Below are positions 1 through 64,000 of a stretch of 64,000 nt of DNA, one piece after another. The stretch is from the NCBI GenBank assembly GCA_964402225.1, contig CAYOBQ010000008.1, forward strand, positions 4,293 to 68,292, written 5' to 3'. Source of the DNA: an uncultured Nannocystaceae bacterium. GTDB taxonomy: Bacteria > Myxococcota_A > Bradymonadia > UBA7976 > UBA1532. The translations under genes and the position numbers were made by a program. The notes under the pieces are model-generated. The model saw nothing but the letters and a program-made list of their open reading frames with translations. It was not told the DNA's origin and ran no database searches. Each line of letters opens with the position of its first letter. Positions within the stretch are counted from its first letter, which is position 1.

Positions 1-1234
1 CGAAGAACGTCAGGTAGCCCGCGGCCCGTCCGTGATCCTGGTTGTAGACCTGGCCCCAGCCCGGCAGCGCCGCCGAGCGCCACGCGGCCCCCACCTTGGA
101 CTGCTCGGTGGACGCCTCGGCGCGGAGCCCGAAGAGGGCGTGGTGGGTGAAGGGCTGCTCGAGCTGACCGAGCTCCTGCCCCGACGCCGCGTCCAGCATG
201 CGGACCCGCACGTCGATCGTCTGCTCGGTCCCGCTCACGCTGCCGAGCACCAGCGTATCGGCGCCGAGCAGCAGCCCGACGGCGCGGGCCTCCTCGGGCG
301 ACAGCGTGTTGCGCCCATCGAGGGCGCCGCCCACGACCTCGAGCAGGTCCTCGCGCTCGACCTGGAGGAGCTGGGGTTGCAGCTCGAGCCGCTTGGAGAG
401 CAGCTCTGCGCTCATCGCGCCCATCGCCGCCGTGCGCAGCCAGTTGTCGGCATCGTCAAAGGGCAGGACCGCCACCCGCGGCACCTCGCGGGTCGCCCCG
501 AGGCGCCCACGGATCCGCTTCGCCAGACCGCTCATCCCACCCAGCGCGTCGTCGGTGACCGGCGGCGGCGGCTCCATCGGCGGGACCAGCTCTTCGGGCT
601 CCAGGGGCGACTCGATGATCGGCTCGAGAACGATCTCCTCGGGCGCCGGCTCCTCGACTGGCTCCTCAGCGGCGGGCTCCTCGACCGGCTCCTCGGCGAC
701 GGGCTCCTCGGCCGGCGGCTCCTCCACCGGATCGACCTCGTCGGCCACCACCTCTTCGGGTGCCTCCGCGTCCACCTCCTCCGCGGCGGGTACCGGGAGC
801 GGTGCTGCGACCCACGCCTGGGCGATCTTCGGGTTGCGTGGCACCTCGACGAGCAGGTTGCCGCCCAGCGACGAGACCCGAACGCCGCTCTCGACGGCCT
901 TGGGGATCCGACGCCTCATCCGAACCCGGAGGATCGCCCCCTCGGGTGGGTCCTTCGCCGGATGCAAGAGGACTCGCGAGAACCCGCGGTCGCGCAGCTT
1001 CAACCAGGTCCGCGTCGTCGTGAACCCGTTGACCCGAACGACCAGGACCCGCCGCTTGCCGGTGACCACGACCTGCACTCGGTCGGCGGAGATCGGCGCG
1101 GAGCCCTCGACGCTGAAGGCGATCGCGTCGGCGCGGGGGTCGAGCCGAACGCGCGAGATACTCCCGTCGGCGGCGTGGGCCCCGCAGGTACCCAGACAAA
1201 GCCACATCGCCGCGGCTATTTGACCCTTTCGCAT
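1..1234 (-). CDS. Exported protein, 3'-partial (runs off window start). N-terminal signal peptide, AMIN-like beta-sandwich, acidic Pro/Glu-rich (EEPV)n linker, C-terminal VAVLPFDD... domain
   Basis: Reverse-strand translation from ATG at 1234..1232 gives MRKGQIAAAMWLCLGTCGAHAADG (signal peptide), then RVRLDPRADAIAFSVEGS...VVVTGKRRVLVVRVNG (AMIN-like pattern). The repeated EEPVAEEPVEEPAAEEP linker was verified by hand translation of 680-900; the frame was also verified at the window edge (WGQVYNQDHGRAAGYLTFF). Forward ORFs 32..1624 and 198..1223 are Ser/Thr/Arg-rich antisense artefacts. Confidence 0.5.
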   Translation of the reverse strand, partial: MRKGQIAAAMWLCLGTCGAHAADGSISRVRLDPRADAIAFSVEGSAPISADRVQVVVTGKRRVLVVRVNGFTTTRTWLKLRDRGFSRVLLHPAKDPPEGAILRVRMRRRIPKAVESGVRVSSLGGNLLVEVPRNPKIAQAWVAAPLPVPAAEEVDAEAPEEVVADEVDPVEEPPAEEPVAEEPVEEPAAEEPVEEPAPEEIVLEPIIESPLEPEELVPPMEPPPPVTDDALGGMSGLAKRIRGRLGATREVPRVAVLPFDDADNWLRTAAMGAMSAELLSKRLELQPQLLQVEREDLLEVVGGALDGRNTLSPEEARAVGLLLGADTLVLGSVSGTEQTIDVRVRMLDAASGQELGQLEQPFTHHALFGLRAEASTEQSKVGAAWRSAALPGWGQVYNQDHGRAAGYLTFF

Positions 1235-1292
1235 CTACGCAACCTCGCTGTCTTCTCCGCCAGCCTCGGTCGCGTCCGAGAAAAAGTCAAAG

Positions 1293-1712
1293 TCACCAAA
1301 CTGCCGGTTCTGACAGGAGATTCTCGCGCGCCGTGCTTATGGTGCGGACCCGCGGGGGCACGTAGCCGGGGTCGCCGAGGGTGGTCAGCATCGCCTCCAT
1401 CAGCTCCGCGCGCGTCGCCCACGCCGGCACCACCGCGTCGGCCGCCTCCCCCTGCGAGCGATCGGTGGCGAGCAGCATCGTCTTGGCGTCGGGGCAGACC
1501 TCCTGCGTCTGCTCGATCAACGCCTCGCCGCCACCGTCGCGCAGCCACGCCTCGGCCACCACGCCGCGCCACACACGCGCCTCCAGCAGCGCTCGCGCGT
1601 TGCGCGCGTCGTGCACCGTCGTGACGTCGTACCCCGTCGCGTCCCCGATCCAGCCGGCGATGTCCGTCGTACGCCTGCTCTCGGTCATCACCAGCATCAG
1701 TCGATGTGCCAT
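1293..1712 (-). CDS. Receiver (CheY-like) domain protein, probably a pseudo-receiver lacking the canonical acidic pocket
   Basis: 139-aa ORF with MLVMTE...DATGYDVTTVHDARNARALLE...DAKTMLLATDRS...AWATRAELMEAML layout, typical of REC domains. Composition is non-repetitive. Confidence 0.45.
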   Translation of the reverse strand: MAHRLMLVMTESRRTTDIAGWIGDATGYDVTTVHDARNARALLEARVWRGVVAEAWLRDGGGEALIEQTQEVCPDAKTMLLATDRSQGEAADAVVPAWATRAELMEAMLTTLGDPGYVPPRVRTISTARENLLSEPAVW

Positions 1713-1817
1713 CGTCGAACCTCCGACGAGGCTGCGTCAGCAACCGGCGGGCCAGCCCCCGTTTGCCCCCACGCCAGGGGCAACGGACGCAGCGACCGTC
1801 AACGCTCTGACGAAGCG

Positions 1818-2249
1818 TCAGCGCTCCGGCGCGCAGTGGTACTCGGCGCGGCGGTAGTGGTCGTGGGCGACCCGCCCGAGCAGGAACGAGCGCGCCTGAC
1901 CCGCCGGCAGCCCGAACTGGTAGACCGCGCCGGGGTCATCGGGGTCGCAGAGCACGAAGTACATCGCCTGCACGCCATCATCGAGCCAGCTACACAGGTG
2001 CTCGCCCCACTGCGCCTTGTACTCCGCCACGGTGGTGACCAGATCCGGCGCCAGCGCCTCGTAGGGCGCCCGCGCCTTCTCGCAGCACATCACCACCGGA
2101 CCGCACGAGCTGTGGTCGGTGGTCTCGCCGTGCTTGTGGATGTAGACCGCGGTCCGCCCCTCGTCGTCGAAGGGCACGTACCACGCCTGCGGAGCCGGGC
2201 CCCTTCGCCGCTTCGCCCCGCGCTTCACCTTCTTGATGCGTTTCACCAT
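1818..2249 (-). CDS. Hypothetical protein (143 aa), Lys/Arg-rich N-terminus
   Basis: Non-repetitive ORF lying 10 nt downstream of the TSP3 gene stop on the same strand. No recognisable motif. Confidence 0.4.
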   Translation of the reverse strand: MVKRIKKVKRGAKRRRGPAPQAWYVPFDDEGRTAVYIHKHGETTDHSSCGPVVMCCEKARAPYEALAPDLVTTVAEYKAQWGEHLCSWLDDGVQAMYFVLCDPDDPGAVYQFGLPAGQARSFLLGRVAHDHYRRAEYHCAPER

Positions 2250-2258
2250 GGGCCGACG

Positions 2259-5200
2259 CTACCGCAGCCGCCGCCTCACCACCACGAGCAGCCACCACCA
2301 CAGCCCCGCGGCCCCGGTGGTCGAGCAATCCTGGCTGGTGATCCGGACCTTCCCCACCTCGGGCCCCGCGTCCCCCGGCTCGCCGCCCGCCCCCGCCTCC
2401 GGCCCCGCGTCGGCCACCTCCATCGCCGGCACGCAGGTCGTCGGCTCCACCTCGAGGTCACACCTGAAGCCATCCTCCAGGACGCACCGAGAGGAGCACC
2501 CATCGCGCGACGCCAGGTTCCCGTCGTCACACACCTCCTCCGGCCCCACCTGCCCGTCCCCGCAGAACGGCCCCGGCGGCGCGCAGGCGTCTCCCACGCC
2601 GTCGCCATCGGAGTCGACCTGCTCGGGATCGGCCACCACCCGGCAGTCGTCCTCCCCATCGCCCACCCCGTCCCCGTCGCTGTCCCTATCGCGATAGTCC
2701 GCCGCGCCGTCGTCGTCGGTGTCCACCGCCACCGTCTCGGGATCCTCGTCCCCGGCCTCCTCCGCGTCCCCGACCCCGTCGTCGTCGCTGTCCACGTCGC
2801 GGAAGTCCGGCGTCCCGTCGTCGTCACTGTCCACCGGCGCCGTCGCCGGATCGTCATCCCCCGCCTCCTCCGCGTCCGAGATCCCGTCGTCGTCGCTGTC
2901 GGCGTCGAGCCCATCCACCACCCCGTCCCCGTCGCTGTCCACCGGCCCCTCCGCCTCCCCCGCCTCGTCTCGGTCCGACAGCGTGTCGCCGTCCGAGTCC
3001 AGCGCCCTCGGATCGAGCCCCAGCGCCTCCTCGCCCGCGTCGGTGAGCCCATCCCCGTCCGCGTCCGCGTCGCAGGCATCCCCCGCCCCGTCCCCATCCA
3101 GATCCGCCTGCTCCGCGTCCGCCACCAGCGGGCACCCGTCCTCGACATCGGGCACCCCGTCGTCGTCGTCGTCCTCATCGCACACATCCCCCGCCCCGTC
3201 CCCGTCCGCGTCGGCCTGCACGTTGGCGATCACTCGACAGTCGTCGACCGCGTCCGGGACGCCATCCCCGTCGCTGTCCTCGTCGAGGGCGTCGATCACG
3301 TCGTCCCCGTCGGTGTCCACCGCCCCCTCGACGGCGTCGCCGTATCCATCCCCATCGCTGTCCTCGTCGAGGGCGTCGATCACCCCATCACCGTCGGAGT
3401 CACGCCCCTCGGCCGCCCCCTCGAACCCATCGCTGAACCCGTCCGAGTCGCTGTCCGCCGACGCCGGGTTCAGCCCCAACTCAACCTCCCGCGCGTCACC
3501 GATCCCGTCCCCATCACGGTCGTCGTCGCACGCATCACCGGCGCCATCCCCGTCCAGATCGGGCTGCGCCGGATCCGCCACGACCCGACACCCGTCGACG
3601 GCGTCCGCCACCCCATCCCCGTCGCTGTCGAGGTCCCGGAAGTCCGCCACCCCGTCGTCGTCGCTGTCGATGCCCGTCTCCGCCGCGTCGGTGTGCCCGT
3701 CCCCGTCGCTGTCGTCGTCGAGGGCGTCTATGACCCCATCGTCGTCCACGTCCGAGGGCCTCCGCGGATCCCCGACCTCGATCGCGTCGCCGATCCCGTC
3801 CCCGTCGCTGTCCCCCGCCGCCGGGTTCAACCCCAGCGCCACCTCGACGACATCGGTGACCCCGTCCCCATCGCGGTCACCCGTGCACCGGTCGCCGACG
3901 CCGTCCGCGTCGAGATCAGCCTGCGCCGGGTTCACCGCCAGCCGGCAGTTGTCGTCCCCATCGAGCACCCCGTCGCCGTCGCTATCGGGATCGCGGAAGT
4001 CCGCCACCCCGTCGCCGTCGGTGTCCGCCGGCGGCGTCTCGAGCGCCGCGTCCCCCGCCTCGTCCACATCCGGCACCCCGTCTCCGTCGCTGTCGCCGTC
4101 GAGGGCGTCGAAGGCGCCGTCCCGATCGGTGTCCGCGGGCGCCGCCCCGTCGCCGTACTCGTCCCCATCGTCGATCCGGTCCCCATCGCTATCCGACCGC
4201 CCCGCGTTGAGCCCAAAGCGAAGCTCCAGCCCATCCGGCGCCCCGTCCCCGTCGAGATCGACCTCACACGAATCACCCACCCCGTTCCGGTCCGCGTCCC
4301 CCTGGTCGGCGTTGCGCAACAGCCGGCAGTTGTCGACCGCGTCGGGCACCCCGTCGTCGTCGCTGTCGAGGTCTCGGAAATCCGGCCGCCGATCCCCATC
4401 CGCGTCCAGCGCCGGCGTCCGCACGTCACCATCCCCGGCCTCCACGAAGTCCGGCACCCCATCCCCATCGCTGTCGTTATCGAGGGCGTCGATCACCCCG
4501 TCCCCGTCGGTGTCCGTCTCCCCCCCCCAGTCGGTCTCGACCCCGTCGTGGAGGTCGTCCCCGTCGCTGTCGATGGCCAACGGATCGAGCCCCAGCCCGC
4601 GCTCGGCGGCGTCGACGAGCCCATCGCCGTCGTTGTCGCGCCCGGGGCCATCGGCGTCGTCGCGGTCACGCCAATCGGGGATCCCGTCCCCGTCGGCGTC
4701 GCCGCGCCCCTCCTCGGAATCGGGCAGCCCATCCCCGTCGCTGTCGGCATCCAGCGCGTCGATCGCGCCATCCCCATCGCTGTCGACGGCGAGCCCCCCG
4801 TCGCTCTCGACCCCATCGTCGATCCCGTCCCCATCGCTGTCGGCCCGCGTCGGATCGGTCCCCAACTCAGCCTCCTGCGCGTCGGTGAGGCCGTCGCGAT
4901 CCAGATCGGCCTCGGCGCCCGCGTCCAGGTAGTTCGGGAGCCCGTCGCCGTCGTCGTCCCCGAGCCCCTCGTCGGCGTCGTCGAGCCGATCCCCGTCGCT
5001 GTCCCGATCGCGCCACGCCGGCCGGCCGTCGTCGTCGAGATCGGCCCCGAAGCGCTCGGCGTCGGCGCGCTCCCGGAGGGTCGGGATGCCATCGCCATCG
5101 TCGTCGGCGTCGCGGTAGTCGCCGACGCCGTCCTCGTCGAAGTCGCCGGCCCCCTCCACCGCGTCGGCGATCCCATCGTCGTCGCTGTCGGTGTCGAGGG

Positions 5201-6521
5201 CGTCGATCCGGCCGTCGCCGTCGGTGTCGCCCGGCGCCTCGAAGCCGTCGTCGAGGCCGTCGCCGTCGCTGTCGCGGCGGGCGGGATCGGTCCCCGTCTC
5301 GCAGCGCTCCACGCCGTCGCTCAGCCCGTCGCCGTCGGCGTCTCCGTCGGGTGTCAGGCGCAGGACGAAGAACGGGCTGCGCACGCGGCGCAGCGCGACG
5401 GTGGTGACCATGAGCCCCTCGTTCCCCTTGCCGGCGTTGTCGAAGGCGCCCCATGCGCGGGCGTTCTGGTTCGGCGCCGCGGCGACGTCTGGGGGACCCG
5501 AGGGCAGCCCGTCGCGGGGGGACCGCGCGCGACCGATCTGGCCGTCGGGCATGGGTCGGGCCTCGCCCTGTAGCGGCGTGTCGTCCCAGAACATCGGCAG
5601 CGGTGCGCGGGCCCCGTTGGCGTCGATGCGGAAGGCGCGCAGCCCCGGGAAGAGCGTCTCGACATCTTCGGCCACGAAGGAGACGCCGCCCACGTCGTGG
5701 ATGACCTGGCAGATGGGCTCGCCGGCGGGCAGCGCCCCGGGCCAGGGGACGCGGTGCACGCCGACGTCGGCGGCCCCCCAGAAGACGAAGTCGGCGGCGG
5801 GATCGATGCGCTCGTCACCGTCCACATCGCAGGCGACGACGTAGCCGCCGGCGGCGTCGACGGTGAAGACGAACTCGCCCTCGCGGGCGCCCGCGCAGTC
5901 CGCGGCGGGGACGAAGGCCGCGTCCCGGACCTCGGCCTCGGGAGCGGCCCCCGAAGGTCCCGGCGGGCGAAGATAGAGATCGAGGTCCGGCGCGGGGGCG
6001 AACGCGCCGACCGGGAGGGAGCGCGGCGAGCCGGAGGGGGCGGCGGCGACGTAAAACGCCCCCCCGGCGAGCCCGGCGAAGCGCAGCTCGATGACCGCCT
6101 CGGCCTCGTCGTCGAGGGGCCGGCGCGCGTAGAAGCTCGCCGAGATCGCGGCGTCGACGCCGAAGCCCTCGGCGCCGATGAACCACTGACGGCTGTGCAC
6201 CCGCCCGCTGGTGTCGATGGCGCCTGCGACGCGTAGATCCCACGGGCCCACCTGCGCCGCCGTGAGGTGCGCGGTGTAGGTGCCGGCGGTCGGGGGGACG
6301 AGCCGGTCGCCGGGCTCGAGGGGGCCTGCGGGCTGGCCTTCGGGATCGAGCAGCTCCAGGGTGCCGACGCCGCGCCAGGCGATGCGCTCGACCGCCGGAT
6401 CGAGCACATCGACGGAGATCCGGGTGGCCTGGAGGAGCCGAATGTTGTCGCCGATCTGGGCGCTCCCGTCGGCGAGGGCCGCGCCGGACGAGAGCGTCAG
6501 GAAGAAGAGGAGCCGCCGCAC
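2259..6521 (-). CDS. Giant secreted thrombospondin type-3 (TSP3) repeat protein. Signal peptide, about 400-aa N-terminal domain, dozens of Ca-binding DxDxDGxxDxxD repeats, a myxococcal Cys-rich repeat, and a MYXO-CTERM-like tail
   Basis: 1420-aa ORF. MRRLLFFLTLSSGAALA signal. Pervasive DSDGDGVPD/DTDGDGV/DNCRLxxNxxQxDxDxDGxGD motifs. CGDGQVGPEEVCDDGNLASRDGCSSRCVLEDGFRC near the C-terminus. Ends ...CSTTGAAGLWWWLLVVVRRRLR (Cys, Gly-rich stretch, hydrophobic helix, Arg cluster). The overlapping + ORFs 1611..5573 and 2719..4932 are Ser/Pro-rich antisense artefacts. Confidence 0.85.
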   Translation of the reverse strand: MRRLLFFLTLSSGAALADGSAQIGDNIRLLQATRISVDVLDPAVERIAWRGVGTLELLDPEGQPAGPLEPGDRLVPPTAGTYTAHLTAAQVGPWDLRVAGAIDTSGRVHSRQWFIGAEGFGVDAAISASFYARRPLDDEAEAVIELRFAGLAGGAFYVAAAPSGSPRSLPVGAFAPAPDLDLYLRPPGPSGAAPEAEVRDAAFVPAADCAGAREGEFVFTVDAAGGYVVACDVDGDERIDPAADFVFWGAADVGVHRVPWPGALPAGEPICQVIHDVGGVSFVAEDVETLFPGLRAFRIDANGARAPLPMFWDDTPLQGEARPMPDGQIGRARSPRDGLPSGPPDVAAAPNQNARAWGAFDNAGKGNEGLMVTTVALRRVRSPFFVLRLTPDGDADGDGLSDGVERCETGTDPARRDSDGDGLDDGFEAPGDTDGDGRIDALDTDSDDDGIADAVEGAGDFDEDGVGDYRDADDDGDGIPTLRERADAERFGADLDDDGRPAWRDRDSDGDRLDDADEGLGDDDGDGLPNYLDAGAEADLDRDGLTDAQEAELGTDPTRADSDGDGIDDGVESDGGLAVDSDGDGAIDALDADSDGDGLPDSEEGRGDADGDGIPDWRDRDDADGPGRDNDGDGLVDAAERGLGLDPLAIDSDGDDLHDGVETDWGGETDTDGDGVIDALDNDSDGDGVPDFVEAGDGDVRTPALDADGDRRPDFRDLDSDDDGVPDAVDNCRLLRNADQGDADRNGVGDSCEVDLDGDGAPDGLELRFGLNAGRSDSDGDRIDDGDEYGDGAAPADTDRDGAFDALDGDSDGDGVPDVDEAGDAALETPPADTDGDGVADFRDPDSDGDGVLDGDDNCRLAVNPAQADLDADGVGDRCTGDRDGDGVTDVVEVALGLNPAAGDSDGDGIGDAIEVGDPRRPSDVDDDGVIDALDDDSDGDGHTDAAETGIDSDDDGVADFRDLDSDGDGVADAVDGCRVVADPAQPDLDGDGAGDACDDDRDGDGIGDAREVELGLNPASADSDSDGFSDGFEGAAEGRDSDGDGVIDALDEDSDGDGYGDAVEGAVDTDGDDVIDALDEDSDGDGVPDAVDDCRVIANVQADADGDGAGDVCDEDDDDDGVPDVEDGCPLVADAEQADLDGDGAGDACDADADGDGLTDAGEEALGLDPRALDSDGDTLSDRDEAGEAEGPVDSDGDGVVDGLDADSDDDGISDAEEAGDDDPATAPVDSDDDGTPDFRDVDSDDDGVGDAEEAGDEDPETVAVDTDDDGAADYRDRDSDGDGVGDGEDDCRVVADPEQVDSDGDGVGDACAPPGPFCGDGQVGPEEVCDDGNLASRDGCSSRCVLEDGFRCDLEVEPTTCVPAMEVADAGPEAGAGGEPGDAGPEVGKVRITSQDCSTTGAAGLWWWLLVVVRRRLR

Positions 6522-6595
6522 GGTGCGCAGATGGTGTCATACCGGGGCGATTCGGTGCATTAATATGGCCGAGCTTTCCCCTTCATCGACGCGGC

Positions 6596-7276
6596 GTGCC
6601 GATCTACCTGCTCAGCGAGGACATCCAGTTCCCGGACCCGTCGAAGGCCGACGAGTCCGGCATCCTCGCGGTCGGCGGCGACCTGTCCGTGCCGCGCCTG
6701 CTCATGGCCTACTCCCTGGGCATCTTCCCCTGGTACGACGAGCGGACGGCGCCGATCCTCTGGCACTCGCCGCCGTGGCGGATGGTGCTGTGGCCCCCCG
6801 AGCTGCACGTGGGCCGGTCGCTGCGCAAGGCCCTCCGCCGAGAGCGCTTCGAGGTCCGCTACGACACCGCGTTCGCCGAGGTGCTGCGTCAATGCGCCTC
6901 CTCGGCGCGCCCGGGGCAAGTCGGGACCTGGCTCAACGAGGACATGCAGCGGTCATATGGGGAGCTCCACGCGCGAGGGCACGCCCACAGCGCCGAGGCC
7001 TGGCGCGAAGGTCGCCTCGTCGGCGGGCTCTACGGCATCGTGATGGGGTCCGCGTTCTTCGGCGAGTCGATGTTCGCGCTGGAGACGGACGCCTCGAAGG
7101 TCGCCTTCGTGCACCTGGTTCGGCGCCTCGAGGTGCTGGGCTACACGCTCATCGACTGCCAGGTCTACACCGAACACCTGGCGAGCTTCGGGGCGGAGGA
7201 GATCCCGCGGCGGGAGTTCCTGGCCGCGCTGGGGAGGGCGCTGCCGAACAGGCCGCGGGCGGTGTGGCCCAAGTAG
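6596..7276 (+). CDS. aat: Leucyl/phenylalanyl-tRNA--protein transferase
   Basis: 226 aa with GILAVGGDLSVPRLLMAYSLGIFPWYDE...PILWHSPP...GESMFA. This is the characteristic L/F-transferase signature. Confidence 0.9.
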   Translation: MPIYLLSEDIQFPDPSKADESGILAVGGDLSVPRLLMAYSLGIFPWYDERTAPILWHSPPWRMVLWPPELHVGRSLRKALRRERFEVRYDTAFAEVLRQCASSARPGQVGTWLNEDMQRSYGELHARGHAHSAEAWREGRLVGGLYGIVMGSAFFGESMFALETDASKVAFVHLVRRLEVLGYTLIDCQVYTEHLASFGAEEIPRREFLAALGRALPNRPRAVWPK

Positions 7277-7279
7277 GCC

Positions 7280-8098
7280 CTACTCGAGCTCCCGCAGACG
7301 AGCCTCGAGCTCCGCCACACGAGCCTCCGCCGCCTCGCGGGCTTGCTGCTCGGCCTCGCGGGCTTGCTGCTCGGCCTCGCGGGCTCGCTGCTCAGCGACA
7401 CGGGCCGCCTCAGCCACCTCGAGACGTTGGTGCAGGGTCTCGACGACGCCGTTGAGCCGACCCATGAGTTCGCGCGTGAGCGGGACCGGCATTCCGTCCG
7501 CGTAGAAGCGGAGCCCTCCATCCAGCGTAGCCAGCTCGCAGCCGAGGACCTCCGAGCGATACATCCCGCGCTGCGCGAGGATCGGCGTGTAGACCCGCGC
7601 GTCGGGCGTGGCCAGGCGGAAGCCGTGGATATGCTGGGACTTCGGCTGGTACACGAAGTACTCGGAGACGCCGAGCTCGGCGTAGAGCCGGACGTTGCGG
7701 CCGAGATCCTTCTCGCGGTCGCCGCTGAACAACACCTCGAGCGCGAAGTCGAGGCCCCGCCCCTCGTGGCTGACGACCCATTTCTGGCGTTGATGGGGTT
7801 CGACATCGAGGACGACGAAGACGTCTGGGGCGAAGCGTTGTGAGTTCGGGTAGTAGACGAGGAGGTCGACGCCGACGTACGCCGTGCATCGGCGTCGACC
7901 GAAGTAACCGCCGAGGGCGTCCTCGACATCGCGGATCGGCAACCGATGCCCGTCGCCCTCGGGCATCGTCAGCTCGGCGTCGGTCATCGTGCAAGGGAGG
8001 GCGTCCACGATACGGAGTCGCTCCTCCGGGCTCATGGCGTCCCATTCAGCCTGGCTCGGGGCGCGAGGGAGGTCTTCCAACACTTCGACGTTACGCAT
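7280..8098 (-). CDS. Uma2-family (DUF820, PD-(D/E)XK-like) endonuclease with C-terminal coiled-coil
   Basis: 272 aa. YFVYQPKSQ...RLYAELGVSEYF...VDLLVYYP core typical of Uma2. Tail is AEQRAREAEQQAREAEQQAREAAE. Confidence 0.75.
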   Translation of the reverse strand: MRNVEVLEDLPRAPSQAEWDAMSPEERLRIVDALPCTMTDAELTMPEGDGHRLPIRDVEDALGGYFGRRRCTAYVGVDLLVYYPNSQRFAPDVFVVLDVEPHQRQKWVVSHEGRGLDFALEVLFSGDREKDLGRNVRLYAELGVSEYFVYQPKSQHIHGFRLATPDARVYTPILAQRGMYRSEVLGCELATLDGGLRFYADGMPVPLTRELMGRLNGVVETLHQRLEVAEAARVAEQRAREAEQQAREAEQQAREAAEARVAELEARLRELE

Positions 8099-8180
8099 GG
8101 CGTCATCCTCCCCGACGCCCCCGCCGAGGTCAAACGCGTGGGACTTTGGCGTGGGGCCCCGGGTGTGCGAGCCTCACGGA

Positions 8181-9653
8181 ATGCGTTGCCTCTACATCCC
8201 AGTCCTCGCGGCGCTCGCGATGCCGGCGCTCGCCCAGGACTTCCAGAACTTCAAGCCCGCCCCCGGGACGCGAAACTACTTCACGGTCGACGGCGCCGAG
8301 CCAACGCCCGCGTGGAACTTCGTGCCCTCGATCTACTTCAACTACGCGATGAACCCGCTGGTCCGGCGCGACGGGAACGGCGAGATCACCGAGGAGATCG
8401 TCTCCGACCTGCTCTCGTTCAACGCCCTGGGGGCCCTCGGCTTCCCCTACGACCTCGAGTTGGGCGTCGACATCCCGTTGGGTCACGCCAGCGGGGACGA
8501 CATCCAGACGTTGGGCGATCCCGGGTTCGCGCTGGGCGACATCCGGCTGCTGCCCAAGTGGCGCCTGTCGCCGGCCGACGAGGCCGCTGGCGTGAGCGTG
8601 GTGGTGGCCGTCGTGCTGCCCACCGCCACCGGCGGTGACGGTCAGGGCGCCTCCTCGATCGTCGCCGAGCCCAAGGTCGTAGCTGACGTCGCCTTCCCCT
8701 TCCTCTCCCTCGCGGCCAACGCCGGGTTCCGCTACCGACCCGGCGCCGAGACCGTCGAGGACCTCTCCTTCGGGAGCGAGTTCACCTACGGCGCCGCCGT
8801 CGGCGTCCCCCTGGGCACCCCCGAGTGGGTCGGCCTCGCGGAGCTGCTCGGCTCGGCGCCGGTGATCGAGTCCAAGGGCGCCTCCGAACCCCTCGAGGGC
8901 CACTTCGGCGTGCGCTGGTTCGCGCCGGCCGGGCCCGTCTTCACCCTCGGCGCCGGCCGCGGCTTCGTCGCCGGACGCGGCTCACCGGACGTCCGCGTCT
9001 CCCTGGGCGTCGCCTGGGATCCGCGCCCCGAGCCTGCGCCCACCCCGGTCCCCGCCGTGGCGCCGCAGGACACCGACGGAGACGGGCTCCTCGATCCCGA
9101 CGACCAATGCCCCCGAGATCCCGAGGATCGCGACGGCTTCGAGGACGATGACGGCTGCCCTGATCCCGACAACGACCAGGACGGGCTCCTCGACGGCGCC
9201 GACAACTGCCCCCTTGAGCCGGAGGACAAAGACGGCTTCGAGGACACCGACGGCTGCCCCGACAAGGGGGAGCAGGCCAAGATCGTGGTCACGCTGCAGA
9301 AGGTGGAGATCCTCGAGAAGGTCTACTTCGAGCTGGACCGGGCGCGCATCAAGAAGGAGAGCTACGGCGTCCTCAACCAGGTCGCCGCCGTCCTCAAGTC
9401 GAACACGCAGATCAAGCTGCTGCGCATCGAGGGCCACACCGACCGACACGGCAGCGCGGCCTACAACGACCGGCTCTCTGGGATGCGCGCCCGCGCGGTG
9501 CTGATGTACCTCGTCAAGAGGGGCATCGACGCGACCCGGCTCACTTCCCAGGGCTTCGGCTTCAGCACCCCGCTCCGCACCGAGGAGACCGAGGAGGCCG
9601 ACGCCGTCAACCGGCGCGTCGAGTTCGTCATCGTCGAGCAAGGCAAGCCGTAG
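8181..9653 (+). CDS. OmpA-family outer-membrane protein with N-terminal beta-barrel-like domain, TSP3 repeats and C-terminal OmpA peptidoglycan-binding domain
   Basis: Start chosen at MRCLYIPVLAALAMPALAQD (signal peptide) inside ORF 7989..9653. DTDGDGLLDPDDQCP.DPEDRDGFEDDDGCPDPDNDQDG TSP3 motifs. C-terminus NQVAAVLKSNTQIKLLRIEGHTDRHGSAAYNDRLSGMRARAV..YLVKRG matches the OmpA-like domain. Confidence 0.85.
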   Translation: MRCLYIPVLAALAMPALAQDFQNFKPAPGTRNYFTVDGAEPTPAWNFVPSIYFNYAMNPLVRRDGNGEITEEIVSDLLSFNALGALGFPYDLELGVDIPLGHASGDDIQTLGDPGFALGDIRLLPKWRLSPADEAAGVSVVVAVVLPTATGGDGQGASSIVAEPKVVADVAFPFLSLAANAGFRYRPGAETVEDLSFGSEFTYGAAVGVPLGTPEWVGLAELLGSAPVIESKGASEPLEGHFGVRWFAPAGPVFTLGAGRGFVAGRGSPDVRVSLGVAWDPRPEPAPTPVPAVAPQDTDGDGLLDPDDQCPRDPEDRDGFEDDDGCPDPDNDQDGLLDGADNCPLEPEDKDGFEDTDGCPDKGEQAKIVVTLQKVEILEKVYFELDRARIKKESYGVLNQVAAVLKSNTQIKLLRIEGHTDRHGSAAYNDRLSGMRARAVLMYLVKRGIDATRLTSQGFGFSTPLRTEETEEADAVNRRVEFVIVEQGKP

Positions 9654-9660
9654 GACGTCT

Positions 9661-19944: not shown

Positions 19945-21714
19945 ATGGCTTGGGTGTGTCCCCGCTGCGAGCAGCCGCCCCCCGATGGCGCGACGCGCTG
20001 TCCGCTCCACGACCTCTACGCGGTCGACGCCCGCGAGCTCGAGCGGCGCGCCCAGGCCCCGCTCCTCGGGCGGGTCGTCGGCGACCGCTACGCGCTGTTG
20101 GGCTTCCTCGGCGCCGGCGGGATGGGCGTCGTCTATCGGGCCGCGCAGCTCCCCATTCGACGCCCCGTCGCCCTCAAGATCCTGAACCCGGAGTACTCCC
20201 GGACCGAGGACATCCGCCGGCGCTTCGAGCGTGAGGCCCGCGCGATGTCACGCTTGCAGAGCGTCCACACAGCCACCCTCTACGACTACGGCGTCGACCC
20301 CGTCACGGGGGCGTTCATGGTCTTGGAGCTCGTGGAGGGCGAGAGCCTGCGCGAGCGGCTCGACCGCAAGGGGCCGCTCGCTGCGTCCCGCGTGGCCGAT
20401 GTCATCGACGGCGTCGCGCGCGCCCTGCACGAGGCCCACGCCTGCGGGATCATCCACCGAGACGTCAAGCCGGGGAACATCTTGCTGGCGCGCACCCCCG
20501 AGGGGGAGCCGCTGGCGAAGATGATCGACTTCGGCATCGCCCGCATCGACGACGCCACCCGGACCCGCACGGGCCTCGCCGCAGGCACCCCTGAGTACAT
20601 GGCGCCGGAGCAATGCGACCCGAACCGCGCGGGGGTCGCCGACGCGCGGACCGACGTCTACGCCCTCGCGACGACCGCCTACGTCGCGCTGTGCGGTGAG
20701 CCGCCCTTCACCTCGGACCGCCCGCTCTCGATCCTGCTCGCGAAGCTGCGCCAGCCACCGCCCCCCTTGCCCAAGGGGCTGGGCCTGAAGCGGCTGGACG
20801 TCCCACTGCAACGGGCCATGGCGCGCAAGCCCGACGACCGGCCCCCGGACGCGCCCTCCTTCGCCCGCGAGTTCCGCGCGGCCTTGGCCGGCCAGACCGG
20901 GCGCGGCGGCGGGGGCTTTCTGGTGGGCGTCGGACTGGGCACCGCCGTCGGGATCACGCTGCTGGTGGCGCTGTGGTGGGGCGTCGACGCCGCCCCCGAG
21001 GTGGCGCCCGACGCCCAGCCCATCGCCGACGCGGCGACTCACGATGCCCCGCCTCCGGCGCCGACACCGGACGCCCACGCTCCCGACGTCCAGGTCGGAC
21101 CGGACGCGATGCACATCAGCCCCGAGGAGCTCGCCGCGACCCCCGATCCGGTGATGCACCTGGCCACCACGCCGCGCTCGACGGTGATCGTCGATGGGGT
21201 GCCGATGGGCGAGAGCAGCGCGGAGGCCGGCGCCCTCGAGGTGCCCCTCGATCCGGCGACGGCCCACACCATCCGAATCGAGAAGGCGGGGTTCCGGTCG
21301 GTCGAGTTCGAGGTGCCGACGGCCGCCTGGACCAGCGGGGTGGCGCCGAGCAGAGCGATGGACTTGGAGCGCCTCCGAGCCCCCCGCAAGCGAGACCTCA
21401 CGATCGGGTCGCCCCGCATCGACGGGGCCTGCGACCGACGGTCCGTCCGGCGGTCGATCCGGCGGCGGCGTTCGGCCCTCCAGGGGTGCTACCTCAAGTG
21501 GTCGGTCCGCAGCCGTATCCGTCGCGCGCGAGCGACCCTCGTGTGGGGCATCGACGTCGGCGGCGGCGCGATCAACGGCGACGTCGTCCACACGACGTTG
21601 GGCGACCGAGCCGCCGAGCGGTGTTTCCGCGGGGTCATCCAGGGCATTCGATTCCGCAAGCCCGGAAGCGGCACCTGCCGGGTGCGAATGAAGATCAGTC
21701 TGCGGAGAGAATAG
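19945..21714 (+). CDS. Ser/Thr protein kinase with N-terminal zinc ribbon, TM helix, PEGA domain and AgmX/PglI-type C-terminal domain
   Basis: 589 aa. CPRCEQ...CPLH, then GDRYALLGFLGAGGMGVVYRA...ALKIL (Gly loop and Lys). HRDVKPGNILL and DFGIA catalytic and activation motifs, APE. TM LVGVGLGTAVGITLLVALWW. PEGA-like TVIVDGVPMGE...TIRIEKAGFRSVEFEV. C-terminal CxxxC...RFRKPGSGTCRVRMKISL. Confidence 0.9.
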   Translation: MAWVCPRCEQPPPDGATRCPLHDLYAVDARELERRAQAPLLGRVVGDRYALLGFLGAGGMGVVYRAAQLPIRRPVALKILNPEYSRTEDIRRRFEREARAMSRLQSVHTATLYDYGVDPVTGAFMVLELVEGESLRERLDRKGPLAASRVADVIDGVARALHEAHACGIIHRDVKPGNILLARTPEGEPLAKMIDFGIARIDDATRTRTGLAAGTPEYMAPEQCDPNRAGVADARTDVYALATTAYVALCGEPPFTSDRPLSILLAKLRQPPPPLPKGLGLKRLDVPLQRAMARKPDDRPPDAPSFAREFRAALAGQTGRGGGGFLVGVGLGTAVGITLLVALWWGVDAAPEVAPDAQPIADAATHDAPPPAPTPDAHAPDVQVGPDAMHISPEELAATPDPVMHLATTPRSTVIVDGVPMGESSAEAGALEVPLDPATAHTIRIEKAGFRSVEFEVPTAAWTSGVAPSRAMDLERLRAPRKRDLTIGSPRIDGACDRRSVRRSIRRRRSALQGCYLKWSVRSRIRRARATLVWGIDVGGGAINGDVVHTTLGDRAAERCFRGVIQGIRFRKPGSGTCRVRMKISLRRE

Positions 21715-21724
21715 GAAGGACCCG

Positions 21725-22117
21725 ATGCGAACGTTGTTGCTCATCCTCGCGTGGCCCCTGCTGGCGGCGCTGCCCCCCTTGTCCCCCGACGATCTGAAGC
21801 GGGACGCGTCGTTGGTGGTGGTCGCCGAGGTCCTCCAGGTCTTCGATCGCGAGCACCGACGCGACGGGACCTCCACCGATCGGCGCTTCCTGCTCGAGCT
21901 GAAGGTCAAGTCCGTGTCGAAGGGTGAGGTGAAGGTCGGGAGCCTGCTCTACGCCCGCGCCTGGCAGCCGGGGAGGCGCCCCGAGGGATGGGTCGGACCG
22001 CAGGGCCAAAACGTCGTCCCCGGACCCGGCGATGTGGTGCGCCTCTTCCTCCGGCGGGCGTCGGACGGGGGCCTCGCCCTGCTCTCCCCGAACGGCGTCG
22101 AGCCGGCGAAACTTTGA
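21725..22117 (+). CDS. Small secreted hypothetical protein (130 aa)
   Basis: MRTLLLILAWPLLAALPPLSPDD signal peptide. Non-repetitive. AGGAAGGA lies upstream. Confidence 0.5.
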   Translation: MRTLLLILAWPLLAALPPLSPDDLKRDASLVVVAEVLQVFDREHRRDGTSTDRRFLLELKVKSVSKGEVKVGSLLYARAWQPGRRPEGWVGPQGQNVVPGPGDVVRLFLRRASDGGLALLSPNGVEPAKL

Positions 22118-22178
22118 CTCGCACCTAAACCTACATCAACCTACAGACAACGAACACGTGAATCGAAGGAGGCGCGCG

Positions 22179-22496
22179 ATGCGCGAGCGCCGTTTGGAGC
22201 GACGAGTCCCGTTCACCGGGCGGGTCTTCGAGTTGGTCGAGGGCGGCCGCATTCCCTGCGGGACCGTGAACATCGGTGAGGGGGGCGTCTACGTGCGCCG
22301 TCACGAGGGGGGCGTGCTGCTCGACGGGGAGTATGTCTGGCTCGAGGTCCAGCTCCCTGGGGATCCCGAGTCGGTGTGGGCCCACGGGCAGGTGGTCGAG
22401 CAGGTCACGGAGACCTTCCACGACGCCGCCGCGATTCAGTTCCACGGGATGGCCCGAGGCGACCGCGAACGCCTACGCGAGTTCATGGCGGCCTGA
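22179..22496 (+). CDS. PilZ domain protein (c-di-GMP binding)
   Basis: ATG preceded 6 nt upstream by AGGAGG. MRERRLERR (RxxxR) and NIGEGGVYV (D/NxSxGG-like) motifs. ORF 22032.. was trimmed to this start. Confidence 0.7.
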   Translation: MRERRLERRVPFTGRVFELVEGGRIPCGTVNIGEGGVYVRRHEGGVLLDGEYVWLEVQLPGDPESVWAHGQVVEQVTETFHDAAAIQFHGMARGDRERLREFMAA

Positions 22497-22621
22497 GGAG
22501 GCGTCGATCAGGCGATCGCAGCCACCGCGCGAACTCAACCTGCGCTGACAACTCGTGAACGATGACGGTTGTACCGGCTGAGCCGACCGGCATGTCAGGA
22601 GCCCGGACTCTCTCAGCTCGG

Positions 22622-23009
22622 CTACGGCGCGGCGGCGGCGTTCAGCGCCTCGACCAGCAGATGCACCGTCGTCGAAGGGTTGTGTCTCTCCGGGTTCGGG
22701 GCGGGATCGCTCGCGAGAAGTCTTGTCGCGTTTCGGATGGCATCTGCCTGTCGGGAGGCGAGCCGCCCCGCTACGAACGCGGGACAACGCCCCGCAATCT
22801 GCGCGGGCCACCACAACCCGGAAGCGCCGAAAGTAGTTCGGCTCGGTCTTCTCGCCCTCGCACACGATCAGGAAGCGGAGCCGTTTCTCGCGACGGTCTA
22901 CGACGCGTTCTTGAAGGCCACCGACTCCACGGCGCCCACGTCTTGCTTCGCGCTTCTCCCTACGGCGCGCCTCCTTCTCGAGCTCTCGCTTGTTCGAGAC
23001 CTTGCTCAC
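22622..23009 (-). pseudogene. RloB-like (TOPRIM-type) protein remnant, frameshifted and internally deleted
   Basis: GTG at 23009 overlaps the upstream stop (GTGA). N-terminus ...RLRFLIVCEGEKTEPNYF is the RloB signature. The RloB C-terminal signature AIRNATRLLASDPAPNPERHNPSTTVHLLVEAL lies in a different frame (ORF 22622..22816). Together these span only about 130 codons, so the TOPRIM core is missing. Confidence 0.55.
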
Positions 23010-24092
23010 TCGGTCGGCCCGGAGATGTCCAGGCCATCGAGCCCCGAGAGGAGCGGGATCGCGCCGTACCGTCCCAGGAGGTAGTTCCCCTTGTAGTCTT
23101 CGTCGACCACCAGGACAATCCCCTCCCGCAGCGTTTGAATGAGGGGCCCGGCCAGCGCGATCAGGCGCTGGGTCCCCGCGGACTCTCGCTCCAGGGCGTC
23201 CCATTCCAGATGACCCTCTCGGTCCTCTCCGAACACGGCGTGACGAGTCGACACCTTCACGGCGCTCTCGTTGTCGAGCGAGTCGACCAGTGAGTCAGGC
23301 ACCCCGGTGTCGCGGAGCTGCCGGAGGAGGTCGTCAAGCTCAGCCGTGCTCGCCTGACGTGCTCGAATCTCAGAGAAGCCCCAGGTCCAGCGAGCGCAGG
23401 AAGGCGACCACCTCACCTCGCGAAGGCCCGTCGATCAGCTCAGAGACAGTGACCCCCAGGAGGTAGTCGTCGTTCAACCCAGAGACCAGCCGCAGCGTGC
23501 CGCGGAACCAGCCCAGCACCCGGGACGCGATCTGTCCGTCGAATTGCGCGCAGACCGACAAGAAGAGCGCGTTCTTCCGGGTCCTGGTGTCCAGCCCCCT
23601 GCCCTCCGCCCGGAAGCCTGGGCCCAGTTTGAACTCTTGCCCGTCCCGCTCGAATAGCCTGGATTCCTGCCGTCTCCCCTCGGCGACCCAGAAGAGCCAC
23701 TCGGCCACCACCCGGTCCGCGGTGATCTCGAAGCCGTACCGGAACCGGCTCCCCTCGTGTAGGAACACCAACTCGAAGGTGCTGGGCTCCTCTGCGAACT
23801 CGCCATGGAGGAGGAACGGGTCAGCGGGGAGCTTGTCTCCTGCCTGGCCCTCCCGGGCGGAGTCAACCACGACCTGTTGCATGGTCTTCAGCGCTCGAAA
23901 GAGGTTGGTCTTCCCACCGGAGTTCGCGCCGTACACAGCCGCGCTGTGGAGCACCGCCGGATCACCCGAGCTGCGTCGGATCTCAGGCTGCGCGTGGGCA
24001 TGGTTGCGTGGATTCAGCGAGCCCTCGAGCAGGCTCAGGGTCTTCTCGTCACGGAACGATCGGGAATTCCCCACGGTGAATTCGATCAGCAT
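23006..24092 (-). pseudogene. AAA_21-family (RloA/OLD-like ABC-type) ATPase, disrupted by a frameshift at a G4 run near 23377..23385
   Basis: N-part ORF 23370..24092 has the Walker A loop AAVYGANSGGKTNLFRALKTM. C-part ORF 23006..23416 has SAGTQRLIALAGPLIQTLREGIVLVVDE (signature-like region plus Walker B). The two ORFs overlap by 47 nt. Deleting one G in ctggGGCttctc fuses ...LRSLDLG to FSEIRARQ.... Confidence 0.65.
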
Positions 24093-24286
24093 CAGGCCTC
24101 TAAACGGGTTGATTCGTGACCATCTCTCAAGATGAACGATGTCATCGAGGTCGGCGCCGGTCTGCCCTTTGTCGCTCGAGGATGTAGTAGGCCACTTCTC
24201 GGCCGCGCTCGCCGAACGCGGCAGCGCCAGCCTCGGGGTCGCTACGATTCATCAGTTGCCGCTCTTCACCGCGCCCGGTCGATGAT

Positions 24287-24970
24287 CTATGGACCCCTCT
24301 CGAGCGCCGCCCGAAGCGGGCAGTCGGGGCGAGCGGGCTCACCCCGACGATAGCGCTCGAGCAGGCGGCGTGAGGTGCGCGCCAGCTCGCGGCGAACCTC
24401 CCTGCGCTCGCCGGCCACCCGCTCGATCCGCATCCGGTCGTAGGCGGTCGTCGCGTGGCGCATCCAGGCGATGACGGCGGCCTCGGCGCGCTCCTCGATG
24501 GGGATCCGCTTGGTGCGCGCGACGGTGCCGCTCCCGACCGGGGTCGCATGGGCCGCCACGACGTTGGCCAGGCGCCCCGCGAGCTCGGCGTGGTCGGCGT
24601 CGAAGCCGAGGAAGGCCAGGACCGCGCCGTGGAAGTCCTCGACGTAGGCCGACTGCGCTCGCTCCCGTCGCTGGGCTTGCTGCACGCGCCGCTTCGCGTA
24701 GGCGGGCGTCGCCCGCTCGGCGTCGAGGGCGGCGCGCACGGCGTCGATCCGCTCCTTCGGGGCCCACACGCCGAGGGACTGAATCCGCCGACCGCGCTTC
24801 GCCTTGACGGTCCAGCTCGGGCCGCCGGCCTTCACCCGGCGCGTCCAGGTGGCGTCCCCAGGTGGCAGAAAGGCCCACCCCTCGGGCGGCTTCACCGGTC
24901 CGTCCTCCGGGGTCCGCAACCGGTTCAGCTTGCCCCCGACGGCCCACACCTCACGTGACGTCTCCGACAT
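24287..24970 (-). CDS. DUF2293 domain protein
   Basis: Start MSETSREVWAVGGKLNRLRTP inside ORF 24287..25393. The upstream part of that ORF is an Arg-rich artefact reading through the GE-hexamer repeat region. Confidence 0.6.
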   Translation of the reverse strand: MSETSREVWAVGGKLNRLRTPEDGPVKPPEGWAFLPPGDATWTRRVKAGGPSWTVKAKRGRRIQSLGVWAPKERIDAVRAALDAERATPAYAKRRVQQAQRRERAQSAYVEDFHGAVLAFLGFDADHAELAGRLANVVAAHATPVGSGTVARTKRIPIEERAEAAVIAWMRHATTAYDRMRIERVAGERREVRRELARTSRRLLERYRRGEPARPDCPLRAALERGP

Positions 24971-25044
24971 CGGCGCAAGATACCTTCGACCTGACCCCCG
25001 CCGATAGGACACATTGCGCTCGAAGCAGCACCTTGGAGGGGTAG

Positions 25045-28000
25045 ATGCGCGCTCATTGGTGGCCGGTGATCGGCCTGCTCGCGACCGCCTGTGTGAACGA
25101 CGCGCCGCCGGCGGATGATCCCGACTCGGTCGTGGTCGTCCTGGACGGCGGCTCGTCCGATGGCGGCGAGGGCGAAGGCGAAGGCGAAGGCGAAGGCGAA
25201 GGTGAAGGTGAGGGTGAACGGGACATGGGTCCGCCGCCGGACGCCCAACCGGACGCCTTCGCGGGGCCCGTGCCAGTCGACGACTGCGCTGGCGCCTGCG
25301 CGCGCTACCAACGCTGCGGACGGGTAGACGAGCTCTTCGGCGGGCCCGACGCCTGCCAGGCCGTGTGTGAGGAGGCCTCCTTCGATGGCCCACCGGAGGC
25401 CTTCTTCGAGTGTGTCAGCGTGGAGCAATGCGGACTGCTCCAGCTCTGCCGCCTGCCGGTGCCTCCAGCGCTCACGTGCGACGAGGTCTGCGCGCGCGCG
25501 AACGAGTGCGGCGTCGAGGTCCCCTTCGACTGCGCCACCGAGTGCGCCCGCCACGAGGACGGCTACGCCGCCTGCGGTGAGCGCAACCGGCGGGCGTGCG
25601 ATCCCGCGGGCTTCCAAGGCTGCCTCGGCGAGGAGATCTACACCGGCTGCGCCCGTCGCTGCGAGCGCGCCGTCGCGTGCAACATCGTGCTCGAGGAGGG
25701 CTGCCTCACGGAGTGCCTGGAAGAGCAGTTTGCAGGTGACGCGCTGCGCCGGCGGCGCGCCGAGCAGCGAACGCAATGCGTGGGCCGTGCCCCGGACGAC
25801 TGCGTCGCCGTCGATGCGTGCCTCAACCCCCAGGACAACCCGCCCCGACCCGCCGCCAACCTCGAGACCTTCTGTCGTCTCTGGCGGGAGTGCGGGTTCG
25901 AGCTCGAGATCCCGTGCGATGCGATCTGGGACGAGTTCGCCCGAGAGCCCGACATGGCCCAGTGCGTGGTCGACAGCCTCGACGCGCAGTGCCCGCGAGA
26001 CCCCTTCGAGGCCTTCGAGCGGTGCTTCGAGGGTGGCGGCGGGCCGCGGGGCCCCGGCTGCATCGAGCTGTGCGAGGCGATGGACCTCTGCGAGGAGCTC
26101 CCCGACGGAGAGGACCGCGGCGGCTGCCTGCAGCGCTGCAACGTAGCGCTCCAGAGCCGTGACCCCAACGACTCGGAGCGGCAACGGGCCCGGTTCCCCT
26201 GCGGCGTCGCGGGCGACTGTGTCGAGTTGGCGGAGTGCCTGGAGGCGACGGATCCCGCGACCGCCTGCGCCACGCATTGCGACGCGCTCGCGGCCTGCGG
26301 GATCGCCGCGGAGGGTTGCGCCGCCGACTGCGACGCCGAGTTCGTCCGTGCCCGCCAGGTCGCGTGGCGCGAGTGTGTAGCGGCGGCCGCGGACTGCGAC
26401 GCCACGCGCGCGTGCGCACCGCCGGCCCCCCTGCCCTGCGACGTCCAATGCCAGGCCGTCGCCGCCTGCGGCTTCGCCCAGCCCGGCTGCGAAGCGGCGT
26501 GCGACAACGCTCACTTCGACGATCCCGACCGCGCCTCGCGCGTCTTCGCCTGCGTCCTCACGGCCCCCGAGTGCCGGGGTGGGCGCGGCGAGCACTCCGT
26601 CGCCCTGTGCCTCAACGACCCCGGCGTCGGCGGCGACGATTGCCTCGGCTTCTGCCGCGCGACGAGCGACGCCTGCGACCCCGAGGCGGGCCGCGATCTG
26701 GCGACCTGCCTCGCCGCGTGTGGGAACGGCTTCGGCGGGGACGACGCCCTGCGCTTCGAGGTCGCCGCAGAGTGCATGGACCAGCGAGGCGCCGACGCCG
26801 ACTGCGACGAGCTCGCGGGGTGCCTGCCGGGGGAGATCGCGCCGGACTGCGGCGCCTGGTGCGGAAGCCTGGAGGCCTGCGGGCTGGCCGACGATGGCTG
26901 CGCGGGCGCCTGCGCCGACGATGTGCTGGCCACGCTGAGAGCGCTGCGCCACGGCACCTGTGTCGCCGACGCCGGCGACGACTGCGAGGAGGTGCGCGCC
27001 TGCGTGGCGGTGGAGATCGGGGAGGAGCCGGAGCGCCCGACGCGGGACGCCTTCTGCGCGGCCTACGCCCAGTGCAACTTCATCGACGAGGAGTTCCGCT
27101 GCGAGGACCTCTGGCGCGAGCTCGGGGGAAACCTCGAGGCCGAGCGCTGCGCGATGATCGAGGTCCAGCGCTGTCCGCGCTTCCCCTTCGAGATCCTGGA
27201 CCGCTGCATCGAGGGCGGCGAGCCACCCCCGCCCGCCGAGGCGTCGGCCTGCGAGGCGCTGTGCGAGGCGCGGGCCCTGTGCGGGGACGTAGAGCGGGCC
27301 CGCGCCTGCGCCCTCGACTGCGCCGGGGCCTTTCGTGACGGCGACGTCGGTGACCGGATCCGGCTGCGCGCGACCCTGGAGTGCGCGGCGGCGTTGAGCT
27401 GCGGCGCGCTCGCGGACTGCCTCGCGGAGCGGTCGCCCGCCGGGCAATGCGCCCGCCATTGTGGACAGCTCGCCGGCTGCGGCCTCGCGCCGGACGACTG
27501 CGTCGAGAGCTGCGACGAGACCTTCGTGCGCGGACGCCAGCGGGCGTGGCTCGGCTGCACCGACGACGCCGCCGACGACTGTGAGGCGCTGGCGGTCTGC
27601 GAGCCTGGCCCCGGCGTGCCCTGCGGCGACTACTGCGCGCGCCTCGAGACGTGCGCGCTCGCGCCGGCCGACTGCGAGACGGCCTGCGACGACCAGCACT
27701 TCGAGGATCCCACCGCCAGCGCGATCCGGGTGGTCTGCGCGCTGACGGCGCCGACCTGCGAGGCTCCACCGGCACACAATGTCGCCGCGTGCCTGCGCGG
27801 CGACCCGCTGGGGCTGCCCGGACGGGAGTGCGTGACGTACTGCCGCGCCGTCACCGAGTGCGACGAGGGCTCCGAGCGGACGCTCGACGACTGCGTCAAC
27901 GCCTGCGCCCGCGGATTCGAGGGCGAGGACGGGCTGCGCTTCGCCGCCGCCTCCGACTGCCTGCGCGGCTTGCTTCCCGACGTCGATTGCCGACCCCTGG

Positions 28001-28848
28001 GGGCGTGCATGCCCGACGAGATCGTGATCGACTGCGCGGCGCACTGCGACGCGCTCGAAGCGTGCCGCGCAGCCCCCGACGATTGCCCCGCCCACTGCGC
28101 GGCGGAGGTCGAGGTGGGCGCCGCCGGGTGCGTCGCCGACGCCCTCCGCGTGAACCGTGGCTGCCGCCGCGTCGCCGAGTGCGCGGGCTTCGAGGTGCCG
28201 GCACCCAGCGACGCGTGCGAGCGGCTGTGCGCGAGCCGACGTGCCTGCGACTTCGCCGTCGATCCCTTCCTCTGCGAGCTCGACTGCGCACCCGACGAGG
28301 ACGGGACGCCGGTGCGCGCCGCCTGCGCCGAGGTCACGCCGTGCGAGGACCTGGGCGCGTGCACCGACGGTGACGCGCCGCGAATCGATGGGTGCGGCGA
28401 TCCCTGCGAGGCCGCGGCGGAGTGTGGCGCCCTCGAAGACGCCGACGCCTGCGTGGACCTGTGTAGCGGCCGGGACCTCAGCCCGCGCAGCGGCGACGAC
28501 TATGTCGCTGAGCTCGGCGGGTGCGTCGAAGGCGCGGCTGACGCCCCCGCCTGCGTGGCGTGCTTCGACGTGGGCCACGACTGCGCCGACGCCTGCTTCC
28601 ACCTCCAACGCTGCGGCCTCTTCGAGCCCGGCGGCGACTGTGTGGGCGGCTGCGAGCAGGCCAGCGTCCAGGATCCGGTGGGCAACGCCGAGGTCATCGA
28701 GTGCCTCGTCGACTCGCTGGACCCCAACTGCGACTTCAACGGCCTCGAGCGCTGCGTCGAGGGCACCAACGGAGGCGAGGGCGAGGGCGAGGGCGAGGGA
28801 GAAGGTCGACCGGAGCCCCCGCCGCCCCCGGTGCCCGACGGTCGCTAG
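25045..28848 (+). CDS. Giant cysteine-rich tandem-repeat lipoprotein (1,267 aa) with GE-repeat linkers at both ends
   Basis: MRAHWWPVIGLLATAC lipobox, then (GE)9. At least two well-conserved modules of about 330 aa (roughly aa 240-600 and 620-960), each with about 40 Cys in recurring spacings (FCRLWRECGFELEIPCDAIWDEF / FCAAYAQCNFIDEEFRCEDLWREL; CATHCDALAACGIAAEGCAADCDAEFVRARQVAW / CARHCGQLAGCGLAPDDCVESCDETFVRGRQRAW). Further degenerate copies occur at both ends. C-terminal GEGEGEGEGEGRPEPPPPPVPDGR. The antisense ORF 24925..28608 was rejected. Confidence 0.75.
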   Translation: MRAHWWPVIGLLATACVNDAPPADDPDSVVVVLDGGSSDGGEGEGEGEGEGEGEGEGERDMGPPPDAQPDAFAGPVPVDDCAGACARYQRCGRVDELFGGPDACQAVCEEASFDGPPEAFFECVSVEQCGLLQLCRLPVPPALTCDEVCARANECGVEVPFDCATECARHEDGYAACGERNRRACDPAGFQGCLGEEIYTGCARRCERAVACNIVLEEGCLTECLEEQFAGDALRRRRAEQRTQCVGRAPDDCVAVDACLNPQDNPPRPAANLETFCRLWRECGFELEIPCDAIWDEFAREPDMAQCVVDSLDAQCPRDPFEAFERCFEGGGGPRGPGCIELCEAMDLCEELPDGEDRGGCLQRCNVALQSRDPNDSERQRARFPCGVAGDCVELAECLEATDPATACATHCDALAACGIAAEGCAADCDAEFVRARQVAWRECVAAAADCDATRACAPPAPLPCDVQCQAVAACGFAQPGCEAACDNAHFDDPDRASRVFACVLTAPECRGGRGEHSVALCLNDPGVGGDDCLGFCRATSDACDPEAGRDLATCLAACGNGFGGDDALRFEVAAECMDQRGADADCDELAGCLPGEIAPDCGAWCGSLEACGLADDGCAGACADDVLATLRALRHGTCVADAGDDCEEVRACVAVEIGEEPERPTRDAFCAAYAQCNFIDEEFRCEDLWRELGGNLEAERCAMIEVQRCPRFPFEILDRCIEGGEPPPPAEASACEALCEARALCGDVERARACALDCAGAFRDGDVGDRIRLRATLECAAALSCGALADCLAERSPAGQCARHCGQLAGCGLAPDDCVESCDETFVRGRQRAWLGCTDDAADDCEALAVCEPGPGVPCGDYCARLETCALAPADCETACDDQHFEDPTASAIRVVCALTAPTCEAPPAHNVAACLRGDPLGLPGRECVTYCRAVTECDEGSERTLDDCVNACARGFEGEDGLRFAAASDCLRGLLPDVDCRPLGACMPDEIVIDCAAHCDALEACRAAPDDCPAHCAAEVEVGAAGCVADALRVNRGCRRVAECAGFEVPAPSDACERLCASRRACDFAVDPFLCELDCAPDEDGTPVRAACAEVTPCEDLGACTDGDAPRIDGCGDPCEAAAECGALEDADACVDLCSGRDLSPRSGDDYVAELGGCVEGAADAPACVACFDVGHDCADACFHLQRCGLFEPGGDCVGGCEQASVQDPVGNAEVIECLVDSLDPNCDFNGLERCVEGTNGGEGEGEGEGEGRPEPPPPPVPDGR
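25165..25218 (+). repeat. Tandem hexanucleotide repeat (GGCGAR/GGTGAR x9) encoding (Gly-Glu)9
   Basis: ggcgagggcgaaggcgaaggcgaaggcgaaggcgaaggtgaaggtgagggtgaa. A second (GE)n block lies at 28771..28806. Confidence 0.9.
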
Positions 28849-30191
28849 CGAAGGCCCGCGGCGAGGGCCTCGAGCTCCGCGGCGATCGCGTCGCGCTCTT
28901 CCCGTAGGGCGCGGCGCAGGGCGGCGTCGAAGGGGAGGCGGAAGAGGAGCGCCAGCTCCCGCACGGCTTGTGCCCGGGCCTCCAGGAAGTTGTGGGTGTA
29001 GACCGCGCAGAGCGGCAGGGAGAGAGCGAATAGCACGCCCCGCAGCGGCCCGAGCCAGACGCCCAGGGCGACGGTCAGCGCGATCTGCCAGACGCCGAAG
29101 AAGAGCATCGCGGAGAGCAGCTTCACCGACGCGACGAGGTCCTTCGTCGGTCGCAGCAGCGCGACGGGCAGCTTCACGAGGTGATACGGGACGAAGTAGG
29201 CGATCGCGCCGAGGAGGGCGGCGGGGAGCCCCACGAGCAGGGCGAGGACGTTTCGGACCGCGAAGCGTCCCACCCCCGCCACCCGGTAGCGCCGGTCGAG
29301 GGCGCCGGGGTCGTCGAGCCCGAGGGCCCGCAGGCAGACGCCGAAGTCGAGGAGGCGGGCCCGGAGCCCCTCGATCACCTCTGGATCGTCGCGCTCGAAG
29401 GCGCGTTGGCCGTCGGAGAAGGCGCGCAGGCGGGCGGCTCGGTCCGCCTCGCCCGGCCAGATTCGCGCGGCGAGGTCGAGCAGCGGCAGATCCTCCCAGC
29501 GGTCGAGGTTGAGCGTCACCTCGCGGATCGCCTGGTCGATGGCCGCCGTGAGGGCCCGGACGGCGTCGTCGGCCTGCTCGCGGAACGGGGCGACATCGAT
29601 CGGGACGCCGATCTGGACGGCGACCTCACCACGGAAGCGGGACTTGCGCCGGTAGGTCAGCCCCACGGCTACCACCCGGATCGGCACGTCGTCGGCGGTG
29701 CCCAGCGCCATCCGGGCGGCGCCGGTCTTGAGCGGCTGCAGCTCGGGCTCGTCGTGGCTGATGCCCTCCGGGAAGAGGCACACCGCGTCCCCGGCCTTGA
29801 GGGCGCCGTACACCGCCTCGAAGGTGCCGCGGTTCGCGCGCGTGTCGTGGCCGTCCTGGGCTCGGTAGACGGGGAGCGCGCGAACGCGCCGCAGCACGAA
29901 GCCGAGCACCGGCATCCGAAAGATCGGCTCCTTGGCGAGGAAGCGGATCGGGCGGCGGGCGACGCGGGCGACGACGATCGGATCGACGATGCCGTTCGGG
30001 TGGTTGGCGACGACGAGGAGCGGCCCGCTGGCGGGGAGCGCGCCGCCCAGGTGGCGCCGACGGAAGAAGAGGTCGACACCCATCCCGAAGAGGCCGGCGA
30101 AGAACCGGTACACGTCGAGAGCCTCCCTGCGCCTCGAAAGAAGGTTGGAGTGAATCGAAGGGCTCGCTCCTCTACCATGTCGCGAACCCAA
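28845..30191 (-). CDS. Lysophospholipid (1-acyl-sn-glycerol-3-phosphate) acyltransferase, PlsC family, with C-terminal membrane extension
   Basis: HX4D motif VVANHPNGIVDP. FPEG motif CLFPEGISHDE. VAVGLTY. Hydrophobic C-terminal segments. Confidence 0.8.
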   Translation of the reverse strand: MGSRHGRGASPSIHSNLLSRRREALDVYRFFAGLFGMGVDLFFRRRHLGGALPASGPLLVVANHPNGIVDPIVVARVARRPIRFLAKEPIFRMPVLGFVLRRVRALPVYRAQDGHDTRANRGTFEAVYGALKAGDAVCLFPEGISHDEPELQPLKTGAARMALGTADDVPIRVVAVGLTYRRKSRFRGEVAVQIGVPIDVAPFREQADDAVRALTAAIDQAIREVTLNLDRWEDLPLLDLAARIWPGEADRAARLRAFSDGQRAFERDDPEVIEGLRARLLDFGVCLRALGLDDPGALDRRYRVAGVGRFAVRNVLALLVGLPAALLGAIAYFVPYHLVKLPVALLRPTKDLVASVKLLSAMLFFGVWQIALTVALGVWLGPLRGVLFALSLPLCAVYTHNFLEARAQAVRELALLFRLPFDAALRRALREERDAIAAELEALAAGLR

Positions 30192-30208
30192 CCTGTGTGG
30201 AGACTCCG

Positions 30209-31069
30209 ATGCGCGCGGTCCGATTCATCTCGGCGGCATTCGCCCTCTCCCTCGCCGGCTGCATCACGAGCGGCGGTGGTGGCGGTAGCGGCAACGGCAA
30301 CAACGACAACAATGGCGAAGAGGGGAATCGGGGCGGCAAGCAGCTCGCCGGGAGCCTCTTCGGCGGCGGCGGCAACAACCAGGCCGGCCCCAACGACGAG
30401 GAATCCCCGGGTCAAGGTGGCGGCGAGCGCGAGGGTGGCGATCCGCCGGCGGACACGACGACGGGCGGGTCCGTCAGCCGTGCCGCCTGCGACACCGTCT
30501 GCGGCCAGATCATCGACTGCCTCAGCGGCGTCTGTGGCCTGGAGCTGGCCGCCGCCGACCGCTCCGACGCCGTCTCGGCGTGTGGCGCCGAATGCGCCCT
30601 CGAGGCCAGCGACGACGAGATCGACCAGGCCCGTCAGCTCACGGCCGAGGAGTGCGCGGGCCTGCGACAGCTCGACGAGGAGTCTGGTTTCTGCGGCGAC
30701 CTCGACGAGGGTGACTTCGAGGAGGGCAGCTCCGGCTCGGGGAGCTCCTCCGGCCCGACCGAGCCGACCCCGGTCCCCGGGCCCGGGGCGTCCGCGGCCG
30801 ACTGCGCCACCTTCTGCGACCGCGGCGTAGAGTGCTGCTTCGAGGTCGCGGAGGACGCCGACGAGTGCCGCGAGTTTGGCCGCGAGTGCGCCCGGCTCTG
30901 CGCCGAAGAGGTCCCCGGCGATCTGGTGCGCTGCGTCGTGGACCACCGCGACCAGAGCTGCGACGACATCTCGGACGCCTGCGGTGTGACCGATGAGGAG
31001 ACCGTCGACAGCACGACCGACCCCGAAAACGACGCCCCCGCCCCGGAGCCGGTCCCGCCCAGCCCCTGA
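30209..31069 (+). CDS. Cys-rich, Gly/Asn-rich secreted lipoprotein (hypothetical)
   Basis: MRAVRFISAAFALSLAGC lipobox; GGAGA lies 7 nt upstream. Poly-Gly/Asn linker, then Cys-rich motifs (ACDTVCGQIIDC, ACGAECALEASDDE, ATFCDRGVECCFEV...CREFGRECARLCAEE). The Cys-spacing style resembles 25045..28848. Confidence 0.6.
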   Translation: MRAVRFISAAFALSLAGCITSGGGGGSGNGNNDNNGEEGNRGGKQLAGSLFGGGGNNQAGPNDEESPGQGGGEREGGDPPADTTTGGSVSRAACDTVCGQIIDCLSGVCGLELAAADRSDAVSACGAECALEASDDEIDQARQLTAEECAGLRQLDEESGFCGDLDEGDFEEGSSGSGSSSGPTEPTPVPGPGASAADCATFCDRGVECCFEVAEDADECREFGRECARLCAEEVPGDLVRCVVDHRDQSCDDISDACGVTDEETVDSTTDPENDAPAPEPVPPSP

Positions 31070-31070
31070 C

Positions 31071-33278
31071 TCAAAACGAGCCGTCGACCCCGAAGCCGAA
31101 GAAGTCCTCGGAGGGGTCGTCCACCAGCGGGTAGGCGCCGTAGACGAAGCCCTCGAGGCGCTCGTCGAAGAAGCTGAAGTGGTACGCCGCCCCCGTCGAG
31201 GCGCGCCCGTTGGCGAGGCCCGGGTCGTCGTCGTCCGACATCGTCGCGGCGTCGATGAACGGGGCGATGGCGTGGCGCCTGAACGGAAGCGGCAGTCGGA
31301 CGGCCACCCGCGTCTCGGTGATCTCACGGCCGCCGATCTCGACGCCGGAGTCGTTGACGGTGCGCCGCAGGACCAGGTCTTCGTACCCGCGGATGCTCGG
31401 CTTCGGGCGCAGATGGGGGGCCGTCGAGCCCTCCACTGGCTCCAGGATCGCGTAGCCCGCGCGCAGCATCAGCACGAAGTGTTGTCCCGTGCGGCTCGTC
31501 GCGAGCGGTAGACGAATTACCGCCTCCGTGCGCAGCCGGTGGAGCGTGGCGTCCCCCCCGAGCAGTGGCGTGCCGTACAGGTAGCGAGCCGACAGCTCCA
31601 AGCCCAGGTAGCGCACCCGCTCTGCGTCGAGTTGGATGACGTCGAGGGCGGCCTCGACCCCGAGGGCGACGTTGACCACCGAGCCGTCGGCGATCCCCTC
31701 CACGACCTCGCCGCCCACGTCCGACCACTCGTACAGCAGAAAGGGCACCAGCCGGGCCTGGTGGCGCAGCACCTCGACCCCGACCCCGACCTCACCGTCG
31801 TAGTAGGTCTCCGCGAGCCCCGAGCCGAAGCTCTCCACGCGACGGTTCGCCGCGAGTTGGCTCACGATGTCGAGTTGGGAGAAGCGGTCCTCGAAGCGAA
31901 AGCCCTGCCAATCGGTCTGGGCGTAGACCTTCAGCTCCTGCCCGGAGCCGCGCAGATAGGCGCCCCTCGACAGCAGGTCGACCTCTGGTGCGACGTGCGC
32001 CACGTCCAGGTTGTGCAGCGTCATCGACTCCTCGACCACGTCGATCGTGACGAAGTCGTCCTCCACCACGACGAAGGTCAGGTAGCGCTCACCCGGTCGC
32101 CCGCCGCGCTCGACCCGCGCCACGGCGGAGCGGAACAGCCCGCTGCGCAGGAGGCTCTGGAGGCTCGAGTCGATGGCGGACTGACGGAAGATGTCGCCCG
32201 GCTCCACCTCGACGAGCAGCTCGAGCACCCGGCGGCGCGTCACGCGCTGACCCTCGAACCACACCCGCGCCACCCGCACCGCTCCGCCGGTGTGCACGCG
32301 GACTTGCACGTTCGCGACCGGGCCCACCCGCACGGCGCGGGCTTGCACCTCGGGATCCGGGTGGCCGTGGTCGCGGAGGTGAGCGACGATCGACGCCTCG
32401 GTCTTTCGCAGGAGAGCCTCGCAAAACGGCGCGCCCGCGCCGAGCGCGAGCCCCGCCGCCACCTCCGATGGCAGCTCGGCGCCATCGATCTCGAAGCGCC
32501 CGACCCGCACCGAGGGGCCGGGCCGGACGGCGAAGGCTACGTCCAGGACCGCGCCGTGCCGCGTCATCGTCAGAGCGACGGACGCGTCGGGGTGGCCCGC
32601 CCGGCACACGTGGGCGCGCACGCGCTCGGCGTCGTCCGCCAGTCGCCACGGCGCGGGCCGCCGCCGCTCACCCGGACGCGTGTAGAGCGCGTCGCGCACG
32701 TACTCCGCGACCGGGAAGCCCTCGACCGTCACCGAGCCGATGCGGAAGCGCGGCCCGGGTCGAGCGCGCAACACCACCGAGACCAGGCCGTCGTCGTCCT
32801 CACTGACCTCGGCCGTCACCTCCGCATCGAGGTGCCCGCGCCCCAGGCAGTAGCGCCGTACCAGCGCGCGATCGACCTCGAGGAGGTAGGGGTGGAAGCG
32901 GCGCCCCTCCACCAGCGTGAGCGGGTGGCCGTAGGTCTGGATTTGCCGGAGAAGGCGCCAGCTCCCCTCGTCGTCCGGCGCCCCGTCGCCCATCACGACG
33001 GAGACGCGGCCGAGGCGACGTCGTCGCCCCGTGTAGCGAACGTGAACCCGCCCGCCGCGCAGATCCACCTCGGCGCCCCCGGGCGTGATGTCCTCCACCG
33101 ACCGAAGCGCCCCGGCGATGAGCTCCGGCTTCGCGGGCTGCCCCACCAGGGTCGCCAGGCGGGCCTCGATCACCTTCGGATCAGCGCCAGGGGCCTCCAC
33201 CGTTACCGACGTCACGGGGGGCACCACCGAGAGCGCGAGCAGGATGAGCGCCGTCACGTAGAGGACGTTCCCCGGCAC
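31071..33278 (-). CDS. BamA/TamA (Omp85) family outer-membrane protein with POTRA repeats and C-terminal beta-barrel
   Basis: 735 aa. N-terminal signal-like hydrophobic segment. Repeated POTRA-like V.V.G units. The C-terminal region alternates hydrophobic residues and ends ...FGFGVDGSF (aromatic terminal residue). The antisense ORF 31539..33305 was rejected. Confidence 0.7.
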   Translation of the reverse strand: MPGNVLYVTALILLALSVVPPVTSVTVEAPGADPKVIEARLATLVGQPAKPELIAGALRSVEDITPGGAEVDLRGGRVHVRYTGRRRRLGRVSVVMGDGAPDDEGSWRLLRQIQTYGHPLTLVEGRRFHPYLLEVDRALVRRYCLGRGHLDAEVTAEVSEDDDGLVSVVLRARPGPRFRIGSVTVEGFPVAEYVRDALYTRPGERRRPAPWRLADDAERVRAHVCRAGHPDASVALTMTRHGAVLDVAFAVRPGPSVRVGRFEIDGAELPSEVAAGLALGAGAPFCEALLRKTEASIVAHLRDHGHPDPEVQARAVRVGPVANVQVRVHTGGAVRVARVWFEGQRVTRRRVLELLVEVEPGDIFRQSAIDSSLQSLLRSGLFRSAVARVERGGRPGERYLTFVVVEDDFVTIDVVEESMTLHNLDVAHVAPEVDLLSRGAYLRGSGQELKVYAQTDWQGFRFEDRFSQLDIVSQLAANRRVESFGSGLAETYYDGEVGVGVEVLRHQARLVPFLLYEWSDVGGEVVEGIADGSVVNVALGVEAALDVIQLDAERVRYLGLELSARYLYGTPLLGGDATLHRLRTEAVIRLPLATSRTGQHFVLMLRAGYAILEPVEGSTAPHLRPKPSIRGYEDLVLRRTVNDSGVEIGGREITETRVAVRLPLPFRRHAIAPFIDAATMSDDDDPGLANGRASTGAAYHFSFFDERLEGFVYGAYPLVDDPSEDFFGFGVDGSF

Positions 33279-33389
33279 GGGGAACCGGTGTCAACAACGC
33301 CGTAACCTCTCAAAACCCGAGGCAACGGGGAGCAGCATGGCGCAGGCCAGGTCAAGGGCGGCGCAGCGGAGGCCGGGGCGTCGGGCTGT

Positions 33390-35045
33390 CTACGTCAGGA
33401 GCCCCTTCGGCCGCCCCCGGCCACCGATCCCCCTCGACAGGGTCAGCGAACTGCCCGCCTCGTAGCCCGCCGAGTTGTGGGCGCGCTCCACGCCGGAGCC
33501 ACCCCTCCAGCCCCTGCCTCGCTTGTCGTGCTCGACTCGGGCGAAGTGCTCAGCCGCCTGGATAGCGTCGGAGTCGCCCGTCCGGCTACTGTCGTCGCGC
33601 GACTGTACCTTCGCCTGCTCGAGGACCGTCGCCAGGCCGTCAGCAGCGGAGTGCAGGAACGAGGTCCGCTCGGAGACGACGGCTCCGCCCATGGGACCGG
33701 GGTTCTGTGCCCGCCACTGCTCGATGTGCCGCTGACAGCGGCTCTCGATTCGTTCGATCGCCACGGAGCACAGATACTCCGCCGTCACGACATCCGCGTG
33801 GCTGCCGAAGAAGTGCATCCCGCCGTACGCCTTGTGTGCCAGGGCGAACACATCGCAGAACTCGGCCACGGCGAATGCGATGGACGCCTTCCAGGGCTTC
33901 CGCTTCCCGATGAAGATCCACTGGTCACACATTTCGGCCCCGAGGGAGGTGGGCAGGGCCACCTCGTAGGAGGTGAGCCCGCGGGTGACGATCAGGTCAT
34001 TGGCCTTGGCTGCCGCCAGACACCCCTCGGGGGTCCCGAGCTGATCGAGGGCCAGGGCTCGGAGCTTCTGTACCCGCCGCACCGCGACGACCATCTGGGC
34101 TTCCTCGATGTGGGCTTCGACGGGCGGCCCCCCGCCCCCCAGCTTCGCCCTGATCCCGCTCACGACCCAGGCATCCACCACCCGGTAGCTCTGGTCGAGG
34201 GCCCGCCGGGCGGAGACGAAGAGCGGGGCGCCCCAGGTTCCCTCGGCGAGCTCCACGAGCGCCCGCTTGAATGGGAGGTCGTGCCCCGAAGCGCCCAACA
34301 GGACGTGGGCGAACTCGTGGGCGAGGGTGGCAGCGGCCTCGGCCCGATCCGAGTTGGGGCAGGTGGTGATGGTCATCTTGGAGGGCTTCCCGCCCAGCAT
34401 GTGGACGCGGCCGGTGACGAAGCCATGCTTGTGGACGGCGCCCCGGCGGATCACGAGCGGGAAGTCAGGCAGGGAGAGGTGACGTCGGATGCTGTCGAAG
34501 TCCGCCCGAATCGTCTCGGAGGTCAACTCGGTCTTGCCGCTGAACTCGGGGTCCTCCGGCTCAGGCTGCACCTGCGGATCGACCACCACGTCGTGCTCGT
34601 CGGGGGGCCGGCCCAGCGCCTCCGTTGCCGATTCCGGCACCACCCAGGGGTACGGCAGCCCGTTGGCCTGGTGGGGACGTAGGCTGTCCAGCGCCCGCTT
34701 GAGGTGTCTGACGGACCGCCCCTCGAGGTGGATGCTGCGGGACGGCTGGATGAGGACCAGCATGCCGTCGGCCGCGTGGACGTTCTCCAGCTCGGCGTCT
34801 GGGAGAACACGCCTCAGCATCCGCCGGGCGTGTGCGGTGGCGGGCAGCAGGATCGCCCACTGGCCATCGTCGAGCTGGAGTCCGCACCTGTCAGCGACCA
34901 TCTGGCGGTCGTGCGTGGTCTCGACACCGGTGACGCAGTCTTGGTCGAAGAACTCGATGATCGCCGCCTTGGCGTGAGCCTTGGGCAGGACGTTGGCCCC
35001 GTCCTCTGAGACGCTGGTCAGCTCGTAGTTGTGATTGTCGGGCAT
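33390..35045 (-). CDS. Hypothetical protein with SprT-like zinc-metallopeptidase (HExxH) motif
   Basis: Start MPDNHNYELTSVSEDG at 35045, inside ORF 33390..35117. TLAHEFAHVLLGASGHDLPFKRAL (HExxH followed by GH). Long non-repetitive C-terminal region. Confidence 0.55.
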   Translation of the reverse strand: MPDNHNYELTSVSEDGANVLPKAHAKAAIIEFFDQDCVTGVETTHDRQMVADRCGLQLDDGQWAILLPATAHARRMLRRVLPDAELENVHAADGMLVLIQPSRSIHLEGRSVRHLKRALDSLRPHQANGLPYPWVVPESATEALGRPPDEHDVVVDPQVQPEPEDPEFSGKTELTSETIRADFDSIRRHLSLPDFPLVIRRGAVHKHGFVTGRVHMLGGKPSKMTITTCPNSDRAEAAATLAHEFAHVLLGASGHDLPFKRALVELAEGTWGAPLFVSARRALDQSYRVVDAWVVSGIRAKLGGGGPPVEAHIEEAQMVVAVRRVQKLRALALDQLGTPEGCLAAAKANDLIVTRGLTSYEVALPTSLGAEMCDQWIFIGKRKPWKASIAFAVAEFCDVFALAHKAYGGMHFFGSHADVVTAEYLCSVAIERIESRCQRHIEQWRAQNPGPMGGAVVSERTSFLHSAADGLATVLEQAKVQSRDDSSRTGDSDAIQAAEHFARVEHDKRGRGWRGGSGVERAHNSAGYEAGSSLTLSRGIGGRGRPKGLLT

Positions 35046-35627
35046 TGACCTTGGCCTCTCGGACCGAGACGGTGCCCCACCTGCTCCGAGCCGGCAAGCC
35101 GTTGCTTCCCGCCACACCGGCGAAACCGCTTGGGCGATGAACTGCCGTGCACCAGATCACCGGAGAGCGCGAGGACCGAGGTCTCCTTGCAGGTCGGTGG
35201 CCACCAGCAGCACGCCCCGGCCCGGGAGCTGTGCCACCCTTCGTCCCCGCGCATCGCTCTCGCGCCGGGTCGCGACTCTGCCGCGGTGTCCTTGGCCCGC
35301 CCCTCGACCCTCACCCATCGGCGGCCGATGCAATCACCCGCCGCATGCTGCGCGCTCGATGCCGTGCGTCGCGTGCTGCCCGCCAGCGTCGTCAGATCGG
35401 GACCGCCGCGAATTGGCCGAGGCCCAGGCGCGCGCCGTAGCCCGGAAGCACCGGTCCATCGATCGCGCGGCGAGAGCCTACCTGTTTATTGTTGGACAGA
35501 CCCACAACCCGCCGACCTTCCCCGGCTCCCGCCCCCACGCGGGCGGTCCCGGGCTGACGTGCTTCCGGCTCGATCTGCCGCGCGACGCGGCCCAGGACAC
35601 GCGCGCCGCCGGTTGACAGACCGGTCG

Positions 35628-36632
35628 ATGACCACGCAGGTTTGCCTGGTGCCCGCCCACCCACGACCCACGACCTACGCCGCCGATCTCGCCACGATCC
35701 GGGCGGCGGCGGAGCGGATCGCCGCGCACGCCCACCGTACGCCGGTCATGACCTGTGCCACGCTCGACGCGCTCTCCGGGCGCGCGCTCTTCTTCAAGTG
35801 CGAACACCTGCAGCGCGTCGGCGCCTTCAAGTTCCGCGGGGCCTGCAACGCCATCGCGAGGCTCGGCGACGAGGAGGCCGCGCGGGGCGTGGTGACGCAC
35901 AGCAGCGGCAATCACGCCCAGGCCGTCGCCCTCGCCGCGCGGATGCGCGGGATCGCCGCCCACATCGTGATGCCCACCAGCGCCCCGACCGTGAAGCGCC
36001 GGGCCGTCGAAGGCTACGGCGGACGCGTCGTGCTCTGCCCCCCGAACCCCGCGGCGCGCGAGGCCACCGCCGCCCGCGTCCAAGCCGAGACCGGCGCCAC
36101 GCTCGTGCATCCCCACGACCACCCGGACGTGATCGCGGGGCAGGGCACGGTGGCCCTCGAGTTGCACGAGCAGGTGCCCGAGCTCGACGCGGTGGTGGTC
36201 CCCGTCGGGGGCGGCGGGCTCCTCGCGGGGGTCACGCTGGCGCTGCGCGAGCTGGCGCCACAGGTCGCCGTCTACGCCGCGGAGCCCGCGGGCGCCGACG
36301 ACGCCGCGCGCTCCCGAGCCGCGGGAAGGCTGATCCCGCAGACCGCCCCCGACACCGTCGCCGACGGCCTGCTCGTGGGTCTGGGCGAGCACACCTGGCC
36401 CGTGGTCCGCGACCTGGTCCGCGACGTGCTCGTCGTCGACGACGACGCCATCCTCGACGCGATGCGCCTCATCTGGACACGGATGAAGCAGGTGGTCGAG
36501 CCCAGCGCCGCGGTCCCCCTCGCGGCGGTCCTGGGCCGGCTACCAAACCATCACAAGCGGGTCGGGATCGTGTTATCGGGGGGCAACGTCGATCCTGAGA
36601 GACTCCCCTGGAATGCCCCTCGACCCCACTGA
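35628..36632 (+). CDS. PLP-dependent serine/threonine dehydratase family enzyme (tryptophan synthase beta superfamily)
   Basis: Start MTTQVCLVP inside ORF 35130... FFKCEHLQRVGAFKFRGACNAI (PLP-lysine region). SSGNHAQAVALAA. Gly-rich PVGGGGLLAG loop. Confidence 0.8.
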   Translation: MTTQVCLVPAHPRPTTYAADLATIRAAAERIAAHAHRTPVMTCATLDALSGRALFFKCEHLQRVGAFKFRGACNAIARLGDEEAARGVVTHSSGNHAQAVALAARMRGIAAHIVMPTSAPTVKRRAVEGYGGRVVLCPPNPAAREATAARVQAETGATLVHPHDHPDVIAGQGTVALELHEQVPELDAVVVPVGGGGLLAGVTLALRELAPQVAVYAAEPAGADDAARSRAAGRLIPQTAPDTVADGLLVGLGEHTWPVVRDLVRDVLVVDDDAILDAMRLIWTRMKQVVEPSAAVPLAAVLGRLPNHHKRVGIVLSGGNVDPERLPWNAPRPH

Positions 36633-37416
36633 CCGGGCGCAGCTCACCCGCATCGAACGCGCCAGCTACCGCGCCGGCGAGGTCCTGCGCGAGACCCACC
36701 TCGGCCGGCGAGCCTGCGCGCGCTGGCTCGACCTCGTCACCTTCACCTGGGCCCGTCCGCTGGCGGTGCCCATCACCCACGCCGACGGCCTCGAGCACCT
36801 GCCGACCGACCGCTCGCTCATCCTCGCGGCCAACCACCGGACCTTCTTCGACCTGTATGCCGTGATGGCGACGATCTGGCGCAGCTTCCCGAAGCCGCCG
36901 TTCATGTTCTGCCCGGTCCGCAGCGACTTCTTCTACGACTCGAAGCTCGGTCCGCTCCTCAACTTCGCGGTGTCGGCCTACTCAATGTACCCGCCCGTCT
37001 TTCGCGATGAGCGCGGGCGCGGCCTCAACGGGCACGTCGTCTCCAAGTGCGTCTCGCTGCTCGACGATCCCCGCACCATCGTAGGGCTACACCCCGAGGG
37101 TCGGCGCAGCCGCGACCCCGACCCCTACAAGCTGAGCCCCGGTCGCCCGGGCATCGGCCGCATCGCGCTCCCCGCGAAGGCGCCCGTCATCCCGGTCTTC
37201 GTCGCTGGGCTCTCGAGCTCGTTTCTCGCCCAAGCGAGCCGCCGCTTCACCGGCCAACCGATCCGCCTCTTCTTCGGCCCCCCGGTGCCGGCCGACGACC
37301 TCTACGAACGCCCCCACGACCCCGCGGCCCACCTGGAGCTAGCGGACCGCACGATGGTGGCGCTGCGCGCATGCGGCGACCGCGACCGCATGTGGGCCGC
37401 GACGGCGGGCCGCTGA
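36613..37416 (+). CDS. 1-acyl-sn-glycerol-3-phosphate acyltransferase family protein (PlsC-like)
   Basis: AANHRTFFD (HX4D). GLHPEGRRS. PVFVAG. Overlaps the upstream gene by 20 nt. Confidence 0.8.
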   Translation: MPLDPTDRAQLTRIERASYRAGEVLRETHLGRRACARWLDLVTFTWARPLAVPITHADGLEHLPTDRSLILAANHRTFFDLYAVMATIWRSFPKPPFMFCPVRSDFFYDSKLGPLLNFAVSAYSMYPPVFRDERGRGLNGHVVSKCVSLLDDPRTIVGLHPEGRRSRDPDPYKLSPGRPGIGRIALPAKAPVIPVFVAGLSSSFLAQASRRFTGQPIRLFFGPPVPADDLYERPHDPAAHLELADRTMVALRACGDRDRMWAATAGR

Positions 37417-37422
37417 GAGCCG

Positions 37423-38832
37423 TCATCGCCGAATCCTCGTCGCGAGGCGGCCCAGGCAGGCATCCATCACCGGGCCGGTGGGGGCGTTACCCATCGAGTC
37501 GCCCATGTAGGTGTTGCGCCAGCGCCCCTGATGGAAGACCTGGATGCGCTTGAAGGCGTGGTCCTCCAGATAGAGGCCACCCGAGACCATGCGCACCGCG
37601 CCCTCGGCGGGCTTGCCCTTCCCGGTGAAGAGGCGCTCGCGAAACGCCGGCAGCTTGCGCCAATGGGCGCGGATGATCGCGGCGTCGTCGGGCAGCACGT
37701 TCGGGTGACCCAGGACCTTGCCGACGGCGCGCCGGGACACGGTGTTGGTGAGCAGCAGCGACGAGATGTTGACGCGGCCCTTGGGCAAGCGCGCGAGGAG
37801 GCCCTCGATCTGGTCGCCGAGCTCACCTGCGAAGGGGAGCCCCTCCAGACGGCGCCGGGCGGCGCTCGCGAGATCCGCGGCGCTCAGCGAGCGGCCGAGG
37901 AAGCCGACCACCGCCGCCTCCCGCGGGTTGTCCTGGAGGAAGGCGCTGACCTTCGCCTCGGCGTACTCGTCGGATGCGCGGCACGTGCCGATGTGGCCGA
38001 GCTCGTGGAAGAGCACCACCGAGCTGCGGACGGCGCCGCCGTGCTTCTTGCGGGGGGCGAGATCGACGCCCGGTCTCTCGTGGGCGACGGCGTGCCAGAC
38101 GAGGGGAACACGCAGCTTGGGAAACGCGGCGTCCACGACGCGATCGACGCCCGTCAGCTCGACGATGCCCCGCCCGACGCGCTTCAGGGCCTCGCGCGGA
38201 TCGCCCTTGGCGGAGGTCTCGCGATCCACGAGCTTCGCGAAGGCGAACCAGTCCTTCTGGGACCAGGTCGACATCGCGGCGTCGGCGAGGGAGACGACGC
38301 GGTCGAAGCGGAACCACGTCGCCTGGTCTCTCAGCGGGAAGGGCACCTGGTAGATCGCCTGCGGATCGCCGCCGAACCAGTCGGCATGCGCTTCGACGAG
38401 GCCGGTGAGGAAGTCGTGGAAGGCCCAGGGGTGAACCACCTCCGACGCCTTCGGCTTGTCCGCCAGCCGCGCCCGGGCCTTCGCGTCCAGGGCGACCACG
38501 AGCCTCTCGTCGGCGACCAGGACGTTGACCCGGTCCGCGGTCCCGGCGAGGGGGCTTGGCCGGGCGCCGAAGATATAGTCGCGATCGGCGGCGGCGAGGC
38601 GCGTGAAGAGGTCGCGGTCGGGGGGGGCGGCGATGGCCTCACCGGTCTCGTCGGTGAGCGAGACCGGCACGTAGACCAGGGTGAAACGTCCCGGCACGAA
38701 GTCGCCGACGGGGGTGAAGAAGTCCGCCGGATCGAGGGCCCGGAGCTGGGCGGCCGTCCGGGTCTCGCGGAGCGTGTCGGCGAGTCCGCCGCAGCCCGCA
38801 ATCGTCAACAGGAGGATCGGGAACGTACGCAT
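37423..38832 (-). CDS. Lipoprotein with HExxH motif (putative zinc metallopeptidase), hypothetical
   Basis: MRTFPILLLTIAGCGG lipobox (start inside ORF 37423..38868). VVLFHELGHIG. No other recognisable family signature. Confidence 0.55.
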   Translation of the reverse strand: MRTFPILLLTIAGCGGLADTLRETRTAAQLRALDPADFFTPVGDFVPGRFTLVYVPVSLTDETGEAIAAPPDRDLFTRLAAADRDYIFGARPSPLAGTADRVNVLVADERLVVALDAKARARLADKPKASEVVHPWAFHDFLTGLVEAHADWFGGDPQAIYQVPFPLRDQATWFRFDRVVSLADAAMSTWSQKDWFAFAKLVDRETSAKGDPREALKRVGRGIVELTGVDRVVDAAFPKLRVPLVWHAVAHERPGVDLAPRKKHGGAVRSSVVLFHELGHIGTCRASDEYAEAKVSAFLQDNPREAAVVGFLGRSLSAADLASAARRRLEGLPFAGELGDQIEGLLARLPKGRVNISSLLLTNTVSRRAVGKVLGHPNVLPDDAAIIRAHWRKLPAFRERLFTGKGKPAEGAVRMVSGGLYLEDHAFKRIQVFHQGRWRNTYMGDSMGNAPTGPVMDACLGRLATRIRR

Positions 38833-38934
38833 ACCTCGCACTCCACCGGTGGCGACGCCGTCGGTCAACCGCGAAAGATGTCACGCCTTCGGGGCCGCCG
38901 CGTACCGTCCCCGTGAACGGTAGTGGGGACGGAC

Positions 38935-40221
38935 ATGGCCATCGACAGACGGCGCTTCATTCGGCACTCGCTCGGCGCGGGTGTGGTGCTCTTCGTGGGT
39001 TGCGATCTCGAGGACGACCCGAGCGGGCTGGGCATCGTGCCCCTGGATGGCGAGCTGCCGCCGCCGGATGGCGCTGCCCTCGGCGGCGGCGACGGCGCGC
39101 TGCCCGATCTGGGCGTCGAGCCCGACATGGCGCCGCCCATCGTCTGCGACGACGCCTTCGCCGGCGGTGAGCTCCAGTCGGTGCTCGGCTTCGCGAGCGG
39201 CGACCGCCCGCCCTTCCACCGGCGGCTCGGCCAGGGGTGGGACGGCCGGCTCTACTTCGACCTCTCGCAGCTCGAGTTCAACGACCTCCTCACGGAGAAC
39301 GACCAGTTCTTCGTACGCACGCTCTACCCCGACACCCTGGACCCCGAGACGACGGAGTGGAGCCTCCGGATCAACGGCCTGGTCGATGCGCCGGTGGAGT
39401 TCGACGCCTCCGAGATCATCGACGCAGCCGAGCCCAAGGGCGGCATCGTGCTCGAGTGCTCGGGCAACGGCGACTTCTCGCAGTTCGGGCTGCTGAGCGC
39501 CGCCGAGTGGGACGGGGTATCGCTTCTCGACGTCATCGAGGCGCGCACCAACATCTCGCCGGCGGCGGTGGCGGTGAAGGTGAGCGGCTACGACGACCAC
39601 TCGATCCCGTCCCGCGGCGGTCACTCGACCCCCGGGGCGGCGTGGATCTACACCTTCGACGAGCTCCGCGAGTTCGACGGATTCCTGGCCACGCATATGA
39701 ACGGCGTCCCGGTGCCGCCCGACCACGGGCGCCCCGTGCGGATGTACATGCCCGGCTGGTACGGCTGCGCATGCATCAAGTGGGTCAACGAGATCACGCT
39801 CGTCGACGCCGAGGAAGAGGCGACCTCCCAGATGCGCGAGTTCGCCAGCCGCACGCACCAGCGCGGCGTCCCGCGTTTGGCCCGCGACTACCTGCCCGCG
39901 TCGATGGATCAGGCGGCGATGCCGATCCGCATCGAGCACTGGCGCGTCGATGGCGAGGACCTGTTCCGGGTGGTGGGCATCCTGTGGGGTGGTTATGCTC
40001 CCACCAACGAGTTGGAGGTGCGCTTCGACTCCGACGAGGACTGGCAGCCGGTCGATGTCTGCCCGCCCATGACCCACAACCAACCGTGGAGCCTGTGGGA
40101 GCACGTGTGGCGACCGCAGGGCACGGGCACCTACACGATACGATGTCGCATCAACAACCCCTTCGTCCCCCAGAGGCGCCTGGACTTCGGCTTCTACGAT
40201 CGCAGCGTGCGCCTGGCCTGA
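38935..40221 (+). CDS. Tat-exported molybdopterin-dependent oxidoreductase (sulfite oxidase/YedY superfamily)
   Basis: MAIDRRRFIRHSLGAGVVLFVGC (twin-arginine motif plus Cys). PGWYGCACIKWVNEI (Mo-ligand Cys region). C-terminal dimerisation-like domain. Confidence 0.8.
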   Translation: MAIDRRRFIRHSLGAGVVLFVGCDLEDDPSGLGIVPLDGELPPPDGAALGGGDGALPDLGVEPDMAPPIVCDDAFAGGELQSVLGFASGDRPPFHRRLGQGWDGRLYFDLSQLEFNDLLTENDQFFVRTLYPDTLDPETTEWSLRINGLVDAPVEFDASEIIDAAEPKGGIVLECSGNGDFSQFGLLSAAEWDGVSLLDVIEARTNISPAAVAVKVSGYDDHSIPSRGGHSTPGAAWIYTFDELREFDGFLATHMNGVPVPPDHGRPVRMYMPGWYGCACIKWVNEITLVDAEEEATSQMREFASRTHQRGVPRLARDYLPASMDQAAMPIRIEHWRVDGEDLFRVVGILWGGYAPTNELEVRFDSDEDWQPVDVCPPMTHNQPWSLWEHVWRPQGTGTYTIRCRINNPFVPQRRLDFGFYDRSVRLA

Positions 40222-40679
40222 TCCTCGCGGCGGTGCTCACGGCGAGCCTCGCCCACGCCCGCAAGCCCCACCCCGTCCACGTGCTGCTCGACCAGGTCCA
40301 CGAGGCCGCCTCCAAGGCCGACTTCGACGGCTACTTCGATCTCTTCACCCCCTCCGCCCTGTTCGTCGGGACCGACGCGGGAGAGGTCTGGAGCATCGGC
40401 GAGTTCAAGGACTACACACGCCCGGTCTTCGCCAAGGGCAAGGGCTGGACCTACCACCCCGAAGCGGCCACCCGTCGCGTCCGCCCCCTCGGCGGGGGCA
40501 GCTTCCGGTTCTACGAGACGCTCAGACACGAGAGGTACGGCGTGCTGCGCGGCAGCGGCGTCGTGGTGACGCACGAGGGCAGGCTGCGGGTCGACCAATA
40601 CGTCCTCAGCTTCGCGATCCCGAACGAGAAGACGCCTGCGGTGTTGAAGGCGATGCGCCAACAGGCTACTTCCCGCTGA
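40143..40679 (+). CDS. NTF2-like/SnoaL-like (DUF4440-type) small secreted protein
   Basis: The real part of ORF 39237..40679 begins after the Mo-enzyme. MSHQQPLRPPEAPGLRLLRSQRAPGLILAAVLTASLAHA is a signal-like region overlapping the upstream gene by 79 nt. Then DFDGYFDLFTPSALFVGTDAGEVW...LRGSGVVVTHEGRLRVDQYVLSF, typical of the NTF2 fold. Start uncertain. Confidence 0.45.
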   Translation: MSHQQPLRPPEAPGLRLLRSQRAPGLILAAVLTASLAHARKPHPVHVLLDQVHEAASKADFDGYFDLFTPSALFVGTDAGEVWSIGEFKDYTRPVFAKGKGWTYHPEAATRRVRPLGGGSFRFYETLRHERYGVLRGSGVVVTHEGRLRVDQYVLSFAIPNEKTPAVLKAMRQQATSR

Positions 40680-41710
40680 TGGCGAAGAAGCGGACATCGA
40701 AGAAGAAGCCCATCCTGGTCACCGGCGCGAGCGGGTTCCTCGGCCTGCACCTGACGCGCGTCCTGCGCGAGGCCGGCCACCCGGTGCGCAGCCTCGGGCG
40801 ATCGCGCTCCGAGCGACTGGCGGCCCTCGAAGTGGACCAGCGGCTCGGATCCGTGACCGATCCCGAGGCCGTGGCCGCCGCCGTCGATGGCGTCGCCGCG
40901 ATCTATCACTGCGCGGGCTGGGTGAGTCGCGACAAGGGCGAGCGCGGCGCGATGTACCGGGTCCACATCGACGGCACGCGCGCGGTGCTCCAAGCCGCCC
41001 TCGACGCAGGCATCGACGATGTCCTCGTGGTCAGCACCAGCGGCACCGTCGGCGTCTCCGACCACCCCGACTTCGTCGCCGACGAGGACTCGCCCATCGC
41101 CTGGGCTCTCGTACGCGAGTGGCCCTACTACGAGTCGAAGGCCTACGCCGAGCGCGAGGTCGCGGCCTTCGTCGAGCGCGGCCTGCCGGTGAAGATGGCG
41201 CGCCCCACGCTGCTGCTCGGCCCCGGCGACTACAACGGCAGCAGCACCGGCGACGTCGTGAAGTACCTCTGCGGCGACATCAAGGCCTCGCTCCCCGGCG
41301 GGATGAGCGCGGTGGACGTGCGCGACGTCGCAGACGCGCTCCCGAAGATCCTCGCCGAAGGTGAGCCCGGCGTCGGCTACCTGCTCGGCTCCGTCAACTG
41401 CACGGTCCGGGAGTTCATGGTCCTGCTCGAGCAGGCCAGCGGCGTGCGCGCCCCGGCGATGTCCCTCCCCCGCCCCATCGTCGATCGCGCCGGCGGCCTC
41501 CTCAAAGCCGTCAGCCGCCTCAAGCCCTTCGGCGGCCTCGAGCCCCAGACCTTCGAGATGGGCTGCCACCACTGGTACCTCGACTCCACCCGCGCAACCC
41601 GCCTCGGCTTCGCCCCACGACCCATCCAAGACACGCTGCGCGACACGGTGGAAGACCTGCGGGGCCATCGCTCCGCCGCCGCCGCCGCCCACCGCGAGTG
41701 CGCAACGTAA
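40679..41710 (+). CDS. NAD-dependent epimerase/dehydratase (extended SDR) family protein
   Basis: ILVTGASGFLGLHL Rossmann motif. YYESKAYAE (YxxxK). ATG overlaps the upstream stop (TGATG). Confidence 0.85.
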   Translation: MAKKRTSKKKPILVTGASGFLGLHLTRVLREAGHPVRSLGRSRSERLAALEVDQRLGSVTDPEAVAAAVDGVAAIYHCAGWVSRDKGERGAMYRVHIDGTRAVLQAALDAGIDDVLVVSTSGTVGVSDHPDFVADEDSPIAWALVREWPYYESKAYAEREVAAFVERGLPVKMARPTLLLGPGDYNGSSTGDVVKYLCGDIKASLPGGMSAVDVRDVADALPKILAEGEPGVGYLLGSVNCTVREFMVLLEQASGVRAPAMSLPRPIVDRAGGLLKAVSRLKPFGGLEPQTFEMGCHHWYLDSTRATRLGFAPRPIQDTLRDTVEDLRGHRSAAAAAHRECAT

Positions 41711-41762
41711 CGCTTTCCCAGCCGCGGTGTTCAGACCTTGGACACCACAGGGAGGTAGACCG

Positions 41763-42362
41763 TTGATCCATCAAGAAACAAGCTCGCTCTCGTTGACGGC
41801 GCTCGCGCTGGCGCTGGCCGCAAACGCGGCCCTCGCAGCGCCGCTCGCCGTCGACGATGTCGCCCCGCGGCTCTTCCTCGAGGATCAGCCGCAACCCATC
41901 CTCATCTTCGGGACCGGGTTCACGCAGGAGACCGACGTGGTCATCGACGGGTTCCTCGTGACGACGACCACCTTCGTGACGGAGAACGTGCTGGCCGCCG
42001 ACGTGCCGGGCACGTTCTTCGACGACGTGGGGCCCATCCAGCTCGAGGTCGTGGACGGGCTCGACGCCATCTTGTACCCGGGGGACCTCGAGGTGCAGCC
42101 GCCGGAGCCCCAGCGCGGCGGCGTCGCTGGGCAGATCGAGCAGCAGTGCCAAGAGCTCCTCGACTGCTCCCGCGCAGCCCTCGACCGCCATCGCCAACAG
42201 AGCTTCGAGGACATCATCACGGCGCCGGACAACGTCGACATCAGGCAGGCGACGAAGCGTCTGAAACGGGAGTCGAAGAAGCTCCGGCGAGCCTGCGAGA
42301 AGGCGGTGCGCAAGACGTATCGCAACTTGAGCCGGCTCGCTCAGAGGCGACCGCCGGGCTGA
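41763..42362 (+). CDS. Secreted hypothetical protein with basic C-terminal tail
   Basis: TTG start 7 nt after GGGAGG. (M)IHQETSSLSLTALALALAANAALA signal. Ig/TIG-like beta-rich core. KRLKRESKKLRRACEKAVRK tail. The upstream portion of ORF 41361.. is an artefact. Confidence 0.45.
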   Translation: MIHQETSSLSLTALALALAANAALAAPLAVDDVAPRLFLEDQPQPILIFGTGFTQETDVVIDGFLVTTTTFVTENVLAADVPGTFFDDVGPIQLEVVDGLDAILYPGDLEVQPPEPQRGGVAGQIEQQCQELLDCSRAALDRHRQQSFEDIITAPDNVDIRQATKRLKRESKKLRRACEKAVRKTYRNLSRLAQRRPPG

Positions 42363-42388
42363 TCAGATCTCCTCGTGGAGGCGGAGGG

Positions 42389-43906
42389 TCAGCTCCGGCG
42401 GACGGCGCGCATGTCGGGGAGGCGGCTCCCGGACGTGTCGATGCCCATCGCCTGGACGATGCCCGCGTAGACGTCGGGCTCCCACAGCGTGCTGCCGGGC
42501 TCCGGTGCCCCGCTGCTCCGGTCGAAGCCGTAGGTCTCCCCGGTGTCGGCGTCGACGCCCCCCAGCACGGTGTTGCCCTTCACCATCGGCGAGACGAGGA
42601 GCGAGCCGTTGTTGATGTGATGCCCCGTGCCGAACTCATCGGCGTCTGCGGGGCGCGTCTTGGTGCGGCCGAAGTCGGTGGCGAAGTAGAGGAGGCTGCG
42701 ATCCCAGAAGCTCTCGCCGTCGGCGTACTCGGCCTCTTTCAACAAGCCGATCAGCCGGTCGGCGACGTTGAGGATCCAGGACCACATCAGGGCCTGGCCG
42801 CTGCGGTGCGCCGTGTGCGAGTAGTCGAAGGCGAGGGGGGGCGTACTCAGACCGCCTGCGTCGACCTGCGGCGTAATGTTCGGCCCGAGGGTGACGGCGA
42901 CGGTGACGCGGTTCTTGATCAACAGGTACGCCAGCGCCGCCTGGGCCTCGAGGGGATCGGTCTCGTAGTTGGGGAAGACCTGCCGCACGCGGGCGGCGTC
43001 GGGGGCCGCGTCGAGGCCGAACTCCTCGAGGGGCATCTGAGGCGAGCTCGCCAGGAAGGTGAGCTGCTTGATGAGGCCCGCCTGCTCCATCGCCGGCATC
43101 TGCTCGGAGCGCTGGCGCTTCCAACGCTTCAGCGCGGAGCTCTGGGCAAACGTCTGGTTGAAGACGGACTGCTCGTCCAGCTCGCCATCGCGCCAGCGCC
43201 GCGCCATCGATATCGCGGAGCGAGGCGGTGCGCCGGCCACGCCCTTCGAGCCGTCGAGCCCGAGGGACCAGATGGGCGCCTGCAGCACCGGCTCGGCCCG
43301 CGCCCGTCCTGGCAGATCGGGGTCGATGCCAGGGGCGATGTACCCGCCGGAGCCCATGTTCACGTTGGGCACCGGCACCCGCGCCCCGTAGGTCGCCGCC
43401 ACCATCTCCTGGAGGGTTCGACCGTTCCAGGCGTCGTTGCCCGTCAGCGCCCGCTTCTGCGCCACGAGGTGATTCACGCTGGTCACCGAGTGGCACAGCA
43501 CGCACATGTCCCGCGCGTGGCGGCGAACGAAGTCCGACTGGTTGGCCACCCCGGTGTACGGCAGCGGGCCCAGATCGTCGAGGCGCCGGTCGATGGCCCG
43601 GAACGGGGTGCCCTCGATGCCCTGCACCATGGCGTCCGGGTAGGTGTTCACGGTCGCTGCGTTTCGGCTCTCGGACTCGCGGATGGCCAGCATCGCGTCG
43701 ATGAGCGACGCCCCCCCCGTGCCGGTGAGCACGATGAGGAAGCGCTCACCCAACTCCTGGGCACGGGCGCGTCCCGGCAGCAACGGCGCGAGCCCCGCGG
43801 CCGCCAGCCCCGCAAGCGCCTGGCGCCGATTGATGATGACACTGCTCCTCTTCCGCTCAGTCGCCGCTTGGCTCATGGGTGGCTCGTCAGTCGCCGCTTG
43901 GCTCAT
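42389..43906 (-). CDS. DUF1501 family protein (sulfatase/alkaline-phosphatase-like fold), Tat signal
   Basis: INRRQALAGLAAAGLAPLLPGRARA Tat-type signal. FATDFGRT...GTGHHINNG matches the DUF1501 signature. The N-terminus is duplicated (MSQAATDEPP/MSQAATERKRSS) by a 30-bp tandem repeat. Confidence 0.8.
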   Translation of the reverse strand: MSQAATDEPPMSQAATERKRSSVIINRRQALAGLAAAGLAPLLPGRARAQELGERFLIVLTGTGGASLIDAMLAIRESESRNAATVNTYPDAMVQGIEGTPFRAIDRRLDDLGPLPYTGVANQSDFVRRHARDMCVLCHSVTSVNHLVAQKRALTGNDAWNGRTLQEMVAATYGARVPVPNVNMGSGGYIAPGIDPDLPGRARAEPVLQAPIWSLGLDGSKGVAGAPPRSAISMARRWRDGELDEQSVFNQTFAQSSALKRWKRQRSEQMPAMEQAGLIKQLTFLASSPQMPLEEFGLDAAPDAARVRQVFPNYETDPLEAQAALAYLLIKNRVTVAVTLGPNITPQVDAGGLSTPPLAFDYSHTAHRSGQALMWSWILNVADRLIGLLKEAEYADGESFWDRSLLYFATDFGRTKTRPADADEFGTGHHINNGSLLVSPMVKGNTVLGGVDADTGETYGFDRSSGAPEPGSTLWEPDVYAGIVQAMGIDTSGSRLPDMRAVRRS

Positions 43907-43920
43907 GGGTGGCTCCTCAG
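43861..43920. repeat. 30-bp tandem direct duplication (1 mismatch) spanning the DUF1501 start codon region
   Basis: tcgccgcttggctcatgggtggctcgtcag / tcgccgcttggctcatgggtggctcctcag. Creates two in-frame ATG starts. Confidence 0.85.
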
Positions 43921-44576
43921 TAAAACAGCGACTCGACGCTGGTGAGTACGGCCATGCAGGCCACCTGGGCCCACGCGAAGGCCGGCGGCCCGTCGAGCTC
44001 CGCGGCCTCGATCTCCCGGTAGAGCTCTCGCAGACCCGAGAGCTCCCGCTCCGAGGGCGTCCGCAACAGCGCGCGGGTGAACAACGTCGTCAGGGCGGCG
44101 GTGGCCTGATCACCTTCGACGTCGATCCGGCCTTCCATCACCGGGATGCGGCCCCAGATGAGCGAGGCGTCGGGGTCCTCCAGATCGAGGGTGATGCGGC
44201 GCGTGCAGCCGGCTGTGGCGATGCGCTCGACCACCATCGGGGCGGAAACCGAGGTCTCGGGAAACGGGGAGTAGATACCCGTCGCGTAGGCGTCGACGCC
44301 CCCCAACGTGACCTTGTGGATCTCCCCGGCGCAATCGATCTGCCCCAGCTCCTGGCAGAGCTCGTCGGGGGGTAGGTCGAGGGCGCGGGCGAAGTCCAGA
44401 CGGAGCCGGTCCGCCCGCTTGAACCGCAGGTTCGCTCGGGTCGAAGCGTACCGAGTCTCGGGTGGCGCGGCGTCGGCTCGCGTGCCCGAGTCGGCCCTCG
44501 ACGCGAGCTCCGGCGGCGCCCCCTCCTCACAGCCCGCGACCCACACCGCGGCGATCAAGATCGTCTCAAGGCGCAC
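43917..44576 (-). CDS. Hypothetical lipoprotein (219 aa), middle gene of the DUF1501 operon
   Basis: MRLETILIAAVWVAGCEEG lipobox. Non-repetitive. Overlaps both flanking genes by about 11 nt. Confidence 0.5.
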   Translation of the reverse strand: MRLETILIAAVWVAGCEEGAPPELASRADSGTRADAAPPETRYASTRANLRFKRADRLRLDFARALDLPPDELCQELGQIDCAGEIHKVTLGGVDAYATGIYSPFPETSVSAPMVVERIATAGCTRRITLDLEDPDASLIWGRIPVMEGRIDVEGDQATAALTTLFTRALLRTPSERELSGLRELYREIEAAELDGPPAFAWAQVACMAVLTSVESLFY

Positions 44577-45966
44577 CGTAGGCCTCCATGCGAATCAAAG
44601 CGTGAAGCATGCGCTCGACGCGGTAGTTGTGGACCGAGGGGAAGTCCGCCACCAGGGCCTCGAACGCCTCCATCTCATCGGTCGTGGGGTCATGGCCGAC
44701 CAGGACGCGCCAGTAGTCCTTCACGGTGGCGCGCGCGAAGTGCTCGCTGTCGGCGGCGACGCGCGCCCACTCGACCAGGTTCGCCACCGGCTCGCCGAAG
44801 ATGTGGCCCGCCTCGGGCACCTCCCGGATGCGCGAGCCCGCCGCCTCGTCGTAGCGCCGCATGCGCCGGTCATCGTAGACGCCGGTGTCGCGGCCGGTGA
44901 TGCCGTGGTAGCGCGAGAACGGGTAAGTGAGCGGATCCAGCGTGCGGTGACAGACGGCGCACGCCTCGTCGAGGATGCCCTTGTCGTCGTAGTCCACCAG
45001 CTCCTGCGCCTCGTCGGGCTCAATCAGCCCCTCGCTGCGCGCGATCTCGAAGCCCAGGTAGCTGCGGTAGGCTTGGGCCGCGGCGGCGCGCGGCACCGGG
45101 GTGAACATCGTGTTGAGCACGAAGAACCAGCGGGACGTGATCATCCCCGCCCGGCGATCGAGCACGGCGTTTTGCCCCATACGCTCGGGCACCCGGGTGT
45201 AGCCCACCAGCGAGTCCGCCACGACGAAGTAGTCCGCCGTCAGGACATCCCGTGCGTCGCGGTCGTCGGTCTGGGTGTAGACGAAGAGCGCGTAGTCGTC
45301 GTCGTAGTCGGCGAGGGGAATGTAGCCCGGGTCGCGCCCCGACTTGATGACCGCGAGGGGCTTCACCTTGGGGTGGGCGAGCTGCCACAGCACGCCATCG
45401 CGTCCCTGCCAGAACGGCGTGTCGAGGCATCGGTCGAGGGCATCGGCGAGGGCGTCGGCCTGGGCCTCCGACTTCAACGCTCGGAAGCCCTCCAGGGCGG
45501 CGTAGTCCGGGGAATGACCGCACACGTCGAGGTGCAGCTTCTTGAAGGCATGGGCGGCGTCGTATCCGCAGACGTTCCACACGGGGTTGGCGCTCTCACA
45601 GCCCGAGACCGGACGCCCGCCGGGCGTATCGGCGGCGTTGCCCGGGTTGGCGCCAGCGGTCATCTCGGCCCGATTGGGGACCCCATCACCGTCGCTGTCG
45701 ATGTCGGCGAGCGACGCCAGGACCTCCGGCAGCCCCGCCTCGAAGTCAGCCTGGGAGAGGGGCCGGGCTGCCCCCGGCAAGAGGGCGTCGGCGATGTCGG
45801 CGCCGAAGGCGTTGTGCGCCGGCGGCTGCGTGTGACAGGTCGTGCAGTCCGGCTTGCCGTCGGCGCACTCCGCGGCGTCCGGCCAGCGTTCACAAACAAT
45901 CCCCGGACCGGGTGGGAGGGCCCACGCCGGGCCGACCACGAGCAACATGAACAAACGCCGCACCAT
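44566..45966 (-). CDS. Secreted cytochrome-c-like protein with two CXXCH motifs; DUF1501-associated partner (PSCyt/DUF1800-like family member)
   Basis: MVRRLFMLLVVGPAWALP signal. CTTCH near the N-terminus. CAVCH at about aa 340. DIDSDGDGVPNRAEM dockerin-like/TSP3 motif. Found upstream of and co-directional with DUF1501. Confidence 0.6.
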   Translation of the reverse strand: MVRRLFMLLVVGPAWALPPGPGIVCERWPDAAECADGKPDCTTCHTQPPAHNAFGADIADALLPGAARPLSQADFEAGLPEVLASLADIDSDGDGVPNRAEMTAGANPGNAADTPGGRPVSGCESANPVWNVCGYDAAHAFKKLHLDVCGHSPDYAALEGFRALKSEAQADALADALDRCLDTPFWQGRDGVLWQLAHPKVKPLAVIKSGRDPGYIPLADYDDDYALFVYTQTDDRDARDVLTADYFVVADSLVGYTRVPERMGQNAVLDRRAGMITSRWFFVLNTMFTPVPRAAAAQAYRSYLGFEIARSEGLIEPDEAQELVDYDDKGILDEACAVCHRTLDPLTYPFSRYHGITGRDTGVYDDRRMRRYDEAAGSRIREVPEAGHIFGEPVANLVEWARVAADSEHFARATVKDYWRVLVGHDPTTDEMEAFEALVADFPSVHNYRVERMLHALIRMEAYGAP

Positions 45967-45983
45967 CAGCCTCCTTCAGCGTT

Positions 45984-46033
45984 CGCTGTGATCCAAACCG
46001 CTGTGATCCACAGCGCTGTGATCTAAAACACAG
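45984..46033. promoter_or_regulatory. Three tandem 15-bp direct repeats (CGCTGTGATCC-N4) immediately upstream of the cytochrome/DUF1501 operon start, followed by an AT-rich island (ttttcaaattttcaaa)
   Basis: cgctgtgatccaaac / cgctgtgatccacag / cgctgtgatctaaaacacag at 45984..46033. ttttcaaa x2 at 46066..46081. Strikingly low GC for this genome. Confidence 0.45.
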
Positions 46034-46037
46034 TACA

Positions 46038-46070
46038 CGCCCGTAGGTTGCGGGCGCGACGCGGCTTTTT
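46038..46070. terminator. GC hairpin (cgcccg-taggttg-cgggcg) followed by a T5 run; possible terminator or regulatory hairpin between the lipoprotein gene and the DUF1501 operon
   Basis: 6-bp GC stem with 7-nt loop at 46038..46056. T5 at 46066..46070. Orientation relative to the flanking minus-strand genes is ambiguous. Confidence 0.25.
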
Positions 46071-46085
46071 CAAATTTTCAAATCC

Positions 46086-47195
46086 TCAGAAGTTCGCGAC
46101 CGTCGGGGCGCAGGTCGACACGCCCGCGCCGACGATGCGGTGACCGGTGCGCTCGAGCACCACCTCCACCTCTCCGTCGGCGGGATTGAAGCGCAGGACG
46201 CGCTCGTTCTCGGTCTCGCCGGCGCGCGTCGTGATGAAGATGTAGTAGCGACCGCCCCAGTGGGCGAAGGCCCACGCGCTCGGCTCACCGGCGAAGGCCG
46301 GGAGTGACCACGAGCGGGCCGCGGATCCGTCGGACTTGTCGAGCCGGACGACCCGGGTGTCGCCGCCCGGGAAGTAGCCGAAGAGCTCGCCGTTCGCGTT
46401 CCCCGTGAGCTCTGCGCCGAAGTCCGTGGCCGGGAGGGGCCCGACAGGGGACAGCGCCAGCGTCCCGGGATCGATGGCGCCGAGGGTGCCCCGGCGCAGC
46501 TCGCCGACGGCGCCTCCGGCCACGTAGAGGGTCTCGCGCCGCGAGCCCGGCGCGTCGCTGACGAAGCCCATCCCGAAGAGTTCGAAGCCCCCCTGCCCCG
46601 GCTCGAACCCGCTCGGCGTACAGCGCGCGTCGGTGGTGTCGACCCAGAAGACCTCGCCGCTGGTGAACAAGACCCAGGCGCGTCCGCCTCGGTCGACGGA
46701 CATCGAGAACGGCCGCGCCTCCCGTTGCCCCCAGCGGGGCCAGGCGTCTCCGGCCGGACACCGGAGCCGCCCGATGCCGCGGAAGGTGTCCGTGCGCGGA
46801 TCGAAGCTCAACAGGTCGGATTCAGTGTCGACCACGTAGACGAGATCCGTGCCCGCGGCGCAGTCGTCGACACAGCGCGACGCCTCGCAGCCACCGGCGC
46901 ACCGCTCGATGGGCTCGCCGACCCCCTCCACGGTGCACGCGTGGAGCACGTCGTCCACGCAGACCTGCCCGGCCGGTGGGCACGCGGTGCAGCCGACGCC
47001 GGGATCGCAGGTCTCGGTGGGCGCGCACATCTCCACGGTCTGCAGACGCCCGTCGGTGCACCACAGGAACGCCCGCCCATCGCAGAGAGTGAGCCCCTCC
47101 ACGCAGTCGTTCGCCAGATCGATCGGGGTGACCTCGTCTCGATCACCGGCCGTGCAACCGAGGGCCAGCACGACGCCAAACGCGCGACACCCCAT
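46086..47195 (-). CDS. Cys-rich lipoprotein with beta-propeller-like C-terminal region (hypothetical)
   Basis: ATG at 47195 preceded by GGAGGAGG. MGCRAFGVVLALGCTAG lipobox. Cys-rich block CVEGLTLCDGRAFLWCTDGRLQTVEMCAPTETCDPGVGCTACPPAGQVC. The upstream 298 codons of ORF 46086..48089 are antisense of the S1 protease gene. Confidence 0.65.
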   Translation of the reverse strand: MGCRAFGVVLALGCTAGDRDEVTPIDLANDCVEGLTLCDGRAFLWCTDGRLQTVEMCAPTETCDPGVGCTACPPAGQVCVDDVLHACTVEGVGEPIERCAGGCEASRCVDDCAAGTDLVYVVDTESDLLSFDPRTDTFRGIGRLRCPAGDAWPRWGQREARPFSMSVDRGGRAWVLFTSGEVFWVDTTDARCTPSGFEPGQGGFELFGMGFVSDAPGSRRETLYVAGGAVGELRRGTLGAIDPGTLALSPVGPLPATDFGAELTGNANGELFGYFPGGDTRVVRLDKSDGSAARSWSLPAFAGEPSAWAFAHWGGRYYIFITTRAGETENERVLRFNPADGEVEVVLERTGHRIVGAGVSTCAPTVANF

Positions 47196-47273
47196 CTTTT
47201 TCCTCCTCCACGTTGCCACGCGGGAAGCACCGAGTGTCTCAACCGGCTGAAACCAATTGAAAGGGAAGTCCCC

Positions 47274-48233
47274 ATGCTCGAGCGAATCCTCATCCCGGCG
47301 TTTCTGATGCTCGCCGTCGGCTGTTCCAACGTCGACCGCGGTGACGCGACCGGCTCCAAGTCCTCGTTCATCGTCGGCGGCCAGCCGGAGGCCGGCTACG
47401 CGGCCGTGGGCGCCCTCGTCGTCGACGGCGAGGCCTTCTGCACCGGGACGCTGGTGGAGCCGCGGGTCGTCGTCACCGCGGCTCATTGCCTCGACGACAT
47501 GCGCGCCCCGCAGATCAGCTTCTTCATCGGCGCCGACGCCACCCGCCTCGGGAGCGGCACGGTGCTGCGCGCCAGCCGCGTCGCCCAGCACCCACGGTGG
47601 GGCGGCGGTGACGATGATCCCGACATCGGCGTGGTGGTCCTCGCCGAGGCAGCGCGGGTGGAGCCCATCGCCCTCAACACCGCCCCGCTCGGGGACGGCG
47701 TCGTCGGCCGCAGCCCCCTCTTCATCGGCTACGGCATCACGCGCGGGAACCGAGACGACGCGGGGATCAAGCGGTCGGTGCGAATCCGCGTGTCGGAGGT
47801 CATGGCCGGCGAGTTCGCCTACAGCCAGCCGGGCGTGAACACCTGCAACGGTGACTCGGGCGGCCCCGCGCTGCTGGAGTTCGGTGGGACAACGAAGCTC
47901 GTCGGCGTCACCTCCTACGGCGACGAGGACTGCGCCGAGTACGGGGTCGATGCCCGCGTTGACGTGCACGCCGACTTCATCCGCCGAGCCGCCGCCGGCG
48001 CCGGGGAAGCCGCCCCCGAGCGCGCCGAGCCGGAGCCGTCGCCGGAGGCGGGTGAGAATGAGGATGAGGAGCCTGAGCAGGAGGAGCACGGCGGAGAGGC
48101 GTGCGACGAGGGCGACTGGGAGGAGGACGGCGACTGGGAGGAGGACGACGGCGACCTCTGCGAGGAGGAGGGCTGGTACGACGATGGCGTCTGCGACGAA
48201 GAGTGCCCCGAGCCCGATCCCGACTGCGAATAG
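47274..48233 (+). CDS. Trypsin-like (S1 family) serine protease lipoprotein with acidic Asp/Glu/Cys-rich C-terminal tail
   Basis: MLERILIPAFLMLAVGCS lipobox. IVGG. TAAHC (His). DIGVVVL (Asp). GDSGGP (Ser). Tail EPEQEEHGGEACDEGDWEEDGDWEEDDGDLCEEEGWYDDGVCDEECPEPDPDCE. Confidence 0.85.
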   Translation: MLERILIPAFLMLAVGCSNVDRGDATGSKSSFIVGGQPEAGYAAVGALVVDGEAFCTGTLVEPRVVVTAAHCLDDMRAPQISFFIGADATRLGSGTVLRASRVAQHPRWGGGDDDPDIGVVVLAEAARVEPIALNTAPLGDGVVGRSPLFIGYGITRGNRDDAGIKRSVRIRVSEVMAGEFAYSQPGVNTCNGDSGGPALLEFGGTTKLVGVTSYGDEDCAEYGVDARVDVHADFIRRAAAGAGEAAPERAEPEPSPEAGENEDEEPEQEEHGGEACDEGDWEEDGDWEEDDGDLCEEEGWYDDGVCDEECPEPDPDCE

Positions 48234-48410
48234 GGCGCTCTACTCGGCTTGCTCGTCGAGGACGTAGCCGAGCACGATGCGCACCACCTCCTTCACCTGG
48301 GAGTCGGCGCCCACCACCCGCAGCCGAGCGTCGACCCCCATCGCGCCCAGCACCCGAATCGGCTCGGCCAACTCTGCGCCGCCCCCGCCGGGGTCTTCTT
48401 CCGAAATACG

Positions 48411-48988
48411 TCACCCCGACGACCGCGAATCCCCCCCGCGAGCTCCTTTTTGGGCCTCGCGCAGCTCGACATCGAAGCGACCGTCCTGGCCAACCTGGAA
48501 CGACACCGCGACCACCGTCCCCGGCCAGATGGCACCGCTCGAGGTGATGCGAGCAGGCCGACGAGCGCCGGCCTCGAAGGCGGCCTCCGCCTCCGTCAAG
48601 ACCGATCCCGAGCGCAGCCAGAACCGGCCTCCCATGAGCGTGGAGATGCGTCGGGTCATGTACAGCCCGAGCCCGGCGTTCCGACGTCGGTCACGCGACC
48701 CGCTGACGAGCGGCTCGAGGGCCATCCGAAGCGCGTCCTCCGGCTCCGTCTGCCCTTTCCATCGCTGACTCAGGTGCCCCGAGACCGTCATCCCGAGATC
48801 CACCACGGCCAGCGTGGCGCGTCCACCGGGGAACCGACCCACCGCAACGAACGCCCCCTCCAGACTTCCCGAGTGCTCGAGGACGTTTCGCAGCAACTCG
48901 GAGAGGAAGTAGGCCACGGCTCTCTGGCCGCGGCGATCATCGCCTGCGCAACCGGGCCGACGTACTCCGGCGGCCCCTCGGAGAGCAC
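48411..48988 (-). pseudogene. GHKL/HATPase_c anti-sigma-factor-type Ser kinase (RsbW-like), apparently frameshifted near 48925
   Basis: The frame of ORF 48411..49094 carries AVAYFLSELLRNVLEHSGSLEGAFVAV...LAVVDLGMT...NAGLGLYMTRRISTLMGGRFWL (N-box through G-boxes). The N-terminal PEYVG.VAQAMIAAAR segment (RsbW-like) lies in the -1 frame (ORF 48788..48988, GTG start). A 1-nt indel in ccgcggcc joins them. Confidence 0.45.
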
Positions 48989-49350
48989 GTGAACGACGGG
49001 GGGGGTGTTCGGACCAATCCGCCGGCTCCCCGAGCCCGGTGCGACACCACCCGAGGCGAAGCGCCGCCGGCAACGTGAGCGATGGGAGCTTCATCGGCGG
49101 ACAGCATAGTTGACTGATGGGCGTCGGGCGCTTGCTCTGAAAGCACCCGGATGGCTTCGGCCATACTGGGGTTGCCTTTGGAAGCTCGGCTCTTGTTCCG
49201 GTTATGGTGTTCCAAGGGCGTTGTTTTTGAATCGAGAACGGGAGGGGGTGGAATCAACTCCTCCCGTTTCCTTTTCTGGAGTCGTCCCTGAGTCGCACCT
49301 TCGACGACCTCCTCTCTCTCGCGCGCAGCCACGTCGGGCCCCGCCCAGTC

Positions 49351-50049
49351 TTGCTGTCCAGCTTGGGCGAGACGCTCGCGGGGATCGAGCCGGGGTTCAC
49401 ATCGACGCGCTACGGTCACCGACGTCTCATCGATCTCCTGCGCTCCGTCCCTGAGTTCGGCCAGCTCCGCCGACGGGAGGACGGCCATCCGGAGTTCACG
49501 TTCCAGCGTGCTCGTGAGTCAGAGACAGACACCGAACACTTGAAGACCCGGAAGCCGATCTGGGACGCGGTGACCGCGTTCCATCCGCCGCTCGGGGGCT
49601 GGAAGCTCGATCTCGCGAGTCTCACGCCCGAGAGGGACGCAGCGCAGATCGCCGCCCAGCCCGAAAGGTATCTCACCCTCCCGGACGCCGGGGTCGAGTT
49701 TCAGCAGGCGGCGCTACGCGCATTCGTGGCCGAGCACGCGCCAGAGCTCGCCCCCTCGATCGACACCCTCCTGACCAACGACGCGTGGTTTTCGGGCATC
49801 CGAGACGCGCTCGGCGGGCACCGGGAGGCTTGGGTCGAGCACCGACGCCGAGCCGTGGTCCGGCGGGTCATCGAATGGGCCGACGCCCACGGAATCCCGC
49901 GCACCGCGGTGATCGAGCCCGCGCCCCGACCCGCTCGGGAGGCAACCAAGGGCCCCCCAACGCGGGCGCTCCTGCACCGACTCATCGACCGGCTCGACGA
50001 CGAGGAGGTCCGCCAGTTCCCCGTCCCGGCTCGAGGGCTGAGGAGCTGA
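49351..50049 (+). CDS. Hypothetical protein (possible OST-HTH/LOTUS-like N-terminal region)
   Basis: TTG-initiated 232-aa ORF. LLSSLGETLAGIEPGFTSTRYGHRRLIDLLRSVPEF resembles an OST-HTH helix pattern. The rest is non-repetitive. The 250-bp low-GC region upstream contains a GGGAGG hairpin. Confidence 0.4.
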   Translation: MLSSLGETLAGIEPGFTSTRYGHRRLIDLLRSVPEFGQLRRREDGHPEFTFQRARESETDTEHLKTRKPIWDAVTAFHPPLGGWKLDLASLTPERDAAQIAAQPERYLTLPDAGVEFQQAALRAFVAEHAPELAPSIDTLLTNDAWFSGIRDALGGHREAWVEHRRRAVVRRVIEWADAHGIPRTAVIEPAPRPAREATKGPPTRALLHRLIDRLDDEEVRQFPVPARGLRS

Positions 50050-50109
50050 TCACCTTCCCCGGGACCGCCGCGTTCTGGCAGTCTGCCGCAAGAACCTCGG
50101 GAGGCCACC

Positions 50110-51906
50110 ATGTCCCGCCTACGACCGTCCCTCGACCGCCGCGAATTCATCCGCCTCACGGCCGTGACGGTCGCCGCCGGCACCATCGGGCCGACCTTCG
50201 CCGGCTGCGACGACGGCGGTGACGCGGAGACCCTGGACGGGATCGGGCCGACGTCGGCGCCGGGCGACATCGCGCGTCTGTTCCCGCAGGGGCTGGCGTC
50301 CGGCGATCCGAAGCCCACCAGCGTGGTGCTCTGGACCCGCGTCGAGCTGACGGGGGAGGCCCCCGTGGACTACGAGATCGCCACCGACCAGGACTTCGAG
50401 GACCCGGTCGTGGTGGGCAGCCTGACGGCGAAGGAGGACAGCGACCACACGGTCCGCGTCAAGGCCACGGAGCTCGAGCCGGGGACCACCTACTTCTATC
50501 GCTTCCGGGCCGACGGTGTGACCACCGACTGGGGTCGCACGCGCACCGCGCCCGCCGCAGACGACGACGCGGCGATCACCTTCGCCTTCGCGAGCTGCCA
50601 GGACTTCAACGGGCGCTACTACCACGCCTGGCGGGTGCTGGCGGAGCGCGACGACGTCGACTTCGTGGTCTTCCTCGGCGACTACATCTACGAGACGGGG
50701 AACGACCCCCGCTTCCAGGAGGGGACCGCCGAGCGCCGCGCGCAGATCCTCGACGGCATCGTCCTCGACGAGGAGAGCGGCTCGAAGGCGGCGCTGACGC
50801 TGGCCGACTACCGCGGGCTCTACAAGACCTACGGATCGGACGCGAACCTCCAAGAGGCGCGCCGGCGCTTCCCCTTCGTGCAGATCTGGGACGACCACGA
50901 GTTCGCCGACGACTGCTGGCAGGACCACGCGACCCATTTCAACGGCGCCCAGGCAGACGACGGCGACGAGCAGGACACCGCGCGGCGGACCGCCGCGAAC
51001 CGCGCGTTCTTCGAGTTCGTGCCCATCGACGTGGCCCACGACTCGGCCCAGAGCTACCCCGACGACATCCGCATCTACCGGCGGCTCCGCTTCGGCAAGC
51101 ACGTCGAGCTCTTCATGACCGACCAACGCTCCTACCGCGACGACCACCTGATTCCCGAGGGGCCGCCCAACGAGACCGTGGGGAAGGTGATCCCGAACTC
51201 GGCGCTGGGTGCGCGGCAGCTCTTGATCAAGACCGGCTTCGACGCGCTGGAGGCGGACGCGAAGCCGTCGCTGCTCGGGGCCGAGCAGAAGGCGTGGTTC
51301 ATCAACGCCGTCAACGACTCCAACGCGACGTGGAAGTTCTGGGGCAACGAGGTCATGCAAGGGCAGCTCGCCCTCGATCTCAGCGAGGTCGAGGAGCTAC
51401 CGGAGAGCTTCCGCGGCGACTTCTACCTCACGGTTGACCAGTGGGACGGCTTCCGCAGCGAGCGGGCGGAGGTCCTGGGGGCCGTGTCGGGGGCGGAGAA
51501 CCTCGTCGTGCTCACCGGTGACCTGCACGCCAACTACGCAAACGAGCTCCACCTCGACTTCGACGCGCCCGCCGATCCCGTGGCCGTCGAGTTCGTCACG
51601 GCGGGGATCAGCTCCCGCTCGTTCCAGGAGATCATCGAGCGCATCGTGGAGGGCAACGACCTGCTTCAGGCCCTCGGCCTGGGGCCCCTCGTCGCGAGGC
51701 TCGACGAGCTGACCGCTGCCCGCAACCCGCACGTGAAGTACACCAAGAACAGGGCGTACGGCGTGGGCTGGATCCAGGTCTCGGCCGACGCGCTCGACGT
51801 GCGCTTCCTTGAGGTCGACGACGTCACATCCGACGCGTTCATGGGCTCCTCGGGCGAGGTCAAGTTCACGGTCGCCAGCGGCTCAAACCGCATCGAACCT
51901 GCCTGA
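50110..51906 (+). CDS. phoD: Alkaline phosphatase D (PhoD) family phosphodiesterase/phosphatase, Tat-exported
   Basis: MSRLRPSLDRREFIRLTAVTVAAG twin-arginine signal. FAFASCQDF, LGDYIYE, WDDHEF, LTGDLHANYA metallophosphatase motifs characteristic of PhoD. The antisense ORF 50119..51360 was rejected. Confidence 0.9.
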   Translation: MSRLRPSLDRREFIRLTAVTVAAGTIGPTFAGCDDGGDAETLDGIGPTSAPGDIARLFPQGLASGDPKPTSVVLWTRVELTGEAPVDYEIATDQDFEDPVVVGSLTAKEDSDHTVRVKATELEPGTTYFYRFRADGVTTDWGRTRTAPAADDDAAITFAFASCQDFNGRYYHAWRVLAERDDVDFVVFLGDYIYETGNDPRFQEGTAERRAQILDGIVLDEESGSKAALTLADYRGLYKTYGSDANLQEARRRFPFVQIWDDHEFADDCWQDHATHFNGAQADDGDEQDTARRTAANRAFFEFVPIDVAHDSAQSYPDDIRIYRRLRFGKHVELFMTDQRSYRDDHLIPEGPPNETVGKVIPNSALGARQLLIKTGFDALEADAKPSLLGAEQKAWFINAVNDSNATWKFWGNEVMQGQLALDLSEVEELPESFRGDFYLTVDQWDGFRSERAEVLGAVSGAENLVVLTGDLHANYANELHLDFDAPADPVAVEFVTAGISSRSFQEIIERIVEGNDLLQALGLGPLVARLDELTAARNPHVKYTKNRAYGVGWIQVSADALDVRFLEVDDVTSDAFMGSSGEVKFTVASGSNRIEPA

Positions 51907-52020
51907 TCCGCGTTTTTCCTTGCGGCGCGGGGCACCGAATGTGGCAGATTGCGCCCCGAATACGCGACGGAGGGGCGGTGTCCTTCCTAGACGTGTTCGA
52001 CACGTTTGGAGGTTCCCCAC

Positions 52021-52665
52021 ATGCGTTACATCATCCTCGCTGCCCTCGCGCTCGTGTTCACGGCGTGCGACAAGCCCGCCGCCGACGGCGCCAAGAAGCC
52101 CGCCGCCGCGACCGGCGACAAGGCGAAGGCCGCCACCGCCGCCAAGAAGCCCGAGGCCAAGAAGCCCGCGGCCAAGAAGGACGCCACCGCCGCGATGGTG
52201 GGCGTCTGGCGCATCGACGTCGACGAGACCATGAAGGGCGACGCCGACTTCCAAAAGGCCCCGCCGGAGCAGCGCAAGGCGATGGAGGGGATGGCCAAGG
52301 CGATCCTCGGCACCGCTTCCTTCGAGTTCACGAAGGACAACAAGGTCAACATCAAGATGGGCCCGAAGACCGAGTCCGGTAGCTGGAAGCTGGTGAAGGA
52401 GGAGGGCGGCAAGCTCACCATCGAGACCATCACCAAGAAGGGCGACAAGGAAGACAAGGACACCATCACCGTCTCCGTGAACGGCGACAAGATGGCCGGC
52501 ACGGGCAAGGACGGGAAGACCATCCACTTCCTGCGCGGGGCCCCCAAGGCCCCCGCCGTCGATCCCGCCGCCGCCGCCGCCGCCGCTCTCGGTGCCGCCG
52601 CCGCTCAGGCCGGCGCCAAGGCCGCCCCCGCCGCCGCCCCCGCCCCTGCCCCCGCCGCCAAGTAG
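52021..52665 (+). CDS. Lys/Ala-rich lipoprotein (hypothetical) with Ala/Pro-rich C-terminus
   Basis: GGAGG lies 8 nt before the ATG. MRYIILAALALVFTAC lipobox. AKKPAAATGDKAKAATAAKKPEAKKPAAKKDA. Lys-rich ordered core (KLTIETITKKGDKEDKDTITVSVNGDKMAG). Noticeably lower local GC. Confidence 0.6.
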   Translation: MRYIILAALALVFTACDKPAADGAKKPAAATGDKAKAATAAKKPEAKKPAAKKDATAAMVGVWRIDVDETMKGDADFQKAPPEQRKAMEGMAKAILGTASFEFTKDNKVNIKMGPKTESGSWKLVKEEGGKLTIETITKKGDKEDKDTITVSVNGDKMAGTGKDGKTIHFLRGAPKAPAVDPAAAAAAALGAAAAQAGAKAAPAAAPAPAPAAK

Positions 52666-52810
52666 CGCGAGCCCGCGCCACGCGCGCGTTCTGCGCTCCT
52701 CTGCCTGCTCGCCATCACGGGCGAGCGGGCCCCTCACCAACAGCGTATCCGAGGGACGTACGCGGGCAACGAACCCGTCGTGCGCGCCAGGGCCCGTCCA
52801 TGAATAGATA

Positions 52811-52835
52811 GGTAGGCTCGCGCCGCGAGCCTACC
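52811..52835. repeat. Near-perfect 12-bp inverted repeat (ggtaggctcgcg c cgcgagcctacc) in the convergent intergenic region
   Basis: Palindrome between the ends of 52021..52665 (+) and 52980.. (-). Candidate bidirectional terminator or protein-binding site. Confidence 0.35.
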
Positions 52836-52979
52836 TTGGCGGTGCCTGTCTTCCATTCTCGAAAAGGGGGCTCAACCGCAGGCGTACGGGAGGTGCGTCG
52901 AGGATTGGGCGACCGAGCCGCGAACGAATCTGACCCACGCTCGCGGCGCGAGTCGCCCTATTGATTGTTCGACAGGCCC

Positions 52980-54893
52980 CTACCTGCGGCGGACGAGGTC
53001 GGCGAGGATCTGGAGGGCCTCCTTGGCCCGGGGCGTGAGCTTCTCTTCGTCGTCCTTCTTGTCGTCCTCGTCTGCGTCCTTCTTGCTCTTGTCGTCGAGG
53101 ATCTCCGCGATGCGCGCCACGCCGTCGCGGGCCATCGCCTTCTTGCGCTTCTCGAGGATCTCGACGAACTCCTTGCTGGCAGCGACGCGCTTCGCGGACG
53201 CGCTGGCGAGGCGGCCGACGGTGGCCTTCGTCACCGGCTTCCAGCCCGTGTCGCCGTTGACCGAGTCGCTGCGGAACTCGGGGATGGCCCGGGACGGGAG
53301 GGCGTAGGTCTGGTGCTTCTCCCCGAACTCGTCGTGGTTGTAGGGGGAAGGCAGGACGATGTCGGAGGCGACGCCGCGGCTCTGCGTCGAGTCGCCGCCG
53401 GGGCGGAAGAAGAGGGCGGTGGTGACCTTGAGGGCGCCGAGGCCCGGGGGCAGGTTGTGCACGACCTGGACGGTGCCCTTGCCGAAGGTGTGGTCGTCAC
53501 CGACGACCACCGCGCGAGTGTAGTCCTTCAGCGCGCCGGTGACGATCTCCGAGGCCGACGCGCTCGCCCGTGAGGTGAGCACGACCATCGGGCCGGCGAA
53601 GAGGACGGAGGGGTCGTCGTCCTCCATCTTCTGGGTTGGGCTGGTAGGGCCGTCGACGCCGACCACGTTGCCCGTGCGGATGAAGTAGCCGCTGATCTCC
53701 ACCGCCGCCTGGAGAAGGCCGCCGGAGTTGCGGGAGAGGTCGAGCAACAGGCCGTCGGCTCCACCGACCTTGACCTCGCTGAGCAACCGGCGGACGTCCA
53801 TGGTGCACTGGCGCGCGCCGGCACCGCGGCCACCGTAGAAGGAGGGCAGGTCGAGGATCGCGAGACGCAGCTTCTTGCCGCCCCGCTCCACGTCCTCCCA
53901 GCGCAGCTTGGCGGCCCGCTTGGCGAGGTTGATCTTGTCCCGCACGATCACGATGTTCAACGTCTGGGTCTTGGCGCCCTGGCGCAGCACCGTGAGCTTG
54001 ACCTCGGTCCCCTTCTTCCCACGGATGCGGCGCACGACGTCCCGAAGCGCCATGTCGACCACGTCCACCGCGTCCCCGTCGCGGCCCTGGGCCACGGCGA
54101 TGATCTTGTCCTTGGTCTTGAGCTCGCCCTGCTTGTCGGCGGCGCCGCCGGTGACGATCTCGTTGATGGTCGTGTACCCGTCACGGCTCTGCAGGACCGC
54201 CCCGATGCCCTCGAGGGAGAGGCTCATCGCGATGCGGAAGTCCTCCAGAGCGTCGGCGCTGAAGTAGCTCGAGTGCGGGTCGAGCGCCGAGGCCATCGCG
54301 TCGAGGAAGACGCTGAGCTGGTCGGCGCGATCCATCTCGCCGACGCGCTTGGTGACCAACTCGTACCGGTGGATGAGCTTGGCGCGGGCGTCGGCGAGCT
54401 TCTCGCCGGCGGCGACGTAGTTGGCGAGCTGGAAGTGGATGAGCTTTCGCCGCAGCTCGTTTCGCTCCGCCAGCGTCTTGGGTCGCGGACGCTTGTCGGA
54501 GTCGACCTCGAGCTCGATCGTGCGATCGATCCGCAGCGCTCCGTCCGCCATGGCCTTGCGCACGTAGGCCTCCATCTCGGCGTGCCACTTCACGCGCTCT
54601 TGATGGATGGCGTACAACCCGTCGCAGCGTTTGTGCACCGCGTCTGTGACCGCCTCGATGCGCTTGGCCAGCGCGTCGGCCTCGGACTCGAGCAGCAGCG
54701 AGCGCGACGGATCGAGCCGGCTCAGATAGCGATCGACGACGCGCTTCGTGAGGGCCGCGTCGAGCTTGCGCATCGAGACGTGGCTATCGAGGTAGCGATC
54801 GACGAGGTTCGGGAGGTTCTGACAGCTCAGGACCGTCGCCTGCGCCGGGGCGGCGAAGGCGAGGGTGAGCGCGAGGATGAGCTTCTGGATCAT
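52980..54893 (-). CDS. S41-family carboxyl-terminal processing (tail-specific) protease with PDZ domain
   Basis: MIQKLILALTLAFAAPAQA signal (start inside ORF 52980..54926). PDZ region GIGAVLQ...YTTINEIVTGGAADKQG. Catalytic VVLTSRASASASEIV (Ser) and GKGTVQ (Lys region). Confidence 0.85.
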   Translation of the reverse strand: MIQKLILALTLAFAAPAQATVLSCQNLPNLVDRYLDSHVSMRKLDAALTKRVVDRYLSRLDPSRSLLLESEADALAKRIEAVTDAVHKRCDGLYAIHQERVKWHAEMEAYVRKAMADGALRIDRTIELEVDSDKRPRPKTLAERNELRRKLIHFQLANYVAAGEKLADARAKLIHRYELVTKRVGEMDRADQLSVFLDAMASALDPHSSYFSADALEDFRIAMSLSLEGIGAVLQSRDGYTTINEIVTGGAADKQGELKTKDKIIAVAQGRDGDAVDVVDMALRDVVRRIRGKKGTEVKLTVLRQGAKTQTLNIVIVRDKINLAKRAAKLRWEDVERGGKKLRLAILDLPSFYGGRGAGARQCTMDVRRLLSEVKVGGADGLLLDLSRNSGGLLQAAVEISGYFIRTGNVVGVDGPTSPTQKMEDDDPSVLFAGPMVVLTSRASASASEIVTGALKDYTRAVVVGDDHTFGKGTVQVVHNLPPGLGALKVTTALFFRPGGDSTQSRGVASDIVLPSPYNHDEFGEKHQTYALPSRAIPEFRSDSVNGDTGWKPVTKATVGRLASASAKRVAASKEFVEILEKRKKAMARDGVARIAEILDDKSKKDADEDDKKDDEEKLTPRAKEALQILADLVRRR

Positions 54894-54924
54894 GGGGGCA
54901 CACATACCATGTAGAATCGACGAC

Positions 54925-56559
54925 ATGGCTACTCACGTCGTCTTCAATGACGTCCCGACGCGAGTCGGGCACAACCTGTTCACCTGCGACGGCGCCTTGC
55001 GCGACGCGGTCGAGCGGGAAGGCGGCGCCTGGGTGCGGCCTGACCTCGAGCGCTTCGGCGCCGAGCTGGGCACCGAGACCTGGCAGCGCCACGGGCGCGA
55101 CGCCAACGCCTGGCCGCCGCGTCCCCTGCTGTTCGACAGCGGCGGCAACCGCGTCGACCAGGTCGAGTTCCACCCCGCCTGGCACGCCCTCATGGCGTGC
55201 TCGATGCGCGAGGGTCTGCACAACCTGCCCTGGGTAGATGATCGACCGGGCGCGTTCGTTGCGCGGGCCGCCAAGGGTTATTTGATGGGCCAGGTCGAGC
55301 AGGGCCACGGCTGCCCGATCACGATGACCTTCGCGGCGGTCCCCGCGCTTCGTCACAGCCCGGACGCAGCCGATCTCTGGCTGCCGCGTATCACCTCCGG
55401 CCGCTACGACCCGCGTGACATCCCAGCCGACTCGAAGTCCGGCTGCACCATCGGGATGGCGATGACCGAGAAGCAGGGGGGCTCGGACGTGCGCAGCAAC
55501 ACCACCCGCGCGACGACCACCGCCGACGGCGCCTTCGAGCTCACCGGGCACAAGTGGTTCTGCTCAGCGCCCATGTGCGACGCATTCCTGACGTTGGCCC
55601 ACACCGACGCCGGCCTCTCCTGCTTCCTGGTGCCCCGCTGGCGACCCGACGGCACGCGCAACGCCCTTCACGTACAACGCCTCAAGAACAAGATCGGCAA
55701 CCGATCGAACGCGTCTAGCGAGATCGAGTACGACGGCGCGTGGGCCACCCTCGTGGGCGAAGAGGGGCGCGGCGTTCGCACGATCATCGACATGGTCTCG
55801 CACACGCGCCTCGACTGCGTCGGTGGCAGCGCCGCGACGATGCGGGCCGCGCTGGTCGCCGCCATCCACAACGCCCACCACCGCGAGGCCTTCGGACGCA
55901 AGCTCATCGACCAGCCCCTGATGCGCAACGTGCTCGCCGATCTCGCCCTGGAGAGCGAAGCCGCGATCGCCCTCTCGCTGCGACTCGCCCGAGCCTACGA
56001 CGAGGCGCGCCATGGTGACGCTGGCTCCGCAGCGCTCGCGCGCATCGCCACCGCCGCCGGGAAGTACCTGGTCTGCAAGCGCACGCCAGCGATGGTGTAC
56101 GAGGCGATGGAGTGCCTCGGCGGCAACGGGTACGTGGAGGAGGGCGACATGGCGCGCTTCTACCGCGAGGCCCCGCTGAACTCGATCTGGGAAGGCTCCG
56201 GCAACGTGATCTGCCTGGACGTCCTGCGCGCGATGCGCCGGGAGCCCGAGGCCGTCGAAGCGCTCCACGCGGAGTTGGGCGGCGCGCTGGGATGCGACCC
56301 TCGCTACGACGCCTACGTCGAGGCCCTCGGCGCCGAGCTGGCCGACACGGAGGGTCTCGAGCTGCGCGCGCGGCGCGTCGTCGAGCGCATCGGCGTCGCT
56401 TTGCAAGCCTCGGTGCTCCTGCGCCACGCGCCCACGGCCGTGGCCGACGCCTTCGCCGGGACCCGCCTCGTCGATAGCGCGTGGCGCAACTTCGGCACGC
56501 TCCCCGCCGGGGTCGAGCTGCTCCCGATCATCGAGCGAGCGCTGCCAGGCGCGGCGTGA
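54925..56559 (+). CDS. aidB: AidB-type acyl-CoA dehydrogenase family protein
   Basis: MATHVVFNDVP...FHPAWHALM...AFVARAA...GCPITMTFAAVPAL...IGMAMTEKQGGSDVRSNTTRA...GHKWFCSAP...GLSCFLVPRW...IGNRSNASSEIEYD...NSIWEGSGNVICLDVLR is collinear with E. coli AidB, as far as I recall its sequence. Start is 31 bp from the divergent ctp-like start. Confidence 0.9.
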   Translation: MATHVVFNDVPTRVGHNLFTCDGALRDAVEREGGAWVRPDLERFGAELGTETWQRHGRDANAWPPRPLLFDSGGNRVDQVEFHPAWHALMACSMREGLHNLPWVDDRPGAFVARAAKGYLMGQVEQGHGCPITMTFAAVPALRHSPDAADLWLPRITSGRYDPRDIPADSKSGCTIGMAMTEKQGGSDVRSNTTRATTTADGAFELTGHKWFCSAPMCDAFLTLAHTDAGLSCFLVPRWRPDGTRNALHVQRLKNKIGNRSNASSEIEYDGAWATLVGEEGRGVRTIIDMVSHTRLDCVGGSAATMRAALVAAIHNAHHREAFGRKLIDQPLMRNVLADLALESEAAIALSLRLARAYDEARHGDAGSAALARIATAAGKYLVCKRTPAMVYEAMECLGGNGYVEEGDMARFYREAPLNSIWEGSGNVICLDVLRAMRREPEAVEALHAELGGALGCDPRYDAYVEALGAELADTEGLELRARRVVERIGVALQASVLLRHAPTAVADAFAGTRLVDSAWRNFGTLPAGVELLPIIERALPGAA

Positions 56560-56999
56560 TCGACGTCTGTCCCTGCGGCGGCGGCGTCTACGCCGAGTGC
56601 TGCGGTCGCTACCTCGAGTCCGACGCCCGTGCCCCAACCGCGGGCGCGCTGATGCGCTCCCGCTACACCGCCTACGCGCTGGGCAAGTTCGCCTATCTCT
56701 ACGCGACCGGCCCCGAGCACACCCCCGCGCCGGGTCCCCAGCCGCGTTGGTTGGGCCTCGAGGTCCGCGGCGTGCGCCGCGGCGGGGTGCTGGACCGCGA
56801 AGGCACGGTGGAGTTCGTCGCCACCTACGAGTTGGGGGGCCACGGGGAGCGGATGCACGAGGTCTCGCGCTTCGAGCGCGACGCCGACGGACGCTGGATC
56901 TACGTCGGAGGGGAGGCACGCCCCGCGAAGCCCGTCGGGCGCAACGAGGTCTGCCCCTGCGGATCCCGGCGGAAGTTCAAGCGCTGCTGCGGACGGTGA
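56556..56999 (+). CDS. YchJ/UPF0225 family protein (SEC-C zinc-binding motifs at both ends)
   Basis: GTG overlaps the aidB stop (GTGA). (M)IDVCPCGGGVYAECCGRYL...ALMRSRYTAYAL...C-terminal NEVCPCGSRRKFKRCCG. Confidence 0.8.
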   Translation: MIDVCPCGGGVYAECCGRYLESDARAPTAGALMRSRYTAYALGKFAYLYATGPEHTPAPGPQPRWLGLEVRGVRRGGVLDREGTVEFVATYELGGHGERMHEVSRFERDADGRWIYVGGEARPAKPVGRNEVCPCGSRRKFKRCCGR

Positions 57000-57012
57000 T
57001 ACCGTCCTCGCC

Positions 57013-58458
<1,446 letters not shown>

Positions 58459-58468
58459 CGACACCTCT

Positions 58469-64000: not shown

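What the first reader, a model, noticed from the sequence alone, without database searches (positions are those of the whole stretch)
22622..24092. Decayed abortive-infection/PARIS-like defence pair: frameshifted AAA_21 ATPase plus RloB-like TOPRIM gene with internal deletion
A Walker-A ATPase of the RloA/OLD-like AAA_21 type is followed, with GTGA stop/start overlap, by a gene whose N-terminus (FLIVCEGEKTEPNYF) and C-terminus (AIRNATRLL...NPSTTVHLLVEAL) both match RloB-like proteins. However the RloB gene is in two different frames and is only about 130 codons long in total, and the ATPase is broken at a G4 run. Such ATPase plus TOPRIM pairs are anti-phage systems. This one looks like a relic, indicating past phage pressure and subsequent loss.
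Basis: partly seen in the sequence, partly recalled or inferred. Interest (0 to 1): 0.6.

Follow-up and report, generated by a model that had tools for sequence, protein, structure and literature searches.

The report
Dead AbiL-type anti-phage gene pair
This is the broken remnant of a known two-gene anti-phage system (an ATPase plus a small nuclease). Three mutations that are fixed in the natural population inactivated it, so it is an ordinary pseudogene and not a working or new defence system.

Summary
On the minus strand of 22622-24092 lies an AAA_21/ABC-type ATPase gene followed by an RloB-like TOPRIM gene, joined by a GTGA stop/start overlap, and both are broken.

PADLOC types the pair as AbiL (AbiLi 2.8e-36, AbiLii 5.3e-10), not PARIS. 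AriA scores only 1.6e-14 and there is no AriB hit.

I mapped three lesions against intact homologues (407 aa ATPase, 203 aa RloB, 46% identity):
- A +1 frameshift at a G4 run (23379-23382).
It removes the D-loop, the H-loop and 16 of 56 family-invariant residues.
- An out-of-frame loss of about 100 codons from RloB, between 22817 and 22763. It removes the DxD metal site and the conserved core.

The same sequence, with no indel differences, occurs in nine contigs from at least four (by accession eight or nine) metagenome samples. These come from three assembly sources and include SNP variants that carry the same lesions. The lesions are therefore real, not assembly errors.

38 of the 40 invariant ATPase residues outside the deletion survive, and codon-position GC bias is still present, so the decay looks recent.

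The neighbours are ordinary chromosomal genes (PilZ, DUF2293). Verdict: a genuine but unremarkable relic of a known kind of system.

The parts
24093..24286 (-). Upstream non-coding stretch between the DUF2293 gene and the ATPase start. It contains an AGAGG ribosome-binding-like motif 4 nt before the ATG and is the presumed former promoter region.
   Evidence: Sequence read. GC drops to 0.62-0.64 here. The sigma-70 consensus scan found no promoter, so the promoter role is inferred only.
23373..24092 (-). ATPase fragment 1 (frame A, 240 codons; stop TGA at 23372-23370). It is the N-terminal half of an AbiLi/AAA_21 ABC-type ATPase, with Walker A GANSGGKT at 23930-23907.
   Evidence: Pfam AAA_21 6e-16; PADLOC AbiLi 2.8e-36. 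46% identity to residues 1-235 of the intact 407-aa homologue P0002. Codon-position GC is 0.67/0.45/0.84.
23379..23382 (-). Lesion 1: a G4 run (CCCC on the + strand) causing a +1 frameshift. The most parsimonious event is insertion of one G into GGG.
   Evidence: Frame A reads RSLDLGLL*. Frame B reads ..GFSEIRARQ.. Deleting one G gives LDLGFSEI, which aligns without a gap to LDLGIEDV of intact homologues.
23099..23377 (-). ATPase fragment 2 (frame B). It covers the variable insert, the ES.GTQ signature-like motif and Walker B (VLVVDE).
   Evidence: tblastn against P0002 residues 223-306, 2e-10. AAA_21 profile positions 185-266 and AbiLi 4.3e-11. MAFFT alignment with 60 intact homologues.
23098..23099 (-). 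Lesion 2: junction of an in-frame deletion of 74 codons (about 222 bp; P0002 residues 307-380). It removes the D-loop (DARLHP), the H-loop (THDTNLL) and the DQIWF.EK...LYSL block.
   Evidence: VVDE is followed directly by DYKGNYLLGRYGAIP. 16 of the 56 invariant columns of 27 intact homologues fall inside the gap. The junction is ambiguous by 1-2 codons because a D is shared.
23006..23098 (-). ATPase fragment 3 (frame B): the C-terminal tail ..DYKGNYLLGRYGAIPLL.. and the stop TGA at 23008-23006.
   Evidence: Matches the conserved C-terminal DY..G.YGAIP motif of intact homologues.
22818..23009 (-). RloB/AbiLii fragment 1. It has a GTG start that overlaps the ATPase stop (GTGA, 23009-23006), a basic leader, and the TOPRIM Glu motif FLIVCEGEKTEPNYF (22874-22830).
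   Evidence: Pfam RloB positions 1-19 of 195 (5.1e-06). PADLOC AbiLii 5.3e-10. tblastn against L010 RloB residues 10-58, 1e-15.
22763..22817 (-). Lesion 3: the zone that contains the junction of an out-of-frame deletion of roughly 270-330 bp (L010 RloB residues about 50-158). The DxD motif (WCVFDRD) and the AYSN.AFELWYLLHF core are lost.
   Evidence: No homology in any frame across these 55 nt. The N and C fragments lie in different frames. Pfam profile positions 20-159 are unmatched.
22622..22762 (-). RloB/AbiLii fragment 2: the C-terminal ..LASRQADAIRNATRLLASDPAPNPERHNPSTTVHLLVEALN.. with its stop at 22624-22622.
   Evidence: Pfam RloB positions 160-195 (3.3e-05). tblastn against L010 RloB residues 159-199, 63% identity, 7e-12.

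Best explanation
The locus is a pseudogenised AbiL-type defence operon. Gene 1 was an AbiLi-like ABC/AAA_21 ATPase of about 410-430 aa. Gene 2 was an AbiLii/RloB-like TOPRIM nuclease of about 200-220 aa, translationally coupled to gene 1 through a GTGA overlap.

By analogy with the related ATPase + TOPRIM system PARIS, the ancestral system probably used the ATPase as infection sensor and keeper of the nuclease. The nuclease would have been released on infection to abort it. This step is inferred, because the AbiL mechanism itself is unknown.

In its present state nothing of this can work:
- The ATPase reading frame breaks at a G4 run after codon 236.
- Even if that were read through, the ATPase lacks 74 codons holding the D-loop and H-loop needed for ATP hydrolysis.
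- The nuclease has lost about 100 central codons, including the DxD metal-binding motif, and its two remaining ends are out of frame.

The lesions are fixed in the natural population. The decay appears recent, because the surviving codons still look like a selected gene.
For: Shown:
- Family assignment: AAA_21 6e-16, AbiLi 2.8e-36 (4.7e-51 for the frame-repaired translation), RloB N- and C-terminal matches, AbiLii 5.3e-10.
- The intact homologous pair in L010 is typed AbiLi 4.7e-108 plus AbiLii 8.6e-32 and shares the 4-nt gene overlap.
- Lesion map from tblastn and MAFFT: frameshift at 23379-23382; P0002 residues 307-380 absent; RloB residues about 50-158 absent.
- 16 of 56 family-invariant ATPase residues are deleted. 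38 of the remaining 40 are kept.
- Codon-position GC remains gene-like, 0.67/0.45/0.84.
- Authenticity: identity is 99.8-100% with no gaps over 2.2-2.3 kb in seven of the nine contigs; two shorter matches of 1.1-1.2 kb are also gapless but do not span every lesion. The contigs come from JGI, ENA and Logan assemblies of several samples. Three of them differ by 1-5 SNPs yet share the lesions they span.
- No protein between 47% and 100% identity, and no longer 'repaired' version, exists among 5.8 billion clustered proteins.
- Family norm: 58 of 67 homologous loci with enough downstream sequence have a near-full-length RloB of about 200 aa directly after the ATPase.

From the literature:
- AbiL is grouped with PARIS as ABC ATPase + TOPRIM/OLD nuclease.
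- In PARIS, AriA sequesters AriB, which on release cleaves tRNA-Lys.
- Whether AbiL works the same way is an open question (PMC13064643).
Against: - No expression data exist. The 240-codon N-terminal ORF keeps its ATG and an RBS-like AGAGG, so a truncated protein could still be made.
- No close relative with an intact pair at the same site was found. The deletions are therefore mapped only at protein level against homologues of 46% identity, and their exact sizes and junctions are approximate.
- The window ATPase is the most divergent sequence in the comparison set. It is substituted at 23% of the >=90%-conserved columns, against at most 17% for intact members. This could mean a divergent lineage rather than decay.
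- Anti-phage function is established only for the Lactococcus AbiL prototype, not for this clade.
Confidence: 0.9

Rival explanations
1. Assembly or sequencing artefact: the organism really carries an intact AbiL pair, and the frameshift and gaps arose during assembly.
For: The frameshift sits in a homopolymer (G4), a classic error site. One contig (L005) departs from the window inside the relic, at 23221, which shows that assemblies of this region can be imperfect.
Against: - Nine contigs from JGI, ENA and Logan assemblies of several samples agree base for base, with no indel.
- Contigs carrying SNP differences have the same lesions.
- Two of the three lesions are deletions of about 220 bp and 270-330 bp, which homopolymer errors cannot produce.
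- No repaired protein version exists in the 15-billion-protein collection.
Confidence: 0.02
2. A functional, naturally shortened or recoded variant. Programmed frameshifting at the G run would yield a 361-aa ATPase, and a 'mini-RloB' would be made from the two fragments.
For: - The ATPase deletion is exactly in frame.
- 38 of the 40 invariant residues outside it are kept.
- The start codon, the RBS-like motif and the GTGA coupling are intact.
Against: - The deletion removes the D-loop, the H-loop and 16 invariant residues.
- RloB lacks the DxD motif and about half of its conserved core, and its halves are in different frames.
- None of the 58 paired homologous loci has a short RloB.
- G4 followed by CTTC is not a known slippery site (my own knowledge).
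Confidence: 0.03
3. A relic of a PARIS (AriA/AriB) system or of another ATPase + TOPRIM family (Gabija, class 1/2 OLD), rather than AbiL.
For: The PADLOC AriA model hits the ATPase fragment (1.6e-14) and the intact homologue (6e-41). Weak GajA and ATPase-Toprim hits appear for the intact homologue. The general architecture is shared (PMC13064643).
Against: - AbiLi scores far better than AriA in every case (2.8e-36 vs 1.6e-14; 4.7e-108 vs 6e-41).
- The second gene matches only AbiLii/RloB. No AriB, GajB or fused OLD model hits it at E<=1.
Confidence: 0.04

Closest known systems
AbiL (AbiLi + AbiLii) of Lactococcus lactis, as modelled in PADLOC/DefenseFinder
   Same: It is a two-gene operon of an ABC/Rad50-like ATPase followed by a small TOPRIM (OLD-like) protein. 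Both window genes find the AbiLi and AbiLii profiles as their best hits. The genes are adjacent, co-oriented and overlapping.
   Different: - The window copy is non-functional: a frameshift, no D-loop or H-loop, and no DxD motif.
- It belongs to a distant clade. The nearest intact relatives are 46% identical and come from environmental MAGs such as cyanobacteria and Armatimonadota.
- It is chromosomal in a 71% GC bacterium, whereas the prototype is plasmid-borne in a Firmicute.
- The AbiL mechanism itself is still unknown (PMC13064643).
PARIS (AriA + AriB) of E. coli
   Same: It has the same overall logic, an ABC ATPase sensor plus a TOPRIM nuclease effector. The ATPase cores are related: the AriA profile hits at 1.6e-14 for the fragment and 6e-41 for the intact homologue.
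   Different: The effector here is RloB-type (PF13707), not AriB, and no AriB hit was found. The review reports no significant sequence similarity between AbiLii and AriB and poor structural superposition (PMC13064643). There is no evidence that AbiL is triggered by Ocr-like proteins or cleaves tRNA-Lys.
RloA/RloB 'restriction-linked ORFs' of Campylobacter jejuni type I R-M loci
   Same: The second gene carries the Pfam RloB domain named after this system, and it is paired with an ATPase.
   Different: No hsd or other restriction-modification genes lie next to the window locus. Its neighbours are PilZ and DUF2293 genes.
OLD-family nucleases / Gabija GajA
   Same: It combines ABC-type ATPase chemistry with TOPRIM nuclease chemistry.
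   Different: In OLD and GajA the two domains are fused in one polypeptide, and Gabija adds a helicase. Here they are separate genes and no helicase is present. GajA hits are only marginal, 4.4e-05 for the intact homologue.

Membership tests
AbiL (AbiLi/AbiLii) | Gene 1 matches the AbiLi ATPase profile better than any other defence ATPase profile | tested here: met
   AbiLi 2.8e-36 (N fragment), 4.3e-11 (middle fragment) and 4.7e-51 (frame-repaired translation). The next best model, AriA, scores 1.6e-14 and 1.3e-19.
AbiL (AbiLi/AbiLii) | Gene 2 matches AbiLii / Pfam RloB (PF13707) | tested here: met
   AbiLii 5.3e-10. RloB profile positions 1-19 and 160-195 score 27.2 and 24.6 bits, each below the 31.5-bit cut-off alone. 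tblastn against an intact RloB gives 1e-15 and 7e-12.
AbiL (AbiLi/AbiLii) | The two genes are adjacent, on the same strand, ATPase first | tested here: met
   GTGA stop/start overlap at 23009-23006. L010 has the same arrangement, as do 58 of 67 homologous loci.
AbiL (AbiLi/AbiLii) | Complete ABC ATPase catalytic set (Walker A, Walker B, D-loop, H-loop) in one reading frame | tested here: not met
   Walker A and Walker B are present but lie in different frames. The D-loop, the H-loop and 16 of 56 invariant residues are deleted.
AbiL (AbiLi/AbiLii) | Complete TOPRIM core (conserved Glu plus DxD) in gene 2 | tested here: not met
   The Glu motif CEGEKTE is kept. The DxD motif (WCVFDRD) and the AFELWYLLHF core are deleted, and the two halves are out of frame.
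AbiL (AbiLi/AbiLii) | Confers resistance to phage | not testable with these tools
   This needs cloning and phage challenge. It has been shown only for the Lactococcus prototype (Deng et al. 1999, as cited in PMC13064643).
PARIS (AriA/AriB) | Effector gene of the AriB type | tested here: not met
   No AriB model hits either RloB fragment at E<=1, nor the intact RloB homologues at E<=0.001.
PARIS (AriA/AriB) | ATPase is best matched by AriA | tested here: not met
   AriA scores 1.6e-14 against AbiLi 2.8e-36 for the fragment, and 6e-41 against 4.7e-108 for the intact homologue.
RloA/RloB restriction-linked pair | Embedded in a type I restriction-modification locus | tested here: not met
   The flanking genes encode PilZ, DUF2293, a Ser/Thr kinase and a Cys-rich secreted protein. 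No hsdR/M/S domains were found.
OLD family / Gabija | ATPase and TOPRIM fused in one protein (with a GajB helicase partner in Gabija) | tested here: not met
   The genes are separate here and in the intact homologues. GajA hits are marginal (4.4e-05), and no helicase gene is adjacent.

The most novel reading that the evidence does not exclude
The 240-codon N-terminal ATPase fragment may no longer be junk. It keeps its start codon, an RBS-like motif, Walker A and nearly all invariant residues, and it is identical in all sampled strains. It could be expressed as a stand-alone protein with a new role, for example a dominant-negative or decoy partner for incoming AbiL-type systems, or a nucleotide-binding regulator. 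A weaker variant: the G4 run acts as a slippage site, but this would be pointless given the downstream deletions.
Probability: 0.03. Interest if true: 0.45.

Novelty: new member of a known kind. Interest (0 to 1): 0.15.

Why it matters
The finding matters little on its own, because defence systems turn over quickly and relics are expected. It has three minor uses.
1. It is a clean, population-verified example of how an ATPase + TOPRIM pair decays, with both sensor and effector hit by three separate lesions. Gene callers still report its 240-aa ORF as an 'AAA_21 ATPase', which could inflate defence-gene counts in metagenomes.
2. It shows that AbiL-type pairs occur in high-GC, Myxococcota-like marine or environmental bacteria.
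3. If AbiL is toxin-antitoxin-like, as PARIS is, surveys of relics such as this one and the IS-split copy in L091 could show whether the effector has to be lost before the ATPase.

Tried and rejected
- **G-run length variants.** An exact-pattern scan of metagenome contigs for any G-run length at the frameshift site found nothing, not even the G4 allele. The pattern does match the window. That collection therefore lacks this organism, and the test is uninformative.
- **Synteny in related genomes.** A genome-contig scan with the neighbouring DUF2293 protein found no close relative. The best hits were 61-68% identity in Planctomycetota and Myxococcota MAGs.
- **Organism name.** The listing of cluster members for the 240-aa protein returned no accession or name.
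- **Other libraries.** NCBIfam gave no hit for the fragments or the intact homologues. PDB sequence searches with the intact ATPase and RloB found no solved relative. Rfam found nothing in 20000-27000.
- **Local signals.** Promoter and terminator scans found nothing. No tRNA gene occurs in the window.
- **Repeats at the junctions.** The repeat search found no repeats flanking the relic or sitting at the deletion junctions. The 13-nt perfect repeat at 23073/23455 is about what chance allows.
- **Shared breakpoint.** I considered a recurrent natural break near residue 240, because several homologues are 240-280 aa long. I rejected it. These end at different points, many are cut by contig ends, and P0013 is interrupted by an IS element.
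- **Antisense ORFs.** The + strand ORFs 22562-23293 and 23497-24135 lack the gene-like GC3 pattern and are shadows of the minus-strand genes.

Full report
**What is in the sequence.** The window is 71% GC. On the minus strand between 24092 and 22622 there are four homology-bearing pieces.

- ORF 24092..23370 (240 aa) begins MLIEFTVGN and carries a Walker A motif (GANSGGKT, 23930-23907). It hits Pfam AAA_21 at 6e-16 (59.8 bits against a cut-off of 27) and the PADLOC AbiLi model at 2.8e-36.
- In a different frame, 23377..23006 continues the same protein family (AAA_21 profile positions 185-266; AbiLi 4.3e-11).
- A GTG at 23009 overlaps the ATPase stop (GTGA, 23009-23006). It opens a reading frame whose product contains FLIVCEGEKTEPNYF and matches positions 1-19 of the 195-position Pfam RloB profile (AbiLii 5.3e-10).
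- In yet another frame, 22762..22622 matches RloB positions 160-195.

**Mapping the damage.** The 240-aa fragment retrieved 175 relatives. Intact ones are 400-420 aa, and the best is 46% identical (P0002, 407 aa). P0002 sits in a MAG contig (L010) directly followed, with a 4-nt overlap, by a 203-aa RloB gene. PADLOC types that intact pair as AbiLi (4.7e-108) plus AbiLii (8.6e-32).

tblastn of this pair against the window, a MAFFT alignment with 60 intact ATPases and the addition of the frame-repaired window protein to a 27-sequence alignment give a consistent map.

- **Lesion 1.** ATPase residues 1-235 are in frame A and residues 236-306 in frame B. The switch lies exactly at CTGGGGC (G4 at 23379-23382). 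Removing one G gives LDLG-FSEI, which aligns without a gap to LDLGIEDV, so a single-base insertion is the most economical cause.
- **Lesion 2.** P0002 residues 307-380 have no counterpart. Walker B (VLVVDE) is followed directly by the C-terminal DYKGNYLLGRYGAIP motif, with the junction at 23099|23098. This in-frame loss of 74 codons removes the D-loop (DARLHP), the H-loop (THDTNLL) and 16 of the 56 residues that are invariant in intact relatives.
- **Lesion 3.** RloB residues about 50-158 are missing, including the TOPRIM DxD motif (WCVFDRD) and the AYSN.AFELWYLLHF core. The two flanks are out of frame, and the junction lies within 22817-22763.

**Are the lesions real?** The exact 240-aa product is recorded on 15 contigs. 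Nine places were retrieved, from JGI (four metagenomes), ENA (four BioSamples) and Logan (one run). Some JGI, ENA and Logan records may come from the same physical samples, so at least four samples are distinct.

BLASTN of window 22100-24400 against them gives 99.8-100% identity with zero gaps over 2.2-2.3 kb for seven of them. The other two give shorter gapless matches: L009 (1.1 kb) ends at its contig end, and L005 (1.2 kb) diverges from the window at 23221. Three contigs differ by 1-5 SNPs and still carry the lesions they span.

Two of the lesions are deletions of more than 200 bp, which homopolymer errors cannot create. No longer 'repaired' protein, and no relative between 47% and 100% identity, exists in the clustered collection.

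**How old is the decay?** Outside the deletion the ATPase keeps 38 of 40 family-invariant residues, and the two changes (L47V, N182D) are conservative. There are no extra stop codons in the homologous frames. The codon-position GC pattern is still gene-like, 0.67/0.45/0.84. These points indicate that purifying selection ended recently.

The fragment is nevertheless the most divergent member of the comparison set: 23% of the >=90%-conserved columns are substituted, against at most 17% for intact proteins. That may reflect its distant lineage or some relaxation. The locus GC (0.62-0.67) is lower than its flanks (0.70-0.77). This fits a horizontally acquired cassette that has been partly ameliorated, which is an inference.

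**Context.** The relic fills the interval between a PilZ-domain gene (22179-22496, +) and a DUF2293 gene (24287-24970, -). Further out lie:

- an RHS/YD-repeat protein;
- a Ser/Thr kinase;
- a 1267-aa Cys-rich protein;
- an acyltransferase, a BamA-like protein, PhoD and a tail-specific protease.

I saw no integrase, transposase, tRNA gene or other defence gene. No Rfam family and no consensus promoter or terminator was found in the region. It is a lone cassette in an ordinary chromosome, probably of a Myxococcota-like bacterium. That assignment is an inference from the DUF4215 and TSP3 repeats, the kinase content and the best DUF2293 matches.

**What it was and how it worked.** The family norm is a coupled pair. 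Of 67 metagenomic loci with an intact ATPase homologue and at least 650 nt of downstream sequence, 58 carry a near-full-length RloB directly behind it, and none has a short version.

A 2026 review groups AbiL with PARIS as ABC/Rad50-like ATPase plus TOPRIM/OLD nuclease systems. In PARIS, AriA holds AriB inactive until a phage trigger releases it to cleave tRNA-Lys. The review states that it remains to be determined whether AbiL and RloAB act in the same way (PMC13064643).

My best reading is therefore that the ancestor was an AbiL-type sensor-ATPase and nuclease-effector module. The family assignment is shown; the mechanism is inferred by analogy. The present locus is dead on both sides: there is no continuous ATPase frame, no D-loop or H-loop, and no DxD motif in the nuclease.

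**Family membership.** The locus meets the profile and gene-order criteria for AbiL but fails the integrity criteria, so it is an AbiL relic and not an AbiL system. It is not PARIS in the strict sense: AriA scores far below AbiLi and no AriB model hits. It is not linked to restriction-modification genes like Campylobacter RloAB. It is not a fused OLD/Gabija protein. No relative of the intact family has a solved structure detectable by sequence.

**Side observations.**
- A homologue in a 2.9-Mb contig (L091) is split by an ISAZ013-type transposase while its RloB remains intact. Knock-outs of this family recur by different routes.
- One contig (L005) leaves the window sequence at 23221 and ends in 259 nt of unrelated DNA containing an inverted repeat. 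I could not tell a chimeric join from a strain rearrangement.

**Verdict.** Biologically this is an ordinary, recently decayed defence cassette of a known kind. Interest is low.

Noticed in passing
L005:5873-6131 (junction corresponds to window 23221): One ENA contig (SAMN10231894) is identical to the window down to 23221, inside the ATPase relic. It then ends in 259 nt of unrelated DNA with a glyoxalase-like fragment and a 72-nt imperfect inverted repeat (GTCATTCCCGCGAAAGCGGGAAT...). This tail has no match anywhere in the 64-kb window. It is either a chimeric assembly or a strain rearrangement.
   Followed up: partly
L091:4001-7342: A homologous AbiLi ATPase in a 2.9-Mb contig is split into 248-aa and 189-aa pieces by an inserted ISAZ013-type DDE transposase, while the downstream 217-aa RloB is intact (AbiLii 2.4e-32). 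If AbiL were toxin-antitoxin-like, this state should be toxic unless the insertion is polar.
   Followed up: partly
window 13129-19938 (+) and 19945-21714 (+): A protein of about 2150-2270 aa with RHS/YD-shell repeats (polymorphic-toxin type) is followed immediately by a Ser/Thr protein kinase, a few kb from the relic.
   Followed up: no
window 25045-28848 (+): A 1267-aa Cys-rich protein with no Pfam hit carries (GE)n runs near both ends. Its internal sequence looks repetitive, with recurring Cys-containing segments.
   Followed up: no
window 23073-23085 and 23455-23467: There is a perfect 13-nt direct repeat, CCCAGGAGGTAGT. Both copies encode YLLG in the ATPase reading frames. About 0.2 such repeats are expected by chance, and it does not lie at a deletion junction.
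   Followed up: partly
window 2262-6536 (-): A 1425-aa protein has thrombospondin type 3 repeats and a DUF4215 Cys-rich repeat. This type is common in Myxococcota and hints at the taxonomic origin of the window.
   Followed up: no
one search hit list (P0010, P0024, P0111 and others): Several homologous ATPases on long contigs (0.05-5 Mb) are only 230-275 aa long. This suggests that truncated copies of this family are common in genomes and are annotated as plain 'ATP-binding protein'.
   Followed up: partly

What the first reader, a model, noticed from the sequence alone, without database searches (positions are those of the whole stretch)
45984..46085. AT-rich regulatory island with three 15-bp direct repeats upstream of the cytochrome/DUF1501 operon
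In a genome of about 70% GC, the 100 bp between the lipoprotein gene end (46086) and the operon start (45966) contains CGCTGTGATCC repeated three times at 15-bp spacing. A GC hairpin and the AT-rich direct repeat ttttcaaa x2 follow. This is the clearest candidate transcription-factor operator or iteron array in the window.
Basis: seen in the sequence. Interest (0 to 1): 0.55.

Follow-up and report, generated by a model that had tools for sequence, protein, structure and literature searches.

The report
Terminator plus triplicated 15-bp spacer repeat
The 119-bp gap between two same-strand genes of an uncultured myxobacterium-like organism holds an ordinary transcription terminator followed by a local three-fold 15-bp repeat rich in small palindromes. 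The repeat may be a private operator for the downstream operon, but nothing shows that it is a wider regulatory motif.

Summary
CGCTGTGATC (GATCACAGCG on the transcribed minus strand) occurs three times at exactly 15-bp spacing (45984, 45999, 46014). A GC hairpin and TTTTCAAA x2 lie next to it, in a 50% GC island of a 71% GC window.

- The hairpin with its A-rich and U-rich flanks is best read as the intrinsic terminator of the upstream lipoprotein gene, not as a regulator.
- The repeats fill the roughly 50 bp between that terminator and a strong Shine-Dalgarno sequence (AAGGAGG). This is the only room for the operon's promoter or leader.
- Together with inverted partial copies they form nested palindromes, including a perfect 7-3-7 palindrome, CGCTGTG-GAT-CACAGCG.
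- Palindrome content exceeds a null that keeps the tandem structure (P about 0.013).

Against a regulon-wide or conserved motif:
- No other copy exists in about 78 kb of the source genome.
- No copy lies upstream of 80 orthologous operons.
- There is no copy-number variation among the contigs of five metagenome samples.
- No Rfam family matches.
- About 45 comparable short tandem arrays occur in the same 64 kb.

My best reading, at confidence 0.38, is a lineage-specific operator made by local duplication. A functionless duplication (0.30) and RNA leader hairpins (0.18) remain live rivals. Interest is low.

The parts
46086..47195 (-). Upstream gene: 369-aa predicted lipoprotein (MGCRAFGVVLALGC...). 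Its stop codon TGA is at 46088-46086.
   Evidence: Gene call (L001 8772-9881). ORF. No Pfam family.
46066..46085 (-). A/T-rich tract GGATTTGAAAATTTGAAAAA (TTTGAAAA x2, period 8; TTTTCAAA x2 on the + strand). I read it as the A-rich 5' flank of the terminator.
   Evidence: In the 49-nt fold the A run pairs with the U-rich tail.
46036..46058 (-). GC-rich terminator hairpin: CGCGCCCG - CAACCTA - CGGGCGTG, 8 pairs of which 7 are G-C. One pair is G.U, which exists only in the minus-strand RNA.
   Evidence: terminator-like site. (-19.2 kcal/mol with flanks, z -2.2). (strongest such site in 36000-55999).
46025..46035 (-). U-rich tail of the terminator, TACTGTGTTTT. It contains CTGTG, an inverted partial copy of the repeat core.
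46014..46023 (-). Repeat 1, GATCACAGCG.
45999..46008 (-). Repeat 2, GATCACAGCG.
45984..45993 (-). Repeat 3, GATCACAGCG. It ends 8 nt before the Shine-Dalgarno sequence.
45999..46015 (.). Perfect 7-3-7 palindrome CGCTGTG-GAT-CACAGCG, formed by the spacer after repeat 1 plus repeat 2. It is the candidate core operator. As RNA it is a 7-bp hairpin with a GAU loop.
   Evidence: the only zero-mismatch hit in 628 kb searched. (-10.3 kcal/mol, z -3.3). (I1).
46016..46033 (.). Inverted repeat CTGTG-N8-CACAG. Inside it, TGTGT-TTTAGA-TCACA (46032-46017) matches the E. coli CRP consensus palindrome at 14 of 16 positions.
   Evidence: Read from the sequence. RNA hairpin -5.7 kcal/mol. No such site upstream of the orthologues.
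45977..45988 (.). Inverted repeat CAGCG-AA-CGCTG, formed by repeat 3 and the bases just before the Shine-Dalgarno sequence.
   Evidence: (-4.6 kcal/mol for the 4-bp form).
45970..45976 (-). Shine-Dalgarno sequence AAGGAGG. It is not sequestered in the predicted folds.
44566..45966 (-). First operon gene: 466-aa secreted protein with two CxxCH motifs, PSCyt2/PSCyt3-like below threshold. The start codon agrees with the homologues.
43917..44576 (-). Second operon gene: 219 aa, no family. It overlaps gene 1 by 11 nt.
42389..43906 (-). Third operon gene: 505-aa Tat-signal protein, a remote DUF1501 relative as judged through its orthologues.

Best explanation
The 119-bp spacer is a composite of two things.

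1. Positions 46085-46025 (minus strand) form a Rho-independent terminator that ends the lipoprotein transcript. It consists of an A tract, a GC hairpin and a U-rich tail. This accounts for the hairpin and for the TTTTCAAA x2 part of the 'AT-rich island'.

2. Positions 46023-45984 are a lineage-specific local triplication of a 15-bp unit. It lies in the roughly 50 bp left between the terminator and the Shine-Dalgarno sequence, where the promoter or a short leader of the three-gene operon must be. The unit carries the heptamer CACAGCG. Counting three inverted copies, one full and two partial (5 of 7), the heptamer occurs six times in both orientations within 60 bp. One of the resulting structures is a perfect 17-bp palindrome, CGCTGTG-GAT-CACAGCG, centred 41 bp upstream of the ATG.

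I infer that this cluster is the operator of an unidentified dimeric or oligomeric DNA-binding regulator that sits on or beside the promoter and controls transcription of the operon. The regulator is more likely a repressor acting as a roadblock, or possibly an activator at about -41.5. On this reading the three 'direct repeats' are extra half-sites created by tandem duplication.

What is shown: the anatomy, the terminator signature and the palindrome excess. What is inferred: the position of the promoter, the binding of a protein and the direction of regulation.
For: - Three exact 10-mers at 15-bp period.
- Location between the best terminator-like hairpin in 20 kb and a consensus Shine-Dalgarno sequence. 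Any independent promoter must therefore overlap the array.
- Genes 1 to 3 overlap or abut each other (an 11-nt overlap and a 10-nt gap), and the three-gene cassette recurs in relatives.
- Inverted-repeat content of the array plus flanks is 7 five-mer pairs against a mean of 1.1 in 20,000 column-permuted triplications, P = 0.013.
- The perfect 7-3-7 palindrome is unique in 628 kb searched.
- All palindrome arms are pure Watson-Crick, as a DNA site requires (read).
- Core positions are invariant while spacers vary.
- The spacer is identical, with three copies, in contigs from five metagenome samples at 99.7-100% identity.
- The two nearest orthologous loci carry a different palindrome (CGTATTC-N5-GAATACG) plus an extra half-site upstream of the same operon. 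Palindromic operators with spare half-sites are therefore the local norm for this cassette, while the sequence is lineage-specific.
Against: - There is no second occurrence of the motif in about 78 kb of the source genome.
- None lies upstream of 80 orthologues, and only two chance hits occur in 564 kb of relatives' DNA.
- No transcription-factor gene is recognisable within +/-10 kb.
- No sigma-70-like promoter could be placed. The scan finds none anywhere in 20 kb, so it is uninformative for this organism.
- A 15-bp period puts successive sites on opposite faces of the helix. That is atypical for cooperative direct-repeat binders.
- About 45 short tandem arrays occur in the same 64 kb, so mutation alone explains why a repeat exists here.
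- The core-versus-spacer contrast is significant only in one of two possible registers, with P between 0.005 and 0.2.
- The population samples are too similar (0.3% divergence or less) to show purifying selection.
Confidence: 0.38

Rival explanations
1. Functionless by-product. Replication slippage triplicated a 15-bp stretch of non-essential spacer between a terminator and a ribosome-binding site. The palindromes are what made the stretch slip, not a binding site. Nothing binds it specifically.
For: - TRF finds about 45 distinct short arrays in 64 kb. This one has an average score (67). Other intergenic arrays are more perfect, for example 21 bp x 3 at 7332-7393 with 97% matches.
- There is no other genomic copy, no conservation in orthologues and no nearby regulator.
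- With three variable columns the clustering test gives P = 0.2.
- A perfectly conserved 10-bp core is longer than a typical half-site and fits recent duplication.
Against: - Palindrome excess beyond the tandem structure, including inverted copies outside the array at 46033-46029 and 45981-45977 (P = 0.013).
- Spacers differ at 2 to 5 of 5 positions while the 30 core positions have no change.
- Copy number is fixed at three in all five samples.
- The array sits exactly where the promoter or leader must be.
Confidence: 0.3
2. RNA-level leader. The operon mRNA starts upstream of the array or arises by terminator read-through. The repeats fold into three consecutive hairpins: CUGUG/CACAG with loop 8, CGCUGUG/CACAGCG with a GAU loop, and CAGC/GCUG. 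These would set mRNA stability or processing, or offer GGA-containing sites (UGUGGAUCA, UUUGGAUCA, AAGGAGG) to an RNA-binding regulator such as a CsrA-like protein.
For: - Predicted folds: -10.3 kcal/mol (z -3.3), -5.7 kcal/mol (z -2.5) and -4.6 kcal/mol (z -3.1) for the three hairpins, and -20.2 kcal/mol (z -2.5) for the 58-nt leader.
- No recognisable promoter lies between the terminator and the Shine-Dalgarno sequence.
- The array abuts the Shine-Dalgarno sequence.
Against: - No Rfam family matches even at E up to 10.
- The Shine-Dalgarno sequence is not sequestered in any fold, so there is no obvious translational switch.
- No covariation can be tested because no homologous element exists.
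- The hairpins need no G.U pair, unlike the terminator.
- Presence of CsrA in this lineage is unknown.
Confidence: 0.18
3. A CRP/FNR-family activator site. TGTGT-TTTAGA-TCACA (46032-46017) would act as a class II site centred 58.5 bp upstream of the ATG. That implies a transcription start near 45983 and a 17-nt leader. Repeats 2 and 3 would be duplicated right half-sites.
For: - 14 of 16 matches to the E. coli consensus palindrome, and 9 of 10 in the two half-sites (read; the consensus is from my own knowledge).
- The geometry is compatible with the position of the Shine-Dalgarno sequence.
Against: - This is a post-hoc match, one of several motifs I tried. The same TGTG/CACA letters also give an 8-of-9 DnaA-box match.
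- No CRP-like site lies upstream of any of the 80 orthologues.
- No convincing -10 hexamer lies at the implied position.
- It does not explain why CGC/GCG next to the half-site is invariant.
Confidence: 0.08
4. Other readings.
(a) A 20-codon upstream ORF (VYCVLDHSAVDHSGLDHSER) acting as a leader peptide.
(b) An iteron or DnaA-box array.
(c) A GATC-methylation phase switch of the agn43 type.
For: (a) An open frame runs from GTG at 46038 to TGA at 45976 through all three repeats and ends on the Shine-Dalgarno sequence.
(b) Repeat 2 reads TGATCCACA on the + strand, 8 of 9 to TTATCCACA (read).
(c) Three GATC sites lie within 31 bp.
Against: (a) There is no Shine-Dalgarno sequence before the GTG, which lies inside the terminator stem. 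Third-position GC is 55% (11 of 20, counted from the sequence) against 82-97% in the window's genes, and the frame contains TTA and three GAT codons.
(b) No replication gene or origin context. The period is 15. The variable positions are those a DnaA box needs, and the invariant ones are not.
(c) GATC is common here (445 sites), with 11 clusters of three within 40 bp. No Dam homologue was seen.
Confidence: 0.05

Closest known systems
Rho-independent (intrinsic) terminators of the bidirectional A-tract/hairpin/U-tract type
   Same: A GC-rich 8-bp stem with a 7-nt loop, a U-rich 3' tail and an A-rich 5' flank, placed about 30 nt after a stop codon.
   Different: The U tract is interrupted (UACUGUGUUUU). 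Termination efficiency is unknown.
Promoter-overlapping palindromic operators with auxiliary half-sites (for example TetR-, MarR-, GntR- or Xre-type repressor sites)
   Same: A perfect 17-bp palindrome with further half-site copies within 60 bp, immediately upstream of the regulated operon. The nearest orthologous loci have an analogous but unrelated palindrome.
   Different: No cognate regulator gene is adjacent, no binding has been shown, and the promoter has not been located. The extra copies are direct repeats at a 15-bp period, which is not a helical repeat.
Direct-repeat operators of winged-helix response regulators (Pho boxes, tor boxes) and the three-repeat operator of CarH
   Same: Three tandem direct repeats of about 10 bp next to or overlapping a promoter. 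The + strand CTGTGAT resembles the E. coli Pho-box heptamer CTGTCAT at 6 of 7 positions (consensus from my own knowledge). A PhoD gene lies 4 kb away.
   Different: Those systems use a 10- to 11-bp period; here it is 15. The orientation is inverted relative to the gene. The PhoD upstream region lacks the motif.
Short tandem duplications (micro- or minisatellite-like arrays) of high-GC genomes
   Same: Period 15, 2.9 copies, 86% matches. It is one of about 45 such arrays in 64 kb.
   Different: It is intergenic, it has an invariant core and it has excess inverted repeats. No copy-number polymorphism was seen.

Membership tests
Intrinsic terminator | GC-rich stem-loop followed within 0-2 nt by a U-rich stretch, on the transcribed strand just after a stop codon. 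| tested here: met
   8 pairs, 7 G-C, loop 7, tail TACTGTGTTT.: -19.2 kcal/mol; strongest site in 20 kb. The G.U pair is valid only on the minus strand.
Iteron array (replication origin) | Adjacent rep or initiator gene and origin context (DnaA boxes, AT-rich unwinding element). | tested here: not met
   The gene list for +/-10 kb has no replication gene. There is no similarity to plasmids or phages.
Iteron array (replication origin) | Direct repeats of about 17-22 bp, phased with the DNA helix. | tested here: not met
   The period is 15 bp with a 10-bp core.
Transcription-factor operator defining a regulon | The same motif recurs upstream of other genes in the genome. | tested here: not met
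   No further copy with up to 1 mismatch above chance in the 64-kb window or in 14 kb of extra contig. Power is low, at about 1% of a genome.
Transcription-factor operator defining a regulon | Motif conserved upstream of orthologous genes (phylogenetic footprint). | tested here: not met
   0 of 80 orthologous upstream regions carry the 10-mer; heptamer counts are at the level I estimate for chance. The nearest orthologues are only 62-67% identical in protein. Closer genomes do not exist in the databases searched.
Transcription-factor operator defining a regulon | Specific binding by a protein; effect on transcription. | not testable with these tools
   Needs EMSA, a DNA pull-down or reporter assays.
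CRP/FNR-type site | 16-bp palindrome TGTGA-N6-TCACA. | tested here: inconclusive
   One site, TGTGT-TTTAGA-TCACA, at 46032-46017, matches 14 of 16 positions. The match is post hoc, and none is found upstream of the orthologues.
OmpR/PhoB-type direct-repeat operator (Pho box) | Direct repeats at a 10- to 11-bp period, replacing the -35 element. | tested here: not met
   The period is 15 bp.
Known structured RNA (riboswitch, leader, sRNA) in Rfam 15 | Covariance-model match. | tested here: not met
   No match in the spacer even at E up to 10. No tRNA or tmRNA.
Contingency locus / VNTR | Copy-number variation between strains or samples. | tested here: not met
   Three copies and an identical spacer in contigs from five metagenome samples at 99.7-100% identity. 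The sampling is shallow.
Leader-peptide attenuator (upstream ORF) | A start codon with a ribosome-binding site, and coding-like composition. | tested here: not met
   The ORF exists. However, no Shine-Dalgarno sequence precedes its GTG, and its third-position GC of 55% compares with 82-97% in the genes.
Short tandem repeat | Head-to-tail copies detected by TRF. | tested here: met
   45984-46027, period 15, 2.9 copies, 86% matches, score 67.

The most novel reading that the evidence does not exclude
The six-fold cluster of the heptamer CACAGCG/CGCTGTG, with its 17-bp palindrome, is the dedicated control site of a widespread but wholly uncharacterised three-gene cassette of Myxococcota and Bradymonadia. 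It would be either a protein operator or an RNA switch with a GAU-loop hairpin. The cassette consists of a PSCyt-like di-CxxCH protein, a small protein and a Tat-exported DUF1501-like protein. The same kind of site recurs in a distant Polyangia genome: L150 has TGTACTGTGT followed by CGCTGT-GAT-ACAGCG about 65 nt upstream of its orthologue. That would point to a conserved regulator whose sites turn over between lineages.
Probability: 0.08. Interest if true: 0.4.

Novelty: new member of a known kind. Interest (0 to 1): 0.17.

Why it matters
If the array is a real operator, it gives an experimental handle on the regulation of a conserved cassette of unknown function. A 60-bp bait could be used to fish out the regulator. 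The cassette has more than 900 homologues of the first gene at E of 1e-5 or below, and 347 loci among GTDB species representatives. Otherwise this is a routine example of how terminators and slippage-made repeats create 'AT-rich islands' in high-GC genomes. It is useful mainly as a caution against reading every intergenic repeat as an operator.

Tried and rejected
1. Metagenome-wide scan for GATCACAGCG-N(1-30)-GATCACAGCG. Several of the 15-nt arrays read as MDHSxM-type pentapeptide repeats when translated by eye. The source contig was not even returned.
2. Phylogenetic footprinting on 80 orthologous loci from GTDB genomes and 3 from assemblies. There is no motif, no CRP-like site and no positionally conserved hairpin. 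Upstream synteny is not conserved either.
3. Population variation. All contigs are 99.7-100% identical and the spacer is invariant. An apparent 12-nt indel in L207 is a run of N.
4. Extending the source contig by 14 kb found no further copy.
5. Rfam, tRNA, plasmid and phage similarity searches found nothing.
6. Literature search for the 10-mer returned only unrelated primers.
7. Promoter scans found no sigma-70 consensus match anywhere in 20 kb, so the scan cannot place the promoter. By eye I also found no sigma-54 (GG-N10-GC) or ECF-type match.
8. The DnaA-box, Pho-box, LexA-box (CTGT-N8-ACAG; here the gap is N10), upstream-ORF and Dam/GATC readings were considered and rejected, as set out under rivals and membership tests.
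9. The resemblance to L150 was checked with an unbiased local alignment. Its score of 22 is not an outlier among 78 loci; the top scores are 24 and 23. The nearest relative of L150 lacks the element. I kept it only as a lead.
10. PDB sequence searches for the operon proteins gave no hits.

Full report
**What is there**

The window is 71.1% GC. Both flanking genes are on the minus strand.
- Upstream is a 369-aa predicted lipoprotein (46086-47195, stop TGA at 46088-46086).
- Downstream is a 466-aa protein starting at the ATG at 45966.

Read 5' to 3' on the transcribed strand, the 119-nt spacer is:

GGATTTGAAAATTTGAAAAAGCCGCGT-CGCGCCCG-CAACCTA-CGGGCGTG-TACTGTGTTTTA-GATCACAGCG-CTGTG-GATCACAGCG-GTTTG-GATCACAGCG-AACGCTG-AAGGAGG-CTG-ATG.

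- three exact copies of the 10-mer at a 15-bp period (45984, 45999 and 46014 on the + strand);
- the GC hairpin (46036-46058);
- TTTTCAAA x2 (46067-46082).

The quoted 11-mer CGCTGTGATCC is exact only twice.

**Is it more than chance?**

Against random sequence, yes. The 9-mer with up to 1 mismatch shows no excess elsewhere in the window, with 12 hits against 16 expected, and only the three array copies are exact. Allowing 2 mismatches in the 10-mer gives only scattered hits.

Against this genome's own habits, no.
- TRF reports 62 rows, about 45 separate arrays, in 64 kb. This array's score of 67 is average. A cleaner intergenic array, 21 bp x 3 with 97% matches, lies at 7332-7393.
- The 50% GC island is one of 17 islands at or below 58% GC.
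- GATC is frequent (445 sites), with 11 clusters of three GATC within 40 bp.

**The hairpin and the AT-rich tract are a terminator**

On the minus strand, an 8-bp stem with 7 G-C pairs and a 7-nt loop is followed by TACTGTGTTTT and preceded by AAAAAG.
- It is the strongest terminator-like site in 20 kb.
- With its flanks it folds at -19.2 kcal/mol.
- One stem pair is G.U, which is valid only in the minus-strand RNA.

This reading accounts for the 'GC hairpin' and for the TTTTCAAA x2 tract without invoking regulation.

**The repeats**

They fill the roughly 50 bp between the terminator tail and a consensus Shine-Dalgarno sequence (AAGGAGG, 45976-45970). Any promoter of the operon's own must therefore overlap them. 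Otherwise they are in the mRNA.

Operon structure rests on two observations:
- an 11-nt overlap and a 10-nt gap between the three genes;
- the same three-gene order in relatives.

The array is more than a direct repeat. The heptamer CACAGCG occurs three times forward and, as CGCTGTG or 5-of-7 versions, three times inverted. These give:
- CTGTG-N8-CACAG;
- the 12-bp palindrome CACAGCGCTGTG;
- a perfect 7-3-7 palindrome CGCTGTG-GAT-CACAGCG (46015-45999);
- CAGCG-AA-CGCTG.

I used a null that permutes the columns of the 3 x 15 block and shuffles the flanks, so that the tandem structure is kept. It gives a mean of 1.1 five-mer inverted pairs against 7 observed, P = 0.013.

The contrast between the invariant core and the variable spacers gives P between 0.005 and 0.2, depending on which flank is counted as the third spacer. 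That is suggestive only.

**Tests of the operator or regulon idea**

- *Other copies.* There are none in the window and none in 14 kb of additional contig.
- *Close relatives.* The source is a metagenomic population. Contigs from five samples are 99.7-100% identical, and the spacer is identical in all of them with three copies. So there is no copy-number variation, but also no power to detect selection.
- *Distant relatives.* The nearest orthologues of the 466-aa protein are 62-67% identical and come from Myxococcota and Bradymonadia MAGs. None of 80 orthologous upstream regions has the 10-mer. Heptamer counts are at the level I estimate for chance. No CRP-like site and no positionally conserved hairpin is present.
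- *Synteny.* The upstream gene is not conserved, so the junction itself is lineage-specific.
- *Local pattern.* The two closest loci (L126 and L131) carry a different palindrome, CGTATTC-N5-GAATACG, plus a spare half-site. This suggests the cassette is usually under a local palindromic operator whose sequence changes between lineages.
- *Other searches.* Rfam, ARAGORN, plasmid, phage and literature searches were all negative.

**Alternative readings**

- *RNA hairpins.* Three are predicted (-5.7, -10.3 and -4.6 kcal/mol), but they leave the Shine-Dalgarno sequence free. They cannot be tested by covariation.
- *CRP-like site.* A 14-of-16 match lies at 46032-46017, and an 8-of-9 DnaA-box match lies in repeat 2. 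Both come from the same TGTG/CACA letters and are post hoc. The pattern of invariant positions does not fit a DnaA box.
- *Upstream ORF.* A 20-codon ORF runs through the repeats. It lacks a ribosome-binding site and has non-coding composition.
- *Iterons.* Excluded by context and by the period.

**Verdict**

Part of the 'island' is a terminator. The triplicated unit is best regarded as a lineage-specific promoter-proximal palindrome cluster, most likely a private operator (0.38). A functionless slippage product (0.30) and an RNA leader (0.18) are not excluded. It is an ordinary feature of a known kind and of low interest.

Noticed in passing
window 42389-45966 (minus strand); loci L003, L005, L126-L205: This is a conserved three-gene cassette of unknown function. 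It consists of a 466-aa secreted protein with two CxxCH motifs (sub-threshold PSCyt2/PSCyt3), a protein of 219-263 aa with no family, and a Tat-signal protein of about 480-505 aa. 11 of 19 orthologues of the Tat protein hit Pfam DUF1501 weakly. There are 920 homologues of the first gene at E of 1e-5 or below, and 347 loci in GTDB representatives, mostly Myxococcota and Bradymonadia with some Alphaproteobacteria. No PDB relative was found by sequence.
   Followed up: partly
L150 2895-2930 (Polyangia MAG JBGAUT010000013.1): About 65-85 nt upstream of its orthologue, L150 has TGTACTGTGT followed by the perfect palindrome CGCTGT-GAT-ACAGCG. The order and the GAT centre are the same as in the window element. 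The local alignment score is not an outlier among 78 loci, and the closest relative, L147, lacks the element. This may be coincidence.
   Followed up: partly
L126 about 2885-2905 and L131/L003 (3690-3715 in L003): The two nearest orthologous loci share a different candidate operator upstream of the operon. It is the palindrome CGTATTC-TCGAT-GAATACG (in L131, CGTATTC-TGATT-GTATACG), plus a second CCGTATTCT copy about 65 nt further upstream. It lies next to a divergent 299-aa gene.
   Followed up: no
window 43856-43921: A 30-bp tandem duplication (2.2 copies, 94% matches) at the 5' end of the 505-aa gene duplicates MSQAATDEPP/MSQAATE. Two pipelines call different starts, giving 505 and 495 aa.
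   Followed up: no
window 46118-46126 and 46035-46043: The 9-mer CGGGCGTGT (minus strand) forms the 3' arm of the terminator and also occurs 83 nt upstream, inside the end of the lipoprotein gene. That upstream copy could pair with the terminator's 5' arm as an alternative, translation-sensitive structure. It may equally be a chance two-copy repeat (D2 and I2).
   Followed up: no
window 7283-7393: Two adjacent 21-bp tandem arrays lie just after the gene ending at 7276. One has 2.1 copies at 87% matches and the other 3.0 copies at 97%. They are cleaner than the array under study. Their sequence (GCCTCGCGGGCTTGCTGCTCG) looks coding-like, so the gene map here may be incomplete.
   Followed up: no
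window 47196-47273: A 78-bp divergent intergenic region lies between the lipoprotein gene and a trypsin-like serine protease gene (47274-48233, Pfam Trypsin E = 3e-25). It presumably holds the lipoprotein promoter, from which terminator read-through into the operon would originate.
   Followed up: no
metagenome loci L028, L035, L054, L063, L081, L092, L099: Elsewhere, the 10-mer GATCACAGCG at a 15-nt (or, in L099, 39-nt) period mostly lies in arrays that read, when translated by eye, as His/Met-rich repeats of the type MDHSGM/MDHSAM. These resemble periplasmic copper-binding motifs and are unrelated to the window element.
   Followed up: no
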